From Candidatus Solibacter usitatus (GTDB lineage: Bacteria > Acidobacteriota > Terriglobia > Bryobacterales > Bryobacteraceae), in contig JACPVQ010000044.1 in assembly GCA_016191645.1 (NCBI GenBank), forward strand, positions 1,371 through 65,370: DNA of 64,000 nucleotides, in the 5' to 3' direction. A program made the position numbers and the translations under genes. Below, in pieces: positions 1-64,000 of the stretch; position 1 is the first letter of the stretch; each line of letters starts with the position of its first letter. The notes beneath the pieces were generated by a model. It was not told the origin of the DNA and made no database searches. It saw only the letters and a program-made list of their open reading frames with translations.

Positions 1-151
1 CCGTTACTGGCACTACGCATACGAGTGGAAATCGCTGACCGGAGATCACATCAGGATCGCTCACCACAACGCAGGGTCTCACACCGCGTTGTTCATGACC
101 GAACGTGGGGCCGAGTTCGACAACGACCACGGTCCCGCGAGTAATCTCCAC
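1..151 (-). CDS. MazF/PemK-family endoribonuclease toxin, N-terminal part (gene runs off the window edge)
   Basis: My own reverse-strand translation from GTG at 151 gives VEITRGTVVVVELGPTFGHEQRGVRPCVVVSDPDVISGQRFPLVCVVPVT. This matches the N-terminal MazF/PemK signature (G-x-v-v-x-v-dl-x-P-x-x-G-h-E-q-x-g-x-RP-x-vVvS ... vvPlT). The GTG shares one base with the TAG of the upstream RHH gene (TAGTG). It is absent from the ORF track because the window truncates it. Confidence 0.7.
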   Translation of the reverse strand, partial: MEITRGTVVVVELGPTFGHEQRGVRPCVVVSDPDVISGQRFPLVCVVPVT

Positions 152-462
152 TAGATCGGCTCCACCCAGCCTACACCGGGCACCCACTGAACCGGCTTGC
201 CCGCGCCTGCATCGAGAAGCGAATCCGCGTCCTCCTCAGGCAAGTTATTTTGCCATTCCGCAAGTCCCGTGCCGGAGAGCTCCGTACAATCAGGGTGAGG
301 ATTCATCAGTGATTGGCGAAGATCTTCCCGGCGCCGGCGATCCAGTTCGTTCTGGACTGCCTCCGCAACGAACCGGCTGCGGTTCTTCTCTCGTCTGTCG
401 ATACCTCGAACGAGATCGTTCGGCAAAGAGACCGTTACGCGCTCGACCTTGGTTATTTTCAT
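151..462 (-). CDS. Ribbon-helix-helix (CopG/MazE-like) antitoxin
   Basis: 103 aa ORF. The N-terminus VERVTVSLPNDLVRGIDRREKNRSRFVAEAVQNEL follows the beta-strand/helix/helix pattern of RHH DNA-binding domains, and the C-terminal tail is acidic. It lies immediately upstream of, and overlaps, the MazF-like ORF. Confidence 0.7.
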   Translation of the reverse strand: MKITKVERVTVSLPNDLVRGIDRREKNRSRFVAEAVQNELDRRRREDLRQSLMNPHPDCTELSGTGLAEWQNNLPEEDADSLLDAGAGKPVQWVPGVGWVEPI

Positions 463-493
463 ACTCTAAGTATGAATAATACCACTTTGCTAC

Positions 494-3187
494 TCACTTC
501 CGATGCAGAATGGCGTTGAACAACATGTTGAACTCGCCGTAATTCTGCCAGCGGTAACAGGGATTGGTCGCAAACAGGATCACGCGGCCGGTGCCGGATG
601 GAATATCAACGATGGCTGCGCGGTTGCGAGTTTCCGCCGGGTTCTTCATGAGGCCGCTGAGAACTGCGCTGTCCGTACCCTTGAATTGCATCAGCACCAT
701 GCTCTTGTCCCGGGTTTGAACGTTCAGCAGCGGACCATTGGCGTAGCGAACCGATGCCGTCTTGGCGTTGTACCCATAGAAAATGGGATGCGCGGCCTGC
801 AGGATGTCGGCTTCCACGATGGGACCCGGGGCGTAGAACTGCGCGGTGGGCCGCGACGCTTCCACGCGCGACGCGACACCGAATTCCACGGGAAAAGCAC
901 TGGCGGCGCCCATCGTAATCAGCGTACCGCCGGCTTTCACGAACTGATCGATTTCCAGAACGCCCGGCAATCCCATGCCGCCGCTGATGTCTTCCGATTC
1001 GCCGTACGGGCTCTTGAAGGCGAGCTTCTTGCCGCGTGAATCGATGTCGAATACAAGCCCCTTGGCCGTGCGGCCCTGATGCGGCATCACGATGACATCG
1101 TAGGAGTCGCGCAATTTGCCGGCACGAATGCGCTCTTTATAGATGAGATCGAACGGCACTTCGAATTGATCCAGCGCGTGACGGACCCAGCCGACCTCTT
1201 GCGTGTTGCCCCAAGTGGAAAAAACGGCTAGGCGCGGCAACGGCACGGCGTGGCGTTTTCCTTCGGGCAATTTCTCCAATGCCGCGGCCTGCAATCCCAA
1301 ATCCTCCACCGCCTGCTGTACTCGCTTGTGTAAGGCTGCGTCCGCCGTGGAGGAAGAAATCAGAAACGAGCCTGCGGGGAATGAAACACCATCGGCTTGA
1401 AATGTCTGCTCAACCGCCTCAAACGCGACGTCCTTCAGCCGGTGCCGCAGAGTGATCAAAGCATTCGATCCGTTATGCGCGACGACATAGGCGGCGCGGG
1501 CGGGTCCGCCCGTGAGCTTGCCGCGCGGCTCCAGTTTCTCCACCGTCTGCGTCGCAACCTTCAGAACCGCGGCATCGGCGATTTCCCGCACTTCGATCCG
1601 CGCCATGAGGCCCATGGTCCAGCCGGTATCGTCGTAGGTGCGCAGGTTGGCATCGGGAAAGGACTGCTTCTCCAGCAGGATCTTCGCCAACCGTCCGTAA
1701 GGCTGATCGCGTTTGATGACAAACGATCCTTCGCCAAACTTGCCTTCCTTCAATTGCATCTCGGCCGTGGAACGGCCGACTTCGATGCCTTGCAATCGCA
1801 GCGTATTGACGGCGAAGGCCACGCGGGTCAGATCCTGACCGGCGGGAATCACGAACCCGTATGGCGCGTCTTTCTTTCCCGATTCGATGGAGTTGCGGCT
1901 CTTGCGGTAGAAGTTGTCGAGGACGGTGGCGGGAAAAGACGACGTCAATTCAAGCGCGCTAAGAACGCCGGTCTGCATGTAATTCGTGTTGTTGCGCATG
2001 GACCATTCCACGTCGGCGTAGGGAGGCAAAGGCCGGTACCACTCCCGGCTCGTCGCGCCGCGTCCACCGCCGCCACCTCCGCCTCCACCCGCGCCTTCCA
2101 CAGTGATCCGTCTGCGCATGGTATTCGCACCGCCGTTGCCGAATGTTTCATACATGCGCAGCAATCCGTTGTGATTCGACGACATGAAGCCGAGGTATCC
2201 CGGCGACCACATATCGACGAAGCCGTGCGTCCACACGCCGGGCATTCCATAGCGTGTCATCTGATTCATTTCGAAGTTGGAGAACCACGGCATCTCAGAA
2301 TAAATAATCGGATCGAGCGTGGGATTCTGCGGCGATTGTCCGCTGAACGTGTACAGGAACGCCACCGATTCATGCAGGTCATGCATGATGGGCGGGTGCC
2401 ATTGCAGGTACCAGCGCAGCAGATTGCGATTGGTCACTTGGGAATAATTGATATCGCGATTGTTGTCGTGAAAGACGTACTTGCCCCAATAGGGCGGACC
2501 GGGAAGGCGCTCGTCTTCGGTCTTCTGCTCGATGCCGTAGGCGTAATACCAATCAACCACGCGGTCGCGCCCATCGGGTTCGGCGGCAGGAGTGATGGAG
2601 ACGATCACGTTGTCGCGGATCTTGCGAATCAGATCCGAGTCTTCCGTCACCAGACGGTACGCCAGTTCCATGAGCATCTCGGGCGGTCCCGTCTCGGTGG
2701 AATGCAGTCCACCCATCAGGTGGTAAATGGGTCTGATTCCCGCGATGATCTTTCGAGCCTCGGCTTCGCTGGTGTTCCGTGGATCGGCCAGTTTGGCCAA
2801 CCCTTCGCGCGTGCGATCCAGGTTGCGAATGTTCGCTTCATTCGAAATCATGACGACCACGCAATCGCGGCCCTCGTCCGTTTTGCCGGTATCGACGATG
2901 CGCACGCGCTTGCTGGCCGCCGCCAAAGCGCGATAGTAGCTGAGAAGCTTCGGGTAGGCGGTCAGCTTGTTCGGCGCTCCCACGTGGTAGCCGAGCACGT
3001 CCTTGGGCGACGGGATTCCGGACACCTTCGGCAGATGGTCGACTAGCGGACTAGAGAACTCCGGTTTCGTGGTCCATTGTTTGACGGACTTGGCGAAGTC
3101 GTCATCCATGGTTTGCGCGCACACCGGTAGCGCCAAGAGCGCGAGACTTACAATAAAGACATTGCTGGATCGCATTGTTGAAACCAC
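494..3187 (-). CDS. Secreted M14-family zinc carboxypeptidase-like protein
   Basis: 897 aa ORF with a signal peptide (MRSSNVFIVSLALLALPVCAQT). It has an HxxE zinc-ligand motif (GGLHSTETGPPE) and a later HDLHE, as in M14 peptidases. An internal run of nine glycines is present. The family call rests on motifs only. Confidence 0.7.
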   Translation of the reverse strand: MVSTMRSSNVFIVSLALLALPVCAQTMDDDFAKSVKQWTTKPEFSSPLVDHLPKVSGIPSPKDVLGYHVGAPNKLTAYPKLLSYYRALAAASKRVRIVDTGKTDEGRDCVVVMISNEANIRNLDRTREGLAKLADPRNTSEAEARKIIAGIRPIYHLMGGLHSTETGPPEMLMELAYRLVTEDSDLIRKIRDNVIVSITPAAEPDGRDRVVDWYYAYGIEQKTEDERLPGPPYWGKYVFHDNNRDINYSQVTNRNLLRWYLQWHPPIMHDLHESVAFLYTFSGQSPQNPTLDPIIYSEMPWFSNFEMNQMTRYGMPGVWTHGFVDMWSPGYLGFMSSNHNGLLRMYETFGNGGANTMRRRITVEGAGGGGGGGGGRGATSREWYRPLPPYADVEWSMRNNTNYMQTGVLSALELTSSFPATVLDNFYRKSRNSIESGKKDAPYGFVIPAGQDLTRVAFAVNTLRLQGIEVGRSTAEMQLKEGKFGEGSFVIKRDQPYGRLAKILLEKQSFPDANLRTYDDTGWTMGLMARIEVREIADAAVLKVATQTVEKLEPRGKLTGGPARAAYVVAHNGSNALITLRHRLKDVAFEAVEQTFQADGVSFPAGSFLISSSTADAALHKRVQQAVEDLGLQAAALEKLPEGKRHAVPLPRLAVFSTWGNTQEVGWVRHALDQFEVPFDLIYKERIRAGKLRDSYDVIVMPHQGRTAKGLVFDIDSRGKKLAFKSPYGESEDISGGMGLPGVLEIDQFVKAGGTLITMGAASAFPVEFGVASRVEASRPTAQFYAPGPIVEADILQAAHPIFYGYNAKTASVRYANGPLLNVQTRDKSMVLMQFKGTDSAVLSGLMKNPAETRNRAAIVDIPSGTGRVILFATNPCYRWQNYGEFNMLFNAILHRK

Positions 3188-4511
3188 GTTACGTTATAGC
3201 ATGTTCGCCCGCGGCGACCGTGTGGGCGTCGCCGTGTCGGGAGGGGCCGATTCGCTTTGTCTGCTCCACGCTTTGTACGAATTGCGTGCGCGATGGGAGT
3301 TGCAACTGACGGTTCTTCACGTCGATCACGGGCTGCGCGAGGATTCCGGAGCGGACGCGCACTTTGTGGAAGGAGTGGCGCGAAGCTTGCGGATCAACTT
3401 TCTGCTGCATCGCGTGGACTCAATGGAATCGCCGAACCTGGAGCAAGCGGCGCGCAACGCTCGCCTCAACTTTTTCCACGCGCTGATTCGAGACGGATCA
3501 CTGGATAAAGTTGCGACCGGACACACTGCCTCCGATCAAGCGGAAACCGTTCTGATGCGCTTTCTACGCGGCAGCGGAACGGCGGGACTGGCGGGAATTC
3601 TTCCGGTGACGAAAGAGGGAATTGTCAGGCCGCTATTGGGAATCGAAAGGAGCGACGCGGAAACATTTCTTTCAACGAAGGGGTTGGTGTGGCGGACCGA
3701 TTCGACAAACGACTCGCGGGAGTTTGATCGAAACCGGGTGCGGCTGGATCTGTTGCCCATGCTGGAGCGTGAGTTCAATCCGGCGATTGTATCCGGGCTG
3801 AATCAGGTGGCGGCGTTGGCGCGGGAGGAAGAAGAGTACTGGACGGACTACATCGCAAAACTCGCCGCCGATTCGCTGGAGGCAAGAGGACCCGCGATTC
3901 TCCTCGATTGCCGGAAGTTGGCAGGCCATACAACCGCCGTGCGGCGTCGATTGATCCGCGAGGCCATTCGCAGAGTGAAAGGCGATCTGCGGCAGGTGGA
4001 CTTTCGTCATGTTGAGAGAATTCTGGAAATGGCCGGCGGGGCAGAGGGTCACGGCCGCGCCTTGATCCCTGGCGTGGATGTTTGCCGGTCTTTCGACTGG
4101 GTTCGTTTTGCGCCGCCGGGCCTTGACGCGGGGGTAGACCGGTTGGCCAACAGGCCCCTGACTTTCCCAGGGGAAAGTTGCCTGGACGCCTGGTCTCGGG
4201 CCGTGGCCATAACGCCAACGCCGGACGCTGGCTATAATGATGGTTGTAACGTTATCGATATCGAAAAGCTGGCAGGGCCGTTGATTTTGCGCTACTGGCT
4301 GCCGGGTGATGCGTATTGTCCGGCAGGCCGGGAACGGCCGGAAAAGATCAAACAAATGTTCCAGGACGCTCGTATCCCCTTATGGGAAAGGCGTTTCTGG
4401 CCGATTATCGAGAGTGCAAGCAGCATTGTTTGGAGCCGAAGGTTCGGCGTAAGCCGGGATTGCGCGCCGCAAGCGGGGTCCCGGAAACTGGGAGTAGTGA
4501 GCGAATCCTGA
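3162..4511 (+). CDS. tilS: tRNA(Ile)-lysidine synthase
   Basis: PP-loop motif VAVSGGADS followed by LHVDHGLR, and a TilS C-terminal domain (RYWLPGD...IPLWERRFWPII). The conserved tilS-ftsH neighbourhood is present. I placed the start at TTG 3162 to keep about 20 aa ahead of the PP-loop. ATG 3201 is the alternative. The ORF-track start at 3003 would overlap the divergent peptidase by 185 nt. Confidence 0.85.
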   Translation: MLDRIVETTLRYSMFARGDRVGVAVSGGADSLCLLHALYELRARWELQLTVLHVDHGLREDSGADAHFVEGVARSLRINFLLHRVDSMESPNLEQAARNARLNFFHALIRDGSLDKVATGHTASDQAETVLMRFLRGSGTAGLAGILPVTKEGIVRPLLGIERSDAETFLSTKGLVWRTDSTNDSREFDRNRVRLDLLPMLEREFNPAIVSGLNQVAALAREEEEYWTDYIAKLAADSLEARGPAILLDCRKLAGHTTAVRRRLIREAIRRVKGDLRQVDFRHVERILEMAGGAEGHGRALIPGVDVCRSFDWVRFAPPGLDAGVDRLANRPLTFPGESCLDAWSRAVAITPTPDAGYNDGCNVIDIEKLAGPLILRYWLPGDAYCPAGRERPEKIKQMFQDARIPLWERRFWPIIESASSIVWSRRFGVSRDCAPQAGSRKLGVVSES

Positions 4512-4593
4512 TTTTTTATGCCGTCTGGGAATCCTCTTGGTGTGAAAGAACGTCTGTACAGATAGGACCGCAAGGCCTGATTTAAGGAATGAC

Positions 4594-6492
4594 ATGAATT
4601 CAAACGTGAAGACCGCGATCTTCTGGGTGGTGTTGATCTGCGTGGCGGTAATTTTGTGGACCGTGGTGCGCAACGGGAAGACCAGACCCGAGAGCGCCAT
4701 TAATTTCTCGAACTTCCTCTACAACGTGGAAGCGGGAAAGGTAAAGAGCGTTACCATCACGTCGAACGAGGTCCGCGGTCTGTACAACGACGACAACGGA
4801 TTCCGCACAACCATCCCCACGAACTATCCCGACCTGTACAAGACGCTGCGCGAAAAGAACGTCGGCATCGACATTAAGGATACGTCGTCCGGCACGTGGC
4901 TCAGCGTGGTGTTGAACACGCTGCCCTTCGTGATCATGATCGCCTTCTGGCTCTTCTTTATGCGCCAGATGCAGAGCGGCGGAAACAAGGCTCTGAGCTT
5001 CGGCAAGAGCCGCGCGCGCCTGCATTCCTCGCAGCAGAAGAAGGTCACGTTCAAGGACGTGGCAGGCGTGGAAGAAGCCAAAGAAGAGTTGCAGGAGATC
5101 ATCGAATTCCTGCGCGAGCCGCAAAAGTTTCAAAAGCTGGGTGGACGCATTCCCAAGGGCGTCTTGCTGGTGGGGTCGCCTGGCACAGGAAAAACGCTGC
5201 TCGCCCGCGCCATTGCCGGCGAAGCGAATGTTCCATTCTTTTCCATCTCGGGTTCCGATTTTGTGGAGATGTTTGTCGGCGTCGGCGCGAGCCGTGTTCG
5301 CGACCTGTTTGAGCAGGGCAAGAAAAATGCTCCCTGCATTATTTTTATCGATGAAATCGACGCTGTTGGCAGGCACCGCGGCGCGGGCCTCGGCGGCGGG
5401 CACGATGAACGGGAACAGACGCTGAACCAGTTGCTGGTGGAGATGGACGGCTTTGAATCGAACGAAGGCGTCATCTTGGTGGCGGCGACGAATCGCCCCG
5501 ACGTGTTGGATCCGGCGCTGCTGCGGCCCGGCCGTTTCGACCGGCGCGTGGTAGTGGATCTTCCGGATGTGCGGGGCCGCGAGGCGATCCTCAAAGTTCA
5601 CACGAAGAAAATTCCGCTCGCCGACGATATCGAATTGTCCGTGATCGCCCGCGGGACGCCGCGATTTGCCGGCGCGGACCTTGCCAACCTGGTAAATGAA
5701 GCGGCATTGATCGCCGCGCGCCAGAACCGCAAGGTCGTCACCATGCACGACTTCGAAATGGCGAAGGACAAGGTTCTGATGGGCGTGGAGCGCAAGAGCC
5801 GCGTCATCAGCGATGGCGAGAAAAAGCACACGGCATACCACGAAGCCGGTCACGCACTGGTGGCCGCGAAGATTCCGCAGGCCATGCCTCTGCACAAGGT
5901 GACCATCATCCCGCGCGGCATGGCGTTGGGCGTGACGATGTTCCTGCCTGAGGGCGATCAGGTGGACTACACCAAGGAGCAGGCGGAAGCGCAGATTGCG
6001 GTGTCCATGGCGGGCCGCATCGCCGATGAGATGTTCTGCAACATGAAGAGCGCCGGCGCCAGCAACGACATTGAGAAAGCCACCGAGTTGTCGCGCAAGA
6101 TGGTTTGCGAATGGGGCATGAGCGAGTTGGGTCCGTTGAGCTTTGGCAAGAAAGACGAACAGATCTTTCTGGGCCGCGAGATCAACACGCATCGCGATTA
6201 CAGCGAAGACACGGCGCAGCGCATTGATGAGCAGGTGCGCGCGTTTGTCAACGCCGGTTATGATCGCGCCAAGGCCATCATCGAGAACAACCGCGAGGCC
6301 ATCGTGCGCATTGCCGAAGCGCTGCTGGAGCGCGAGGTTCTGGACGTCCACGACGTGCGGCTGCTCATTGCAGGGTCGCCGATTGCGGCGCAGCCTCCCG
6401 TGGATGATGACAAGCCGCAGCAAGTGGTGCGTCCCGAAGGCGGTATTCGCGTTCCCGGCCTCATGGAAGGCGCCGGTCCGCAACCTGCGTGA
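4594..6492 (+). CDS. ftsH: ATP-dependent zinc metalloprotease FtsH
   Basis: 632 aa with two N-terminal TM segments, Walker A GSPGTGKT, Walker [10 protein letters not shown], an SRH region and the zinc motif HEAGHAL. Confidence 0.97.
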
Positions 6493-7118
6493 TTCCGGCT
6501 TTCCCGGTTTACCTGTTCGACGTAGACGGAACGCTGCTCGATTCCGCTGCCGATATTTGCGGTGCTGTGCGGGACACGTTTTCCGAATGCGGCATCGATG
6601 GGCTTGACGAATCCCATCTGCGTTCCTACATCGGCCACCATCTTTTCGATCTCTTCGAAGATGTGATCCCCGGGGTGAGTCAGGAACAGAAAGACCATCT
6701 GCTGGTGCGCTACCGGGCGATCTACGCAGCACGCGGTCATTCCTCGACACGGCCCTATGATGGCGTCGCGGAGGCTTTGGCACGCATTCCGGGGCGCAAA
6801 TCGACGGCAACCACAAAGAGCACCCAGACTGTGCGCATCATCCTGGGCCAGTTTGGATTATTGAGCTATTTCGAACACGTGCAGGGCACGGACGGATTTC
6901 CGGCTAAGCCGGCCCCGGACGTGATCTACAAGTCCTTGGAGGCTTTACAAGTGCGGGCGAAGGATGTGCTCCTGGTTGGCGATTCGGAGACCGACATGGC
7001 CGCCGGCCGAGCCGCCGGCGTGCGCGTATGCGCGGTCCAATACGGCTACGGGGACATCGAAAAGATGAAGGCATTTCAGCCGGATTATTGGATCGGGCAT
7101 TTGAACGAACTCTGCTAG
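6489..7118 (+). CDS. HAD-superfamily hydrolase, phosphoglycolate phosphatase-like
   Basis: Motif I is [11 protein letters not shown] and motif IV is [13 protein letters not shown]. The GTG start overlaps the ftsH stop (GTGA). Confidence 0.8.
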
Positions 7119-7131
7119 TTGGCAACCACTG

Positions 7132-7163
7132 CCGGCAGAGGCGATCTGGAGATCTGCCCACAC
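7132..7163 (-). repeat. Solo terminal fragment of the multi-hairpin intergenic repeat family
   Basis: CCGGCAGAGGCGATCTGGAGATCTGCCCACAC is near-identical to the right end of the copy at 28141-28273 (CCGGCAGAGGCGATCTGGAGACCTGCCCCAC). It lies between two convergent stops (7118 and 7185). Confidence 0.6.
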
Positions 7164-7184
7164 GGCAGCAGAGCCGTCGAGCAC

Positions 7185-8252
7185 CTAATGGGCGATGGTG
7201 AACGGAAGGTCCTTCGTTTTCACCGTGAGTCGCATTTCGACGCGCTCGAACGTATCGACGTCGAAAGCCCGGTCGATGCGATTCCCTGCGAGGTCCTCAA
7301 TCGTCATGCCGATGCGCAGCTTGTACGAACCCGCCTTCCATGGCTGGTCCGGTGTAAACAGCCATTGCGTCTCTTCCTTTGCCACAGCCGCATCGCCGCC
7401 GACAACCGCTCCGGACGGATCGACCACGGAGATCAACCGTTGCAGAAGCGCGGCGTCCAGAGATTCGGGAAAGCCCAATTGCAAAGGAGCCCGTCCACCT
7501 GCGGCTGGAGCATCGACGCGCCATTCTTCGATGCGCGGAGGCGTACGGTCGGCGTCAGCGACAAGGAATTTCTTGCGATGCTCAGACATCATCGGAGTAC
7601 CGGAAGCATCGGGCCAAGCGGCATCGACGACGATCTCATAATGACGTCCGGGGATGAGAGCGGGCCCGGCTTCATTGTGCGGCACCAAGCCGCGTTTGAT
7701 GCGGCCCGGATCGAAGAGAACCGTCAGGCGTCTGCCTTCGCGATCCCACAACTCTTCCTCAATCTCCAGGAAAGGCAGCGACACTTCCTTGCCGGCGTCG
7801 TCGACGAGGTGAATGCGACGCCACGCCTCGCCGCGGCTCATGGGCGCGGAAAAGTGCAGGTACAACTTGAGCAGATTCGCGGGCAGCACGCTCTTCGTCG
7901 GATTGATGCCGGTAACACGGGCGGACGGAGTGAGCGAGATCTTGGGGATGGTGAATAGAGCTTCCACCGGCGCTCCCGCCGGCGGTTGGTAGGAGGCGCG
8001 ATAGGAAAGCCCGGGCTGCAAAGGGAAACGCGGGCGGAAGTACAGAACATCGCCGGAAGTTTCGTACGTCCCGGCCAACGCGGGCACCTCTCCGGAAGTA
8101 TGTACGCGCACCTGAAAATCGGCATAGGAAGGAGAAACGGCAACGCCGCGCAGAGAGAACACGTCCCTCCGCGCGGCGTCTTTTTCCAATTGAATACTGG
8201 CGCCTGCGAGCAGCATCGGCAGGCACGCCGAGGCCCACAGCCGCAACACCAT
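7185..8252 (-). CDS. Secreted hypothetical protein
   Basis: I placed the start at ATG 8252, which is preceded by AGGTGA-N5 and gives the signal peptide MVLRLWASACLPMLLAGA. The ORF-track start at 8303 would overlap the upstream gene by 38 nt. I recognised no catalytic motif. Confidence 0.6.
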   Translation of the reverse strand: MVLRLWASACLPMLLAGASIQLEKDAARRDVFSLRGVAVSPSYADFQVRVHTSGEVPALAGTYETSGDVLYFRPRFPLQPGLSYRASYQPPAGAPVEALFTIPKISLTPSARVTGINPTKSVLPANLLKLYLHFSAPMSRGEAWRRIHLVDDAGKEVSLPFLEIEEELWDREGRRLTVLFDPGRIKRGLVPHNEAGPALIPGRHYEIVVDAAWPDASGTPMMSEHRKKFLVADADRTPPRIEEWRVDAPAAGGRAPLQLGFPESLDAALLQRLISVVDPSGAVVGGDAAVAKEETQWLFTPDQPWKAGSYKLRIGMTIEDLAGNRIDRAFDVDTFERVEMRLTVKTKDLPFTIAH

Positions 8253-8265
8253 ACGGTTCACCTGG

Positions 8266-9369
8266 CTACGGCAACACGAACTGTTGCAGATTGAGAGATC
8301 CACCTTCGCCGCGGACCAACATCAGGCCGCGCTCGTTGTCGATCTTGTCTAGATGCTCGACGCCCTTCATCGACGCGATGGTCTCATAGGGCACGCCGGT
8401 AACATCCGTCTGCTTCGTGATTCCTTCGTACTTGTCCAGTTTTTCCGCATTGAGCTTCATCACGCCGCGGCTGCTGTTGTTCAGCAGGAAGTAGTTTACG
8501 CCATCCTTTTTGTAGGTGATCATGTCGAGCGGCCGGTTGCGGTTGCCCAGTTCGGCGATGGTGGTGCCCATCACTTTCTTACCGGGCTTCAGGTCAGTCA
8601 GGGGAAACTTCACCAGCGGAGTGCAGGTGTAAGCAGCCAGCACGTGAGGCTGGTTATTGATGCTGTAGGCCACAAAGGTGCGGACCGGAGCGTTCGTTTC
8701 GAAACGTCCATGAGCGCCATGGAAGATTTCGATCGCCGTGCCCTTATCCACTGCCTGGAACGGGAACGGAATGACGCGCAGGTTGGAAGCGAACTCTTCG
8801 TTCGACAAGCCCGCCACGATTACGCGGCCATCAATGTATGCCATGTCGGTGATCGCTTCCTGGCGAGGCGATTGACCGCGGCTGTTCTTCACATCGGCCG
8901 GAGCGTTCGGCAGAGAGGCTTTGCTGTGCTTGATGCCGGCGAGGGAAAGCTCTTCGATCTTACCGGCCCCATCGACGCGGAGAATCACGACAGCGGCGTC
9001 CGGACCCTTGCCGCGCGACACGGAGAAATACACTTTCTTCGAGGCCGGATTCACGGCCATATCATTAATGAGAATCTGGTCGGCGGCGGTCCCCAGAAAC
9101 GCCGCGATTTTTTCGTTAATGCCTTGCACGTCGGCGGCGGGCTTGCCGGCCTTTGTGTCGCCGGTGTCGAGAGCGAACACGGAGGCTTCCTTGTGATCGG
9201 CGACGAACAGAACGCCATCGGGGCCGAAAGCGAGGGAACTGGCCGACTTAATCTCGGCCGTGCCGGGCTTAAGAGAAGTGGTGAGGTTGGCGGCAACCGC
9301 GGGCGCGCAAATCAGCGCCAGCAGGCCGAGGCACAAGAGTGCGAGAACGAACTTCCGCATGGTGATCAT
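8266..9369 (-). CDS. Secreted hypothetical protein (beta-rich, propeller-like)
   Basis: 367 aa with a clear signal peptide (MRKFVLALLCLGLLALICAPAVAA). Coding-like composition throughout. It lies 13 nt upstream of the next secreted hypothetical gene. Confidence 0.7.
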   Translation of the reverse strand: MITMRKFVLALLCLGLLALICAPAVAANLTTSLKPGTAEIKSASSLAFGPDGVLFVADHKEASVFALDTGDTKAGKPAADVQGINEKIAAFLGTAADQILINDMAVNPASKKVYFSVSRGKGPDAAVVILRVDGAGKIEELSLAGIKHSKASLPNAPADVKNSRGQSPRQEAITDMAYIDGRVIVAGLSNEEFASNLRVIPFPFQAVDKGTAIEIFHGAHGRFETNAPVRTFVAYSINNQPHVLAAYTCTPLVKFPLTDLKPGKKVMGTTIAELGNRNRPLDMITYKKDGVNYFLLNNSSRGVMKLNAEKLDKYEGITKQTDVTGVPYETIASMKGVEHLDKIDNERGLMLVRGEGGSLNLQQFVLP

Positions 9370-9475
9370 CTCCCAGGTTGGAATGGTTAGCCGAAGCTAT
9401 CGACACAACAATGACAGGGTGGAAAGCGATTGTCAAGCGCAGTGGAGGGAGCAACCGTTATCGTAGATAGAAGCG

Positions 9476-10960
9476 ATGAAAGATGTACGTACGCGGTTTG
9501 CTCCCAGCCCAACGGGCCTCCTGCACATTGGAGGTGTCCGCACGGCGCTGTTTGAAATTCTGATGGCGCACCGCCATGGCGGACAGGCGCTGTTGCGCAT
9601 CGACGACACGGACCGGGAGCGGTTGGTTCCCGGGGCGATCAAGTCGCTGATCGAGGATTTGCGCTGGGTGGGCCTGCATTTCGACGAGGGCCCATCGGAT
9701 GAAGAGATCGCCAAGGCGGACAGCGCCCCGACGCCCGGCACGGGCATCGGCGGGCCGATGGCGCCGTATGTGCAAAGCCTTCGCGCGGCTCGTTATGTTG
9801 CGGTGTCCGAAGATCTGATCCGCACGGGATTCGCCTATCGATGCGACTGCACGCCGGAGCGTTTGCAGCAGGAGCGCGAGGAACAAACCGCGCGCAAAGA
9901 GATGGTCGGCTATTCCGGCTATTGCCGCGAGCGCAATGTTTCCGCCGCCGCGCCGCACGTTGTGCGGTTCAAGATTCCCGCAAACCGGCCGATCGTTTTG
10001 GCCGACGCGGTAAAAGGCGAAGTGCGTTGGGAGAAGATCATCCTGCGCGACCCCGTGCTGCTGAAGAGCGACAAGTTCCCCACCTACCATTTGGCAACCG
10101 TGGTGGACGATCACGATTTCAGAATCTCGCACGTGTTACGCGCCGACGAGTGGCTGTCCACCGCGCCTTTGCATCTGCTGCTCTTCGAGGCGCTGGGCTG
10201 GGAAGCGCCCGTGTTTGCGCACCTTCCGCCGGTGCTGGGAACGGACGGAAAGAAGTTGTCGAAACGCCACGGCGCCACGTTCCTGAGTTCGTTCCGCGAA
10301 GCCGGCTATTTGCCGGAAGCGATTCTCAATTTCATGGCGTTGATTGGCTGGTCGGCGGGAGAGGGCGAAGAAAATGAAATCTTTTCTTTGCAGGATCTGA
10401 CTCGCCGCTTCTCGCTGGAGCGTGTCAACAATGCGGGCGGCGTTTTTTCCTACGAGAAATTGAAGTGGATGAATGGCGTCTACATCCGCGGCTTGCAACC
10501 GTCCGATCTGGCAGCACGGCTGCGTCCATTCCTTGTGGCGGCGGGGCTCGACGTGCAGGACGAGAAACTGGCGCGAATCGTACCGCATATTCAGCCGCGG
10601 CTCGAACTGTTGCCGGACGCGGTTCCGCTGATCGACTTTCTTTTCCGGGATGCGATTGAGCGCGATATGCCATCGATGCTCAAGAAAGGGATGGAAGCGC
10701 CGAAGGCTCGCGAGATCTGCGGGCAGATCGCCAATTCGCTTGCCGCGCTCGAAACTTTCGATACAGCGTCGATTGAAGCCGCCCTGCGCCGCGTGGCGGA
10801 GGAATCCGGTGTTGCCGGCGGTCCCGTGTTTACCGTGGCTCGCATCGCCATCACCGGGAAGAAGGTAACTCCGCCGCTGTTTGAATCGATCTTCGCGCTT
10901 GGCAAGGGTCAGTCCGTTCTCAGGCTGCGCGAGACCGCGGAACTGCTGGCAACGCAGTAA
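9476..10960 (+). CDS. gltX: Glutamate--tRNA ligase
   Basis: RFAPSPTGLLHIGGVRTAL (HIGH motif) and KLSKRHG (KMSKS motif). 494 aa. Confidence 0.95.
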   Translation: MKDVRTRFAPSPTGLLHIGGVRTALFEILMAHRHGGQALLRIDDTDRERLVPGAIKSLIEDLRWVGLHFDEGPSDEEIAKADSAPTPGTGIGGPMAPYVQSLRAARYVAVSEDLIRTGFAYRCDCTPERLQQEREEQTARKEMVGYSGYCRERNVSAAAPHVVRFKIPANRPIVLADAVKGEVRWEKIILRDPVLLKSDKFPTYHLATVVDDHDFRISHVLRADEWLSTAPLHLLLFEALGWEAPVFAHLPPVLGTDGKKLSKRHGATFLSSFREAGYLPEAILNFMALIGWSAGEGEENEIFSLQDLTRRFSLERVNNAGGVFSYEKLKWMNGVYIRGLQPSDLAARLRPFLVAAGLDVQDEKLARIVPHIQPRLELLPDAVPLIDFLFRDAIERDMPSMLKKGMEAPKAREICGQIANSLAALETFDTASIEAALRRVAEESGVAGGPVFTVARIAITGKKVTPPLFESIFALGKGQSVLRLRETAELLATQ

Positions 10961-10963
10961 GTT

Positions 10964-12667
10964 TCAGCGCGCGCCCTTTTTCTCAATCTTCGCCCAGGTG
11001 TCCTTCAACGACACCGTCCGGTTGAACACAAGCTTTTCCGGCGAGGAGTCTTTGTCGACGCAGAAATATCCCACTCGCTCGAACTGATAACGGCTTCCGG
11101 GGGCGGCGGTTTTGACGCTTGGCTCGATCTTCACGGCGCTCCGTACTTCGAGCGAATTGGGATTGAGCGTCGCGGTGAAATCCTGATCCTCTGTTTCTTC
11201 CGCGGAATCTTCGGACCGGAACAGGTTCTCGTAAAGCCGCGCCTCAACATCCATGGCATGTGCCGCCGATACCCAATGGATGGTCGATTTCACTTTGCGG
11301 CCGTCGGGCGAATTTCCGCCCTTGGAGGCCGGATCGTAGCTGCAATGAATCTCTACGATCTCGCCCGTTGTCTCCTCCTTCACCACGCCGGTGCACGTGA
11401 CAAAGTACGCGTATCGCAAGCGCACCTCGCGTCCCGGAGAGAGCCGGTAATACTGCTTCGGAGGATCTTCGCGGAAGTCCTCGCGCTCAATGTAGAGCAC
11501 CTTTGAGAACGGAACTTTCCTCGTGCCCATGGAAGCATCTTCGGGATTGTTGACGGCGTCCATCTCTTCCACAAGCTCGTCGGGATAGTTGTCGATCACA
11601 ACCTTAACCGGATCGAGAACCGCCATCACGCGGGCCGCGCGCCTGTTGAGATCCTCGCGCAGACAATGCTCCAGCAGCGAGTACTCGATCATTCCGTTCG
11701 TTTTCGATACACCGATGGTTCCGCAGAACTGCCGGATGCCTTCCGGAGTGTAGCCGCGACGCCGCAGTCCGGAAAGAGTTGGCATGCGCGGATCGTCCCA
11801 GCCCGAAACGATTCCCTTCTGCACCAGCAGCAACAATTTGCGTTTGCTCAGCACGGTGTCCGTCAAGTTGAGCCGGTCGAATTCGATTTGCTGGGGATGG
11901 TGAATGCCCAGGTTCTCCACATACCAATCGTAAAGCGGGCGATGGTCCTCGAACTCCAACGTACAAATGGAATGCGTAATGCCTTCGATGGAATCGCTTT
12001 CGCCGTGCGTGAAATCGTACATCGGATAGATGCACCATGTGCCGCCCGTACGGTGATGGTCGGCGTGCAGAATGCGGTACATCACGGGGTCGCGCATATT
12101 GAAGTTAGGCGACCCCATGTCGATTTTCGAACGCAGCGTGCGCGAACCGTCGGGAAACTCGCCCGCGCGCATTCGTTGGAACAAATCGAGATTCTCCTCC
12201 GCCGGGCGGTTGCGATAGGGACTCTCTTTGCCGGGTTCCGAAGGCGTTCCCCGATGCTGCCGGACCTGCTCGGCAGTGAGGTCGCACACGTACGCCTTGC
12301 CCGTTTTGATGAGTTGAACGGCCCATTCGTAAAGCTGACCGAAGTAGTCCGATGCATAGAACAGACGATCTTCCCAATCGAATCCCAACCAGCGGACGTC
12401 CTCGATAATCGAATCGACGTACTCCGTTTCTTCCTTCGACGGATTCGTGTCATCGAATCGCAGATTGCATTTGCCGCCGAATTCCGCCGCCAGACCGAAG
12501 TTGAGGCAGATGGATTTGGCATGGCCAATATGCAGGTATCCGTTTGGCTCGGGCGGAAATCGCGTGTGCACGCGGCCGCCGAACTTTCCCGTCCGATTAT
12601 CTTCCAGAATGATGTCGCGAATGAAATTGGAAGGCTTAACCGGCTCGTTGGAACTCTCACTGGGCAT
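10964..12667 (-). CDS. glnS: Glutamine--tRNA ligase
   Basis: [38 protein letters not shown] (HIGH) and VLSKRKL (KMSKS-like). 567 aa. Confidence 0.95.
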
Positions 12668-12736
12668 AAGTTCCAGTATAGCGGCGCGGCGTGAGCCGAT
12701 CCCAAGAAGACGCGTCTATTGGTTCAGTGGCTGCGA

Positions 12737-12973
12737 TCAATTTCTCGAATCGCCATATGCTTCACTCGAATTCATCACGACGCCGTCCAGAACCAATAGC
12801 TCATCATCCGAGAAGCCGGAAAAAGCTCGCCGATATCCTGCCAGCACCTCATTGCTCCGCTCCATCACCAACTGAGAACGTAGTCCCTCCGCTAAGGCCT
12901 CGGAAACGACGGTGCTGAGAGTCAACTTACGCGATTGGGAGATGCGCTTGGCCTGACGGACTCTCAACCCCAT
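12737..12973 (-). CDS. Small RHH-like protein (78 aa), putative orphan antitoxin or regulator
   Basis: This is the C-terminal 78 aa of ORF 12737..13171. Its ATG shares the A of the murB TGA (TGATG). KLTLSTVVSEALAEGL looks like an RHH strand-helix. Third-position GC is visibly lower than in neighbouring genes. Weakly supported. Confidence 0.4.
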   Translation of the reverse strand: MGLRVRQAKRISQSRKLTLSTVVSEALAEGLRSQLVMERSNEVLAGYRRAFSGFSDDELLVLDGVVMNSSEAYGDSRN

Positions 12974-13932
12974 CAGAATCCCGCGTACTGCACTTCCTCT
13001 TCCAGGCTGAATCCGAAGCGGGCTTCCACTCGCGACTTCAAATCGTCGATCACCGCGCGCAGATCGGCGGCCGTTCCAGCGCCGTCGTTGTAGATGAGGT
13101 TTGCATGGTAAGCGGCAACCTGGATATCCCCGCGGCGCATCCCCTTGGCCCCCACCTGTTCCAGAATCCACGCCGCCGGCAGTTTGCCTTCCTTTACCAA
13201 GCCCCGCGGAACCGTATCCCGCACTGCCTGGGGCAACTCCGTCAGAATCAGGTTTTTGAAGATGCTCCCTGCGCAGCGCATCGACGGCGGATACTTCGCG
13301 TCTCGAATGGCGCGAATCTCATCGGCTTTGCGCCGCAGTTCCACCGCCTCACTTTGCGGCAAACGCAATTCCGCGGACAGCAGAATCCAATCTTTATGCT
13401 TCTTGAACACGCTCTCGCGATAAGCGAACCCGCATTCGCCGTTGTTGAATTCACGCACCGAGACGCCGGTGGTGAAACGCACCGCATGGACAAACTCGTG
13501 GATGGAGTGGCCATACGCGCCCGCATTTCCGTAAATGGCTGCGCCCACCCAACCGGGGATGCCGGTCATTGTATGCAGCCCCGCAAATCCGCGCGCGATG
13601 CTTTGGTCCACCACGTCTTGCAACACCGCTCCCGCCTCGATACACAACCCGCCTTCGCAGGCGCGAATGCCGCTTGCCGTATAACGCAACACCACGCCAT
13701 CGAAGCCCGCGTCGGCCACAATGAGATTGCTGCCTTGACCGATCACCATCCAATTCATGCCGCTTTGCTGGGCTGCCCGCAGGGCATCGCAGAACTCGGA
13801 TTGGTGTGATGTCTCCACGAACACCGCGGCCGGGCCGCCGATACCGAACCTCGTATACTGGCTCAAAGGGACGTTTTGTTGGACGTGGAGTCCGGCGGGG
13901 AAGAAGTCGAGCGCCGGTTTCGCAGCGGGCAT
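12973..13932 (-). CDS. murB: UDP-N-acetylenolpyruvoylglucosamine reductase
   Basis: FAD-binding region YTRFGIGGPAAVFVE...GQGSNLIVADAGFDGVVL, plus a MurB C-terminal domain. I chose ATG 13932 as the start. The ORF-track start at 13971 would overlap the divergent gene at 13959. Confidence 0.9.
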   Translation of the reverse strand: MPAAKPALDFFPAGLHVQQNVPLSQYTRFGIGGPAAVFVETSHQSEFCDALRAAQQSGMNWMVIGQGSNLIVADAGFDGVVLRYTASGIRACEGGLCIEAGAVLQDVVDQSIARGFAGLHTMTGIPGWVGAAIYGNAGAYGHSIHEFVHAVRFTTGVSVREFNNGECGFAYRESVFKKHKDWILLSAELRLPQSEAVELRRKADEIRAIRDAKYPPSMRCAGSIFKNLILTELPQAVRDTVPRGLVKEGKLPAAWILEQVGAKGMRRGDIQVAAYHANLIYNDGAGTAADLRAVIDDLKSRVEARFGFSLEEEVQYAGF

Positions 13933-13958
13933 TACTTCGATTATAGGAGGTTTCCATT

Positions 13959-14672
13959 TTGAGTCACTCATTCGCCGGCATTCCCAAAGAGGGGATGGCG
14001 TTCTTACGCGCGCTCAAGAAAAACAACAATCGCGAATGGTTTCAGCCGCGCAAGGAGATCTTCGAACGCTCCATGAAGGAGCCGATGGAGCAACTGGTGG
14101 AGGCGGTGAACTCCAAGCTCATCCAATTCGCGCCGCTATTTGTCACCGAGCCGAAGAAGGCCATCTATCGCATCTATCGCGACACGCGGTTCAGCAACAA
14201 CAAAATTCCTTATAAGACACACCTTGGCGCGTCGTTCACCTGCGCGGGCATGACCAAACACATCAGCGCGGGATATTACTTCGGCATCGGGCCCGAGCAG
14301 ATCGAAATCGCGGGGGGCATCTACATGCCGGGGCCGGATCAGTTTCGCGCCATCCGCGCTGAACTGTGCGAAACACACGCCGAGTTCCGGCGCATCATTA
14401 ACAACAAGGCCCTGATTAAATTGGTGGGCCCGATGTCCAGCCATCAGTTGACGCGATCCCCGAAGGGATTTTCGCCGGATCATCCCGCCGATGACCTCGT
14501 GCGCTACAAGCATTGGATCTTCTACGACACGAGGCTCGATCCGAAAATCGCTCTGACGCCGAAGATCGTGAACGAAATCGGCAAACGGTTTGAGGCGATG
14601 ACGCCTTTTATCGATTATTTGAACACGCCGCTGAAAAATATTCGCCCGGATCCGATGTTTGTCGAAAGGTAA
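13959..14672 (+). CDS. DUF2461 / TIGR02453-family protein
   Basis: FLRALKKNNNREWF...YRIYRDTRFSNNKIPYKTHLGA are the hallmark motifs of this family. TTG start. Confidence 0.8.
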   Translation: MSHSFAGIPKEGMAFLRALKKNNNREWFQPRKEIFERSMKEPMEQLVEAVNSKLIQFAPLFVTEPKKAIYRIYRDTRFSNNKIPYKTHLGASFTCAGMTKHISAGYYFGIGPEQIEIAGGIYMPGPDQFRAIRAELCETHAEFRRIINNKALIKLVGPMSSHQLTRSPKGFSPDHPADDLVRYKHWIFYDTRLDPKIALTPKIVNEIGKRFEAMTPFIDYLNTPLKNIRPDPMFVER

Positions 14673-14673
14673 T

Positions 14674-15120
14674 ATGACACGACGCGCCATCACTTCCTTA
14701 CTCCTCGCCGGCGCTGCCGAAGGCGCTGTCACGAAGAAGCAGGCCGCGGCCATCGAGGCCATCAAGAAAGCCGATCTCGATTTTGCCGCCGCCGCGCAAG
14801 CGCGCGGACTGGATGGCTGGATGTCGTACTTCGCCAAGGACGCCGTGGCGTTTCCCGCGGGGAAGCCTTTCCTCACCGGTCTCGACAAACTCCGCGAATT
14901 CTATTCCGGCATGTTTGCGACGCCTGGGTTCGGCATCTCCTGGAAGCCCGTGATTGCCGATGCCGCCGCAAGCGGCGATCTTGGATACACCATCGGAGTG
15001 GCGGAGTTCACCGTGCGCGACAAAGACGGGAATGCTGTCAAGCGTCCCGGCAAATATCTCACGGTGTGGAAGAAGCAGCCGGACGGTTCCTGGAAAGTTG
15101 CCGCCGACCTGGGGAATTAG
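14674..15120 (+). CDS. Secreted DUF4440/SnoaL-like (NTF2-fold) protein
   Basis: ATG 14674 is preceded by GAAAGG. It has a signal peptide, and the C-terminus [18 protein letters not shown] is typical of DUF4440. Confidence 0.7.
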
Positions 15121-17231
15121 TTCGCGGGAAGGGCGAAGGCTACGTAGCTGCCGCCTGAGGGCGCACCCGATTTTCCGCCGCCCGCGGCAATCACGATGAA
15201 CTGCCGTCCCTTGATCTCATACATTGCCGGCGTGGCATTCCCGGCCGCCGGAAGCGTGGTCTCCCAGAGCAGCTTCCCCGTCAACTTGTCGTAGGCATGA
15301 AACTTCTTGTCGTGATTGGTCGCGCCGATGAAGAACAATCCGCCCGCGGTCACAATTCCGCCGCCATAATTTTCGGTGCCCGTGTTCTTCATGCCCTGCG
15401 CCGCAAGCGCCGGATACTCGCCGAACGGAATCTTCCACGCCATCTCGACTTTGTCCAAATCGATGGCGTTCAAGGTTCCCCACGGCGGTTGCATCGCCGG
15501 ATAGCCGTCGGGATCGAGGAACTTGTTGTAGCCATCGACCCCGTATTGCAAATCCATGGGACCCGCAGGCTCGCGCTTTACAGCCACTTCGACGTTCTCC
15601 CCGCGCAACACGTAGCGCAAAAGGGAATTCACCGCGGCGTCGCCTAATTGTTGAAACCCAGGCATCCGCCCCGCGCCTTTGCGCAGAATCTCCGCGACCT
15701 GCGCTTCAGTGAACTTCGCCGTGAGATTGTGCAAGGAAGGGAACTGCGGCGGACTCCCCTTCAAATCTTCTCCGTGGCAACCGGTGCAGTTCCGCGCATA
15801 TAGGCGCTGACCGTTGGCAACCGCCTGCGCCGTGGCTCGCGGGACCAATCGCAACACCCACGCCATCTCGTTGGAATTGACGTAAAAGAGTCCTGTCTCC
15901 GGATCGAAGGCCGGGCCGCCCCATTCTCCGCCCCCGTCAAAACCGGGAAACACAATGGTGCCTTCCAAACTCGGCGGAGCGAAGGGTCCGTCCTTTCGCA
16001 ACTTGCGCCAGCGTTCCAGCACAATGCGATGCGCCTCGGGAGTGCGGTTGGTGATGATGTCTTCCGTAAACTGCTGCCTGGCGTAGGGTGGCGGCTTCAG
16101 CGGAATCACTTGCGTTTTTGCAGTGAGCTCCCCTTCGACGGATGATGCCGGCGCTTGCACAGTTTGCAGCGGAAAGAGCGACTCGCCGGTTTCACGATGG
16201 AATACGAAGACAAACCCCGCCTTGGTGATCTGTGCCACCGCATCAATGAACTTGCCGCTTCGGCGCACGGTTACCAGAGAAGGCGCGCTGGGAAAATCGC
16301 GATCCCAAACGTCGTGCTTGACGGCCTGAAAATGCCACACGCGCTCACCGGTCGAGGCTTTCAGGCAGAGCAGCGTATTCGCGAAAAGATTGTCGCCATG
16401 ACGGTCCGCGCCGTAGAAATCGAAGGCCGCCGATCCGGTGGGCACAAAGATAAGTCCGCGCTTTTCATCCAGCGCCATACCCGCCCAGTTGTTCGCTCCG
16501 CCCGTATGCTTCCACGTGTCCTTGGGCCAGGTGTCATAGCCGAACTCGCCGGGGCGCGGGATGGTGTGGAACGTCCAACGAATCTGTCCGCTCTTGACAT
16601 CGAAGGCGCGAATATCGCCCGGCGCGGACGGATGCGCCTCGCCCACCAGGCTGCCGAGAATCAACAGATCCTTGTACACGGTTCCCGGAGTGGTTGCGGT
16701 GATCGTGACATTCTCCAACGGCCGTCCGAAGCCTTCGCGAAGATCGATCTTGCCCTGTTTGCCGAATCCATCGTCGGGCTTGCCCGTGGAAGCGTAGAGC
16801 GAGAAGAGATTGTTCTCCGCCACAAAAAACACGCGCGATTGTGTCCCGTCGGACCAATGCGAAACACCGCGATTCCGCCGGCCTCGCGGCGCTCGACCGG
16901 GGAAGGGTTCGAAGCTCCAGAGGAGTTTCCCCGTCGCCGCGTCGAGCGCGATGACGCGCAGCTTCGGCGTGGTCGCATACATCACGCCCTCCACCACAAT
17001 GGGATTGCACTGCATCTCGGAGCCCGGGCCCGCATCGCCGGTGTCGAATGTCCAGGCCACGCGCAGTTTGTCCACATTGCCCTTGTTGATCTGTTTGAGC
17101 GAAGAGTAGTGGATGTTGTCCTTGCCTCCGCCAAAGGCAGGCCAGCCGTTTCGGCCGGACGGTGCCTTGCGCTGTTGACCCCAGACGCTGCAACAAAGAA
17201 GACTGCCGATGAGGATGAGAACTTTGGTCAT
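15117..17231 (-). CDS. PQQ-dependent quinohemoprotein dehydrogenase (beta-propeller plus C-terminal cytochrome c)
   Basis: Signal peptide [18 protein letters not shown], repeated W-containing propeller blades, and a C-terminal heme motif NCTGCHG. I placed the start at ATG 17231. The 90 aa upstream in the ORF track are read through the intergenic repeat. Confidence 0.85.
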
Positions 17232-17333
17232 AGTGTGGAAGATCCAATTGTACATTCCTCTGAACTGCGTTATTTGACCCAATCCAAGATGGGGACTACT
17301 CTGAAACCTTCGCAACCCGCGCGAATCTGCGCT

Positions 17334-17496
17334 GTGGGGCAGGTCTCCAGACCTGCGAGCCGATCTCCAGATCGGCTCTGCCGAAAGTGCGTAAAATGCC
17401 CGCTGTTGGCCGAAGCGACCGCTTCGCGGCCGATGGCCTCTGGCGAGGCCAGACGGGATCTGGAGATCCCGTCGCAGGTCTGGAGACCTGCCCCAC
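17334..17496 (+). repeat. Multi-hairpin palindromic intergenic repeat, copy A (163 bp)
   Basis: Perfect 23-bp terminal inverted repeats: GTGGGGCAGGTCTCCAGACCTGC ... GCAGGTCTGGAGACCTGCCCCAC. Internal hairpins are GAGCCGATCTCCAGATCGGCTC, CGAAGCG-AC-CGCTTCG, GGCCTC-TGGC-GAGGCC and GGGATCTGGAGATCCC. Related copies lie at 28141 and 32585. Confidence 0.85.
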
Positions 17497-17541
17497 TTCA
17501 CTGGCAGCCGGCGTGCATGAGGATTCGATCAGGAGGTCTAC

Positions 17542-17952
17542 ATGCTTCGTTTCCTACTCTCTATTCTGTTCCTCTTTCCGGCCGCCGCTCAGGATAAGCC
17601 GAGAATCAAACAAGTTCCGCCGAGCCTGACAAGTCCCGCCTCGGGGACGGATATGTTCAAAGCCTATTGCTCGCCTTGTCACGGAATGTTCGCCAAAGGT
17701 GACGGACCCGCCGCGCCAGCCTTAAAGAAGGCCCCCGCCGACCTGACACGTCTGTCGGCGCGCAACAATGGCAGATTCCCCGCCCTGAAGGTTTACAACA
17801 TCATCGAAGGCGATCCCTCCATCCCGGCCCACGGCTCCAAGGAGATGCCTGTGTGGGGAGAGGTCTTCCGCTCCATGAGCCATAACGAGGGCGAAATCAA
17901 GATGAGGCTGAACAACCTCACCAAATACGTCGAATCCATCCAGGCCAAATAA
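17542..17952 (+). CDS. Secreted class I c-type cytochrome
   Basis: 136 aa with a signal peptide and one heme motif CSPCHG. A distal Met candidate lies in GSKEMPVWG. Confidence 0.8.
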   Translation: MLRFLLSILFLFPAAAQDKPRIKQVPPSLTSPASGTDMFKAYCSPCHGMFAKGDGPAAPALKKAPADLTRLSARNNGRFPALKVYNIIEGDPSIPAHGSKEMPVWGEVFRSMSHNEGEIKMRLNNLTKYVESIQAK

Positions 17953-18012
17953 CCACTGTCTGCATCCCTTCGCGCATCGACATGATCTAACCAGTCTGAC
18001 GGATGGGCAGAA

Positions 18013-18056
18013 TTTACAAATAGTTCTGTTGACAAACGATAATAAGTAACTATACA
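18013..18056 (+). promoter_or_regulatory. Sigma70-like promoter candidate for the small secreted protein gene
   Basis: This is an AT-rich patch in a GC-rich genome. TTGACA (18029-18034), a 16-nt spacer, then TATACA (18051-18056). An upstream TTTACA lies at 18013. The GGAAGGG Shine-Dalgarno and ATG 18078 follow. Confidence 0.3.
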
Positions 18057-18077
18057 CTGTTCATATTGGAAGGGACT

Positions 18078-18422
18078 ATGAAACGAATCATTCTTTCTCT
18101 GGCGGTTTTCGCCCTTGCTACCAGCCTGGGCGCGGCGGATCTCAAGGTGAACCTGGAAACAAACGCCGTAGTGGCGGGTAAAGACCTGAAGGCAGGCAAC
18201 TACAAACTGGAATTGGACGGCGACAAGGCGCTTCTCAAGAATGGCAAAGCCTCAGCCGAAGCGGACGTGAGGGTTGAGGAGGCCCGTGCCAAGTATGCCA
18301 AGACAACCACATGCTGCCTTTCCACCGACGGCAAACTGCATTTGAAGGAAATTCGCGTTGGCGGCACCAATACGCGGATCCTGTTCAAAGAGAAGGGTCA
18401 GGACGCCCCGGCGGGCAACTGA
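18078..18422 (+). CDS. Small secreted hypothetical protein
   Basis: MKRIILSLAVFALATSLGAA signal peptide, 114 aa from ATG 18078. The ORF track starts at TTG 18066. Confidence 0.6.
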   Translation: MKRIILSLAVFALATSLGAADLKVNLETNAVVAGKDLKAGNYKLELDGDKALLKNGKASAEADVRVEEARAKYAKTTTCCLSTDGKLHLKEIRVGGTNTRILFKEKGQDAPAGN

Positions 18423-18451
18423 ACTACCAGCCGGCAATCTTCCTGTTCAAT

Positions 18452-18489
18452 GGCGGGTTCGGCGAGAGCCGGTCCCGCCTTTTTCTTTG
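18452..18489 (+). terminator. Rho-independent terminator candidate
   Basis: GGCGGGTTCGGC-GAGA-GCCGGTCCCGCC forms a 10 bp stem with one 2-nt internal mismatch. It is followed by TTTTTCTTTG and sits 30 nt after the stop at 18422, between convergent genes. Confidence 0.55.
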
Positions 18490-18490
18490 C

Positions 18491-18973
18491 TCAGTCGGCG
18501 AATGCGATAGAACGTGGCGGTACGGAAAGTTCGGCCATTACGCGCTGCACGGTTTCGACGTAGCCGGGGACAGGATTGTAGGTGGCCAGGACCCCTTGCA
18601 GGCTCTTGCCGCGGTAGTATTTGGAATTCGCCAGCTTGTCGGCCACCAAGTAAATGGACCGGTCGATGCTTTTGAATCCGACGCGTCCGTTGGCCCAGCC
18701 GAAGATGTTGTTGCGGCGGTAGCGGCGTCCACCGCCCGATTCCACCAAAGCGATGCTCGGCAGGATTCGCCAATCGATGCGGTATTGATCCGCGGCGCGC
18801 AGGAATGAGGGCGCGAGTTTCCCTACGGGGCAGTTGTATTTCTTGAAGAACTTCTGCAATTGCGCCAGACGGGGATCCGGCTGCAAGGCTGCGGCGGGTG
18901 CGTGCGCCGCCAGCCATCCCAGAGTCAGGAATAGCCCCAAGAAGAACCCCATCGGTAGTTCCATCGGCGCCAA
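18491..18973 (-). CDS. Secreted putative peptidoglycan hydrolase (glucosaminidase/transglycosylase-like)
   Basis: Hydrophobic N-terminus. LVESGGG...NNIFGW resembles the E-S-G-x-G ... NN-l-FG motif of FlgJ-type glucosaminidase domains. The functional call is tentative. Confidence 0.55.
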   Translation of the reverse strand: MAPMELPMGFFLGLFLTLGWLAAHAPAAALQPDPRLAQLQKFFKKYNCPVGKLAPSFLRAADQYRIDWRILPSIALVESGGGRRYRRNNIFGWANGRVGFKSIDRSIYLVADKLANSKYYRGKSLQGVLATYNPVPGYVETVQRVMAELSVPPRSIAFAD

Positions 18974-18993
18974 GTGCGGAACACTTTACCCGA

Positions 18994-20808
18994 TCACGAC
19001 CTGCGAACCGTGACCACCGTGATGTCGTCGTTCTGGCCGAACTCCCTTGCCGTGCCGGCGATTCGCGCGGCCGCCGCCCCGCTGATCGCGCGAGTCCGGT
19101 CGAATCCAAAGAGTTCTCCCGTTGGTCCCGCCGCTTCCACCACGCCATCCGACAGGAAGGTCAGTTGATCCCCCGGGGCCAATTGGATCTCAGTCTCCTC
19201 GTAAATGGCCCCAGGGAGAATGCCCAGCGGAAGTCCGCCGTCCAGGTCCACTTCGGTTCCGTTGCGATATGGATTCAGGTGTCCCGCATTCGCCATCCGA
19301 ACGGTGCCGCCCGGTTCCAGCCGCGCGCAGCAGCAGGTGACGAAACCGCCGTCGAGATGGCCCGCCAACGCGTTGTTCAACGCCGAAAGGACACTGGCCG
19401 GAGTCCGGTCCCGCACCATACGCAGGGACCCGACGATCTCCGAAACATGCATCGCAGCTTTCAGACCTTTACCCGATACATCGCCGACCACCACCAGACG
19501 CGCGTCGCCATCCTCAAGAATGCGATAGAAGTCGCCACCCACTTCATGCGCCGGGTAGCATACGGAGTCGGTGGTGAACTCGCCCTGTGCGGGAGCCGCG
19601 GCGGAAAGCATCAACTGCTGGATCTCCCTGGCCGCCTGAAGCTCACCGGCCATTCGCTGCTTTTCGCCCTTGTCGCGAAGCAGCCGCCCCAAGGTGTCAA
19701 ACAGCATTGAGACGATCACCACGACGGACACCGTTCCTAGCGGTAAGAGAACGTGTCGAAAGTTGATCGCGACAGGGAGGAGCCCAATTCCCAAGTCGTT
19801 GACCGAAATCAAATTCAATCGCAACACGGCGTATAGCAGGATGAGGAAGGCAATCAGCCGCTTCTTCCGGTCCCCTTGTAGTGCGCGCGCACCCCAGAAT
19901 GCCAAAAGGGCCACGGGCAAGATCGCCGGTGAGATGGGTAACGGCAACCATACAAGCAGCGCGGACAACAGTGCCGGGACCCAAATGAACCAGCGCCAAA
20001 ATCCGATTCGGATGACCAGCACCGCCATCGCATACTCGGAGAACCCGATGATCTGGATGGCAGCCGCCGCGTTGTAGAGCGTCGCGATGGCAGCGTGCGA
20101 AGTATTAAGAAGATAATCCGGCAGCGGGATCAGCATGAGGATCCCGCTGGCCCCAAAGCAGAACACCGCCAACCAGAAAAGTTCGCGCCACTCGCGCGCC
20201 CTCCGGTAGGTCCAGATGAGATAGCAGGCGGCGAAGAGGAGAAATAGAGATTGGGGGAGATACCATGTCATGCGGATCGTCATCCGCATCCTCGCTGCCA
20301 TCTCCAGTTCGACGGCGGCTATCGCTGGGGCGATAAGATACGGTCCGAAATCTTTTGCCCGTTGCGCACCCGTCCAAACCAGACGCGCCGGACGCCAGAT
20401 GCGCAGAGCTACCACCGTGTTGGCCGGCCTGAGAATCTCTGGCGCGAGTGCAAACACGCGCGGTTCGACGTACGGCGGATTGTTCGTTCCGAAGCCCGGC
20501 GTTGTCGCAATGCGCAAGCCGTTGACATAAACCTCGTACGACTCGTTCACGCTTCCAATGACGAGCGCCGCATCCTGCCCATCCACAATTGCGGGAGTCC
20601 GCAGCGTGCGGCGCAGCCAATAGACACCGAGTTTCCGATCGACCTCCCATGGCAGGCGTGCCGAACTCCAACCGCTGTCGTCGAAGTTTACGTCCGCATA
20701 GCGCGGGTTGTCATCTTTGCTGATGCGCCAATCGCCGGAGAGATCGGCGTATTGTGCGAAGGCAGAACTGGCGCAGGCCAAGAGCAGCGCGAGCCAGTGA
20801 GAAACCAT
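18994..20808 (-). CDS. Membrane sensor PP2C/SpoIIE-family serine phosphatase
   Basis: Signal peptide plus an extracytoplasmic domain, about 7 TM segments, then the C-terminal PP2C motifs GGDFYRIL and VVGDVSGKGLKAAM. Confidence 0.8.
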   Translation of the reverse strand: MVSHWLALLLACASSAFAQYADLSGDWRISKDDNPRYADVNFDDSGWSSARLPWEVDRKLGVYWLRRTLRTPAIVDGQDAALVIGSVNESYEVYVNGLRIATTPGFGTNNPPYVEPRVFALAPEILRPANTVVALRIWRPARLVWTGAQRAKDFGPYLIAPAIAAVELEMAARMRMTIRMTWYLPQSLFLLFAACYLIWTYRRAREWRELFWLAVFCFGASGILMLIPLPDYLLNTSHAAIATLYNAAAAIQIIGFSEYAMAVLVIRIGFWRWFIWVPALLSALLVWLPLPISPAILPVALLAFWGARALQGDRKKRLIAFLILLYAVLRLNLISVNDLGIGLLPVAINFRHVLLPLGTVSVVVIVSMLFDTLGRLLRDKGEKQRMAGELQAAREIQQLMLSAAAPAQGEFTTDSVCYPAHEVGGDFYRILEDGDARLVVVGDVSGKGLKAAMHVSEIVGSLRMVRDRTPASVLSALNNALAGHLDGGFVTCCCARLEPGGTVRMANAGHLNPYRNGTEVDLDGGLPLGILPGAIYEETEIQLAPGDQLTFLSDGVVEAAGPTGELFGFDRTRAISGAAAARIAGTAREFGQNDDITVVTVRRS

Positions 20809-20827
20809 AGGGTTCCAGGGAAAGAAC

Positions 20828-23233
20828 TTAGGCGATGTCGAACTTTTCCGGATGCAGCGTATTGTCGCCGGTCACCAGAACGGGGCGTTTGAACAACTCC
20901 TCGAGTTCTTCCAGGTAGTCGTTCTCGCGCGATTTGAGCGCGACCGCGACGCCGGGGTGGACACGCAGCATGATCTCCTTGCCTTCGAAATGGGCGGAGA
21001 GCTTTTGCGCCTCCACAAGGATCTCGCTGATGACGGTTTGCACGCTCTTCGTGTAGCCCGAGCCTTCGCAGGTGGGACATGGCGAACAGAGCGTGCGTTC
21101 CAGGCTCTGCTTCACGCGCTTGCGCGTAATGGCGACAAGTCCGAAATCGTTGAACTGGAGGATTTTGTTCGGCGCGCGGTCGGCGCGCATAGCTTCTTCC
21201 AGCGCCTGCATCACCTTCTGGCGATTCTTGCGCTCATCCATGTCGATGAAATCCACCACGATAATGCCGCCCAGATCGCGCAGGCGAATCTGCCGCACAA
21301 TCTCCTTGACGGCATCGGTGTTGGTCTTGACGATGGTGTCTTCCAGGCGGTGCGACTTGCCGACGTACTTGCCGGTATTGATGTCGATCGCCACCAACGC
21401 CTCGGTCTGATTGATGACGATGTAGCCGCCGGTTTTCAGCCAAACTTTCGGCCGCAGCGCTTTTTCCAACTCGCTGGTAATGCCGAAGGCATCGAAGATG
21501 GGCACGTCACGCGTGTATAGCTTTACGCGCGCCGCCATCGCGGCATTGGAGCGTCCCACGAAACGCAGCACGCTTTCGTAAACTTCTTCGTTGTCCACCC
21601 AGATGGCTTTGAAGTTGTCGGTAAGCTGATCGCGCAACAGTCGCTGCACCACTTCCACATCGTGGTAGAGCAGCGCCGGAGCCCGCTGTTTATCGGCCTT
21701 CTGCTTGATCTCCTGCCACAATTGCGACAAGTATTGAACGTCGCCGGCAATCTGTTCTTCCGTTTTTCCTTCCCCGGCCGTGCGCATGATAAAGCCGCCG
21801 GGAATTCCTTCGCGATATTTCTGCAGGATGCGGCGCAGGCGCTGGCGTTCTTCATCCGATGCGATCTTGCGGGAAACGCCGAGATGCTCCACGGTAGGCA
21901 TGTAAACGCAATAACGTCCAGGCAGAGCGATGTGCGAGGTAATGCGCGCGCCCTTCTGACCGATGGGCTCTTTGGCCACTTGAACGACAATCTCCTGCCC
22001 TTGCTTCAGCAACTCCGTGATGGACTGCTGCGGGCGATCTTTCGCGTCGCGCGGCTCACGTGGCGGCGGAGGTTGATCTTCCTTCGCTTCCCGCGGCGCC
22101 GGACGCACTTCAACGCTATCCTTACCGCCGCGGCGGCGGCGCATTCTGCGGCCGCGTCCAAAGCGCGAGGTCTGTTCACGCTGCGAGGAGGACATTGCGT
22201 CCCCGGATGCCGGCGTCGCACCGTCCGCGCCCTCAGCAGCGGGAGCTTCGCCTTCCACGCCTTCCGCCAACACTTCCTCACCAAGCTCTTCTTCGCCTTC
22301 GGCGGATTCGGCTTCCGCTGGCTCCGGTTCCCGCACTGCGGCTTCCGCAGATACGGCCGCCGGCTCATCCGATGCCATCTCTTCGGCGCGAGCTTGAATG
22401 GCATCCAACTCCGCTTCACTCAAACCGTGGGCGGTTTCCTCGGCCTGAGGTTCGGAAGGTGGCTCAGCCGGCAGTTCCGGCATCGCCGCCACCGGCTCGA
22501 CAGGCACTGGTTCCGGCACGGAAACTTCCAATGTGGGAGCCTCCGCCGCAATTTCATCCATCGGGCGGCCCGCGTACGTCCTAAGCGATTCGCCGGGCAA
22601 AACGATACGGTCTTCCGGCGCGGTTTCGGCAGCGGGACCCGCCACATGCTCCACCTCTACGGGCTGCGGAGCGTCTACGCGAGGCGGTGGGGCATCCGAG
22701 GATCGGGCATCGGCGTACTTGCTATCCGGGAACCCGCGTCCGCCGCGGCCACGGCGACGGCGTCCACGGCCGCCTCGATCACCGCCACGATCACCGCCGC
22801 GATCACCACCACGATCCCGATCTCTGCGCTCTCCTTGAGCCGCGGGAGCTGCCGCCGCGATTTCGCCTGCCGGCGCGTCACCGGCCGGTGCAGCCGCCGG
22901 CTCCGCAATCTGAGGCCGCGCTTCCTGCCGCGGGGCTTGCTGCTGCCGCTGTTGATGGCGAGGCCGCCTCTCTTCCGGCGCGCTGAGTTCTTCGTACTCA
23001 TCGCTCTCTTCGAAAAAGTCGGTTACGTAGAGAAACGTATCGCGGTCCAATCCCAAATCGACAAACGCCGATTGCATTCCGGGAAGCACCCGTGTCACGC
23101 GCCCTTTGTGGACGCTGCCCGCAAGCGAATACTCCTGCGAACGTTGATAGAAGATTTCGACCAGTTGGTCGTCTTCGAGAAGCGCCACTTTCGTTTCGTG
23201 GCGATTGGCGGAAATCACCAATTCTTTCGTCAT
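20828..23233 (-). CDS. Rne/Rng-family ribonuclease E/G with a large low-complexity insertion in the S1 domain
   Basis: The S1 start is GSVHKGRVTRVLPGMQSAFVDLG, and S1 resumes about 330 aa later at LLKQGQEIVVQVAKEP. The catalytic core follows (ALVAIDINTGKY, GGIIVVDFIDM, CPTCEGSG zinc link). I placed the start at ATG 23233 (MTKELVISANRHE). Confidence 0.9.
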   Translation of the reverse strand: MTKELVISANRHETKVALLEDDQLVEIFYQRSQEYSLAGSVHKGRVTRVLPGMQSAFVDLGLDRDTFLYVTDFFEESDEYEELSAPEERRPRHQQRQQQAPRQEARPQIAEPAAAPAGDAPAGEIAAAAPAAQGERRDRDRGGDRGGDRGGDRGGRGRRRRGRGGRGFPDSKYADARSSDAPPPRVDAPQPVEVEHVAGPAAETAPEDRIVLPGESLRTYAGRPMDEIAAEAPTLEVSVPEPVPVEPVAAMPELPAEPPSEPQAEETAHGLSEAELDAIQARAEEMASDEPAAVSAEAAVREPEPAEAESAEGEEELGEEVLAEGVEGEAPAAEGADGATPASGDAMSSSQREQTSRFGRGRRMRRRRGGKDSVEVRPAPREAKEDQPPPPREPRDAKDRPQQSITELLKQGQEIVVQVAKEPIGQKGARITSHIALPGRYCVYMPTVEHLGVSRKIASDEERQRLRRILQKYREGIPGGFIMRTAGEGKTEEQIAGDVQYLSQLWQEIKQKADKQRAPALLYHDVEVVQRLLRDQLTDNFKAIWVDNEEVYESVLRFVGRSNAAMAARVKLYTRDVPIFDAFGITSELEKALRPKVWLKTGGYIVINQTEALVAIDINTGKYVGKSHRLEDTIVKTNTDAVKEIVRQIRLRDLGGIIVVDFIDMDERKNRQKVMQALEEAMRADRAPNKILQFNDFGLVAITRKRVKQSLERTLCSPCPTCEGSGYTKSVQTVISEILVEAQKLSAHFEGKEIMLRVHPGVAVALKSRENDYLEELEELFKRPVLVTGDNTLHPEKFDIA
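22777..22822. repeat. 12-bp tandem repeat (about 3.8 units) inside the ribonuclease gene
   Basis: Plus-strand units are GATCACCGCCAC / GATCACCGCCGC / GATCACCACCAC / GATCCCGATC. They encode the (GGDR)n block RDRGGDRGGDRGGDRGG. Confidence 0.8.
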
Positions 23234-23490
23234 TCCTAATCCCTTCCATGGGACGTGTGCGGACTTGGCCGCAATAGGGCTGACCGGTAGGAACTGGATT
23301 CCGATTCGCGGCAGGGGCCGCGGGCAAACAGCTACTTCAGCCGGCGGAGCAACGCTCCCGTCCACGTACTAGCCGCGACACCCGGAACTAAACGCATGCG
23401 CGTTTTCCGCGGCGGGCTCAAAACGCCGGCCTAAAACCTTTTTCAAAATCCTTTTCCAAACTACCCGGAACAACCCGCCACGCCTTTTTT

Positions 23491-24585
23491 CTAATTCACA
23501 TAACGCCGTAAGCGGACGTTGTTCACCAAACCCAGCGTCATGAACGTCGTCAGTACGCTGCAGCCGCCGTAACTCATCAGCGGCATCGGAATTCCTGTTA
23601 CCGGCATTCGGCCAATGACCATGCCGGCGTTCACCAATACGTGGAACAGCAACATCATCGCCGCGCCCATACAGATGAACATCCCCGCCTTGTCGGACGA
23701 GAACCGCGCATTTTGCGTCACCTGCAGGATCAACAGCATGTACAATCCCAATAATACAATCACACCGGCAAACCCATGCTCTTCGGCAAAGGCCGCCATA
23801 ATAAAATCCGTATGCGGCGCCGGCAGAAACCGGAGCTGCGTCTGCGACCCCATGGCGACTCCTTTGCCCCATGCGCCGCCCGAACCCACCGCGATCTTGG
23901 ATTGAATCAACTGGTAGCCCTTTCCTCTTGGGTCCTGTCCCGGATCCACAAAAGTGCTGAGCCGCCGCTTCTGATAATCCAGCAGATAGTAGTTCCATAC
24001 CACCGGAATCAGAACCAATCCAACGACCGCAACCGCCAACCAATGCTGCCATCGCAAACCAAGCAATACAATGCCCGCCATTAGAATGGGAACGAAAGTC
24101 AACGAGGTTCCCAAATCGGGCTGCTTCATCACCAGCGCCATTGGCACGGCAACAAGGCCGCACAACTTCAATAACTGGCCCCTGTCCACCCGGTCGTTTC
24201 GAATGGCCGACAGGTATCTGGCTACCAGCAGGATGATTACCAGTTTAGCGAATTCCGAGATCTGAAAGCTGAATCCACCCGGCAAGGGGATCCAGCGGCG
24301 CGATCCAAAGATCTGCGGGCCCGCCAGGTAAGTGATTAGCAGCAGCACAATGGTGGTTCCATAGAGCAAAGGAACCTGGCCCAGCAGGGTATGGTAATCC
24401 ACGCGGCTAATCAGGTAGGCGAGCAGAATCCCCAACAGGATGGAGAAGGCTTGTTTGCTCCACGCGCCGCGCCAAATGCTGCCGCGCGTGGCGCTGTAGA
24501 TTTGCATCACGCCAACCGCGGAAAGGAACAGCGCGATGCTCCAGATGGTCCAGTCGGAATCGCGAAGGGTTCGTCCGCCGCGCAC
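23491..24585 (-). CDS. rodA: Rod shape-determining SEDS protein RodA
   Basis: 364 aa polytopic FtsW/RodA/SpoVE-family sequence (PDLGT, SEFAK, HTDFI motifs). It lies directly downstream of mrdA. Confidence 0.9.
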   Translation of the reverse strand: MRGGRTLRDSDWTIWSIALFLSAVGVMQIYSATRGSIWRGAWSKQAFSILLGILLAYLISRVDYHTLLGQVPLLYGTTIVLLLITYLAGPQIFGSRRWIPLPGGFSFQISEFAKLVIILLVARYLSAIRNDRVDRGQLLKLCGLVAVPMALVMKQPDLGTSLTFVPILMAGIVLLGLRWQHWLAVAVVGLVLIPVVWNYYLLDYQKRRLSTFVDPGQDPRGKGYQLIQSKIAVGSGGAWGKGVAMGSQTQLRFLPAPHTDFIMAAFAEEHGFAGVIVLLGLYMLLILQVTQNARFSSDKAGMFICMGAAMMLLFHVLVNAGMVIGRMPVTGIPMPLMSYGGCSVLTTFMTLGLVNNVRLRRYVN

Positions 24586-26490
24586 CTATCGAACCTCCTG
24601 ACCGGCGCCGGGCGGCCGTAGAATCGTTTGCATCGCCACGGTCCTGGCGTTTTGCTCCAGCTTTTTCTTTTTGTCGAAATATGCTTTCACGACGTCGCGC
24701 ACAATAGGCGCGGCACGGTCTCCGTGCACGCCGCCTTCAAACAGCGCAACCACCACAATCTCCGCCGAATCTTTGGGAGCGAAGCCGACAAACCACGCAT
24801 TATCGGCATAATCCCGATTGGTCTTATTGGCTTTGCTGAGGTCGAGCGAAACCACCTGCGCGCTGCCCGTCTTGCCGCACATCTCGATACCGGGAATACG
24901 CGCGCGCGCCGCGGTGCCGCCGGCGTTCACCACGCCGCTCATCCCTTGAATCACTCTGAGCAGATGGTCCGCGCCGAGTGAGGCCTTGTGGGCAGCGGCC
25001 GTGCTTTGCGCCTCCTTCACCAGATGCGGGCGGTGCCAAACGCCTCCCGCCGCAAGGCCGCCGATGGCGCGCGCCAGTTGCAGCGGCGTGACGGTCAAAG
25101 CGCCCTGCCCAATGGCCACGGAGATGGTTTCCCCGGCGTACCATTTTTCGCGCTGCGTGCGTACCTTCCAACGCTTGGAAGGGACGAGCCCGGCCAATTC
25201 GTAAGGAAGGTCGATGCCGGACTTGACGCCGAGTCCCGCCATCTCCGCGTAGCGGGCAATATTGTCGATACCCGTCCGGTGACCCGTGGCGTAGAAAAAC
25301 ACGTCGCACGACTTGGAGATGGCCTCGTTCAAGCGGATGGGACCGTGGCCGCCTTTTTGATGGCAGGCGTGCGTAACTCCATAATAAGTAGCCGCGCCGG
25401 TACACGTCACCGCGTAATTGTCTTCAATGGATCCCGTTTCCAATGCCGCAAGGGCCACCACGGGTTTGAAGGTCGAACCCGGGGCAAGCTGCGCCTGCAG
25501 GGCGCGATTCAAAAGCGGCTTGCCGGGATTGGAGACAATCTCTTTCCAACTTGCAGTGGAGATGCGTCCCGACATTTTGTTGGCATCGTAAACCGGGTGG
25601 CTCACCAGCGCGAGCACTTCCCCATTACGCGGGTCCAGGGCGACCACGGAACCGCGGCGGCCCTCCATGGCGAGTTCGGCGACCACTTGCAGATCCAGAT
25701 CCACGGTGAGCTGCAGATTGCGGCCCGGCTCGGCGGGCTTGTAACCCAGCACCAGGCGCTCATTGCCGCGATTGTCCACCATCACCTGGCGCTGGCCATC
25801 AATGCCGCTCAGCAGGTCGTTGTACTGGCGCTCGATGCCGGCCTTGCCGACAATATCGCCCGGTTTGCTTCTGCCGAATTGATCGCTATTCAATTCGTTG
25901 TCGCTGATTTCTCCGACGTATCCCGTTACGTGGGAAGCGAGACCTTCGGCCGGATAAACGCGCGTGTGCGATTCGACGATCTCCATTTCGGGAAACGTTT
26001 CGGGGTCGCGGTGCGAATCGGCAAATGCCAGTTCGGCCGCGGTCAACTCATCCTTGATCGGCATGGGCTCGTATTTAGGACGAGTGCGATCGAAGCGCTT
26101 CAACTTCGCCTCAAGCTCTTCGTAATCGAGATTCAGACCTTCGGCGATCGGTTTCAGATGCGCGTGCTTCAACGTTTCCCGCGACAGAAGCAGCCGGTAG
26201 GAAGCGTGATTATCGACAATCACCCGTCCGTCACGATCGAGGATCTTTCCCCGCGGCGCCATCAGGGGTACGGACTTAATGCGGTTCCGGTCCGCCGCTT
26301 CGACGTAATAGTCGCCGCTGCGAATCTGCAATTCCCAGAAGCCGAAAACCAAAAACAGGAATACGGCGCAAATCAGGTAGTACGACGCGGTAATCCTACG
26401 TTCCGCGAATTTCGTATCTTCGCGTAACAGACGCCGGCTGTCGATGCGGCTATCATCTTCCTGGCCCGGGGGAAACTGCGGCTTCACCAC
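24586..26490 (-). CDS. mrdA: Penicillin-binding protein 2 (elongasome transpeptidase)
   Basis: N-terminal TM anchor, then the transpeptidase motifs STFK (GSTFKP), SxD in place of canonical SxN (SKSCD) and KTG (GKTGSA). Confidence 0.9.
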   Translation of the reverse strand: MVKPQFPPGQEDDSRIDSRRLLREDTKFAERRITASYYLICAVFLFLVFGFWELQIRSGDYYVEAADRNRIKSVPLMAPRGKILDRDGRVIVDNHASYRLLLSRETLKHAHLKPIAEGLNLDYEELEAKLKRFDRTRPKYEPMPIKDELTAAELAFADSHRDPETFPEMEIVESHTRVYPAEGLASHVTGYVGEISDNELNSDQFGRSKPGDIVGKAGIERQYNDLLSGIDGQRQVMVDNRGNERLVLGYKPAEPGRNLQLTVDLDLQVVAELAMEGRRGSVVALDPRNGEVLALVSHPVYDANKMSGRISTASWKEIVSNPGKPLLNRALQAQLAPGSTFKPVVALAALETGSIEDNYAVTCTGAATYYGVTHACHQKGGHGPIRLNEAISKSCDVFFYATGHRTGIDNIARYAEMAGLGVKSGIDLPYELAGLVPSKRWKVRTQREKWYAGETISVAIGQGALTVTPLQLARAIGGLAAGGVWHRPHLVKEAQSTAAAHKASLGADHLLRVIQGMSGVVNAGGTAARARIPGIEMCGKTGSAQVVSLDLSKANKTNRDYADNAWFVGFAPKDSAEIVVVALFEGGVHGDRAAPIVRDVVKAYFDKKKKLEQNARTVAMQTILRPPGAGQEVR

Positions 26491-27023
26491 TATCCTCTGT
26501 CTCTCAGTTTATCCAACAATAGGAAGAGAGGCGCGGCCACCAATGCGTTGAGCACGCCAAGCAGCAGCACCCGGCCCGGATCGAAGCTAACGGGCAGACC
26601 CAGCAGTGCGCGCTGCAGCGTCCAGTAGAGAAACTGATGACCGAGATAGAAGGCAAATGCGACGCCAATGCGCAGCATCGCCGTCTCTGAGGCGAAACGC
26701 TGGCTGAAACCCGCTGCCAAATAACCCACCAGCGTCTTCACGATGCCGAACATTCCCAGCGGCTGGTCGGATAGCGCGTCCTGGACCAACCCAATCCCCG
26801 CGCCTAGAAACAGACCGGCAATGGGTGAGCGGCGCATGAACGCGAAGTAGATGGTCACCAGCAGCGGCAGATCGAGAAACGCCAGGTAGGCGACAAAGCG
26901 CGGAACGTAGATCTGAAAAAGGATGGCCAGCAGCGGCGTTAGAAAAAGAACCAGCGGTTGATACTTGGAGATGGTTCCGCGCGGCTTGCCGGTGACAATC
27001 ACACGGTCGTTGAAATCACTCAT
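26490..27023 (-). CDS. mreD: Rod shape-determining protein MreD
   Basis: 177 aa multi-TM protein between mreC and mrdA. Its stop codon shares one base with the mrdA start codon. Confidence 0.8.
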   Translation of the reverse strand: MSDFNDRVIVTGKPRGTISKYQPLVLFLTPLLAILFQIYVPRFVAYLAFLDLPLLVTIYFAFMRRSPIAGLFLGAGIGLVQDALSDQPLGMFGIVKTLVGYLAAGFSQRFASETAMLRIGVAFAFYLGHQFLYWTLQRALLGLPVSFDPGRVLLLGVLNALVAAPLFLLLDKLRDRG

Positions 27024-27033
27024 GCGTCGCGCT

Positions 27034-28083
27034 TCATCGCTGTCCCGCGGGAGGGGACGCCGTGGTGGAGGAAAAATCGGGCAGGCGTCCGCCTTCGCCG
27101 AACTTCACGCCGGAGGTCTCGCCGAGCTTGCGCACTTTTTCGCGGATGCGGTCGGCGTCAGTGGTGGGGGCGGTGACGGTGTTTCCCGCATTGGGGACTT
27201 CCTGGCGCGCTCCCGGTGTCGTCATTAAATGATAGGGCAGCGGTTCCGCTTTTTCCCCCGGCAGGGGTTGATGCACTCCTCCCACAACGATGAGTACTTC
27301 TTCCAGTCCGAGTTGGAAGGCGCTGGGGGCGACAAAGATCTCTTTGTAGTTTCGTCCCGGGCGAACCACTTTCACCTCGCCCACTAGAAGGCCTTTGGGG
27401 AAGATACGATCATCCCCGGAGGTGTAAAACTTCTCGCCCACTTCCACGCGCAATTCCGACGGGACGTAATCCACCACCAACGTTCCGTGACCCTGACCCT
27501 TTGCCGTGCCATGAACGCGGAATCTCTCCGATACCACGCCGGCCGCGAAGCTGGAATCGGTAAGCAGCATGACCTGCGAAGCGGTGGGGTAGACCGAGAT
27601 CACTTTTCCGGCGATGCCGTCGGGAGTAATGACGGCCATGCCGGGACGCAGACCGGAATTCGATCCGCGATCGACGTAGACGACCTTTGCATTCGTGCCG
27701 GCGGCGTTGGCGACAATGCTGGCGGCAAGCGTCTTCAACGGAGTGGCGGTCTGGAAGATGGCGAGTACGCGGGCGCGGTCCGCCTTGGCCATTTCCGCTT
27801 TCAGGATTTGGTTCTCCAGTTTGTAGCCGTCCATCTCCGTTCGCAATTTCCGGTTTTCCTCGCGGGCGTTGAGAAGGACGAGGTAGTCCTTCAGGAATCC
27901 GGAGGTGCCGCCGCGCACCATTTCCACCACGCGCGCGAAGGGTGTGACCGCCGTTATCGCCCAGATTCGCAGCAGGCGCATGTCCTGCCCGGTCTTCACC
28001 TGATAGGCCAGCAACACCAACTGCGCCGCCAGGATGACCAATAGCGTAGTGAGGTTTTTGTAGCGCTGAAGGATGAATTCCAT
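27034..28083 (-). CDS. mreC: Rod shape-determining protein MreC
   Basis: N-terminal TM, a coiled-coil (REENRKLRTEMDGYKLENQILKAE), MreC beta-barrel regions, and a Pro/Thr-rich tail. Confidence 0.9.
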   Translation of the reverse strand: MEFILQRYKNLTTLLVILAAQLVLLAYQVKTGQDMRLLRIWAITAVTPFARVVEMVRGGTSGFLKDYLVLLNAREENRKLRTEMDGYKLENQILKAEMAKADRARVLAIFQTATPLKTLAASIVANAAGTNAKVVYVDRGSNSGLRPGMAVITPDGIAGKVISVYPTASQVMLLTDSSFAAGVVSERFRVHGTAKGQGHGTLVVDYVPSELRVEVGEKFYTSGDDRIFPKGLLVGEVKVVRPGRNYKEIFVAPSAFQLGLEEVLIVVGGVHQPLPGEKAEPLPYHLMTTPGARQEVPNAGNTVTAPTTDADRIREKVRKLGETSGVKFGEGGRLPDFSSTTASPPAGQR

Positions 28084-28140
28084 CCGTAAGCCACTATCTT
28101 CTCACGGGCCGCGCCGAACTACTACTCTCTGAAAATCTGT

Positions 28141-28273
28141 GTGGGGCAGGTCTCCAGACCTGCGGCGGGATCTCCAGATCCCGCATGGCCTCGTCAGAGG
28201 CCATCGGCTGCGACGCAGCCGCCTCAGAGAATACAGGTACTTCCGGCAGAGGCGATCTGGAGACCTGCCCCAC
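28141..28273 (-). repeat. Multi-hairpin palindromic intergenic repeat, copy B (133 bp, inverted relative to A and C)
   Basis: Read on the plus strand, it aligns almost base-for-base with the reverse complement of copy C. It lacks one 20-bp hairpin module in one arm. Its termini are GTGGGGCAGGTCTCCAGACCTGC ... GATCTGGAGACCTGCCCCAC. Confidence 0.85.
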
Positions 28274-28294
28274 CGTAGGGAAGATTTCGGATGG

Positions 28295-29257
28295 TTACGG
28301 CAGTTCGAGGATAGTGTCGGGGCCCGAGCCGCGCGGCATGTCGATCACGCGCAGGACTTTTCTGTCGCGCACGGAGACGATGGCGATCTTATCGCTGTCC
28401 TGTAATCCAAGGTAGGCCCTGCTTCCATCGCGAGACAAACTCAATGACAATGGCTTGCCGGGAATCTTCACCCATCCGATCTCTTTTCCCGTGGCGACGT
28501 CGGCGAAGCCGCAGCGCTCTTCGGCTTGCAGGTTGTAGACGAGCGTCTTTTCGTCGGGAGTCAAAGCAAGTCGCGCCGGCCCGCCGCTGGTGGCGATGCG
28601 GCCCGTCACTTTCGGGCCCGTGGTATCCAACAGCACCACCGCTTTGCCGTCGATGACGGTGAGGAAGAGACGTCGTTGATCGCGAGTCATGACCGCGCCT
28701 TGCGGCCGTTCGCCCACCTTCACCAATGTGACCGCGCCGTCATTCAAGCGAATGGCGGCCAGCGTTCCCGAGTTCGTATTGCTCACAAATGCCGTTTCGC
28801 CGCGCGGGCCGAAGATGGCCATGTGAGGATTGTTTCCCTTCACATCGAACATCCGCAGAACTTTTTTCGCAATGGGGTCCACCAGGAGCAGTCCGTTTGG
28901 ATTCTCAATCGTCACAATCAGATGTCCTGTCTTTTTGTCGAGATCCATTCCATGCGGGCGTCGATAACGGCCCAAGTCGATGGTGCCGGTGCGTTTCCGG
29001 GACGCCACGTCGATGATGGAGATGGAGTTGGTTCCTTCTCCCGGGTCCGTCATCCACAAAAGGCCGTTGTCGGAAATGTAGATGAGCCGTCCGTCCGCTG
29101 AGAGCACCTGTTCATGAGGGAAACTGCCGACGCCGGTTTCGCCCAGGCGTTTGCCGTCGAGCGTGTAGAACGAGACTTTGCCGGCCTTTTTTTCCCCCAC
29201 GGAAAGAACCTGCGCCTCAGAGGAATTGCTTAGCAGTATTAGGAGAAGTAGCAGCAT
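28295..29257 (-). CDS. Secreted YncE-like beta-propeller repeat protein
   Basis: 320 aa with a signal peptide. It has repeated blades of the type G..P.G..LS.DG..LYV/I...... seen in YVTN/lactonase-like propellers. Confidence 0.7.
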   Translation of the reverse strand: MLLLLLILLSNSSEAQVLSVGEKKAGKVSFYTLDGKRLGETGVGSFPHEQVLSADGRLIYISDNGLLWMTDPGEGTNSISIIDVASRKRTGTIDLGRYRRPHGMDLDKKTGHLIVTIENPNGLLLVDPIAKKVLRMFDVKGNNPHMAIFGPRGETAFVSNTNSGTLAAIRLNDGAVTLVKVGERPQGAVMTRDQRRLFLTVIDGKAVVLLDTTGPKVTGRIATSGGPARLALTPDEKTLVYNLQAEERCGFADVATGKEIGWVKIPGKPLSLSLSRDGSRAYLGLQDSDKIAIVSVRDRKVLRVIDMPRGSGPDTILELP

Positions 29258-29348
29258 AAGCGGATCTTAGCATTGGCATAACACACCTTAACAATCGGCG
29301 CCGCACTACGCGTGTATAATTCAGGCAGTAGAAAACGCAGGGGGTGCC

Positions 29349-31196
29349 ATGAGGCTCTGTAAGCTTTTCCTTACCGCTGCCGCCATTGCCGGGCTAGCGT
29401 CGGTTTGCGCCGGCCAGGAGAAGACGGTCTCCATTGGCGATTGCCGCTTCGCTAACGATCCGGCGGAATTCCTGAATAAGTCCGCGCTCATTCGCGGCAG
29501 GATCGATGCCAACACCAGGAAGCTCGACTTGCGAGGCGCGCGGGCCGTGGCGGCCGACACGATCCCCCGTCGAAACTTCATCGACGACGAGATTTTGGGC
29601 AAGCTGACCCGCAAAGGTGTAAAGTCAGCGCCGTTGTCGACCGACGAAGAGTTCTTTCGCCGCATCTACCTCGATCTCACCGGGCGTATTCCGGCCCCTG
29701 CCGACATCCGGGCTTTTCTTGCCGATTCCAGCGTGGACAAGCGCGACGCAGTGATCGACAAACTGCTCAACTCGGCGGAGTTCACCGACCGCTGGACGAT
29801 GTGGATGGGCGACTTGCTGCAGAACACTTCCACTCTGATCAATGCCGCCGCCAATCGCAATGCCGACGGCCGCAACGCGTTTCACAGTTACATTCGCGAC
29901 GCCGTGAGCCACAACAGGCCGTTTACGGCAATTGCCCGCGAAGTGATTGCCGGGAAGGGCAACAATTACGATGCGGCGGCGGGCGCGGCGAATTTCCCCA
30001 TGGGCGCGAGCACGGCGATGGGTCCGATGCAGGACACCTACGATACGATGCTGGTGCGCACCGTCACAACATTTCTCGGCCTGGGAAATTACGATTGCCT
30101 GCTCTGTCACGACGGACGCCGGCATTTAAATCAGGTCAACGTGTGGGGAACCGCGCAGACGCGCTGGGATGCGCAAAGCATGGCCGCCTTCTTTTCGCGC
30201 ATGGCGCTGACGGCGTCGAATCCACGCGGAAGCTTCATGGTGTCGGACATGTCCGACGGCTGGTACGACCTCAACACGAATTCGGGAAACCGGCCGGAGC
30301 GGAAGCCCGTGGCAGGAATGGCGGTGGTCTCGCCCGTCTATCGGGAAACCGGAGCAACGCCAAGAGATGGCGATTGGCGCGGCGCCTTCGCCGACAATCT
30401 GGTGCGCGATCCGATGTTCGCGCGCAATCTGGCGAACCGGCTGTGGAAACAGATGTTCGGATTGGCCGTGGCGGATCCCGTGGACGCGTTGGATCCGGCG
30501 CGCCTGGATCCGGCCAATCCTCCGGAAGAACCGTGGGAGTTTCAGGCTACTCATCCGGAGTTGCTGGACAAGCTGGCGGCGGAACTGGCGAAACAGAATT
30601 TTCAGCTGCGGGAGTTTCTGAAAACGCTGGTGCAATCGTCGGCCTATCAATTGAGCTCGCGCTATGACGGAGAGTGGAGCAGCGATTACGTTCCCTTGTT
30701 CGCGCGGCATTTTGCGCGCCGCATGGAAGGCGAGGAAGTTCACGACGCCGTCGCGGCTGCCACCGGCGCGCCGGGCAGTTACACCGTGGCGGGATTTCCG
30801 TCGCGCGTGGAATGGGCGATGCAGCTTCCGGAACCGGTGGAACCCGCCAGCGACGCTACGGCGCGAAACTTCATGAACACCTTCCTGCGTGGCGATCGCG
30901 ACACGCAGGAGCGAAGCCAGGCGGGGTCCATTCAGCAGTCGCTCTACCTGATGAACGATTCGTTTGTGTCGACCCGCGTGAAAACCGCGCGCTCGCCAAA
31001 ACTTGCCGCCATGGCGCAGATGACGGACGCGGCGATGGTGGAGGAAGCATACCTGACGTTTCTCTCGCGCATGCCAACTGAGGCGGAGCGGGCAACGGCG
31101 ATGACTTTCCTGGCGAAGACCGCGGATCGCAGGGCTGCCGCTGAAGACCTAGCCTGGATGTGCATCAACAAGATCGAATTTCTTTTCAGCTACTGA
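29349..31196 (+). CDS. DUF1549/DUF1553 (PSCyt2/PSD1) domain protein
   Basis: Signal peptide. FFRRIYLDLTGRIPAPADIRAFLAD is the DUF1549 hallmark. The C-terminal half is DUF1553-like, ending in NKIEFLFSY. Confidence 0.85.
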   Translation: MRLCKLFLTAAAIAGLASVCAGQEKTVSIGDCRFANDPAEFLNKSALIRGRIDANTRKLDLRGARAVAADTIPRRNFIDDEILGKLTRKGVKSAPLSTDEEFFRRIYLDLTGRIPAPADIRAFLADSSVDKRDAVIDKLLNSAEFTDRWTMWMGDLLQNTSTLINAAANRNADGRNAFHSYIRDAVSHNRPFTAIAREVIAGKGNNYDAAAGAANFPMGASTAMGPMQDTYDTMLVRTVTTFLGLGNYDCLLCHDGRRHLNQVNVWGTAQTRWDAQSMAAFFSRMALTASNPRGSFMVSDMSDGWYDLNTNSGNRPERKPVAGMAVVSPVYRETGATPRDGDWRGAFADNLVRDPMFARNLANRLWKQMFGLAVADPVDALDPARLDPANPPEEPWEFQATHPELLDKLAAELAKQNFQLREFLKTLVQSSAYQLSSRYDGEWSSDYVPLFARHFARRMEGEEVHDAVAAATGAPGSYTVAGFPSRVEWAMQLPEPVEPASDATARNFMNTFLRGDRDTQERSQAGSIQQSLYLMNDSFVSTRVKTARSPKLAAMAQMTDAAMVEEAYLTFLSRMPTEAERATAMTFLAKTADRRAAAEDLAWMCINKIEFLFSY

Positions 31197-31208
31197 GAAA
31201 GGGGCATC

Positions 31209-32561
31209 ATGAAAAATCGTTTCGGATTCGATGAAAGCAAAGTTGCCGGCGCCCCTTACTGGAGCAAGCCGCAACTGGGGCGCAGGTTGTTTTTCCGCCA
31301 TGTCGGCTCGGCCGTGGGCGGATACATGCTGATGCCCGGTGCGCCGATGGAGACCGTGGCGCGCGCGGCGGTGACGACGAAGAACACGGCGAAGAATGTG
31401 ATCTTCTTCATGCTGCAAGGCGCGCCCAGCCATACCGACACGTTCGATTTGAAACCGGCGAACGGAATGCCCGTGGCGCAGTTCAAGCCGACCGAGTACA
31501 ACGGCTTACTGTTTCCGCAAGGGCTCATGCCGAAGCTCGCCGGACAGATTGACTCGCTGGCCCTGGTCCGGTCCGTTCGCGCGTGGGCGAACGTCCACGG
31601 GCTGATGCAGACGTGGGTGCAACTCGGCCGCAACCCGGCGACGCCGCTGGCGAAACTGAGCCCGCATATCGGGTCCGTGGTCTCCGTGGAGTTGGCCAAG
31701 AAAGGCTCGGTGCTGCCGACCTTCATCGCACTGAATGGAACTCCGCGTGTGGCTTCGGGATTTCTTCCGGTGGCCAACGCGCCCTTTATGCTGACCGCCG
31801 GCGCCGGATTCCCGAACACAAAGCATCCCGATGGAAGCGACCGTTTTGCATCCCGCATGAGTCTGCTGCGGGACGCGGAAACGGCGGGTGCGCCGGGAGC
31901 GAGCCTTGGCGATTCGCCGGATGAGATTGCCGATTGGAAGCTGCGCTCGCAAATGCTGATGTACAACAGCAGCGTCGATCAGATCTTCAATTTGAATGCC
32001 TCCGAGCGCGCGCAGTATGGAACGTCGGCGCTGGGCGATGCCTGCCTGACGGCACGCAACATATTGAAGGCGAACATGGGCACGCGATTCATTCAAATCA
32101 CTTATGGAGGCTGGGACCATCACAACAACCTTTACGCGCGGCTGACGCCGATGGCCACGGAGTTCGACAACGGGCTGAGCCGGTTAATAACGGACTTGAA
32201 GACCGAAGGGCTGTTCGACGAGACGTTAATCGTCGCCCAGGGCGAGTTTGGCCGCACGCCCGGGTTGAATGGCGCAGGCGGGCGCGATCACTTCGCACAG
32301 CAGACGGCGCTGTTTGCCGGGGCGCGGATTCGCGGCGGGCGCGCCATTGGCGCGACAGATCCGTTGGGGGCGACGATTGTTGAGCCGGGCTGGTCGCGAG
32401 ACCGCGAAGTGCGCGCGGAAGATATCGAAGCGACTATCTACTCCGCGTTAGGCATCGATTGGACGACGCTGCGCAGGGACAGCCGGTTCGGCCGCGGATT
32501 CGAGTACGTGCCCGAATCCAGCCAGGATCGCTACGGCCCCGTTCATGAATTGTGGGGCTGA
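31209..32561 (+). CDS. DUF1501 (sulfatase-fold) protein with a Tat-type signal
   Basis: GRRLFFRHVGSAVGG Tat-like signal. The DUF1501 motifs GAPSHTDTFD, GGWDHHNN, GEFGRTP and GRDH are present. Confidence 0.9.
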   Translation: MKNRFGFDESKVAGAPYWSKPQLGRRLFFRHVGSAVGGYMLMPGAPMETVARAAVTTKNTAKNVIFFMLQGAPSHTDTFDLKPANGMPVAQFKPTEYNGLLFPQGLMPKLAGQIDSLALVRSVRAWANVHGLMQTWVQLGRNPATPLAKLSPHIGSVVSVELAKKGSVLPTFIALNGTPRVASGFLPVANAPFMLTAGAGFPNTKHPDGSDRFASRMSLLRDAETAGAPGASLGDSPDEIADWKLRSQMLMYNSSVDQIFNLNASERAQYGTSALGDACLTARNILKANMGTRFIQITYGGWDHHNNLYARLTPMATEFDNGLSRLITDLKTEGLFDETLIVAQGEFGRTPGLNGAGGRDHFAQQTALFAGARIRGGRAIGATDPLGATIVEPGWSRDREVRAEDIEATIYSALGIDWTTLRRDSRFGRGFEYVPESSQDRYGPVHELWG

Positions 32562-32584
32562 TTTTGGACATTTCCCGAGTTTGT

Positions 32585-32737
32585 GTGGGGCAGATCTCCA
32601 GATCTGCGAGCCGGTCTCCAGACCGGCTCTGCCTGAAGTAATCGTAATCTCCCGGGCGGCTGCAAAGCAGCCGATGGCCTCTTGCGAGGCCATGCGGGAT
32701 CTGGAGATCCCGCTGCAGGTCTGGAGACCTGCCCCAC
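32585..32737 (+). repeat. Multi-hairpin palindromic intergenic repeat, copy C (153 bp)
   Basis: The sequence is GTGGGGCAGATCTCCAGATCTGC-GAGCCGGTCTCCAGACCGGCTC ... CGGCTGC-AAA-GCAGCCG, GGCCTC-TTGC-GAGGCC, GCGGGATCTGGAGATCCCGC, GCAGGTCTGGAGACCTGCCCCAC. It lies between convergent stops (32561 and 32776). Confidence 0.85.
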
Positions 32738-32775
32738 AGAACAGCACAGCCGCAACCAAAGAAAATCCTTGCAGC

Positions 32776-33627
32776 TTAGGAAGATTTCAGGTAGGATTTC
32801 GCCAGGATCCACAACTTGCGCGGCTTCGACACCGACAAGCGACGCCCCAACACTTCGTAGTTCTCCGATTCGATGAGCAGCAGCAACCGGCTGTAGATCT
32901 CGATGATCGCCCGCAGCATCGCGCGGCCCGACGGTTCCACTAAATCCAACAGCGGCATCGCGTCGCGGTAATACTGCTTCGCGCGCGCGGCTTCGAATTG
33001 CAGCAGGTTTCGCAGCGGCTCCGATACGCGCTGCCCTGCGAGATCCGATTCCGCAACGGAGAACCGCGTCAAATCTTCTGCCGGAAGGTAGAGGCGCCCA
33101 TTCCCGAAATCCTCCGAAACATCGCGCAGAATATTGGTAAGTTGAAAAGCGACACCGCATTTTTCCGCAAGCGGGAGAGCATCCGGCGAGCGGAACCCGA
33201 GAATGTGCACCACCGTCAGTCCCACCACGGACGCGACGCGGTAGCAGTACGCATAGAGTTCTTCGAACGTGTTCATGCGGCGAAATGCGATATCGTAGGC
33301 GACTCCGTCGATCATTTGATGCAGATACTCATGCGGGATCTTGTAGCGCGTCACGGTATCGTGGAGCGCGGGCCAAACGGGATGCGAGTCGAGACCGCCG
33401 CCCTGCAAGGCCGATTGCATTTGCACGCGCCAGTCTTCGAAAACCTCCATTGTCTTCTCGCCGGGTTCGTCGCTGAGATCGTCGCAGACGCGCATGAAGG
33501 CGTAGACCGCGCACATGGAACGCCGCCGCCGCGCGTCCAGCAACAAAAAGGAAGGATAAAAATTCTTTGCGCGACGGCGCGCCACATCAGCGCACCAGGC
33601 GTAGGAGACTTCCACGGGCCTGTTCAT
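32776..33627 (-). CDS. hpnD: Presqualene diphosphate synthase HpnD (squalene/phytoene synthase family)
   Basis: NFYPSFLLL...AVYAFMRVCDDLSDE and a second Asp-rich region. It is the second of two SQS/PSY genes, with a 4-nt overlap with hpnC. Confidence 0.8.
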   Translation of the reverse strand: MNRPVEVSYAWCADVARRRAKNFYPSFLLLDARRRRSMCAVYAFMRVCDDLSDEPGEKTMEVFEDWRVQMQSALQGGGLDSHPVWPALHDTVTRYKIPHEYLHQMIDGVAYDIAFRRMNTFEELYAYCYRVASVVGLTVVHILGFRSPDALPLAEKCGVAFQLTNILRDVSEDFGNGRLYLPAEDLTRFSVAESDLAGQRVSEPLRNLLQFEAARAKQYYRDAMPLLDLVEPSGRAMLRAIIEIYSRLLLLIESENYEVLGRRLSVSKPRKLWILAKSYLKSS

Positions 33628-34565
33628 GCCGCTTTCCGGAAAGCTACGCGGAGCAGCGTGCGCAGCAATAACGCCACTCGCTCCGGCTTGGAGATGGCCG
33701 GACGTTTTGCCAGTACGTTGTAATCAAGCCGTTCGATCTTCTGCAGCACTTTCAGTCCACCGCGGCTGAACAGATCGAGATCCACTGCCAGACGGCGGTC
33801 CACCAGGGCGGGCAGCGCCAGCCCCTCGACAAACAACTTGCGGGCAACGTCCGTGCATTCCACCATCACCGCGCGGAATGCCGTCGAGTTCTTCCGCGCG
33901 AACAGATCCTCCACCGTGCAACCGTGACGATCCATCACATCCAGCGGAATGTAGACGCGATCTTTTTCCAGATCCACAGCCACGTCCTGCCAGAAATTGG
34001 CAAGCTGCAGCGCTGTGCAAGTAGCGTCGCTGAGGCGCTGGCGTTCGGCGTCCCGGTATCCGCATAAATAGAGGACCAGACGCCCCACCGGATTTGCGGA
34101 GTAACGGCAGTAGGCGAACACATCCTCCCAACTCCGGTAGCGCGTGACGGTCTGATCCTGTTCGAAGGCCGTAATTAAATCCGCGAAAGGTTGGACGGGA
34201 AGCCTGTGCCGTGCGGCGGTGTCCCGCAGTGCCACAAAAACAGGATGGGAGGCTTTGCCAGCGAACATCGCTTCCAATTCACCGCGCCACCATTGCAGCA
34301 GACGCAGGCTCTCCGCCGTGTCGCCGATCTCGTCGCCAAGATCGTCGCTCCAGCGGCAAAATGCGTAGACATTGAAAAAATCCTGGTGCAGCCGCTTCGG
34401 CAGCAAAAAGCTGACGACGTGAAAATTTTCGTAGTGGCTGGTGGCAAGCCAGCGCGTGTAGGCTGAGGCTTCCGGCGCGGACCAGCTCCACGAGGCCGCT
34501 TCGGAATGAAAGACAAAATCCCGCGGGGAAAGAAATCGCTGGCGGACGGCGCGATCCGCGTGCAT
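33624..34565 (-). CDS. hpnC: Hydroxysqualene synthase HpnC (squalene synthase family)
   Basis: SHYENFHVVSFLLPKRL...NVYAFCRWSDDLGDE is the typical HpnC N-terminal signature. It precedes hpnD as in characterised hpnCD(E) loci. Confidence 0.8.
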   Translation of the reverse strand: MHADRAVRQRFLSPRDFVFHSEAASWSWSAPEASAYTRWLATSHYENFHVVSFLLPKRLHQDFFNVYAFCRWSDDLGDEIGDTAESLRLLQWWRGELEAMFAGKASHPVFVALRDTAARHRLPVQPFADLITAFEQDQTVTRYRSWEDVFAYCRYSANPVGRLVLYLCGYRDAERQRLSDATCTALQLANFWQDVAVDLEKDRVYIPLDVMDRHGCTVEDLFARKNSTAFRAVMVECTDVARKLFVEGLALPALVDRRLAVDLDLFSRGGLKVLQKIERLDYNVLAKRPAISKPERVALLLRTLLRVAFRKAA

Positions 34566-34570
34566 GGGGA

Positions 34571-35611
34571 CTAAGGGATGATGGCCGTCTTCATGTGACC
34601 GTTATGGCTCATGAGGTGACGGAGCACTTCCAGCAAATTGGTGAGCGGCTCTTCGCGGTTCACAAGATCGCGCGCCGTGATATCGAGACGGCTCACGGTG
34701 TCGAGCGCCTTGCGGATATACGCGGGCGTGTGATGGAAGGTCGCCTTGCAGGTGATCTCCGAATAGTGCAGCAGGCTGGTGTCCAAGGCGACGGCGCTGT
34801 CGTTGGGGCAGCCGCCGAAGAAGTTGACGGTTCCACCCTTGCGGACCATGCGCGCGGCAAGCTGCCACGTTTCCGGCGTGCCGACCGCTTCAATGGCGAT
34901 ATCGACGCCGCGCTTGCCGGTCAGCTCGCGGACGCGCGCCGCATGATCGTAGGAATCGGCCGTGCACAGCAGATCGGTTGCGCCCATTTTCGCGGCCTTG
35001 TCCAACTGCGATTTGCGGCGGCCAATGGCGATGACACGGCAGCCGAATACGCGCGCCAGGCGCACGAACATCAGGCCAATGGGTCCCAGGCCGATGACGG
35101 CGATGGTTTCCACGCCTTCCAGACCGCACTCTTCCAATCCGCGCATGACGCAAGCCAGCGGCTCTATCAGCGCCGCGTCCTGATAGCTGATGTGCGCCGG
35201 AATCTCGTATAAATTCTTCTGTACAATGCGCCCCGGGATGCGGATGTATTCGGCGTAAGCCCCGTTATTGAATAAAAGATCCTCGCACAGGTTCTCCTTA
35301 TTGCGCGCGCAATAGAAGCAGGCTCCACAAGGAGCGGAGTTTGCCGAAACCACGCGCTGGCCCACATGGAACTTGCGGACGTTTTCTCCAACCGAAACAA
35401 TGTCACCGGCCAACTCGTGGCCGAACAAGGCGGGCGGAACAATCATGCGCGCGTGATAGCCGCGTTGAAAAACTTTCACATCGGTCCCACAGGTGAGGGC
35501 GGCGCGAACGCGTACTAATACGTCCTCCGGTCCAACTTGGGGAACGGCTACCGGCTCAATCTGCAGACTTTCTCTGCCGTACAGCACAGCGGCCATCATC
35601 TGTTGTTTCAC
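34571..35611 (-). CDS. Zinc-dependent MDR-family alcohol/polyol dehydrogenase (ADH-1)
   Basis: Catalytic zinc ligands are present (LTCGTD, GHELAG). Structural zinc cluster CGACFYCARNKENLC. Rossmann motif VIGLGPIG. The start overlaps the ADH-2 stop by 4 nt. Confidence 0.85.
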   Translation of the reverse strand: MKQQMMAAVLYGRESLQIEPVAVPQVGPEDVLVRVRAALTCGTDVKVFQRGYHARMIVPPALFGHELAGDIVSVGENVRKFHVGQRVVSANSAPCGACFYCARNKENLCEDLLFNNGAYAEYIRIPGRIVQKNLYEIPAHISYQDAALIEPLACVMRGLEECGLEGVETIAVIGLGPIGLMFVRLARVFGCRVIAIGRRKSQLDKAAKMGATDLLCTADSYDHAARVRELTGKRGVDIAIEAVGTPETWQLAARMVRKGGTVNFFGGCPNDSAVALDTSLLHYSEITCKATFHHTPAYIRKALDTVSRLDITARDLVNREEPLTNLLEVLRHLMSHNGHMKTAIIP

Positions 35612-36702
35612 TTTGTCGTCCTCTGGGGCTGAACAATTATTTTCAACGATTTGGAGTCAGGATGCAAAGCCTTGTCCATCCCGGACCGGATCTCGTCGAG
35701 CGGAAGGCGGTGGGAAACGAGGTCCTCCACCGGCAAATCCCCGCTAAAAACCAGTCTCGCGGACTCGGCCTGCAAGTCCACGTCGGCGCTGTAGGCGCCA
35801 AAAAGAGTTCGCTCTCCCACACAGATGTCCGCACCGGACACTTCGATTCTTTCTTTGTGCGAGGTTTGTGCAAATAACAGTATGCGGCTTCCAGGCCTGC
35901 TGGCGCGAACCGCCTGCTCCACAATCCCCGGCGCGGAAGCACAAACAAAAACTACGTCGGCCCCGCGTCCATCGGTTAACGCGGCAGCCTCGCGGGCCAA
36001 ATCGACGGCCTGCGGATCAAAGCTTGCCGCCGCTCCAAAGCGCACGGATAACTCCCTGCGCGTTGCCATTCCATCGGTAGTCAACATTCTTGCGCCGGTG
36101 CGAGCCACCAGCATCGTGAAGATCAATCCGATGGGGCCCTGGCCCAACACCAACGCCAATTCGTCTCGCTTCGGCGCGGCGATTTCCACGGCCTTCAGGC
36201 ACGTGTTGACGGGCTCCACGAAGCACGCGCGGTCGAAGGAAACTCCGTCGGGAATCTTCTCCACGCCGCGCCGCACAATCCAATCCATGACGCGGATATA
36301 CTGCGCAAAGCCGCCGCCCGCGGGCTCGTAACCGGCGGTGATGCCGACCTTCTTATAAACAGGGCACTGCGCGTACAGGTTCTTGCGGCAGTAAAAACAT
36401 TCTCCGCACGGGATATGGTGGAACGCGATCACCCTATCGCCAGGCGCAAACTTCGTGACGCCCTCGCCCACGGCAACCACGACCCCGGCCGTTTCGTGTC
36501 CGTAAATGCGCGGCGGCGGCAGCAGGTTGTGCTCCACCTTCTTCAGGTCGGTATGGCAGATGCCGCAGCTTTCCACGCGCACCAACAGTTCGCCGCGGCC
36601 GATGCCCGGCGTGGGGACACTTTCGACCGCAACGATGCTGTCGCCTTTGTAGACGGCTGCCCGCATCGTGATGGGAGGTTGAATACTAGAAGCGACTTGC
36701 AA
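35608..36702 (-). CDS. Zinc-dependent MDR-family alcohol/polyol dehydrogenase (ADH-2)
   Basis: CGICHTD and GHETAG, structural zinc cluster CGECFYCRKNLYAQC, and Rossmann motif VLGQGPIG. TTG start at 36702 is preceded by AGGAG-N6, which lies inside the 3' end of hpnG. Confidence 0.85.
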   Translation of the reverse strand: MQVASSIQPPITMRAAVYKGDSIVAVESVPTPGIGRGELLVRVESCGICHTDLKKVEHNLLPPPRIYGHETAGVVVAVGEGVTKFAPGDRVIAFHHIPCGECFYCRKNLYAQCPVYKKVGITAGYEPAGGGFAQYIRVMDWIVRRGVEKIPDGVSFDRACFVEPVNTCLKAVEIAAPKRDELALVLGQGPIGLIFTMLVARTGARMLTTDGMATRRELSVRFGAAASFDPQAVDLAREAAALTDGRGADVVFVCASAPGIVEQAVRASRPGSRILLFAQTSHKERIEVSGADICVGERTLFGAYSADVDLQAESARLVFSGDLPVEDLVSHRLPLDEIRSGMDKALHPDSKSLKIIVQPQRTTK

Positions 36703-37369
36703 GGTACTCTCCTAGTTTCTCAGATGCAATGCCCGCGTTGCGGTGCAGGCGGATCAAAGCTGGGATGCGCGAAAAAGGACGCATCACGGCTGCCTTGGCA
36801 ATGGCGCTTCGGTCAAAGCGGCCGGCGTCGTCCCGATAACAGTTAAAGTCCAGGGGAAGCCCGGCATCGGCATCGTCACTCACCGCGCGAATGCAGAAGA
36901 ACGGCAGCGTGTGAGCAGCGGCACTACGGGCAACTCCGGCCGCTTCCATTTCCACGGCGGAGGCTCCGGTCCCGCGCAGGGTTCTCTTTTCCGCCGCCGT
37001 TACCGCGACTCGATTCTGACTGACGATGGTGGAGCCCGCATTCGATACCGTGGCGAATTTCTCGCCCGAAACGGAATCGAGCACTTCCCCCGCTTCCACA
37101 ACATCGCCGACGCGCAGGGCCGGGTCCAGGCCGCCGCACGTTCCCGTGCTCACCACCTGATCCACAGGCATTGCGCGAAGTACCGTCTCCAAGGCCTCTG
37201 CCGCCAACCGCGGACCTGGGCCATTGGCCACGAAGACCACTCTCCGGCCGTTGAGGGTTCCCTCGGCGGCGAATCGCATGGGCCAGCCGAGTTGACGCAC
37301 GCCCGTGGTACGCCGCAGGACGCCGTCAAACTCGAACTTTTCAGCAGCTACCATTACGATCGCATTCAC
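36686..37369 (-). CDS. hpnG: Hopanoid-associated phosphorylase/nucleosidase HpnG (PNP/UDP family)
   Basis: 227 aa with VSTGTCGGLDPALRVGDVV and AVEMEAAGVA, the PNP_UDP_1-fold motifs. It sits between hpnA and the ADH pair. Confidence 0.8.
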   Translation of the reverse strand: MNAIVMVAAEKFEFDGVLRRTTGVRQLGWPMRFAAEGTLNGRRVVFVANGPGPRLAAEALETVLRAMPVDQVVSTGTCGGLDPALRVGDVVEAGEVLDSVSGEKFATVSNAGSTIVSQNRVAVTAAEKRTLRGTGASAVEMEAAGVARSAAAHTLPFFCIRAVSDDADAGLPLDFNCYRDDAGRFDRSAIAKAAVMRPFSRIPALIRLHRNAGIASEKLGEYLASRF

Positions 37370-38344
37370 TTAGCAATAACCGTTTGCGCGGAACCAGTCG
37401 ACGGCTCGCTGCAAAGCCCCCTCCACGGGGGCCGGCTCAAATCCCAAATCCCGCTTCGCCTTTTCAGACGAAACGAACATCTTCTTTCGCGCCATGCGCA
37501 CGCCTTCCAGCGGCACGCGCGGCTCGCTCCCTGTCAGGGATGCCCAACCGGTACTGCAGACTCCGGCCGCGTAGGCCACCGCATACGGAATCCTGACCTG
37601 AGGCGCGGGTATTCCGCTGATTTGCCCCAGACCTTCCAGGATCTCTCGTAAGGTCATGTTGCGGCAACCTAAAATATAGCGCTCCCCAGGCTTTCCCCGT
37701 TCCGCCGCCAGCAAGTGACCCTTTGCCGTATCCCGCACGTCCACCAGATTCAGTCCCGTATCGACGTAGGCGGGCATCTGCCGTTTGAGAAAATCGACAA
37801 TGATCTTCCCCGTCGGCGTCGGCTTGAAATCGTGATCGCCCACAGGGGCGGTAGGATTCACAATGACCACCGGAAAGCCGTCCCGCGCGAATTCGAGGGC
37901 GGTCCGTTCCGCCTGGAACTTCGATCGCTTGTAGTGGCCGCTCATCTGCTGAATGGTCACCGGCATTGATTCGTCTCCGATTCCACCATCCGGGATGCCG
38001 ATGCATCCCACCGTGCTGGTATAGACGAACCGTTCCACTCCGGCCTGGCGGGCGGCCTGTAGGATATTGCGCGTGCCACCGGCGTTGGAGTCGTAAAGGT
38101 CCTGTGGATTCTTCGACCACAAGCGGTAATCGGCGGCGACATGATAGACGGTGCCACAACCGGCGACGGCATGTTGGAGCGAAGAGGGGTCACGCAGATC
38201 TCCGCAAACGGTTTCGGCCTCGAGTTCGCGCAGACGGCTGGACGCGCGCACCAGACAGCGTACGCGCTCTCCGCGCTCCACGAGTTGTCTTGCCACATGC
38301 CAGCCAATAAATCCTGTCGCTCCTGTAATCAGTACCGGCTTCAC
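37370..38344 (-). CDS. hpnA: Hopanoid-associated NAD-dependent sugar epimerase/dehydratase HpnA
   Basis: VLITGATGFIGWHV Rossmann motif. VAADYRLW and YKRSK (YxxxK) are present. It lies directly downstream of shc. Confidence 0.85.
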   Translation of the reverse strand: MKPVLITGATGFIGWHVARQLVERGERVRCLVRASSRLRELEAETVCGDLRDPSSLQHAVAGCGTVYHVAADYRLWSKNPQDLYDSNAGGTRNILQAARQAGVERFVYTSTVGCIGIPDGGIGDESMPVTIQQMSGHYKRSKFQAERTALEFARDGFPVVIVNPTAPVGDHDFKPTPTGKIIVDFLKRQMPAYVDTGLNLVDVRDTAKGHLLAAERGKPGERYILGCRNMTLREILEGLGQISGIPAPQVRIPYAVAYAAGVCSTGWASLTGSEPRVPLEGVRMARKKMFVSSEKAKRDLGFEPAPVEGALQRAVDWFRANGYC

Positions 38345-38347
38345 TTT

Positions 38348-40270
38348 TCAGGCGTATTTCTCATTCAGAAATGCCGAAAGCGCAAGCGCGGGAAACGAAT
38401 TTCGATATAAGTGATACGTCAAATAAAAGACGCGCGGGAATCCGGTCCCCGTTGCCAGCGTCTCATCCCAAGTCCCGTCGCTCTTCTGGGTTTCGATCAA
38501 ATACTCGATGCCATCGCGGACGCTTTCGCTGATCTGATCGCCGCTGGCCAGCAAGCCTAGCACGGCCCAGGCGGTTTGCGAAGGCGTGCTGGGAGCCGCA
38601 ACAAACGAATTGCGGTCATAGCTTTCGCAGCTTTCTCCCCATCCGCCGTCGGCGTTCTGGATGGCCCGCAGCCATTCTCCGGCGCGCAGGATATGCGCCT
38701 CGCGGTCGCTTTCCCCGGCGGCTCGCAATCCTCTTAACGCAAGAAAAGTTCCATAGATGTAATCCACGCCCCAGCGGCCATACCAACTGCTATCCGCCCC
38801 CTGCGTCTTGCGTAGGAACGCCGCGCCGCGCTGGATGGCGGGGTGCGAAGGCGGAGTTCCATGCGCCACCAGCGCTTCCATCACCCGCCCGGTAATGTCG
38901 GGGCAGGTGGGATCGAGCATGGCGTTATGGTCGGCGAAGGGAACGTCGGCCAGGAATCCCCAATTGTTATCCACGTCGAAGGCTGCCCATCCGCCGTCTT
39001 TGGATTGCATGGCCAACAGCCAGTTCACGGCGCGGTCGATGGCTTTCTGCTGGTCCGGAATACTGCTCGCGCGCGCATGGCGCATGGCAAGCAAAACCAT
39101 GGCCGTATCGTCGATGTCGGGATAAAACTCGTTGGCGTGTTCGAAATACCAGCCGGATGGTTCCACGCCGGGCCGTTTCACGCACCAATCGCCGGGGCGG
39201 CGGATCTCTTTCCGGAGCAGCCAGTCCGCCGTAGATTGGAGCGCATCGGGCGGCGCCATGTTCGATTCGCCCACCGAAAATGCCGCAATGGCGGTGTCCC
39301 AAACCACGGAGAAACAAGGTTGGAAGAAGAAGCCGGCATCGCCGCCGCGTTCCGTCATCAGGCGGTCGAATTGGCGTTGCGCCTCCAGGTGATCGGCATG
39401 ATCGCGGGGAACACCCATCACATCCAGCGCCATGATGAGGTACATCATCGGAGGATAGATGGCAGCGAGGCCGTCGGAGTGGCGCGTATGCTCCAGAGAC
39501 CAATCGAGAGCCTTTCGCATCGCCATGCGGCGCACACCCTTCGGGCCGTGTTTTTCCCACAGTTTCAGCAATCCATCGACGCGCAGGAAGAAGTTCTTCC
39601 AGGAAAAAAAGCCCTTATCGTTGGGGAAGGCGAAGCTGACGCCCGCGGCGTGTAATTCATCAATGTGGAAACCCTCAGGCACGGGTTTCATGGGACGCGA
39701 CGCGTGCACAATGGACAGCGGAATGACAATGGCGCGCGTCCAGGAAGACATTTCGTAGATCAGCTTACCGGCCAACATCACCTCGGGTGGCACCGATGGC
39801 ACGTGCTCCCGCGGGTAGAGGCCGAACAGACTCAGGTTGATCTTGACGTAGCTGTTGGCGCGCTGCAACCCGCCCATCGCCAGAATGCGGTCGCGCAGCC
39901 GGACCATGCGCGCGTCGCCGCAATCGACGCCCGCGAGTTTCAGCGAAAAGTAAGCCTTCACGCTGGCGCTGATCTCCGATGGACCCTGTTGATAGATATT
40001 GAAGCCCCCATCGGGGAGTTGGCGCGCCAGAATCGACCGCACTGCTTTGTCGATCAAGGGCCGGGTGGGTGGATTCCAGGTTTTCCCCTCTGGCGGGTGC
40101 ATCCAAAGCTGCAAAAGGATAAAGTCGGATTCCAGAGTGCTGTCGGCAGTGAGGTCGGCGCACCAAAAACCTTCCTGCGAACGCATCTTGAGCAAGGCCT
40201 CCACTGCTCGCCGCGCCGATTGTTCGGCGTGCACCAGCAACCCATCGGAAATTTGGAGCCCGGGCATCAT
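38348..40270 (-). CDS. shc: Squalene-hopene cyclase
   Basis: 640 aa. DxDD protonation motif (PDIDDTAMV). Multiple QW repeats (QNADGGWGE, QSKDGGWAAF, QKSDGTWDE). Confidence 0.95.
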   Translation of the reverse strand: MMPGLQISDGLLVHAEQSARRAVEALLKMRSQEGFWCADLTADSTLESDFILLQLWMHPPEGKTWNPPTRPLIDKAVRSILARQLPDGGFNIYQQGPSEISASVKAYFSLKLAGVDCGDARMVRLRDRILAMGGLQRANSYVKINLSLFGLYPREHVPSVPPEVMLAGKLIYEMSSWTRAIVIPLSIVHASRPMKPVPEGFHIDELHAAGVSFAFPNDKGFFSWKNFFLRVDGLLKLWEKHGPKGVRRMAMRKALDWSLEHTRHSDGLAAIYPPMMYLIMALDVMGVPRDHADHLEAQRQFDRLMTERGGDAGFFFQPCFSVVWDTAIAAFSVGESNMAPPDALQSTADWLLRKEIRRPGDWCVKRPGVEPSGWYFEHANEFYPDIDDTAMVLLAMRHARASSIPDQQKAIDRAVNWLLAMQSKDGGWAAFDVDNNWGFLADVPFADHNAMLDPTCPDITGRVMEALVAHGTPPSHPAIQRGAAFLRKTQGADSSWYGRWGVDYIYGTFLALRGLRAAGESDREAHILRAGEWLRAIQNADGGWGESCESYDRNSFVAAPSTPSQTAWAVLGLLASGDQISESVRDGIEYLIETQKSDGTWDETLATGTGFPRVFYLTYHLYRNSFPALALSAFLNEKYA

Positions 40271-41262
40271 AATGTGATGGAAGTGAGACGCGACGCGTGC
40301 GGAACCAGTTCCGCCGGCAGCGAAAACCGCACGTCCTCTTCCTTAATCTCCACTTGTTCCACGCTTCCAAAGCCGTGATCGGATTGCAGAGAAGCAATCA
40401 AATCCTGCACCAGGTGTTCGGGGGCCGAAGCGCCCGCCGTTACGGCAATCGTCTGAACGCCCATCAGCCATTCGGATTTCACTTCGCCGGCGTCATCCAC
40501 CAGATAAGACCGGACGCCCGCCAATTCACAGACCTCCACCAAACGCCGTGAGTTCGAACTGTTGCGCGAACCAACCACCAGCAACGCCTGGCATTGCGGG
40601 GCAATCGCCTTCACCGCCAGTTGCCGATTTTCGGTGGCATAGCAGATATCCTGAGCCGGCGGTCCCTCGATCAAGGGAAAGCGCTGCTTGAGGCGGGCGA
40701 TGATCCCCGTCGTCTCGTCCAGGCTGAGCGTCGTCTGGGTAAGATAGACCACGCGCGAGGGGTCCGGCAATTGGAGGATGTCGACGTCCGCTTCGGTCTC
40801 CACAAGAATGGAAACGGTAGGCTCTTCGCCCAGCGTCCCGATGACCTCGTCATGGTCCTTATGGCCGATCAGAACAATGGTGTAGCCGCGCTGGGCGTAC
40901 CGTTTGGCCTCCAAATGGACCTTGGTGACCAGAGGGCATGTTGCGTCGATCACCGCCAATCTGCGGGCCACGGCCTCCTGCCGCACCGCCGGAGATACTC
41001 CATGGGCGCTGAAAATGACTCGCGCCCCTTCCGGCACTTCGGAAAGCTCTTCCACAAAGATCGCTCCAGCCCCGCGCAATTCCTCTACCACGTGGCGGTT
41101 GTGGACTATCTCTTTGCGCACGTAAATGGGCGATCCGAAGACATCCAAGGCGATCTTGACCACATCGATTGCCCGCACCACGCCGGCACAAAAGCCGCGT
41201 GGCGTAAGCAATAGGATATTTCTACCAGTGTCACCCACACTGGTCGTGCGGTAAGAAGACAT
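40267..41262 (-). CDS. ispH: 4-hydroxy-3-methylbut-2-enyl diphosphate reductase
   Basis: LLLTPRGFCAGVVRAIDVV, with conserved Cys and His motifs (FSAHGVSP, DATCPLVTKVH, NSSNSRRL). The stop overlaps the shc start by 4 nt. Confidence 0.93.
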   Translation of the reverse strand: MSSYRTTSVGDTGRNILLLTPRGFCAGVVRAIDVVKIALDVFGSPIYVRKEIVHNRHVVEELRGAGAIFVEELSEVPEGARVIFSAHGVSPAVRQEAVARRLAVIDATCPLVTKVHLEAKRYAQRGYTIVLIGHKDHDEVIGTLGEEPTVSILVETEADVDILQLPDPSRVVYLTQTTLSLDETTGIIARLKQRFPLIEGPPAQDICYATENRQLAVKAIAPQCQALLVVGSRNSSNSRRLVEVCELAGVRSYLVDDAGEVKSEWLMGVQTIAVTAGASAPEHLVQDLIASLQSDHGFGSVEQVEIKEEDVRFSLPAELVPHASRLTSITL

Positions 41263-41400
41263 AACGTCTTTTGATTATAGCAGCAGGGTCGCCGCTTTTT
41301 GGCCAATCTGACGCTCACCTGGAGTCACCCTATAAAGGTCCTAGGGCCCTTCGCCGATAAGTGGGTGTAGTTTATTTTTCGATAAGGACGGAGTCTGACC

Positions 41401-43980
41401 GTGTTCTGGGCCTTGACAATAGCACTGGGTGTGATCTTCGCAGCCGTGCTGTACAAGTTCGCGGTACCCCCAAAAAAGAGTGAGCCTGAGGAGGAGAAGG
41501 CGGAAGACAGCGCCATTCCCGCCGGCGCGCTGTTCGAGGATGCGCCCCTCGGCTATCAGTTGGTGGACAAGGTCGGAACCATCCTCAAAGTAAACCGGAA
41601 GGAATTGTCGGCCCGGCAAATGCTCCTTTCGGACATGATTGGCCGGCCCTGTTGGGATTTTGTCCCGCAGGAGGACCAGCAACGGGTGCGGGAAGAAATC
41701 CTCAGAAAACTCGCCGGGCAAATAGAGCTGGTCCCCACCCGGCGAAGGCAATTGGGTCCCCGCGGATCGGTCATTACAGCGGAGGTAACGGAAACCATTC
41801 TCCGCGGCAAGAACGGAAAGCTGCTGGGGATGTTGATCGCCTCCGTGGACATCACGGAGCGGCAGAGAGACCAGGAAAGCGTGTTCCGTGCCACGACGGA
41901 ATTGAACGCCCTTTTCCAGGCGATGCCTGACTTGCTCATGCGCATCGATTCGTTTGGGCGCGTGTTGGACGCCAAGGCCGGTCAACTCGCGGAGTCCTAC
42001 GAGAAGCCCGAACAGCTGATTGGAAAGATCTTTCAGGAGACAGTGTCCGCTGAGGAAGGGCTCAAGATCTTCCAGGCGATTCAGCGCGTGAAGAAAATCC
42101 ACGCCATGGTCATGATTGAGCTGCACATGACCGTCAAGGACTCGCAGGAAATCTACGAAGCGCGTTTCTGTCCCAATTACCGCGAAGAGATGATCGTCAT
42201 CATCCGGCGCATCACGGAACGACGGATGTCGGAAGAGAAGTTGCACCAATACGCGCAGGAACTGGAAGCGAAGAACGAAGAGCTGGGCAGCGCACTGTTG
42301 AATGCCCGCGAAGCGACGGAGATGAAGAGCCGCTTCCTGGCCAACATGAGCCACGAGATCCGCACTCCTATGAACGGAATCCTCGGCATGGTCGATTTCC
42401 TGCTGGGCACTCCGCTCACCAATGAGCAGCGTGAATACGCCGTTGCGGTGAAGCAATCCGGCGACGCCCTGCTCACCCTGATCAACGACATTCTCGACAT
42501 CTCCAAGATCGAGGCCGGTAAGCTGCGGCTGGAAAGAATTCCGTTTGATCTGGCAATGACCGTGGAGGAGATTTCCTCAATCTGCGCCATCCGCGCCCGC
42601 GCCAAGGGCTTGGTTTTTACCAGCACGGCGACGGAAAACACTCCATCCTATGTGGTGGGCGACCCCGGGCGTCTGCGCCAGGTCTTGAACAACCTGATCG
42701 GGAACGCCATCAAGTTCACGGAGAAAGGCAAAGTCAGCGTATACACCGAAGTGGTGAGCGAAAACGAGACCACGGCGACGCTGCGCTTTATCGTGCAGGA
42801 CACGGGAATCGGCATTTCGCCGGAGGGTAAGGAAAAACTGTTTCACAGTTTCGTGCAGGGCGACAACTCCACGACGCGAAAATACGGCGGAACGGGGTTG
42901 GGGCTTGCCATCAGCAAACAGTTGGTGGAAATGATGGGGGGAGAGATCGGGTTCACCAGCGAAAAGAATCGCGGCAGCTCGTTCTTCTTCACCGTCGTGT
43001 TTGAGCGCGCCCCGGCCGTGGTGGCCTTTGAGGACGATACGACGCCCGAGATCCGCGCCGCCAAAGCGTTGGAGGGTACGCGCGTCCTTCTTCTCACTTC
43101 GCACACCAATGCTTCTTCCTCCATGAAGCAGTTCCTGGACGGCTGGCAATGCAGCACGCAGCACGTCGACGATGCGTCGGAGCTGAGCACCGCGCTGCGC
43201 AAGGCCGTGAACCGCGCCACGCCGTTCCGGCTCGCTTTAATCGATCTCGATTTGCATGGCGTCAACGCCACTGCCATCGCTACGTCGTTGAAGTACGATT
43301 TATTGCTGCGCGACACCATTCTCATTGGAATGACCGCCGTGCCCATCCGCGGCGACGGTCTTCAATTGCGGGAAGCCGGATTTGCCGGCTACATGAACAA
43401 GCCGATCCGAGCCTCGCAGTTGTATCACACCATGGTGGCCGCCGTTCGCGGCAAAGAAAAAGCTCCGCTCGAGGAGGCCGCTCCCATGGTCACCCGCCAC
43501 ACCCTGGCGGAGACCCAAAAGAGTGCCGAAGCGGGTAAACCGTCCATTCTGTTGGCGGAAGACAACGTCATCAATCAACGCATCGCCATCCGCCTGTTGC
43601 AGAAACTCGGTCTCACGGCGGAAGTGGTGAACAACGGCCGTGAAGCGGTAGGCGCATTGGAACGCGCGGCCTACGATCTGGTCTTGATGGATTGCCAGAT
43701 GCCCGAATTGGACGGCTTTGAGGCGACTGCCGAAATTCGCCGCCGCGAACAAGTCGAAGGCAAGAACAAGCACACCCTCATCTGCGCGCTGACAGCGAAC
43801 GCCATGGTCGGCGATCGTGAGAAATGCATCGATTCCGGCATGGACGATTACATCAGCAAACCTGTGGCCCTAACCGATCTTCAGGCCGCCATTCAGCGGC
43901 TGCTGTATAAAGATGGAGTTCCCTTGGAACAGGACGCTGCTCCTGCCTCGCCATCTCCGGATGCCGCATTGACGGCATAG
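41401..43980 (+). CDS. Hybrid sensor histidine kinase/response regulator with PAS domains
   Basis: N-terminal TM, two PAS-like regions, H-box [16 protein letters not shown], ATPase G-boxes (DTGIGI, GGTGLGL), and two receiver domains (the second contains [13 protein letters not shown]). Confidence 0.9.
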
Positions 43981-44015
43981 GCTTCACGCGCCGTACCTCA
44001 TGCGACAATGTTGGC

Positions 44016-45488
44016 TTGACCGGACGTCTTTTCCTCAAGTTGATTCTCGCCATCGTGGCCATTCTTGTGGTCGCTCTGGCTTCTGTGGATCACTTTGCCA
44101 GCAACGTTGCCGAGTCCACTTACATCTCCACGCTGACACGCGAACTGAGCCAGACCGCTCGTGTTCTCTCCGTTGTTCTCGATGAACATCCGGAGGACGC
44201 CTCGGAAATCACATTTCGCTCCTTCGCTCAGGCGTTGAATGCGCGCATCACTCTCATCGCCAAAGACGGCCGGGTTCTGCGCGATTCCGAGGCCGACGCG
44301 GCCAAAATGGAGAATCATGCCCAACGGCCGGAAGTTCTAGCGGCCTTGCAAGGGCGGGAATCTTCCATGATCCGCCCCAGTTCCACGCTGGGGACGCCGT
44401 TCCTATACATGGCCATTCCCGCGCGTTATGGCGTGTTGCGAATTGCCGTGCCCCTTTCCAGCGTCCGCTCCGGCGTCAACTCGGTGCGCGCCCAAATGTT
44501 GACCGCCGTCGCTATTGCCTTCCTGCCCGCGGTGCTTCTGGCCGCTTTCATTGCGCGCTATGTCTCCCGCCGCCTGGCGTCGATTATCGAATACTCGGGC
44601 AAGCTGGCCTCGGGACAATTCGGCGAACGCCTTCCTGTCCGAAACGATGAGTTGGGTGTTCTCGAGCGAAAGCTGGGTGAGACCGCGCTCAAATTACAGA
44701 ACGCCTCCGAGCAGATTCAGCGCGAACACCAGGAGTTGGAAAAGCTGGAACGGGTCCGCAAAGATTTCGTGATCAACGTTTCGCATGAACTTCGGACGCC
44801 GCTGGCGTCCATTCAGGGTTACACCGAAACATTACTGGACGGGGCGGTCCATGAACCGGAGAACAACATCAAGTTCCTCTCCATCATCCGCGCCAACGCC
44901 GAACGTCTGGGACGCCTCACGTCGGATCTTCTGACTTTGTCTCGTATTGAATTGAAGAGCCAGGCCTTCCAATTCAGTTCCTTCTACGCGAACGTCCTGG
45001 TGCAGCAGTGTCTCGACTCCATCCGGCAGCTCGCCGAGAAGAAGCAGGTCGTCCTTGTGTTGGAATCCGCGCCGCCAACCACGGAGCTCTATTGCGATGC
45101 CGAGGCCGTGCATCAGATCCTCAGCAATCTGATCGACAATGCGATTAAGTACACCCCTGCCGGCGGCCAGATCACGGTTGGAATTATTCCCGCCTCCAAG
45201 CCTGGCTTGCAACAGATTTTCGTGCGCGACACCGGGATCGGAATTCCGGAAGAAGATGTCGGCCGGCTCTTCGAGCGGTTCTACCGCGTGGACAAGGCGC
45301 GCTCGCGCGACTTGGGTGGTACTGGCCTGGGATTGGCGATTGTCAAACATCTTGCACTTTCCATGGGGGGTGAGGCCGGGGTCAGCAGCGTCCAGGGAAA
45401 AGGCTCCACGTTCTGGTTCACCTTGCCGGAGGAAGGTTCCGATCTGCCGGAATCGCCCCCGGTTCAACGGCAGTTAACCGTAGCGTAA
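44016..45488 (+). CDS. PhoR-like sensor histidine kinase
   Basis: TM-periplasmic-TM-HAMP layout. H-box DFVINVSHELRTPLASIQGYTETL. N, G1 and G2 boxes ([26 protein letters not shown]). Confidence 0.85.
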   Translation: MTGRLFLKLILAIVAILVVALASVDHFASNVAESTYISTLTRELSQTARVLSVVLDEHPEDASEITFRSFAQALNARITLIAKDGRVLRDSEADAAKMENHAQRPEVLAALQGRESSMIRPSSTLGTPFLYMAIPARYGVLRIAVPLSSVRSGVNSVRAQMLTAVAIAFLPAVLLAAFIARYVSRRLASIIEYSGKLASGQFGERLPVRNDELGVLERKLGETALKLQNASEQIQREHQELEKLERVRKDFVINVSHELRTPLASIQGYTETLLDGAVHEPENNIKFLSIIRANAERLGRLTSDLLTLSRIELKSQAFQFSSFYANVLVQQCLDSIRQLAEKKQVVLVLESAPPTTELYCDAEAVHQILSNLIDNAIKYTPAGGQITVGIIPASKPGLQQIFVRDTGIGIPEEDVGRLFERFYRVDKARSRDLGGTGLGLAIVKHLALSMGGEAGVSSVQGKGSTFWFTLPEEGSDLPESPPVQRQLTVA

Positions 45489-45531
45489 TGGATTTGTAAC
45501 ATGAATCTGGCATAGTGCAGCTTGGTAGTCC

Positions 45532-46233
45532 ATGAAGAAAATCGCCCTCATTGAAGACGACGCGGATCTCTTCGCTCTTCTCAAATACAATCTCGAAAAA
45601 GAAGGATTCGCCCTGGTCGGGGCGCAAACGGGCAAAGGGGCTCTCGAACTTTTCCGCAGGGAGCGTCCGCATCTGATTCTGCTGGACATTATGCTTCCCG
45701 ATTCCGACGGGCTCGACATTTGCAAGGGCATTCGCGCCACGCCGGAGCTGGCCAATACACCGGTGATCTTCCTCACTGCGCGCGCGTCGGAAACCGAGCG
45801 CATCGTCGGATTGGAACTGGGCGCGAACGATTACATCGTCAAGCCCTTCTTTGTGCGCGAACTGATTGCCCGGATCAAAGTTCATTTCCGCGGACCGCGG
45901 ACTCCGTCGCGTTCCCTTGCGGCTGGGCCATTGGAGCTCGACCGCAATAGTTGCCGCGTCAAACTCAACGGCGAACTCATCGCCCTCACGGCTACCGAAT
46001 TCCGGCTGCTGGAACATCTGATGAACCGGCCCGGCGTTGTGTTCAGCCGCGAGCAACTCCTGGATGCGGTATGGGGCCAGGATCGCGCAGTCACTGACCG
46101 CACCGTGGATGTCTACATTCTCCGCCTGCGCCAGAAAATTGAACGCGATGCGGCCGGGCCCTTTATCCGGTCCGTTCGCGGCTTCGGCTACAGCTTCAAC
46201 GAAAATCTGGAAACCGCCGCAGCCTCTCAATAG
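45532..46233 (+). CDS. OmpR/PhoB-family winged-helix response regulator
   Basis: The receiver has LILLDIMLPDSDG and KPF. The C-terminal trans_reg_C region is LTATEFRLLEHLM...VDVYILRLRQKIE...IRSVRGFGY. Confidence 0.9.
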   Translation: MKKIALIEDDADLFALLKYNLEKEGFALVGAQTGKGALELFRRERPHLILLDIMLPDSDGLDICKGIRATPELANTPVIFLTARASETERIVGLELGANDYIVKPFFVRELIARIKVHFRGPRTPSRSLAAGPLELDRNSCRVKLNGELIALTATEFRLLEHLMNRPGVVFSREQLLDAVWGQDRAVTDRTVDVYILRLRQKIERDAAGPFIRSVRGFGYSFNENLETAAASQ

Positions 46234-46278
46234 CAGCCTCTCCATGGAGGTTCAAGTTGATACTCTGGTTGCTGAACC

Positions 46279-49260
46279 ATGCGTGTCTACTTCCTGCTAT
46301 TTTTCGTGTGCCTCGCCGCATGCTCCCAAATGGGCTCGCAATCCGGCACGAAACCGCGTTCTCCCAAAGAATCGTTGAACAGCATCAAAATGGCCGCCGG
46401 CGACGTGCGGGTGAGTCTATTCGCCTCTGAGCCCATGGTTGTCGATCCTGTCGACATGGTGTTCGACGAGCAAGGCCGCGCCTTTGTCGCCGACATGCTC
46501 GATCTCCCCTACGATCCTCCAAAAGGCAAAGCGGCTCGCGGGCGCATCATCATGCTGGAAGACATCGACGGCGACGGCGTGGCCGACAAGAGTACCGTTT
46601 TTGCCGAGAACGTTCTGCAAGTCAGCGGGCTGATGGTGTGGAAAGGAGGACTCATTGTTCCCTCCGCACCCAACATCTATTACATGAAAGACACGGATGG
46701 CGATGGCAAGGCCGACGTGCGCGAAGTGTTGTTCACCGGTTTCTACCAGGGCAACCCGGAGGGGCAGATTACGAATCCGCGTCTTTCCCTCGACAACTGG
46801 ATCTATTTTTCCAACGCCGGAAACGCGGGCCGCATTACATCGCCCAAATGGCCGCAACACCCGGCGCTGGAAGTCCGCGGCATGGATCTTCGATTTCATC
46901 CGTTACGAAACAGCGCGGAAACCTCGTCTGGCCCAGCGCAATTCGGATCGACGTTCGACGATTGGGGCAATCATTTCATTTCACAAAACACACAGCATCT
47001 GCGCCACGTGATGGTGCCCATGCACTACCTTGCGCGTTCCCCGCTGCTAGAGGTTGCCGCCGTCAACAACGACCCGTACGGCAAACGCGAGCGTCTCATG
47101 TGGCCCCTGACGGAAGCCGAAGAGTGGCGCGTGGTGCGAACCAAGATCCGGCAGCAGCGCTACAACGATTCGAAATCCGGACGCGTCGAGCATGTCGCCG
47201 GGCACATCACGGGGGCTGCGGGAGGCACCGTCTACAATGGCGACGCGCTTCCGGAATCCTACCGCGGCAATTTGTTTACCGGCGATGTTAGCGGAAATCT
47301 TGTGCGCCAGGATATACTCACGCCTGCCGGCCTGTCCGTTTCCGCGAGGCCGGTTCGCGAGAACGTCGAATTCCTCGCCTCCACCGATTCGTGGTTCCGC
47401 CCGGCCTGCTTTGCCAACGCGCCCGACGGCAATCTTTACATGATGGACATGTACCGCCAGACCATCGAAACGCCGCTCTCCATCCCCGAAGATATTCAGA
47501 AGCGCCTCAAGCTCGATTTCTATCGCGGCGACGATATGGGCCGCATCTATCGAATCTCGGCGAAGGAACCAACCGTGAAGCGCGGGTTGAAAGTGAATCT
47601 CGGCAAGATGAGCGCTTCGGAACTGGTTCGTGAATTGGCCAATCGCAATGGCTGGCACCGCCAGACCGCGCAACGTCTGTTAGTGGAGCGCCAGGACAAG
47701 AGCGCTGAAGCGGATTTGCGGGAAATGGCGTACCGGCACGATTCGCCCCTTGCGCGCCTGCATGCCTATTGGACGCTGGAAGGCATCGGCGTTCTGCGCG
47801 AGGCCGATGTGGTCACGGCGCTCAAAGATCAACACGCGGGCATTCGCGAACACGCCGTCCGGTTCAGCGAGTCGATTCCCGCCACACCCGTTTTGGAGCG
47901 CGCGCTGCTGGAAAAACTCAACGACGCCGAACCGCGCGTTCGCTATCAGCTTGCTTACACGATGGGCAACTACAAATCGGCGCAGGCGAAATCCGCTGTC
48001 GTCGAGCTCGCCGCGAAAAACGGCGCGGATCAATGGTTCCGCGTGGCCACGCTGAGTTCCGCCGCCGATTGGCCCGCCGATTTTCTCGCCATGCTGCTGG
48101 CGCGCCCGGAAAACGGCTGGCAGACGCGCGACATGCTGCGTTCTTTGGGATCGCTGATTGGAGCGCGCCGCAAGAACGAGGAGATTGAAAAGTTCGCCGC
48201 CGCGGCTTCCCGCTTGAAACAACCGGAACTCGCTTTGGATGGTCTGGCCCGGGGGCTCGATATGAGTCAGGCAAAGGATCTTCCCTTGACGGAGGCATTG
48301 CTGTCACCCTTCCTCAACGCGAAATCAGCGGCGCAGCGCCGGGCCGCGTGGAGTATCGCCAGTCATGCCGCCGCTCCCGCCCTGTTTACGCGCGCGGCTC
48401 GCGAAGCCGCCGATGAGAAAGCCGCTTTGGAGAATCGCGTCATGTCAGTGTCGGCGTTGCGCGGAGCGAAGTGGGAGATTGCCTCTCCGGTCATTCAGAA
48501 AATTCTTTCCGGCAGTTCGCCGGCCGCTTTGCAGACAGCCGCCATCGACGCCATCGGCGCGTTCCGCCGTCCGGAGGCCACTGCTGCGATTCTCAGCGGA
48601 TGGAAATCCTATCCGCCGGACACGCGCACCAAAGCCGTCAACGCGTTGTTGTCCCAGCGCGACCGCATTCCCGTTCTGCTGACCGCGCTGGAAAACGGTA
48701 CGGCGCAGCCGGCGATGATCGAGATGAATGCGCGCAACCGTTTGCTGGAAGACAAAGACCGCGCGATCTCCGCACGTGCCAGTAAGATTTTCTCTTCGGC
48801 CTCTGCCGATCGCGACAAAGTGGTCGCGCAGTTCCGCGATGTCGTCAAACTCGCCGGCGATCCGGTTCGTGGCAAGCCGCTCTTTGAAGAACATTGCGCC
48901 AAATGCCATCTGAACCGCAGGCGCGGCGGACGCGTCGGCCCCGATCTTTCCGGAGTCAACAACAAATCGAAGGAAGAGTTGCTGGAGGCGATTCTCAATC
49001 CCAGCCGTTCCATCGAGCCGCGTTTCGTTAACTACATCATCACGGCCAAGGACGGGCAGATGTTTGATGGCGTCCTGGCGGCGGAAACGCCTGGCGCAGT
49101 CACATTGCGCGGCGGCGCGGAAGAAGACGTGACCATTCTGCGCTCGAACATTCAGGAAATCCGCTCGTCCGCTATTTCGCTGATGCCCGAAGAGTTCGAA
49201 AAGAATCTCAGCAAGCAGGGACTGGCGGACGTGATCGCCTACCTGCGCGCCGGACTGTAA
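46279..49260 (+). CDS. PVC-type heme-binding CxxCH protein (dehydrogenase-like N-domain, HEAT repeats, C-terminal cytochrome c)
   Basis: 993 aa with a lipoprotein-like signal (FFVCLAACS). The N-terminal region is typical of the putative membrane-bound dehydrogenase domain family. The centre is HEAT-like helical repeats. The C-terminus carries EHCAKCH and MP. Confidence 0.8.
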   Translation: MRVYFLLFFVCLAACSQMGSQSGTKPRSPKESLNSIKMAAGDVRVSLFASEPMVVDPVDMVFDEQGRAFVADMLDLPYDPPKGKAARGRIIMLEDIDGDGVADKSTVFAENVLQVSGLMVWKGGLIVPSAPNIYYMKDTDGDGKADVREVLFTGFYQGNPEGQITNPRLSLDNWIYFSNAGNAGRITSPKWPQHPALEVRGMDLRFHPLRNSAETSSGPAQFGSTFDDWGNHFISQNTQHLRHVMVPMHYLARSPLLEVAAVNNDPYGKRERLMWPLTEAEEWRVVRTKIRQQRYNDSKSGRVEHVAGHITGAAGGTVYNGDALPESYRGNLFTGDVSGNLVRQDILTPAGLSVSARPVRENVEFLASTDSWFRPACFANAPDGNLYMMDMYRQTIETPLSIPEDIQKRLKLDFYRGDDMGRIYRISAKEPTVKRGLKVNLGKMSASELVRELANRNGWHRQTAQRLLVERQDKSAEADLREMAYRHDSPLARLHAYWTLEGIGVLREADVVTALKDQHAGIREHAVRFSESIPATPVLERALLEKLNDAEPRVRYQLAYTMGNYKSAQAKSAVVELAAKNGADQWFRVATLSSAADWPADFLAMLLARPENGWQTRDMLRSLGSLIGARRKNEEIEKFAAAASRLKQPELALDGLARGLDMSQAKDLPLTEALLSPFLNAKSAAQRRAAWSIASHAAAPALFTRAAREAADEKAALENRVMSVSALRGAKWEIASPVIQKILSGSSPAALQTAAIDAIGAFRRPEATAAILSGWKSYPPDTRTKAVNALLSQRDRIPVLLTALENGTAQPAMIEMNARNRLLEDKDRAISARASKIFSSASADRDKVVAQFRDVVKLAGDPVRGKPLFEEHCAKCHLNRRRGGRVGPDLSGVNNKSKEELLEAILNPSRSIEPRFVNYIITAKDGQMFDGVLAAETPGAVTLRGGAEEDVTILRSNIQEIRSSAISLMPEEFEKNLSKQGLADVIAYLRAGL

Positions 49261-49261
49261 T

Positions 49262-50353
49262 TCACCTGCTGATTTTGCCCAGAACAACCGGATGCCGCGC
49301 GCCCGTTGCGCCCGGCATGTTGGACGGGCGTCCATGGAAACTTTCGTAAGCGAGTACGGCGAATGCGATCGCTTCTTTGGCGTCCGCATCCACTCCGAAA
49401 TCCGTGCTCTTGCAAATCACCGCGCCCGGCAGCGCGTCTCCAATTCTGCGTAGCAGCGTAACATTCCGCGCCCCGCCGCCGGATACAATCACGTCGTCCA
49501 CAGGATGGCCGCAGTCGCGAATACTCACTGCGACACTTTGAGCCGTTAGCTCCGTTGCGGTCGCCAGCATCGCCTCGGAGGAAAGGCCGCTTTTCAGGAT
49601 GGCCTCCGTAAATTCCTTGCCGAACTGTTCGCGTCCGGCTGTCTTCGGCGGCCTCTTGCGAAAGTACGGGTTCGCCAGAAGCTTCTTCAGCAAAGGTTCG
49701 TTGACCTTGCCCTTTGCAGCCATTGCGCCGTTCTTGTCGAACCCTTGCCGGTTTCCGGTCACTTCCTTCATCAGCGCGTCCATCACCATGTTGCCCGGTC
49801 CGGTGTCGAACGCCGTTACCTCGCCCGGCTTCGCGCCGGCGGAGATCAAGGTGATGTTCGCGATGCCGCCGATGTTCAGCGCAACGCGGCTGCGTCGTTT
49901 GTCGCGAAACAGCAAATAGTCCACGAACGGAACCAGCGGTGCACCTTGACCACCCGCGGCCATATCGCGCGGACGGAAATCGGATACCACTGGAACGCCC
50001 AGCCGTTCGGCGAGCACGCTGCCATCGCCAATCTGAAGCGTGCACTTCAGCTTCCATCCGTCGTGGAAAATCGTCTGGCCGTGGCAGCCCACCAGATCCA
50101 GTTTGTCCTTCCAAATGCGCCGCACCGCCTTCGCGTACAACTCAGGCAAAACAAAATTCAGGTGCGCAATCTCAGCGGTGTGCGTGGTCGTGTTGGACAC
50201 GCTGAGCAACCTCTCTCGAATACGAGCCGGATAGGATTCCGATCTGTGCGCCAGCGTGCGCACTTTGAGATTCCATCCCCTGCCGGTGATTTCGGTGATG
50301 GCAACGTCGATGCCGTCCAGCGACGTGCCGCTCATGATGCCCGCAACAATCAT
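49262..50353 (-). CDS. anmK: Anhydro-N-acetylmuramic acid kinase
   Basis: GIMSGTSLDGIDVAI, GCHGQTIFH and a C-terminal ASKHA fold. The ATG overlaps the mutS TGA (ATGA). Confidence 0.9.
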   Translation of the reverse strand: MIVAGIMSGTSLDGIDVAITEITGRGWNLKVRTLAHRSESYPARIRERLLSVSNTTTHTAEIAHLNFVLPELYAKAVRRIWKDKLDLVGCHGQTIFHDGWKLKCTLQIGDGSVLAERLGVPVVSDFRPRDMAAGGQGAPLVPFVDYLLFRDKRRSRVALNIGGIANITLISAGAKPGEVTAFDTGPGNMVMDALMKEVTGNRQGFDKNGAMAAKGKVNEPLLKKLLANPYFRKRPPKTAGREQFGKEFTEAILKSGLSSEAMLATATELTAQSVAVSIRDCGHPVDDVIVSGGGARNVTLLRRIGDALPGAVICKSTDFGVDADAKEAIAFAVLAYESFHGRPSNMPGATGARHPVVLGKISR

Positions 50354-52946
50354 GACCGCTTCAACTCCTCCTGCAATTCAGACAACAACCGCAGCGCCTC
50401 GATCGGCTTCAATTCGTCAAGGTTCACCATGCGAATACGCTCGGCGATGTGATAATTCACTGGCTCGAACATTTGTATTTGCAGCGGACCCTCTTTCTGT
50501 TTTGGGATCAGTTCGCCGCTCATCGCATGTTCGGTCTTCTCATGAAGGTGTAGAATCTCCCGCGCCCTCTCGATCACGGCTCCCGGCAAGGCTGCCAGGC
50601 GGGCCACTTCGATGCCATAGCTCTTGTCCGCGCTTCCCGGTTGAACTTTGCGCAAAAAAATAATCTGATCGCCCGCTTCCTTCACCGCAACTTGCAAATT
50701 CGTCACGCCTTCCAGTTGATCCGCGAGTTCCGTCAACTCGTGATAGTGCGTGGCGAACAACGTCTTCGCGCGGATTCTTTCATGAATATGTTCGATGACG
50801 GCCCACGCCAGCGCCATGCCGTCATAGGTCGCCGTGCCGCGGCCCACTTCATCCAGAACGATGAAGCTATTCGCGGTGGCGGTGTTGAGGATGGCCGCGG
50901 TCTCCGTCATCTCCACCATGAACGTCGACCGGCCGCGCGCCAGATTGTCGCTTGCGCCTACTCGCGTGAATACGCGGTCCGTCAACGGCAGCAGGGCGGA
51001 TTCCGCCGGCACAAACGAACCCGTCTGCGCCATCACAATCAACAGCGCGGCCTGCCGCAAATAGGTGGATTTGCCGCCCATGTTCGGGCCGGTGATAATT
51101 GCGGCAAACTTACCGGCGGGATCGAGATAGATGTCATTGGGAATGAATCGCACGGCGTCGCGTTCGGCCAGACGTTCAATGACGGGATGCCGCCCCGCCA
51201 GCACGTTGATGATTCCATGCGGCGAAAACTTCGGGCGCGTGTAGCGATTCTCGGCGGCGATTTGCGCCAGCGTTGCGGTCACGTCGATCTCGGCAATTGC
51301 CGATGCCGCGGCACGCAGACGCGCCGCTTCTCCCGATACCTTCGTGCGCAATTCGGCAAACAACTCGCGCTCGATGGTGAGCATGCGCTCTTGCGCCTCC
51401 AGAATCTTCGTCTCCAGCTCTTTCAATTCCGTAGTCGTGAAACGTTCCGCGTTGACCAGCGTTTGCTTGCGGTCGTAATCCGCAGGCGCAAGGTGAAGGT
51501 TCGATTTGGAGATCTCGATGTAGTAGCCGAAAACGTTGTTGAACCGCACCTTCAGCGATGCGATGCCCGTGCGGCCGCGCTCACGCTGTTCCACCATCGC
51601 CAGATACTGCTTGCTGTTGCGCGAAATATCGCGCAGCTCATCCAGACCCTGATGAAAACCATCGCGGATGACTCCGCCATCGGCGATGTTGACGGGCGGC
51701 TCGCCGGCGATCGCCGTAAGAATCGCATCGCGCACTTCGGCCACCTCATCCATATCGGCGGCGATCTTCCCGGCGCGCCCACCGGTGCCCGCAAGCGCCG
51801 CTTTCAGCTCCGGAATCTTCGCCAGCGAGACACCCAGCGCGCGCAAATCGCGCGGATTCGCCGTTCCCAGAGTGGCCTTCGCCAGCAAACGCTCGATATC
51901 GAGAATTCCCGACAGCACCTTGCGCGTCTCTCCGCGCGCTATGCTCGCCGCAAGCAACCCTTCGACGCCTTCCAGCCGCCCCTCGATCTCCACTAAATCC
52001 AAAGCCGGCCGTAACAGACGCCGCCGCAACAACCGCGCGCCCATCCCTGTCGAGGTGTCGTCCAGCACGTGAATGAGCGTGCCTTCCTTCCCTCCGCCGG
52101 CGAACAGCGGCTCCATCAATTCCAGATTCCGCACCGTGGCCGCATCCAGAATCAACGCATCGGCGCGGTCGTACCAGGACGGCCGGTCGAGATGAGCGAG
52201 CGTCGATTTCTGCGTCTCGCGCGCGTAGTGGAGAATTGCGCCCGTCGCACCGATGGCCAGCGGCCGGCCGCCCAAACCGCAGCCTTCCAGGCTGAGCAGG
52301 TGAAAATGTTCCTGCAGCGAACGCTCGGCGTAATCGCGCGCGAACACCCACCCATCCACCGCCGTATGACACGCCCCGTTCGTATTCGCCGGAGCGGCGT
52401 CCGCATCGGGGTAAAGCACTTCGCGCGGGTTCAACGCCTCCAAGGCGCCCGCGGCGTCGGACACTCTCATTTCCGTGGCGCGGAATTCGCCTGTGGAAAC
52501 ATCGACGTAAGCGAGTCCGGCCATCTCTTTTTGCACCACGAGCGCGGCCAGATAATTGTTCTCCTTCGCGCGCAGAACTCCCGATTCCGTGGTCGTGCCC
52601 GGTGTAACGACGCGCGCGATCTCCCGCTTCACCAGCTTCTTCGCAAAGCGCGGGTCCTCCATCTGTTCGCAGATGGCCACGCGATAACCTTTCTGAATGA
52701 GCTTCGCTAAATACCCTTCCACGGCGTGATGCGGCACGCCACACATGGGGATCGCCTGCCCCTTCTCTTTGTTGCGGCTGGTGAGCGTAATCTCCAATTC
52801 GCGCGCCGCCACCACCGCATCGTCGTAGAAGAGTTCGTAGAAATCGCCCAGACGAAACAGCAGCAGTGCATGCGGCGCCTGTTGTTTCAGTGCATGATAT
52901 TGCCGCATCAGCGGCGTGGACGGCTGCGAGCTTTGATCCTCACCCA

Positions 52947-52947
<1 letters not shown>
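50350..52947 (-). CDS. mutS: DNA mismatch repair protein MutS
   Basis: TPLMRQYHALKQQ...LFRLGDFYELF mismatch-binding domain. Walker A GPNMGGKST. DEVGRGT and TH motifs. I placed the start at GTG 52947, overlapping the gdh TAG (TAGTG). The ORF-track extension to 53142 lies inside gdh. Confidence 0.95.
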
Positions 52948-54242
<1,295 letters not shown>

Positions 54243-54288
54243 TATGCCGCGAGACCCGTGCTCTCGTTTTGCGCGACAATCCCTTTGA

Positions 54289-55125
54289 ATGGCCCCGCGC
54301 CTGGTTTGCGGATTCTTTGCGCTGATGGCATTATCGGCGTTCCAACTTCCGTTCCGCGTCTACCAGAGCATGGAGCCGTACGATGTGGTTCCCATTCCCG
54401 CGGATTGGAAAGACAAAGGTGAATTCGTTTTTGGCCGTCTCATGTATCCCAATCATCCGAACGCAATGTTCGGCTGGTATGGCCGCGGACGCGGCGGCAG
54501 GCAAGTGGATTGGCGCGAAGGCGGCACAAGCTGGTCTCAGGATTATCCGCGCGCGGACCGGTTCTTCTCGCAGGCATTGCGGCGGCTGACCCGGCTGCAT
54601 ACGCGCTCCGTCGAACAACCGGTCAATCTGGAGGATGACGACGACGTGTTCAACTGGCCGTGGCTTTGCGCCGGAGAAATGGGCGATTGGAAGCTCACTG
54701 TTCCGCAAGCGAAGAAGCTCCGCGATTTCCTGCTCCGCGGCGGCTTCATCATGCTCGACGATTTCTGGGGCACGCAGGAATGGGGACGCTTCGAGGAGAG
54801 CATGAAGTTGGTCTTCCCAGACCGGCCGATTGAAGAAATCGCCGACGAAGATTCCATTTTTCACGCCGTCTACGATCTAGACGACCGTTATCAGATCCCC
54901 GGCCAGTGGGCTCTCCGCCGCGGCGCGACGTATCGCAGCGACGGCGCAACGGCGTACTGGCGCGGCGTACGCGACGACAAAGGCCGTCTCATGGTTGCCA
55001 TGGCGTTCAACTCCGATATCGGAGACTCCTGGGAATGGGCCGACGATCCCTACTATCCCGAAAAATACTCCGCTTTGGGAATCCGCATCGGGGTCAATTT
55101 CGTGATCTACTCGCTTACCCATTAA
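54289..55125 (+). CDS. DUF4159 domain protein
   Basis: [10 protein letters not shown]...DYPRADRFF...[17 protein letters not shown]...[18 protein letters not shown] matches the DUF4159 pattern. Confidence 0.8.
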
Positions 55126-55166
55126 GACTCAGGTCTCTACTCTTTGGAACGATTCCGAGCAACGAA

Positions 55167-56411
55167 TCAGCGCTGCACTGCGCCCGCGCGGCCCATGATG
55201 GGCCACACATCCACAACGCGCTCGCCATCGGTGACGTAGTAACGGTCGTAGACGTTGGTGCTGGTATCGAGGTTGGAACAATACAGTTCGACGCGCTGGC
55301 CCAATTTGAGTTCCTCGCCGTCCTTCCACTTCAGAATGCCGTACTCCGCGCCCTGGTTTTCCACGACGACATCGGGACGGCCTTTCACTTGGTCGGTCGG
55401 TTTCAACATGGCCTTGTTGCCGCAATCGATGGTCACCTGGTTGGCGTGATTCTTGCTGATGACCGTGGTCATCACGGACAACGACGGCAGGAAATCCCCA
55501 TATTTCAAGGCATCCTTCTTGCCGCCGATGTTCATATACAACGTGTCCATGAAGATGTAGGACCCGGCTTGCAACTCCGTCAGTCCGATTTCTTTGTCGA
55601 TGTTGTAGGTGCCCGTGCTGCCGCCGGTGACCACTTCGACATTCAATCCGGCTGTGCGGCAAAGGTTGGCCGTTTCCACGACGGGTCCCACGTCCAGGCG
55701 CGATTTCTCGCGGCGCTTTTCGAAACCTTTGGTGTGGGAAGCGCTGCCGGAATATCCCATCACGCCGCCGAAGCGCAGGTTTTTCTTGCTGTCGATCAAT
55801 TTGGCCAGACGCAGCCCGGGTTCTCCGGTAGCATGGCCGGCGCGCGTGAGCCCGGAGTAGAGATCGATCAGCACGATCGGCTTAATCTTCGCGACCGACG
55901 CGGCTTCGTCCAGCAACTCCACGGTCATTGGGTCGTCGGCAACCATGCGGAACGTCGTGTCTTTCGCCGCCAACGTAATCCCGCGCCAGATCTTGTTCTT
56001 GCCCGCCGGCTGGCACGTGTACAAGACATTCTTTATGCCCGCGCCCACCATCAATTCGGATTCGGCGATGGTGGCGCAACAAATGCCCACGGCGCCAAGA
56101 CCGATCTGCCGTTTCGCGACGTCCACCGATTTGTGAATTTTGCAATGCGCGCGGATGGTCATCCCCGTGGTTTTGCAATGGTCCGACATGCGCTTGAGAT
56201 TCGTATCGAACATTGCCTTGTCCAGGACCATGGAGGGCGTGGGCAGATCCTCTTTGAAGATGCCGGTAAAATCCCGTTTGGCAATTTTGGCTTCGATCTC
56301 GGCGTAGCGGAAAGGGCGCTTGGCGAGCCCTGTGGTGTTGTTCGCTGCCAGGGCGAGCGGGGCGGAAAGAGTCGATGCAAAAAAGTTACGGCGGGTCATG
56401 CGAGCTATCAT
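55167..56411 (-). CDS. Tat-signal DSD1-family PLP enzyme (D-serine dehydratase / D-threonine aldolase-like, alanine racemase N-fold)
   Basis: Twin-arginine signal MTRRNFFASTLSAPLALAA. PLP-lysine motif IRAHCKIHKS. The C-terminal beta domain is typical of D-serine dehydratase-like proteins. Confidence 0.8.
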   Translation of the reverse strand: MIARMTRRNFFASTLSAPLALAANNTTGLAKRPFRYAEIEAKIAKRDFTGIFKEDLPTPSMVLDKAMFDTNLKRMSDHCKTTGMTIRAHCKIHKSVDVAKRQIGLGAVGICCATIAESELMVGAGIKNVLYTCQPAGKNKIWRGITLAAKDTTFRMVADDPMTVELLDEAASVAKIKPIVLIDLYSGLTRAGHATGEPGLRLAKLIDSKKNLRFGGVMGYSGSASHTKGFEKRREKSRLDVGPVVETANLCRTAGLNVEVVTGGSTGTYNIDKEIGLTELQAGSYIFMDTLYMNIGGKKDALKYGDFLPSLSVMTTVISKNHANQVTIDCGNKAMLKPTDQVKGRPDVVVENQGAEYGILKWKDGEELKLGQRVELYCSNLDTSTNVYDRYYVTDGERVVDVWPIMGRAGAVQR

Positions 56412-56446
56412 AACACCCGCGCGTCCCGCCGCAACCGTCGATTAAT

Positions 56447-57202
56447 TTATAAACGATCCTGAGCTACGTGGAGGCCCTTGTGAATGGCGTAGAGGGCCAG
56501 TTCCAGGCGGTCCGAAACGCCGAGTTTGTCGAAGATGTTGTGCAGGTGGTTCTTCACCGTTTGCTCGCTGATGAACATCTTCTCGGCCATTTCCTTGTTC
56601 TTGTAGCCTTGCGCGACCAGTTGCACAATCTCGCGCTCGCGTGTGCTGAGCGGAGAACGCTCCCGCGCCTTGCCGTTCATCGCCGCCAATTGATCGGCGG
56701 GCGAAGCGAACTGGCGCATGACAGCGGCGGTGGTGTGCGAATCGAGCCAGATTTCGCCGCGGCTGACTTTGCGGATGGATTTCACGATGAGGTCCGTCGC
56801 CGTCTGCTTGAGCACGATCCCCGAGCAGCCCAGCTTCATGGCCTGCACGAATTCGTTCTTGTCTTCCGACGCCGTCAGGACGATGACTCGAACCTTTTTG
56901 CCGGTCTGTTGCAGGCTCTGCAGGACGCTGAGCCCGTCCAGGTTCGGCATGCGCAGATCGAGAAGAAGAACGTCCGGTTCAAACTCCGTCAACATCTCCA
57001 GCACTTGTCTTCCATCACTGGCTTCGCCGACAATCTTGATGTCTTCCTCAAGCGTGAGAAGCTTCTTCAGCCCGTCCCTCACAATGGGATGATCGTCTGC
57101 GATCAGCACTCTGATGTATTTGATCTCCGGCGGTGCGGGCGATTGCGCCTCCACCTCGGCCAGTTCTACTTCCGGTGTTGCTTCAAGGGTTGCGTTATTC
57201 AT
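56447..57202 (-). CDS. NarL/FixJ (LuxR-type HTH) response regulator
   Basis: The receiver has VLIADDHPIVRDGL, VLLLDLRMPNLDG and VLTAS. The C-terminal HTH is LSTREREIVQLVAQGYKNKEMAEKMFISEQTVKNHLHNIFDKLGV. The start is at ATG 57202. Confidence 0.85.
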   Translation of the reverse strand: MNNATLEATPEVELAEVEAQSPAPPEIKYIRVLIADDHPIVRDGLKKLLTLEEDIKIVGEASDGRQVLEMLTEFEPDVLLLDLRMPNLDGLSVLQSLQQTGKKVRVIVLTASEDKNEFVQAMKLGCSGIVLKQTATDLIVKSIRKVSRGEIWLDSHTTAAVMRQFASPADQLAAMNGKARERSPLSTREREIVQLVAQGYKNKEMAEKMFISEQTVKNHLHNIFDKLGVSDRLELALYAIHKGLHVAQDRL

Positions 57203-57420
57203 GGCAGTTCTCTCCGTCCACGTTCTGATCATAAGGTGAGTTTTAGTACCGGTCAAACTGTGGTAACCCCTATTCGGGCCTCAGATTTTACTCCATAGGG
57301 TTTTGCCGTACTCCTTAGAACTTCACCGAGAGCTTACCTAGACAACTTCTAAGGAAAGCGGGCTACAGTCCCACCCAATGGTCCCCCCAGTCATGGGCTA
57401 ACTCCTTGATTTAGCCTATG

Positions 57421-57450
57421 TTGACACCCGCCGGAGACTGGCGGAATACT
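57421..57450 (+). promoter_or_regulatory. Weak sigma70-like promoter candidate immediately upstream of the sulfatase ATG
   Basis: TTGACA (57421-57426), an 18-nt spacer, then AATACT (57445-57450). The predicted transcription start would fall within a few nt of ATG 57459. The spacer contains CCGCC-N7-GGCGG. Confidence 0.25.
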
Positions 57451-57458
57451 GGTTTCCG

Positions 57459-58886
57459 ATGTCATTTACGCGTCGGCATTTTCTTTCCAGCCTGGTTGCG
57501 GCTCCATTGCCTGCCGCGCCTCGTCTCCCCAACATTATATTCATCCTGATCGACGATTACGGCTGGCGCGATACAAGCTACAACGGCAGCACTTATTATC
57601 AGACCCCAAATGTGGACCGTCTGGCGCGCTCTGGCATGGTCTTTACCAATGGCTATTCGGCAAGCCCGGTCTGCTCTCCCACGCGCGCCGCAATCATGAC
57701 GGGAAAGTATCCGGCGCGGCTCCATGTCACGGCTCATTTGCAGGGAGCGACGAACCGTTTTCATTATTCCAAGGTCTTGCAGCCCAATGCACGTCTGGCG
57801 CTGCCTCTGGCTGAAATTACCATCGCCGAGTTGCTGCGCGGAAAGGGATACCGCTGCGCCTGCATCGGAAAATGGCATCTGGGAGCGAAAGGGTTCTTGC
57901 CGGGGGACCAGGGGTTCGACGTCGCCTACGCGGGGGACGAGGCGGGCTCCACGTCCAGCTTCTTTTATCCCCAATGGAGGTCGAAAGTGCCGTTGGAGGG
58001 ACAGGACGGCGATTACCTCACCGACCGCCTGACGGCTCTCGCCGTGAACTTCATCCGCGAGAACAAGGACCGGCCGTTCTTTCTCTACTTGCCGCACTTC
58101 GCCGTGCATACACCCATTGAAGGGAAGCCGGACAAAGTCCGCAAATTCGACGCTCTGTCGGACCCGGCGAATCCGCAGAACTATGGCGAGTATGCCGCAA
58201 TGATAGAGAGCATTGATGAGAGCACCGGACGCGTGTTGGATACACTGGCCGAATTGGGGCTGGAAAAAGACACGCTGGTCATCTTTACCGCGGACAACGG
58301 CGGCGTCACCTCCCGCGAATGGAAGAAGCGGCCCATCACATCGAATCTGCCTTTGCGATCTGGCAAAGGGCATTTGTACGAAGGCGGCATTCGCGTTCCC
58401 ACCGTTGTCCGCTGGGAAGGTGTGACCAAAGCCGGCAGCACCTGCGACACTCCCATTCAAAGCATCGATTACGCGCCAACCATCGCTGAGGCGGCGGGCA
58501 TCGAGCGCATGCGTCTTCCCAGGATGGATGGAAGGTCCTTTGTGCCCTTGCTCAAAGGTGGAGAGATGCCGCGCCGCGACCTCTTTTGGCATTTTCCGCA
58601 CTACAGTCCGCAATTGGGTAAGCCGTCGGCGGCCATTCGCAATGGCGACGACAAACTGATTCTGTTCTTCGAGGATTCGCGCGTGGAACTTTATGACCTG
58701 AAGGGCGACATAGGGGAAACGAACGACCTCGCCAAGTCACGGCCGGAGAAAGCGGCGGCCATGCGAAGGCGTTTGGAGGCATGGCTTGTCGAAACAAAGG
58801 CTCAGATTCCGCGAACGAATCCGAAATACGATCCGGCCCGGGAACGCGAAGCGGGTCCGCCGGATGGCGCAACCACGGCGAAGTGA
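57459..58886 (+). CDS. Cys-type (formylglycine) sulfatase
   Basis: Tat-like RRHFL signal. IIFILIDDYGW, the CSPTRAAIMTG formylglycine motif, and KWHLG. Confidence 0.92.
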   Translation: MSFTRRHFLSSLVAAPLPAAPRLPNIIFILIDDYGWRDTSYNGSTYYQTPNVDRLARSGMVFTNGYSASPVCSPTRAAIMTGKYPARLHVTAHLQGATNRFHYSKVLQPNARLALPLAEITIAELLRGKGYRCACIGKWHLGAKGFLPGDQGFDVAYAGDEAGSTSSFFYPQWRSKVPLEGQDGDYLTDRLTALAVNFIRENKDRPFFLYLPHFAVHTPIEGKPDKVRKFDALSDPANPQNYGEYAAMIESIDESTGRVLDTLAELGLEKDTLVIFTADNGGVTSREWKKRPITSNLPLRSGKGHLYEGGIRVPTVVRWEGVTKAGSTCDTPIQSIDYAPTIAEAAGIERMRLPRMDGRSFVPLLKGGEMPRRDLFWHFPHYSPQLGKPSAAIRNGDDKLILFFEDSRVELYDLKGDIGETNDLAKSRPEKAAAMRRRLEAWLVETKAQIPRTNPKYDPAREREAGPPDGATTAK

Positions 58887-58913
58887 GCCGCGCCAAGCAT
58901 ACAATACTCACAT

Positions 58914-60245
58914 ATGAACATTCTCCCGCGGCGGCGCGATGTGATTGCCGCTCCGCTGCTCCTTGCCCTACGCGGCCGGGCCGCGGAGAAGGACACGAAC
59001 TGGCCTTCCTTTCGCGGACCCGATGCATCGGGCGTTGCCGAGGGCTTCCCGCTTCCTGTGAAATGGAAGACCCGCTGGAAGACCGCGGTGCCGGGACTGG
59101 GACATTCGAGCCCCATCATTTGGGGCAACCGGTTGTACGTCGCAACGGCTGTCAGCGCATCAGGCAAACCGCCGTTGAAACTGGGTCTCTATGGCGACCG
59201 TGACGCCGCCGACGACAATGGCGAACAATCGTGGAAGATTCTCTGCTTCGACAAAATATCCGGCAGGTTGTTGTGGGAACGGACGACGCGCAAGACTTCC
59301 CCGCGCGCGCAGCGGCACTTGAAGGCGACGCATGCCAACACGACACTTTCCACCGACGGGCGCGTCATCGTGGCGTTCTTCGGATCGGAGGGGCTGCATT
59401 GCTATTCGATGGAGGGCAGCCTGCATTGGTCGAAAGACCTGGGGACCATCAACGTCAGCAAGTACGGCGTCGGATGGGGATATGCAAGCTCCCCGGCGCT
59501 GCATGGGGATCGCATCGTAGTGCAGTGCGATGCGCCGGACAATGCGTATCTCGCTTCCTATCGTGTGTCGAGCGGCGAAGAGGTCTGGCGGGTGCCGCGC
59601 GGGCAGATGTGCGAGCGTTCCTGGGCCACGCCTTTGGTCTACCGGGAAGCGACGCGAACGCAGGTGGTCGCCAACGGGTGGCCGTACGTGGTCAGCTACG
59701 ATTTCGAAACCGGGAAAGAATTGTGGCGATTGAAGGGCGGAGGAGACAACCCGATCCCGTCGCCGTTTCCCGCTCTTGGGATGATCTACGTTGCCAACGG
59801 ACACGGCGCCGAGGCGCCTGTTTGGGCCATCCGGCCCGGCGCTTCCGGGGATATTTCCCTGTCCAGTGGAGAGCAGTCGAACAAACACGTCGCCTGGAGC
59901 GATCGCCGTGCGGGCGCATACATCCAAACGCCGCTGGTGTATCGGGATTGGCTCTATAGCGGAGCGAACAATGGAGTGCTGAAATGTTTTGACGCCAGAA
60001 ACGGCAAGCTGCATTACGAGCAGCGGCTGGGCGGCGGCCTGTCGGGTTTCTCCGCCTCTCCCGTCGCGGGCGACGGAAAAATCTATTGTTGCTCGGAAGA
60101 GGGCGACGTATATGTAATCGAAGCCGCGGCCGCATACAAGGAACTGGCGCGCAACCGCTTCGACGATTCCATCATGGCTTCGCCCGCAATTTCCGAAGGC
60201 TCGCTCTACTTCCGCACGCGCGCATCTCTCATCGCCGTGAGTTGA
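58914..60245 (+). CDS. PQQ-like beta-propeller repeat protein (BamB-like fold)
   Basis: 443 aa. WPSFRGPDASG near the N-terminus, repeated blades with W/G patterns, and a C-terminal SPAISEGSLYFRT. Confidence 0.8.
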   Translation: MNILPRRRDVIAAPLLLALRGRAAEKDTNWPSFRGPDASGVAEGFPLPVKWKTRWKTAVPGLGHSSPIIWGNRLYVATAVSASGKPPLKLGLYGDRDAADDNGEQSWKILCFDKISGRLLWERTTRKTSPRAQRHLKATHANTTLSTDGRVIVAFFGSEGLHCYSMEGSLHWSKDLGTINVSKYGVGWGYASSPALHGDRIVVQCDAPDNAYLASYRVSSGEEVWRVPRGQMCERSWATPLVYREATRTQVVANGWPYVVSYDFETGKELWRLKGGGDNPIPSPFPALGMIYVANGHGAEAPVWAIRPGASGDISLSSGEQSNKHVAWSDRRAGAYIQTPLVYRDWLYSGANNGVLKCFDARNGKLHYEQRLGGGLSGFSASPVAGDGKIYCCSEEGDVYVIEAAAAYKELARNRFDDSIMASPAISEGSLYFRTRASLIAVS

Positions 60246-60288
60246 GCCTTGCGTGTGGGGCGGAAATTTTAGGCGTAGAATTGCACTT

Positions 60289-63200
60289 ATGGTGCAGTTC
60301 CCTGGGATTTCCCGCCGCTCTCTCTTTCTTCTTGCCGCGATCTGTGTTTCCGGGCTGGTTGCCCAGAACGGCGGCAAGCGTCCTCTCACCCACCGCGATT
60401 ACGATGCCTGGAAGAGCATAGCGAGCCAGCGGCTCTCCGACGACGGAGTGCATTTGGCGTACATGCTGGTTCCTCAGGAAGGCGATTCCGAAGTGGTTCT
60501 GAAGAATCTTCAGACAGGTGCGGAGAAACGCTTCAATGCCGGAGCGCGGCCAGCCCCCGCCGGCGGCGCGGCGGAGAGTGAACCAGGGGAGCCAACCACT
60601 CCTTCTCCGGGTGCCGGACCAGGCGGGCTCCCGCGCGGCGGAACCGTGTCGTTCACCTCCGACAGCAAGTATCTGATCTTCACGACGTATGCTCCCAAAG
60701 CCGCGCAGGATCAGGCTCGCAAGGAGCGCAAGAGGCCGGACGAGATGCCGAAAGGCGCGTTGAAGATTGTCACCGTTGCGACCGGAGATGCGGCTAGCGT
60801 TCCGGGGATTCGCAGCTTTCAAACCGCGGAGTCGAACGCACAATGGCTGGCGTATTTGAAGGAGCCGCCCGCGCCTGCGCCCACCGCTGCCGGCGCAGCG
60901 AAAAAAGAGAATGATCAACGCCGGGGAGCAGGCGCGGCGGCCGCGGGCGCAGGGGGCGCGCAGCGTCCTACTCTTGGCTCCGATCTGACACTTCGTGATT
61001 TGAATGGAGGCGCGGAAAAGACTTTCGCCGACGTGACCGAGTATTCGTTATCGAAGGATGGCGCTGACCTCCTCTACACCGTAAGTTCGAAACAGGAAGA
61101 ATCCAACGGAGTCTACTCGGTGGCCACATCATCGGGAGAACCAAAAGCGCTGCTTGGCGGCAAAGGCAGGTACCAACGTCTCGCATGGGACGAGAAACAG
61201 ACGCAGGCAGTTTTCCTGAGCAGCCGTGACGACGCGGCCGCACGGCAGCCGAAATACAAGATCTATCATTGGACTCGCGGTGCAACGGCGGCCGCCGCGC
61301 TCGCCGATGCCGAGATGGCTGGCGTCCCACGAGGCTGGGTGATCAGCGACAGGGCTGCGGTAAGTTTTGCCAAGGATGGCAACCGGCTGTTCTTCGGCAC
61401 CGCGCCTGCGGCTCCCGCGCGGCCCGCGGCCGGCGTCGAAGCGCAGAGCAATGACAAGCCCGTCGCCGATCTTTGGCATTGGAAAGACGACAACGTGCAG
61501 CCCATGCAGAAGGTACGCGCGGAGCAGGAACGCAACCGCTCCTACCGCGCCGTGATTGGCCTCAGAGACAAGAAGATCGTGCAACTGGCCGACGCTACAA
61601 TGTCCGATTTGACGCTCAGCGAGGACACCAATTACGGCATCGGCTCGGATGATCGCGAGTACAAGCAACTGGTGGAATACGATGAACGGCACAGCGATCA
61701 GTATTGGGTGGATGTGGCGACGGGCGCAAGAAAACTGTTACTGCGCGCCCACCGCGGGACGCTCTCGCCATCGCCCGATAACAAATGGGCTGTGACCTTC
61801 AACGGCAAGGACTGGCTGAGCATCGAGGTAGCTAACGGCCGCTCGCGGAATCTGACAGAGAGTTTCAACGTGGCCTTCGGCAACGAAGATTACGATATGA
61901 CCGGCACGCGCAACTCCTACGGAATGGCGGGCTTCACGAAAGATTCCAAGTATGTTCTGCTCTACGATCGTTACGATGTGTGGCAGGTTTCACCGGACGG
62001 CTCCGGCGCGCGCATGCTCACCGATGGCCAGGGCCGGCTCAAAAAGATCCAATTCCGCTACGTGAAGCTTGGCGACGAAGAGACTCCGGCCGTTGGCGGC
62101 CGCGGCGGATTCGGTGGATCATCGCGCAACGTGATCGATCCCGCCAAGCCCGTGCTGCTGCGCGCGGAGCACCTGGAGACGCGCGAAACCGGGTTCTGGG
62201 AAGACCGCGTCGATGGATCAGAGCCGCCGAAGCAGCTCATCATGGCGGCCAAGTCGTTTGGCACGCCGGCCAAGGCGAAAAAGGCGGACGTCCTGATTCT
62301 GACCGCGTCGCGCTTCGACGAGTTCGGTGATGTGCTGGTCACAAACGCGAAGTTCGAATCGCCGCGAAAGGTTACGAGTGCCAATCCGCAGAAGGCGCAA
62401 TTCGCATGGGGCAAGGCCGAATTGATTCGCTATCGCAATCAGGATGGCGTGGAATTGCAGGCGGCGCTTTACAAGCCGGACAATTTCGATCCGTCGAAAA
62501 AGTATCCGATGATGGTCTACATCTACGAACGTCTATCGCAAGGCGTTCATCGCTTCGTGACACCCGCCCCCAGCCACAGCGTCAACATCAGCTACTACGT
62601 GAGCAATGGATATGTTGTGCTGACTCCCGATATCGCCTACACTCTGGGCTATCCCGGCGAGAGCGCGCTCAAATGCGTCATCCCGGCGATTCAGGCAGTG
62701 GTGGACAAGGGCGGAATTAACGAAGATGCCATCGGCATTCAAGGCCACAGTTGGGGCGGCTATCAGATCGCCTACATGATCACGCAGACCAAACGTTTCA
62801 AAGCCGCTTCGGCCGGAGCGCCGGTGGCGAACATGATCAGCGCCTACGACGGCATTCGCTGGGGATCGGGCCTGCCGCGGCAATTCCAATATGAGCGCAG
62901 CCAGAGCCGCATCGGCGGCAGCATCTGGCAGTATCCGCTGCGCTTCATTGAGAACTCGCCCATCTTCCACGCCGACAAAGTGCGCACGCCGTTGCTGATG
63001 CTTCACAACGACAATGACGACGCCGTGCCGTGGTATCAGGGCGTGGAATATTTCCTCGCGCTGCGCAGGCTGGGCCGCGAGGTCTACCTCTTCAACTACA
63101 ACGGCGAACCGCATGGAATTCGCAAGCGTCCGAACCAGAAGGACTACACCATGCGTTTGCAGCAGTTCTTCGATTACCACTTGAAAGGCGCTCCAATGCC

Positions 63201-63297
63201 GGACTGGATGCAGCGAGGCATTCCTTATCTGGAGCGGGAACAGGAGAAGGAGAAATGGATCAAGTCAACGGAGCCCGCGGTTAGCGGCGCGCAATAA
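60289..63297 (+). CDS. S9-family serine peptidase (prolyl oligopeptidase / dipeptidyl aminopeptidase-like)
   Basis: Signal peptide from ATG 60289 and a long N-terminal propeller. The catalytic triad context is GIQGHSWGGYQ (Ser), HNDNDDAVP (Asp) and NGEPHGI (His). Confidence 0.88.
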   Translation: MVQFPGISRRSLFLLAAICVSGLVAQNGGKRPLTHRDYDAWKSIASQRLSDDGVHLAYMLVPQEGDSEVVLKNLQTGAEKRFNAGARPAPAGGAAESEPGEPTTPSPGAGPGGLPRGGTVSFTSDSKYLIFTTYAPKAAQDQARKERKRPDEMPKGALKIVTVATGDAASVPGIRSFQTAESNAQWLAYLKEPPAPAPTAAGAAKKENDQRRGAGAAAAGAGGAQRPTLGSDLTLRDLNGGAEKTFADVTEYSLSKDGADLLYTVSSKQEESNGVYSVATSSGEPKALLGGKGRYQRLAWDEKQTQAVFLSSRDDAAARQPKYKIYHWTRGATAAAALADAEMAGVPRGWVISDRAAVSFAKDGNRLFFGTAPAAPARPAAGVEAQSNDKPVADLWHWKDDNVQPMQKVRAEQERNRSYRAVIGLRDKKIVQLADATMSDLTLSEDTNYGIGSDDREYKQLVEYDERHSDQYWVDVATGARKLLLRAHRGTLSPSPDNKWAVTFNGKDWLSIEVANGRSRNLTESFNVAFGNEDYDMTGTRNSYGMAGFTKDSKYVLLYDRYDVWQVSPDGSGARMLTDGQGRLKKIQFRYVKLGDEETPAVGGRGGFGGSSRNVIDPAKPVLLRAEHLETRETGFWEDRVDGSEPPKQLIMAAKSFGTPAKAKKADVLILTASRFDEFGDVLVTNAKFESPRKVTSANPQKAQFAWGKAELIRYRNQDGVELQAALYKPDNFDPSKKYPMMVYIYERLSQGVHRFVTPAPSHSVNISYYVSNGYVVLTPDIAYTLGYPGESALKCVIPAIQAVVDKGGINEDAIGIQGHSWGGYQIAYMITQTKRFKAASAGAPVANMISAYDGIRWGSGLPRQFQYERSQSRIGGSIWQYPLRFIENSPIFHADKVRTPLLMLHNDNDDAVPWYQGVEYFLALRRLGREVYLFNYNGEPHGIRKRPNQKDYTMRLQQFFDYHLKGAPMPDWMQRGIPYLEREQEKEKWIKSTEPAVSGAQ

Positions 63298-63309
63298 AAC
63301 ATCGCGGAA

Positions 63310-64000
63310 ATGGGAAAGCGCAAGAGCAAGTACCAGAGCCTGTTCGATCATTCCTGCAGCGGGTTGACGCTGCATAAGCTCATTTATGACGAACAGGGCT
63401 TAGCAGTAGACTTCGAGTTTCTGAAGGCCAATGCGGCATTCGAGAAGCTGCTGGGGATCTCTCCATCTACCGTTATTGGGAAACGGGTTTCCACGCTTTT
63501 CCCGGGCTTTCTGTCACCACCGATCCTGGGAAAACTGCAGCACATGGTGCAGAGCGGTGAACCGTACAGCGCTGAGAGGTTCTACCCGAGCCTCAACAGG
63601 TACTTTGAAGTCAGCGTATTCCCGCTTTACGCGGAAATTTTCGCCGTCTCCTTTCAGGAGGTGACCGAGCGTTGCCGCGCGGTGGAAGCGCTAAAGGCCA
63701 GCGAGCAGAGGTTTCGCACGCTGTTGGACTCCGTTCCCGCGGGTGTCTTTGTGACCAATGAGAAAGGAGACGTTGTACTAGGAAACAAGCACGCCTATCA
63801 CACATTGGGTGTGACGGACCAAGAAAGGAACACGATCACGCAATTGGAAAACTGGGAGCTCGTGGATGAGTCCGGAACCCCAGTAGAGCGCAAGGGGACG
63901 GTGTGGGGAAAGGTGTTGCGGGAGGGAGCACCGGTGCGCAATGTAGTACGAGGCATCCGCATGTCAGATCCCCAAAAGGCGCGCTGGCTCCTGGTCAACG
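63310..64000 (+). CDS. PAS-domain sensor protein, N-terminal part (open at the window end)
   Basis: My own translation from ATG 63310 gives MGKRKSKYQSLFDHSCSGLTLHKLIYDEQGLAVDFEFLKANAAFEKLLGIS...EQRFRTLLDSVPAGVFVTNEKGDVVLGN. That is two PAS-like modules with no stop before 64000. It is not in the ORF track because it is open-ended. Confidence 0.7.
   Translation, partial: MGKRKSKYQSLFDHSCSGLTLHKLIYDEQGLAVDFEFLKANAAFEKLLGISPSTVIGKRVSTLFPGFLSPPILGKLQHMVQSGEPYSAERFYPSLNRYFEVSVFPLYAEIFAVSFQEVTERCRAVEALKASEQRFRTLLDSVPAGVFVTNEKGDVVLGNKHAYHTLGVTDQERNTITQLENWELVDESGTPVERKGTVWGKVLREGAPVRNVVRGIRMSDPQKARWLLVN

What the first reader, a model, noticed from the sequence alone, without database searches (positions are those of the whole stretch)
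34571..36702. Two zinc-ADH genes embedded in the hopanoid operon directly behind hpnG: candidates for the unassigned ribosylhopane reductase step
Both proteins are complete MDR-type dehydrogenases with catalytic and structural zinc sites and a Rossmann GxGxxG. They are translationally coupled into the operon. The ADH-2 TTG start and its AGGAG lie inside hpnG. ADH-2 and ADH-1 overlap by 4 nt. ADH-1 ends 5 nt before hpnC. In the established side-chain pathway, HpnH makes adenosylhopane and HpnG removes adenine to give ribosylhopane. The open-chain aldehyde form of ribosylhopane must then be reduced by an NAD(P)H-dependent enzyme to give bacteriohopanetetrol. To my knowledge that enzyme has not been genetically assigned. 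Polyol/aldehyde-active MDR dehydrogenases placed immediately after hpnG fit that missing activity. The second enzyme might act on a related intermediate or form a heteromer.
Basis: partly seen in the sequence, partly recalled or inferred. Interest (0 to 1): 0.7.

Follow-up and report, generated by a model that had tools for sequence, protein, structure and literature searches.

The report
Two zinc dehydrogenases in hopanoid operon
Two complete zinc alcohol-dehydrogenase genes sit inside an acidobacterial hopanoid-lipid operon; the pairing was published in 2017 as genes of unknown function, and they remain credible but untested candidates for the missing enzyme that turns ribosylhopane into bacteriohopanetetrol (BHT).

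Summary
The window comes from a Bryobacterales (Acidobacteriota) genome assembled from a metagenome. It carries ispH-shc-hpnA-hpnG-ADH2-ADH1-hpnC-hpnD on the minus strand. Both ADHs are intact zinc MDR enzymes, and their reading frames overlap or abut the neighbouring genes.

The arrangement is not chance. In 160 related loci, ADH2-ADH1 adjacency held in 132/132 and ADH1-hpnC in 141/144. The hpnG-ADH2 link held in 110/124, so the pair is tied more tightly to hpnC than to hpnG.

It is not new as an observation. Sinninghe Damsté et al. 2017 listed these genes as ug1 and ug2, function "not established".

The premise holds: papers from 2025 and 2026 still name no enzyme for ribosylhopane-to-BHT.

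In favour:
- ADH1 has a conserved NADP-type cofactor motif and ADH2 a conserved NAD-type motif.
- The nearest relatives are sugar and polyol dehydrogenases, which suits the ribose-derived side chain.

Against:
- Hopanoid linkage was seen only in Acidobacteriota.
- The same tandem pair occurs in Armatimonadota with no hopanoid neighbours.
- Chloracidobacterium makes BHT derivatives without ug2.

Function cannot be settled in silico. I put the specific reductase assignment at about 0.35 and a role on the C35 side chain at about 0.6.

The parts
40267..41262 (-). ispH (HMBPP reductase), first gene of the cluster
   Evidence: NF002189 456 bits, above its cut-off; PF02401
38348..40270 (-). shc, squalene-hopene cyclase
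   Evidence: TIGR01507 602 bits against cut-off 431
37370..38344 (-). hpnA, hopanoid-associated SDR 'sugar epimerase'. It is a rival candidate reductase.
   Evidence: TIGR03466 479 bits against cut-off 368. Proposed for ribosylhopane-to-BHT in PMC5462960.
36686..37369 (-). hpnG-like nucleosidase/phosphorylase
   Evidence: The best NCBIfam hit is TIGR03468 HpnG, but at 125 bits it is below the cut-off of 187. PF01048. Same position in 110/124 loci.
36709..36713 (-). AGGAG Shine-Dalgarno for ADH-2, inside hpnG
   Evidence: Read from the sequence. An SD-like motif precedes the upstream start in 41/67 orthologous loci.
35608..36702 (-). ADH-2 (= ug1): NAD-type zinc MDR dehydrogenase, 364 aa, TTG start
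   Evidence: PF08240 + PF00107. C49/H69/E70/E163, four structural Cys and GxGxxG are conserved in all 82 aligned sequences; D210 in 78/79 acidobacterial ones. AF2 pLDDT 85 with an MDR fold.
34571..35611 (-). ADH-1 (= ug2): NADP-type zinc MDR dehydrogenase, 346 aa, GTG start with GTGA overlap onto the ADH-2 stop
   Evidence: PF08240 + PF00107. C41/H65/E66/E150, four structural Cys and GxGxxG are conserved in all 88 aligned sequences; G197-R198-R199 in 70, 83 and 84 of 85 acidobacterial ones. It aligns to the A-R of the NADP-dependent ketose reductase 1E3J. AF2 pLDDT 92.7.
33624..34565 (-). hpnC (hydroxysqualene synthase), 5 nt after the ADH-1 stop
   Evidence: TIGR03464 343 bits against cut-off 250. 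Directly downstream of ADH-1 in 141/144 loci.
32776..33627 (-). hpnD (presqualene diphosphate synthase), last gene of the cluster
   Evidence: TIGR03465 249 bits, just under cut-off 278.6; PF00494

Best explanation
The two genes are the acidobacterial hopanoid-cluster genes already published as ug1 (ADH-2) and ug2 (ADH-1). They form a co-translated tandem of one NAD-type and one NADP-type zinc MDR dehydrogenase. This two-gene module also exists free-standing in other phyla, where its relatives belong to sugar and polyol metabolism. In Terriglobia it became fixed between hpnG and hpnC.

The most likely mechanism (inferred, not shown) is redox chemistry on the ribose-derived C5 side chain of C35 hopanoids.
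- HpnH makes adenosylhopane and HpnG removes adenine to give ribosylhopane.
- ADH-1, using NADPH and its catalytic zinc, reduces the open-chain C35 aldehyde to the primary alcohol of BHT.
- ADH-2, using NAD+, catalyses a second step on the same side chain. This would be either oxidation of the lactol to ribonylhopane or oxidation of a secondary hydroxyl.

This would be a dedicated, lineage-specific solution. Other BHT producers must use a different enzyme.

Shown: gene integrity, residues, cofactor-type motifs, synteny and family relationships. Inferred: substrate, direction and the division of labour between the two enzymes.
For: - **Synteny.** ADH2-ADH1 were adjacent in 73/73 genome loci and 59/59 metagenome loci. 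ADH1-hpnC held in 76/77 and 65/67. hpnG-ADH2 held in 71/72 and 39/52.
- **Tight spacing is conserved.** ADH2-ADH1 gaps are mostly -4, -1 or 0 nt. ADH1-hpnC gaps are typically -4 to +11 nt.
- **Strong constraint.** The ADHs are 60-85% identical across the phylum. The adjacent hpnG-like gene is only 32-53% identical.
- **Catalytic residues intact.** All catalytic and structural zinc ligands are invariant.
- **Cofactor dichotomy.** ADH-1 R198 and R199 are conserved in 83 and 84 of 85 sequences. They align to the A-R of NADP(H)-dependent ketose reductase 1E3J. ADH-2 D210 is conserved in 78/79. My own knowledge: Bodlenner et al. 2015 reported NADPH-dependent reduction of ribosylhopane in a cell-free system.
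- **Family.** The closest solved structures are 4EJ6, threonine dehydrogenases, ketose reductase and sorbitol dehydrogenase. Relatives at 44-47% identity sit in sugar and polyol clusters with FGGY kinases, Dak, RpiB, DeoC and sugar ABC transporters.
- **The step is open.** No enzyme is assigned.
- **Not tied to squalene synthesis.** ug2 is present in all SD1 and SD3 hopanoid-producing Acidobacteria. This includes strains that lack hpnC and hpnE (PMC5462960).
Against: - No functional data exist.
- Hopanoid linkage was found only in Acidobacteriota. All 80 genome hits were acidobacterial or carried the acidobacterial cluster under another bin label.
- Ten of ten sampled loci of the nearest outside relatives have no hopanoid gene within 10 kb. 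Four of these carry the same tandem module: L095 and L096 from Armatimonadota genomes, L093 and L099 from unlabelled contigs.
- C. thermophilum lacks ug2 but makes BHT derivatives. My own knowledge: the model hopanoid clusters of R. palustris, Z. mobilis, B. cenocepacia and S. coelicolor contain no MDR gene. The step can therefore be done without these enzymes.
- Linkage is tighter to hpnC-D-E than to hpnG. Examples are L141, L157, L160, L164, L176, L177 and Terriglobus roseus L087.
- Polyol-dehydrogenase-type MDRs usually act on secondary alcohols and ketones rather than aldehydes.
- One reduction does not explain why two enzymes with opposite cofactor types are kept together.
- HpnA, an SDR in the same operon, is an equally placed candidate.
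Confidence: 0.35

Rival explanations
1. Side-chain tailoring after BHT is made. The NAD-type enzyme oxidises a hydroxyl of the C32-C35 polyol, or the lactol of ribosylhopane. The NADP-type enzyme re-reduces the carbonyl. The net result is an epimer, a keto-hopanoid, a lactone (ribonylhopane) or an aldose-polyol-ketose conversion. The actual ribosylhopane reductase would then be HpnA or a housekeeping enzyme.
For: - The NAD-type plus NADP-type pairing is conserved wherever the module occurs, including Armatimonadota.
- The pair is translationally coupled in L093, L096 and most acidobacterial loci.
- The family's typical chemistry is oxidation of secondary alcohols on polyols.
- Ribonylhopane has been reported in R. 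palustris mutants and Nitrosomonas (PMC4263297).
- My own knowledge: two-dehydrogenase epimerisations with split cofactor use are established, for example IolG/IolW for inositols and HpsO/HpsP for DHPS. HpsP appears among the fold hits.
Against: - No keto, epimeric or lactone BHP has been reported from Acidobacteria. The 2017 study used Rohmer degradation, which erases side-chain detail.
- The idea explains the pair but not its universal retention in all SD1 and SD3 strains.
Confidence: 0.25
2. Ordinary sugar or polyol dehydrogenases with no hopanoid role. They would have been trapped in the operon by history and conserved for an unrelated soluble substrate.
For: - The module occurs without hopanoid neighbours in other phyla, in variable contexts: a sulfotransferase, Gfo/Idh/MocA oxidoreductases and methyltransferases.
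- Single relatives lie in sugar-catabolic clusters.
- JGI annotates them as 'L-iditol 2-dehydrogenase'.
Against: - Adjacency held in 132/132 loci and hpnC linkage in 141/144, across ADH-1 divergence down to about 52% identity.
- Reading frames overlap those of hopanoid genes on both sides.
- The acidobacterial hopanoid-linked ADH-1 sequences form one clade in a rough tree.
- When the cluster fragments, each ADH still stays in a hopanoid sub-cluster.
- No sugar kinase, transporter or regulator accompanies them.
Confidence: 0.1
3. A role in the squalene branch, acting on hydroxysqualene. This is the only alcohol in the HpnD/HpnC/HpnE route.
For: - The most invariant neighbour of the pair is hpnC.
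- In T. roseus, ADH-1 alone heads the ADH1-hpnC-hpnD-hpnE unit with a 4-nt overlap.
Against: - ug2 is retained in strains lacking hpnC and hpnE, and is absent from C. thermophilum, which has the squalene genes.
- My own knowledge: HpnC, HpnD and HpnE alone suffice for squalene synthesis in E. coli (Pan et al. 2015, as summarised).
- Conserved polar residues (T43, D44, K46, H282, Y283, H293, H294) and sugar-enzyme relatives point to a polyhydroxylated substrate, not a C30 hydrocarbon alcohol.
Confidence: 0.07

Closest known systems
ug1 / ug2 of acidobacterial hopanoid clusters (Sinninghe Damsté et al. 2017, Front Microbiol 8:968, PMC5462960)
   Same: - Same genes. ug1 is a 'Zn-dependent alcohol dehydrogenase, ca. 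370 aa' that follows hpnA-hpnG.
- ug2 is a 'Zn-binding alcohol dehydrogenase, ca. 350 aa' that precedes hpnC.
- Both are found in subdivision 1 and 3 Acidobacteria. The window is from a subdivision 3 (Bryobacterales) genome.
   Different: - In the paper the function is 'not established', and HpnA was the gene proposed for ribosylhopane-to-BHT.
- The paper states that SD3 genomes lack ug2 next to cluster A. Here, and in 76/77 mostly Bryobacterales and other Terriglobia genome loci, ug2 sits directly before hpnC.
- The cofactor-type dichotomy and the free-standing module in other phyla were not described there.
Polyol-dehydrogenase / threonine-dehydrogenase branch of zinc MDRs (sorbitol dehydrogenase 1PL6, NADP-ketose reductase 1E3J, Tdh 2DFV, S. 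meliloti 4EJ6)
   Same: - Same fold, with TM-scores of 0.84-0.91.
- Catalytic Cys/His/Glu zinc site, four-Cys structural zinc lobe and GxGxxG.
- ADH-1 shares the NADP-type residues of 1E3J.
   Different: - Only 21-30% identity.
- No NCBIfam equivalog cut-off is reached: tdh scores 142-159 bits against 458, and IolM 139-154 against 450.
- The genomic context is lipid biosynthesis, not sugar catabolism.
The NADPH-dependent ribosylhopane-reducing activity of Methylobacterium organophilum extracts (Bodlenner et al. 2015; cited in PMC12583986)
   Same: It is the reaction proposed here for ADH-1, and ADH-1 has an NADP-type motif.
   Different: - That activity has no gene.
- No hopanoid-linked ADH-1 or ADH-2 orthologue was found outside Acidobacteriota. 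The Methylobacterium enzyme is therefore probably a different protein.
Two-step sugar redox pairs with split cofactor use (aldose reductase + sorbitol dehydrogenase; IolG/IolW; HpsO/HpsP)
   Same: One NAD-type and one NADP-type dehydrogenase are encoded together and act in sequence on a polyol (own knowledge; the motif data are).
   Different: - In those systems the two enzymes usually belong to different superfamilies.
- Here both are MDRs, only 28% identical to each other, and the substrate would be lipid-anchored.

Membership tests
Zinc-dependent medium-chain dehydrogenase/reductase (MDR) superfamily | GroES-like catalytic domain plus Rossmann cofactor domain | tested here: met
   PF08240 and PF00107 are both above their gathering scores in both proteins. 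AF2 models have pLDDT 92.7 and 85.2, with TM-scores of 0.84-0.91 to MDR structures.
Zinc-dependent medium-chain dehydrogenase/reductase (MDR) superfamily | Catalytic zinc ligands (Cys, His, Glu), four-Cys structural zinc site and GxGxxG | tested here: met
   ADH-1 has C41/H65/E66/E150, C95/98/101/109 and G174/176/179. ADH-2 has C49/H69/E70/E163, C99/102/105/113 and G187/189/192. All are invariant in the aligned sequences.
Named NCBIfam equivalogs (L-threonine 3-dehydrogenase, scyllo-inosose 3-dehydrogenase IolM, L-idonate 5-dehydrogenase, Ahr aldehyde reductase) | Score at or above the curated cut-off | tested here: not met
   The best hits are tdh at 142 and 159 bits (cut-off 458), IolM at 139 and 154 (cut-off 450) and Ahr at 55 and 103 (cut-off 470).
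ug1/ug2 hopanoid-cluster ADHs of Acidobacteria (Sinninghe Damsté 2017) | Zn-ADH of about 370 aa after hpnA-hpnG, and Zn-ADH of about 350 aa before hpnC, in SD1/SD3 Acidobacteria | tested here: met
   The proteins are 364 aa and 346 aa, in the order hpnA-hpnG-ADH2-ADH1-hpnC. Taxon is Bryobacterales.
Ribosylhopane reductase (unassigned activity) | Catalyses NADPH-dependent reduction of ribosylhopane to BHT | not testable with these tools
   This needs an enzyme assay or heterologous reconstitution.
Ribosylhopane reductase (unassigned activity) | NADP(H)-type cofactor site | tested here: met
   ADH-1 G197-R198-R199 is conserved (R198 in 83/85, R199 in 84/85) and aligns with T-A-R of the NADP-dependent 1E3J. 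ADH-2 instead has the NAD-type D210. This is a sequence signature only.
Ribosylhopane reductase (unassigned activity) | Co-occurs with hpnH/hpnG across BHT producers in general | tested here: not met
   Hopanoid-linked orthologues were found only in Acidobacteriota. Outside relatives are unlinked in 10/10 loci. C. thermophilum lacks ug2. Whole-genome presence or absence could not be scanned.
HpnG (hopanoid-associated nucleosidase/phosphorylase), for the upstream neighbour | TIGR03468 score at or above cut-off | tested here: inconclusive
   It scores 125.1 bits against a cut-off of 187.1, but this is the best hit. The position after hpnA is conserved in 110/124 loci.

The most novel reading that the evidence does not exclude
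An ancient, translationally coupled NAD-type plus NADP-type MDR tandem was recruited from sugar and polyol metabolism into the hopanoid operon of Terriglobia. There it fills the long-missing step or steps after HpnG. ADH-1 would be the first genetically identified ribosylhopane reductase, making BHT. ADH-2 would set a second oxidation state or stereocentre of the side chain. The pair might work as a heteromer.
Probability: 0.3. Interest if true: 0.7.

Novelty: new member of a known kind. Interest (0 to 1): 0.5.

Why it matters
BHT and its derivatives are the main extended hopanoids and the precursors of the C31-C35 geohopanes used as biomarkers. The step from ribosylhopane to BHT is the one core side-chain reaction with no gene. 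Reviews still draw it as unknown or non-enzymatic.

A dedicated reductase, even a lineage-specific one, would complete the pathway for Acidobacteria, one of the most abundant soil phyla. It would allow full heterologous reconstitution of BHT synthesis. It would also give a sequence marker for the step.

If the pair instead tailors the side chain, by epimerisation or by keto or lactone formation, it could explain unassigned BHP variants in soils and peat.

The value is limited in two ways. The gene association is already published. The enzymes are clearly not the universal solution.

Tried and rejected
- **Genome scan with an 18-sequence alignment (A1).** I repeated it with a closer alignment (A2).
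- **Spread beyond Acidobacteriota.** ADH-2 hits were labelled Rhodospirillales and Rhizomicrobium, and one locus (L024) Acidimicrobiia. I rejected these as evidence of spread. The contigs carry the whole acidobacterial cluster, with most genes 60-75% identical to the window's (hpnG-like and hpnD lower), so they are probably binning errors.
- **Metagenome scan seeded with Armatimonadota-type sequences.** It was meant to sample the free-standing module. It returned 79/80 divergent acidobacterial hopanoid clusters instead. That was useful for synteny but gave only one more free-standing pair, L099.
- **Fold searches against the PDB.** They returned only generic MDR neighbours and no function-specific match.
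- **Promoter and terminator scan of the operon.** It gave nothing above the shuffled expectation.
- **Neighbours of the free-standing modules.** They share no common theme: a sulfotransferase, Gfo/Idh/MocA oxidoreductases and methyltransferases.
- **Literature searches.** Searches for BHT stereoisomer genes and for later papers on these ADHs found nothing beyond the 2017 paper. Liu et al. 2014 is not held. The 2025 co-conservation preprint does not mention these enzymes.
- **First tree script.** It timed out. The tree finally used is a crude identity-distance NJ tree with no support values.
- **Not possible.** I could not check whether the Armatimonadota genomes, or the Bryobacterales chromosome of L062, contain shc, hpnH or hpnG elsewhere.
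Full report
**1. What is in the window.**

The minus strand between 32776 and 41262 carries eight tightly packed genes.
- ispH, 40267-41262
- shc, 38348-40270
- hpnA, 37370-38344
- an hpnG-like gene, 36686-37369
- ADH-2, 35608-36702
- ADH-1, 34571-35611
- hpnC, 33624-34565
- hpnD, 32776-33627

These calls rest on the ORF list and on NCBIfam and Pfam scans.
- AGGAG lies at 36713-36709. The ADH-2 TTG is at 36702, inside hpnG, whose TAG stop is at 36688-36686.
- ADH-2's stop and ADH-1's start overlap as GTGA.
- ADH-1's TAG stop is followed by 5 nt and then the hpnC ATG.

Both ADHs have PF08240 plus PF00107. Both carry the full catalytic zinc site, the four-Cys structural zinc site and GxGxxG. The two are only 28% identical to each other, so they are old paralogues and not a recent duplication.

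The window holds no hpnH and no hpnE. The hpnG call is the weakest: its best NCBIfam hit is HpnG, but at 125 bits it is below the 187-bit cut-off.

Exact protein matches identify the source as a Bryobacterales genome assembled from a metagenome, labelled 'Candidatus Solibacter usitatus'.

**2. The ADH-2 start codon.**

NCBI calls ADH-2 from the internal ATG (M13, 352 aa). That Met is conserved in 81/82 orthologues. However, an in-frame upstream start is present in most loci; it is TTG in 65/81. An SD-like motif precedes this upstream start in 41/67 loci and precedes the ATG in only 3/67.

**3. Is the arrangement more than chance?**

I ran two independent scans.
- A scan of one genome per GTDB species returned 80 loci with ADH-1 identity of 60-85%. 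Almost all are labelled as Acidobacteriota; the one other label, Acidimicrobiia (L024), sits on a contig with the same acidobacterial cluster.
- A metagenome scan returned 80 more loci. Of these, 79 are more divergent acidobacterial clusters, with ADH-1 52-66% identical to the window's in all but one (L170, 75%).

I mapped the window's proteins onto these loci by tblastn and counted only loci with enough flanking sequence.

| Adjacency | Genome loci | Metagenome loci |
|---|---|---|
| ADH2 then ADH1 | 73/73 | 59/59 |
| ADH1 then hpnC (or hpnD) | 76/77 | 65/67 |
| hpnG then ADH2 | 71/72 | 39/52 |

Spacing is conserved. ADH2-ADH1 gaps are mostly -4, -1 or 0 nt, and ADH1-hpnC gaps are typically -4 to +11 nt. 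The ADHs are 60-85% identical across loci, whereas the adjacent hpnG-like gene is only 32-53% identical. The pair is thus a fixed, strongly constrained part of the hopanoid cluster of class Terriglobia.

One correction to the emphasis of the finding. The invariant partner is hpnC, not hpnG.
- In L141, L157, L160, L164, L176 and L177 the pair stays with hpnC-D-E, while hpnA-hpnG are elsewhere or inverted.
- In Terriglobus roseus, ADH-1 alone heads ADH1-hpnC-hpnD-hpnE.

**4. It is already in the literature.**

Sinninghe Damsté et al. 2017 (PMC5462960) describe three clusters.
- Cluster C is hpnA-hpnG-ug1.
- Cluster A is ug2-hpnC-hpnD-hpnE.
- Cluster B, around shc and hpnH, does not contain the ADHs.

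Their Table S1 lists ug1 as a 'Zn-dependent alcohol dehydrogenase (ca. 370 AA)'. It lists ug2 as a 'Zn-binding alcohol dehydrogenase (ca. 350 AA)'. Both have function 'Not established'.

They report that ug2 occurs in all subdivision 1 and 3 Acidobacteria and is absent from Chloracidobacterium thermophilum. For the ribosylhopane-to-BHT step they proposed HpnA, not the ADHs. No later paper in the searchable library takes the ADHs further.

**5. The premise.**

A 2025 Geobiology paper states that the enzyme converting ribosylhopane to BHT 'has not yet been established'. A 2026 review still shows the step as 'predicted to be nonenzymatically transformed'. The gap is real.

**6. What kind of enzymes are they?**

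- *Solved structures.* By sequence, both are closest to 4EJ6 (a Sinorhizobium meliloti enzyme of unknown function). Threonine dehydrogenases, the NADP(H)-dependent ketose reductase 1E3J and sorbitol dehydrogenases follow.
- *Predicted structures.* The AF2 models are confident (pLDDT 92.7 and 85.2). They match the same set with TM-scores of 0.84-0.91 and 21-30% identity.
- *Family models.* No NCBIfam equivalog cut-off is reached.

The cofactor sites differ between the two proteins.
- ADH-1 has V-I-A-I-G197-R198-R199. R198 and R199 are conserved in 83 and 84 of 85 sequences. The motif aligns with the T-A-R of 1E3J, so it is NADP-type.
- ADH-2 has T-D210, conserved in 78/79 sequences, so it is NAD-type.

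Conserved polar residues sit around the active site (T43, D44, K46, H282, Y283, H293, H294). They are shared with the wider sugar-enzyme family. This points to a polyhydroxylated reactive group.

**7. Relatives outside Acidobacteriota.**

A search of 1.8 billion cluster representatives shows a continuum below about 53% identity. I checked the genomic context of representative relatives.
- The 53% cluster is Terriglobus, which is still hopanoid-linked.
- A Ktedonobacterales homologue (47%) stands alone.
- Homologues at 44-47% identity lie in sugar and polyol catabolic clusters. Their neighbours include FGGY kinases, Dak, RpiB and sugar ABC transporters in one case, and DeoC and an aldo-keto reductase in the other.
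- A Verrucomicrobiae homologue (51%) and two further single homologues have no informative neighbours.

Four loci carry the same tandem. These are L093 (unknown organism), L095 and L096 (Armatimonadota genomes) and L099.
- Each has an ADH-2-like gene (49-52%) directly followed by an ADH-1-like gene (41-57%).
- The spacing is again tight (a 1-nt overlap, a 4-nt overlap and an 8-nt gap in the three loci with gene calls). The NAD-type and NADP-type split is the same.
- No hopanoid gene lies within 10 kb.
- The flanking genes vary and share no theme.

A rough NJ tree places all acidobacterial hopanoid-linked ADH-1 sequences in one clade. The free-standing tandem clade lies just outside it. The tree uses identity distances and has no support values.

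The pair is therefore an old two-gene module that was recruited into the hopanoid cluster in one lineage.

**8. Interpretation.**

A Zn-MDR needs an alcohol or a carbonyl. The only oxygenated intermediates made by this operon are the ribose-derived side chain (ribosylhopane, BHT) and hydroxysqualene.

The sugar-enzyme ancestry and the polar active site favour the side chain. So does the retention of ug2 in strains that lack hpnC and hpnE.

The most economical specific model has two parts.
- The NADP-type ADH-1 reduces the C35 aldehyde of open-chain ribosylhopane to give BHT.
- The NAD-type ADH-2 performs a second oxidation, either lactol to ribonylhopane or at a secondary hydroxyl. Ribonylhopane is a known hopanoid.

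My own knowledge: MDR enzymes acting at the anomeric carbon of sugars are known. Examples are archaeal glucose and arabinose 1-dehydrogenases and plant mannitol:mannose 1-oxidoreductase. The chemistry therefore has precedent.

Several points count against the specific assignment.
- C. thermophilum makes BHT derivatives without ug2.
- No hopanoid-linked orthologue was found outside Acidobacteriota.
- The pair tracks hpnC more tightly than hpnG.
- Two enzymes of opposite cofactor type are not explained by one reduction.
- HpnA is an equally placed candidate.

I put the specific reductase model at about 0.35. The broader statement that the pair acts on the C35 side chain is at about 0.6. The tailoring rival (oxidation then re-reduction) is at 0.25, an unrelated sugar role at 0.10 and a squalene-branch role at 0.07.

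**9. Verdict.**

It is another instance of a published association, so novelty is 'new member of a known kind'.

As far as the searchable literature shows, the functional hypothesis is new and is chemically reasonable. It is supported by the NADP-type motif and the polyol-enzyme ancestry. It is limited to one phylum and cannot be tested in silico.

It is worth a bench test, because a four- or five-gene reconstitution would answer it. Interest is 0.5.

Noticed in passing
window 1-64000 (whole window); L001 7237-8346; L087 12992-14377: The window has no hpnH and no hpnE. In about half of the related loci hpnH sits between shc and hpnA. In subdivision-1-type loci hpnE follows hpnD. In this genome both must lie elsewhere.
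   Followed up: partly
L093 3798-5881; L095 8955-11041; L096 8958-11059; L099 about 8793-11047: A tightly spaced or overlapping tandem of an NAD-type and an NADP-type MDR occurs free-standing in two Armatimonadota genomes and in two unlabelled contigs. It is 41-57% identical to the window's pair. Its neighbours are variable and non-hopanoid. Its function is unknown.
   Followed up: partly
window 36666-36702: NCBI's annotation starts ADH-2 at the internal ATG (352 aa). An SD-like motif favours the upstream start in 41/67 loci against 3/67 for the ATG. The deposited gene model is therefore probably 12 codons short.
   Followed up: yes
window 36686-37369 and loci L001-L178: The hpnG-like gene evolves much faster (32-53% identity) than the ADHs on one side (60-85%) and hpnA on the other. 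It also falls below the TIGR03468 cut-off. Acidobacterial HpnG may be missed by the curated model.
   Followed up: partly
window 29349-32561 (+); L087 14519-18003: A DUF1549/DUF1553 protein and a DUF1501 protein converge on hpnD. In Terriglobus roseus a DUF1800 plus DUF1501 pair follows hpnE directly. This may be coincidence, since these families are abundant in the phylum.
   Followed up: no
window 41401-45488 (+); 41341-42456 (-): A hybrid histidine kinase/response regulator and a second histidine kinase are transcribed divergently from ispH. The 371-aa minus-strand ORF that overlaps the first kinase has no family hit and is probably spurious.
   Followed up: no
window 20828-28083 (-): A cell-shape cluster: mreC, mreD, PBP2 (mrdA) and rodA, followed by an RNase E/G family gene.
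   Followed up: no
L001, L003, L024: Metagenome-assembled genomes labelled Rhodospirillales, Rhizomicrobium and Acidimicrobiia carry the complete acidobacterial hopanoid cluster, with most genes 60-75% identical to the window's (hpnG-like and hpnD lower). These are probably binning errors in public assemblies.
   Followed up: partly
loci L005-L084, hpnC starts: Only 6/79 hpnC starts have an SD-like motif, although they lie -4 to +11 nt from the ADH-1 stop. By contrast 59/83 ADH-1 starts have one. hpnC may depend on translational re-initiation after ADH-1.
   Followed up: no
L062 7380-13036 (chromosome OZ242366.1): One complete Bryobacterales chromosome has ispH-ADH2-ADH1-hpnC-hpnD-hpnE with no shc, hpnA or hpnG in between. 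Whether those genes exist elsewhere in that genome would bear directly on the function of the pair.
   Followed up: no
window 15117-17501 (-): A PQQ-dependent dehydrogenase with a C-terminal cytochrome c domain. It is unrelated to the finding.
   Followed up: no
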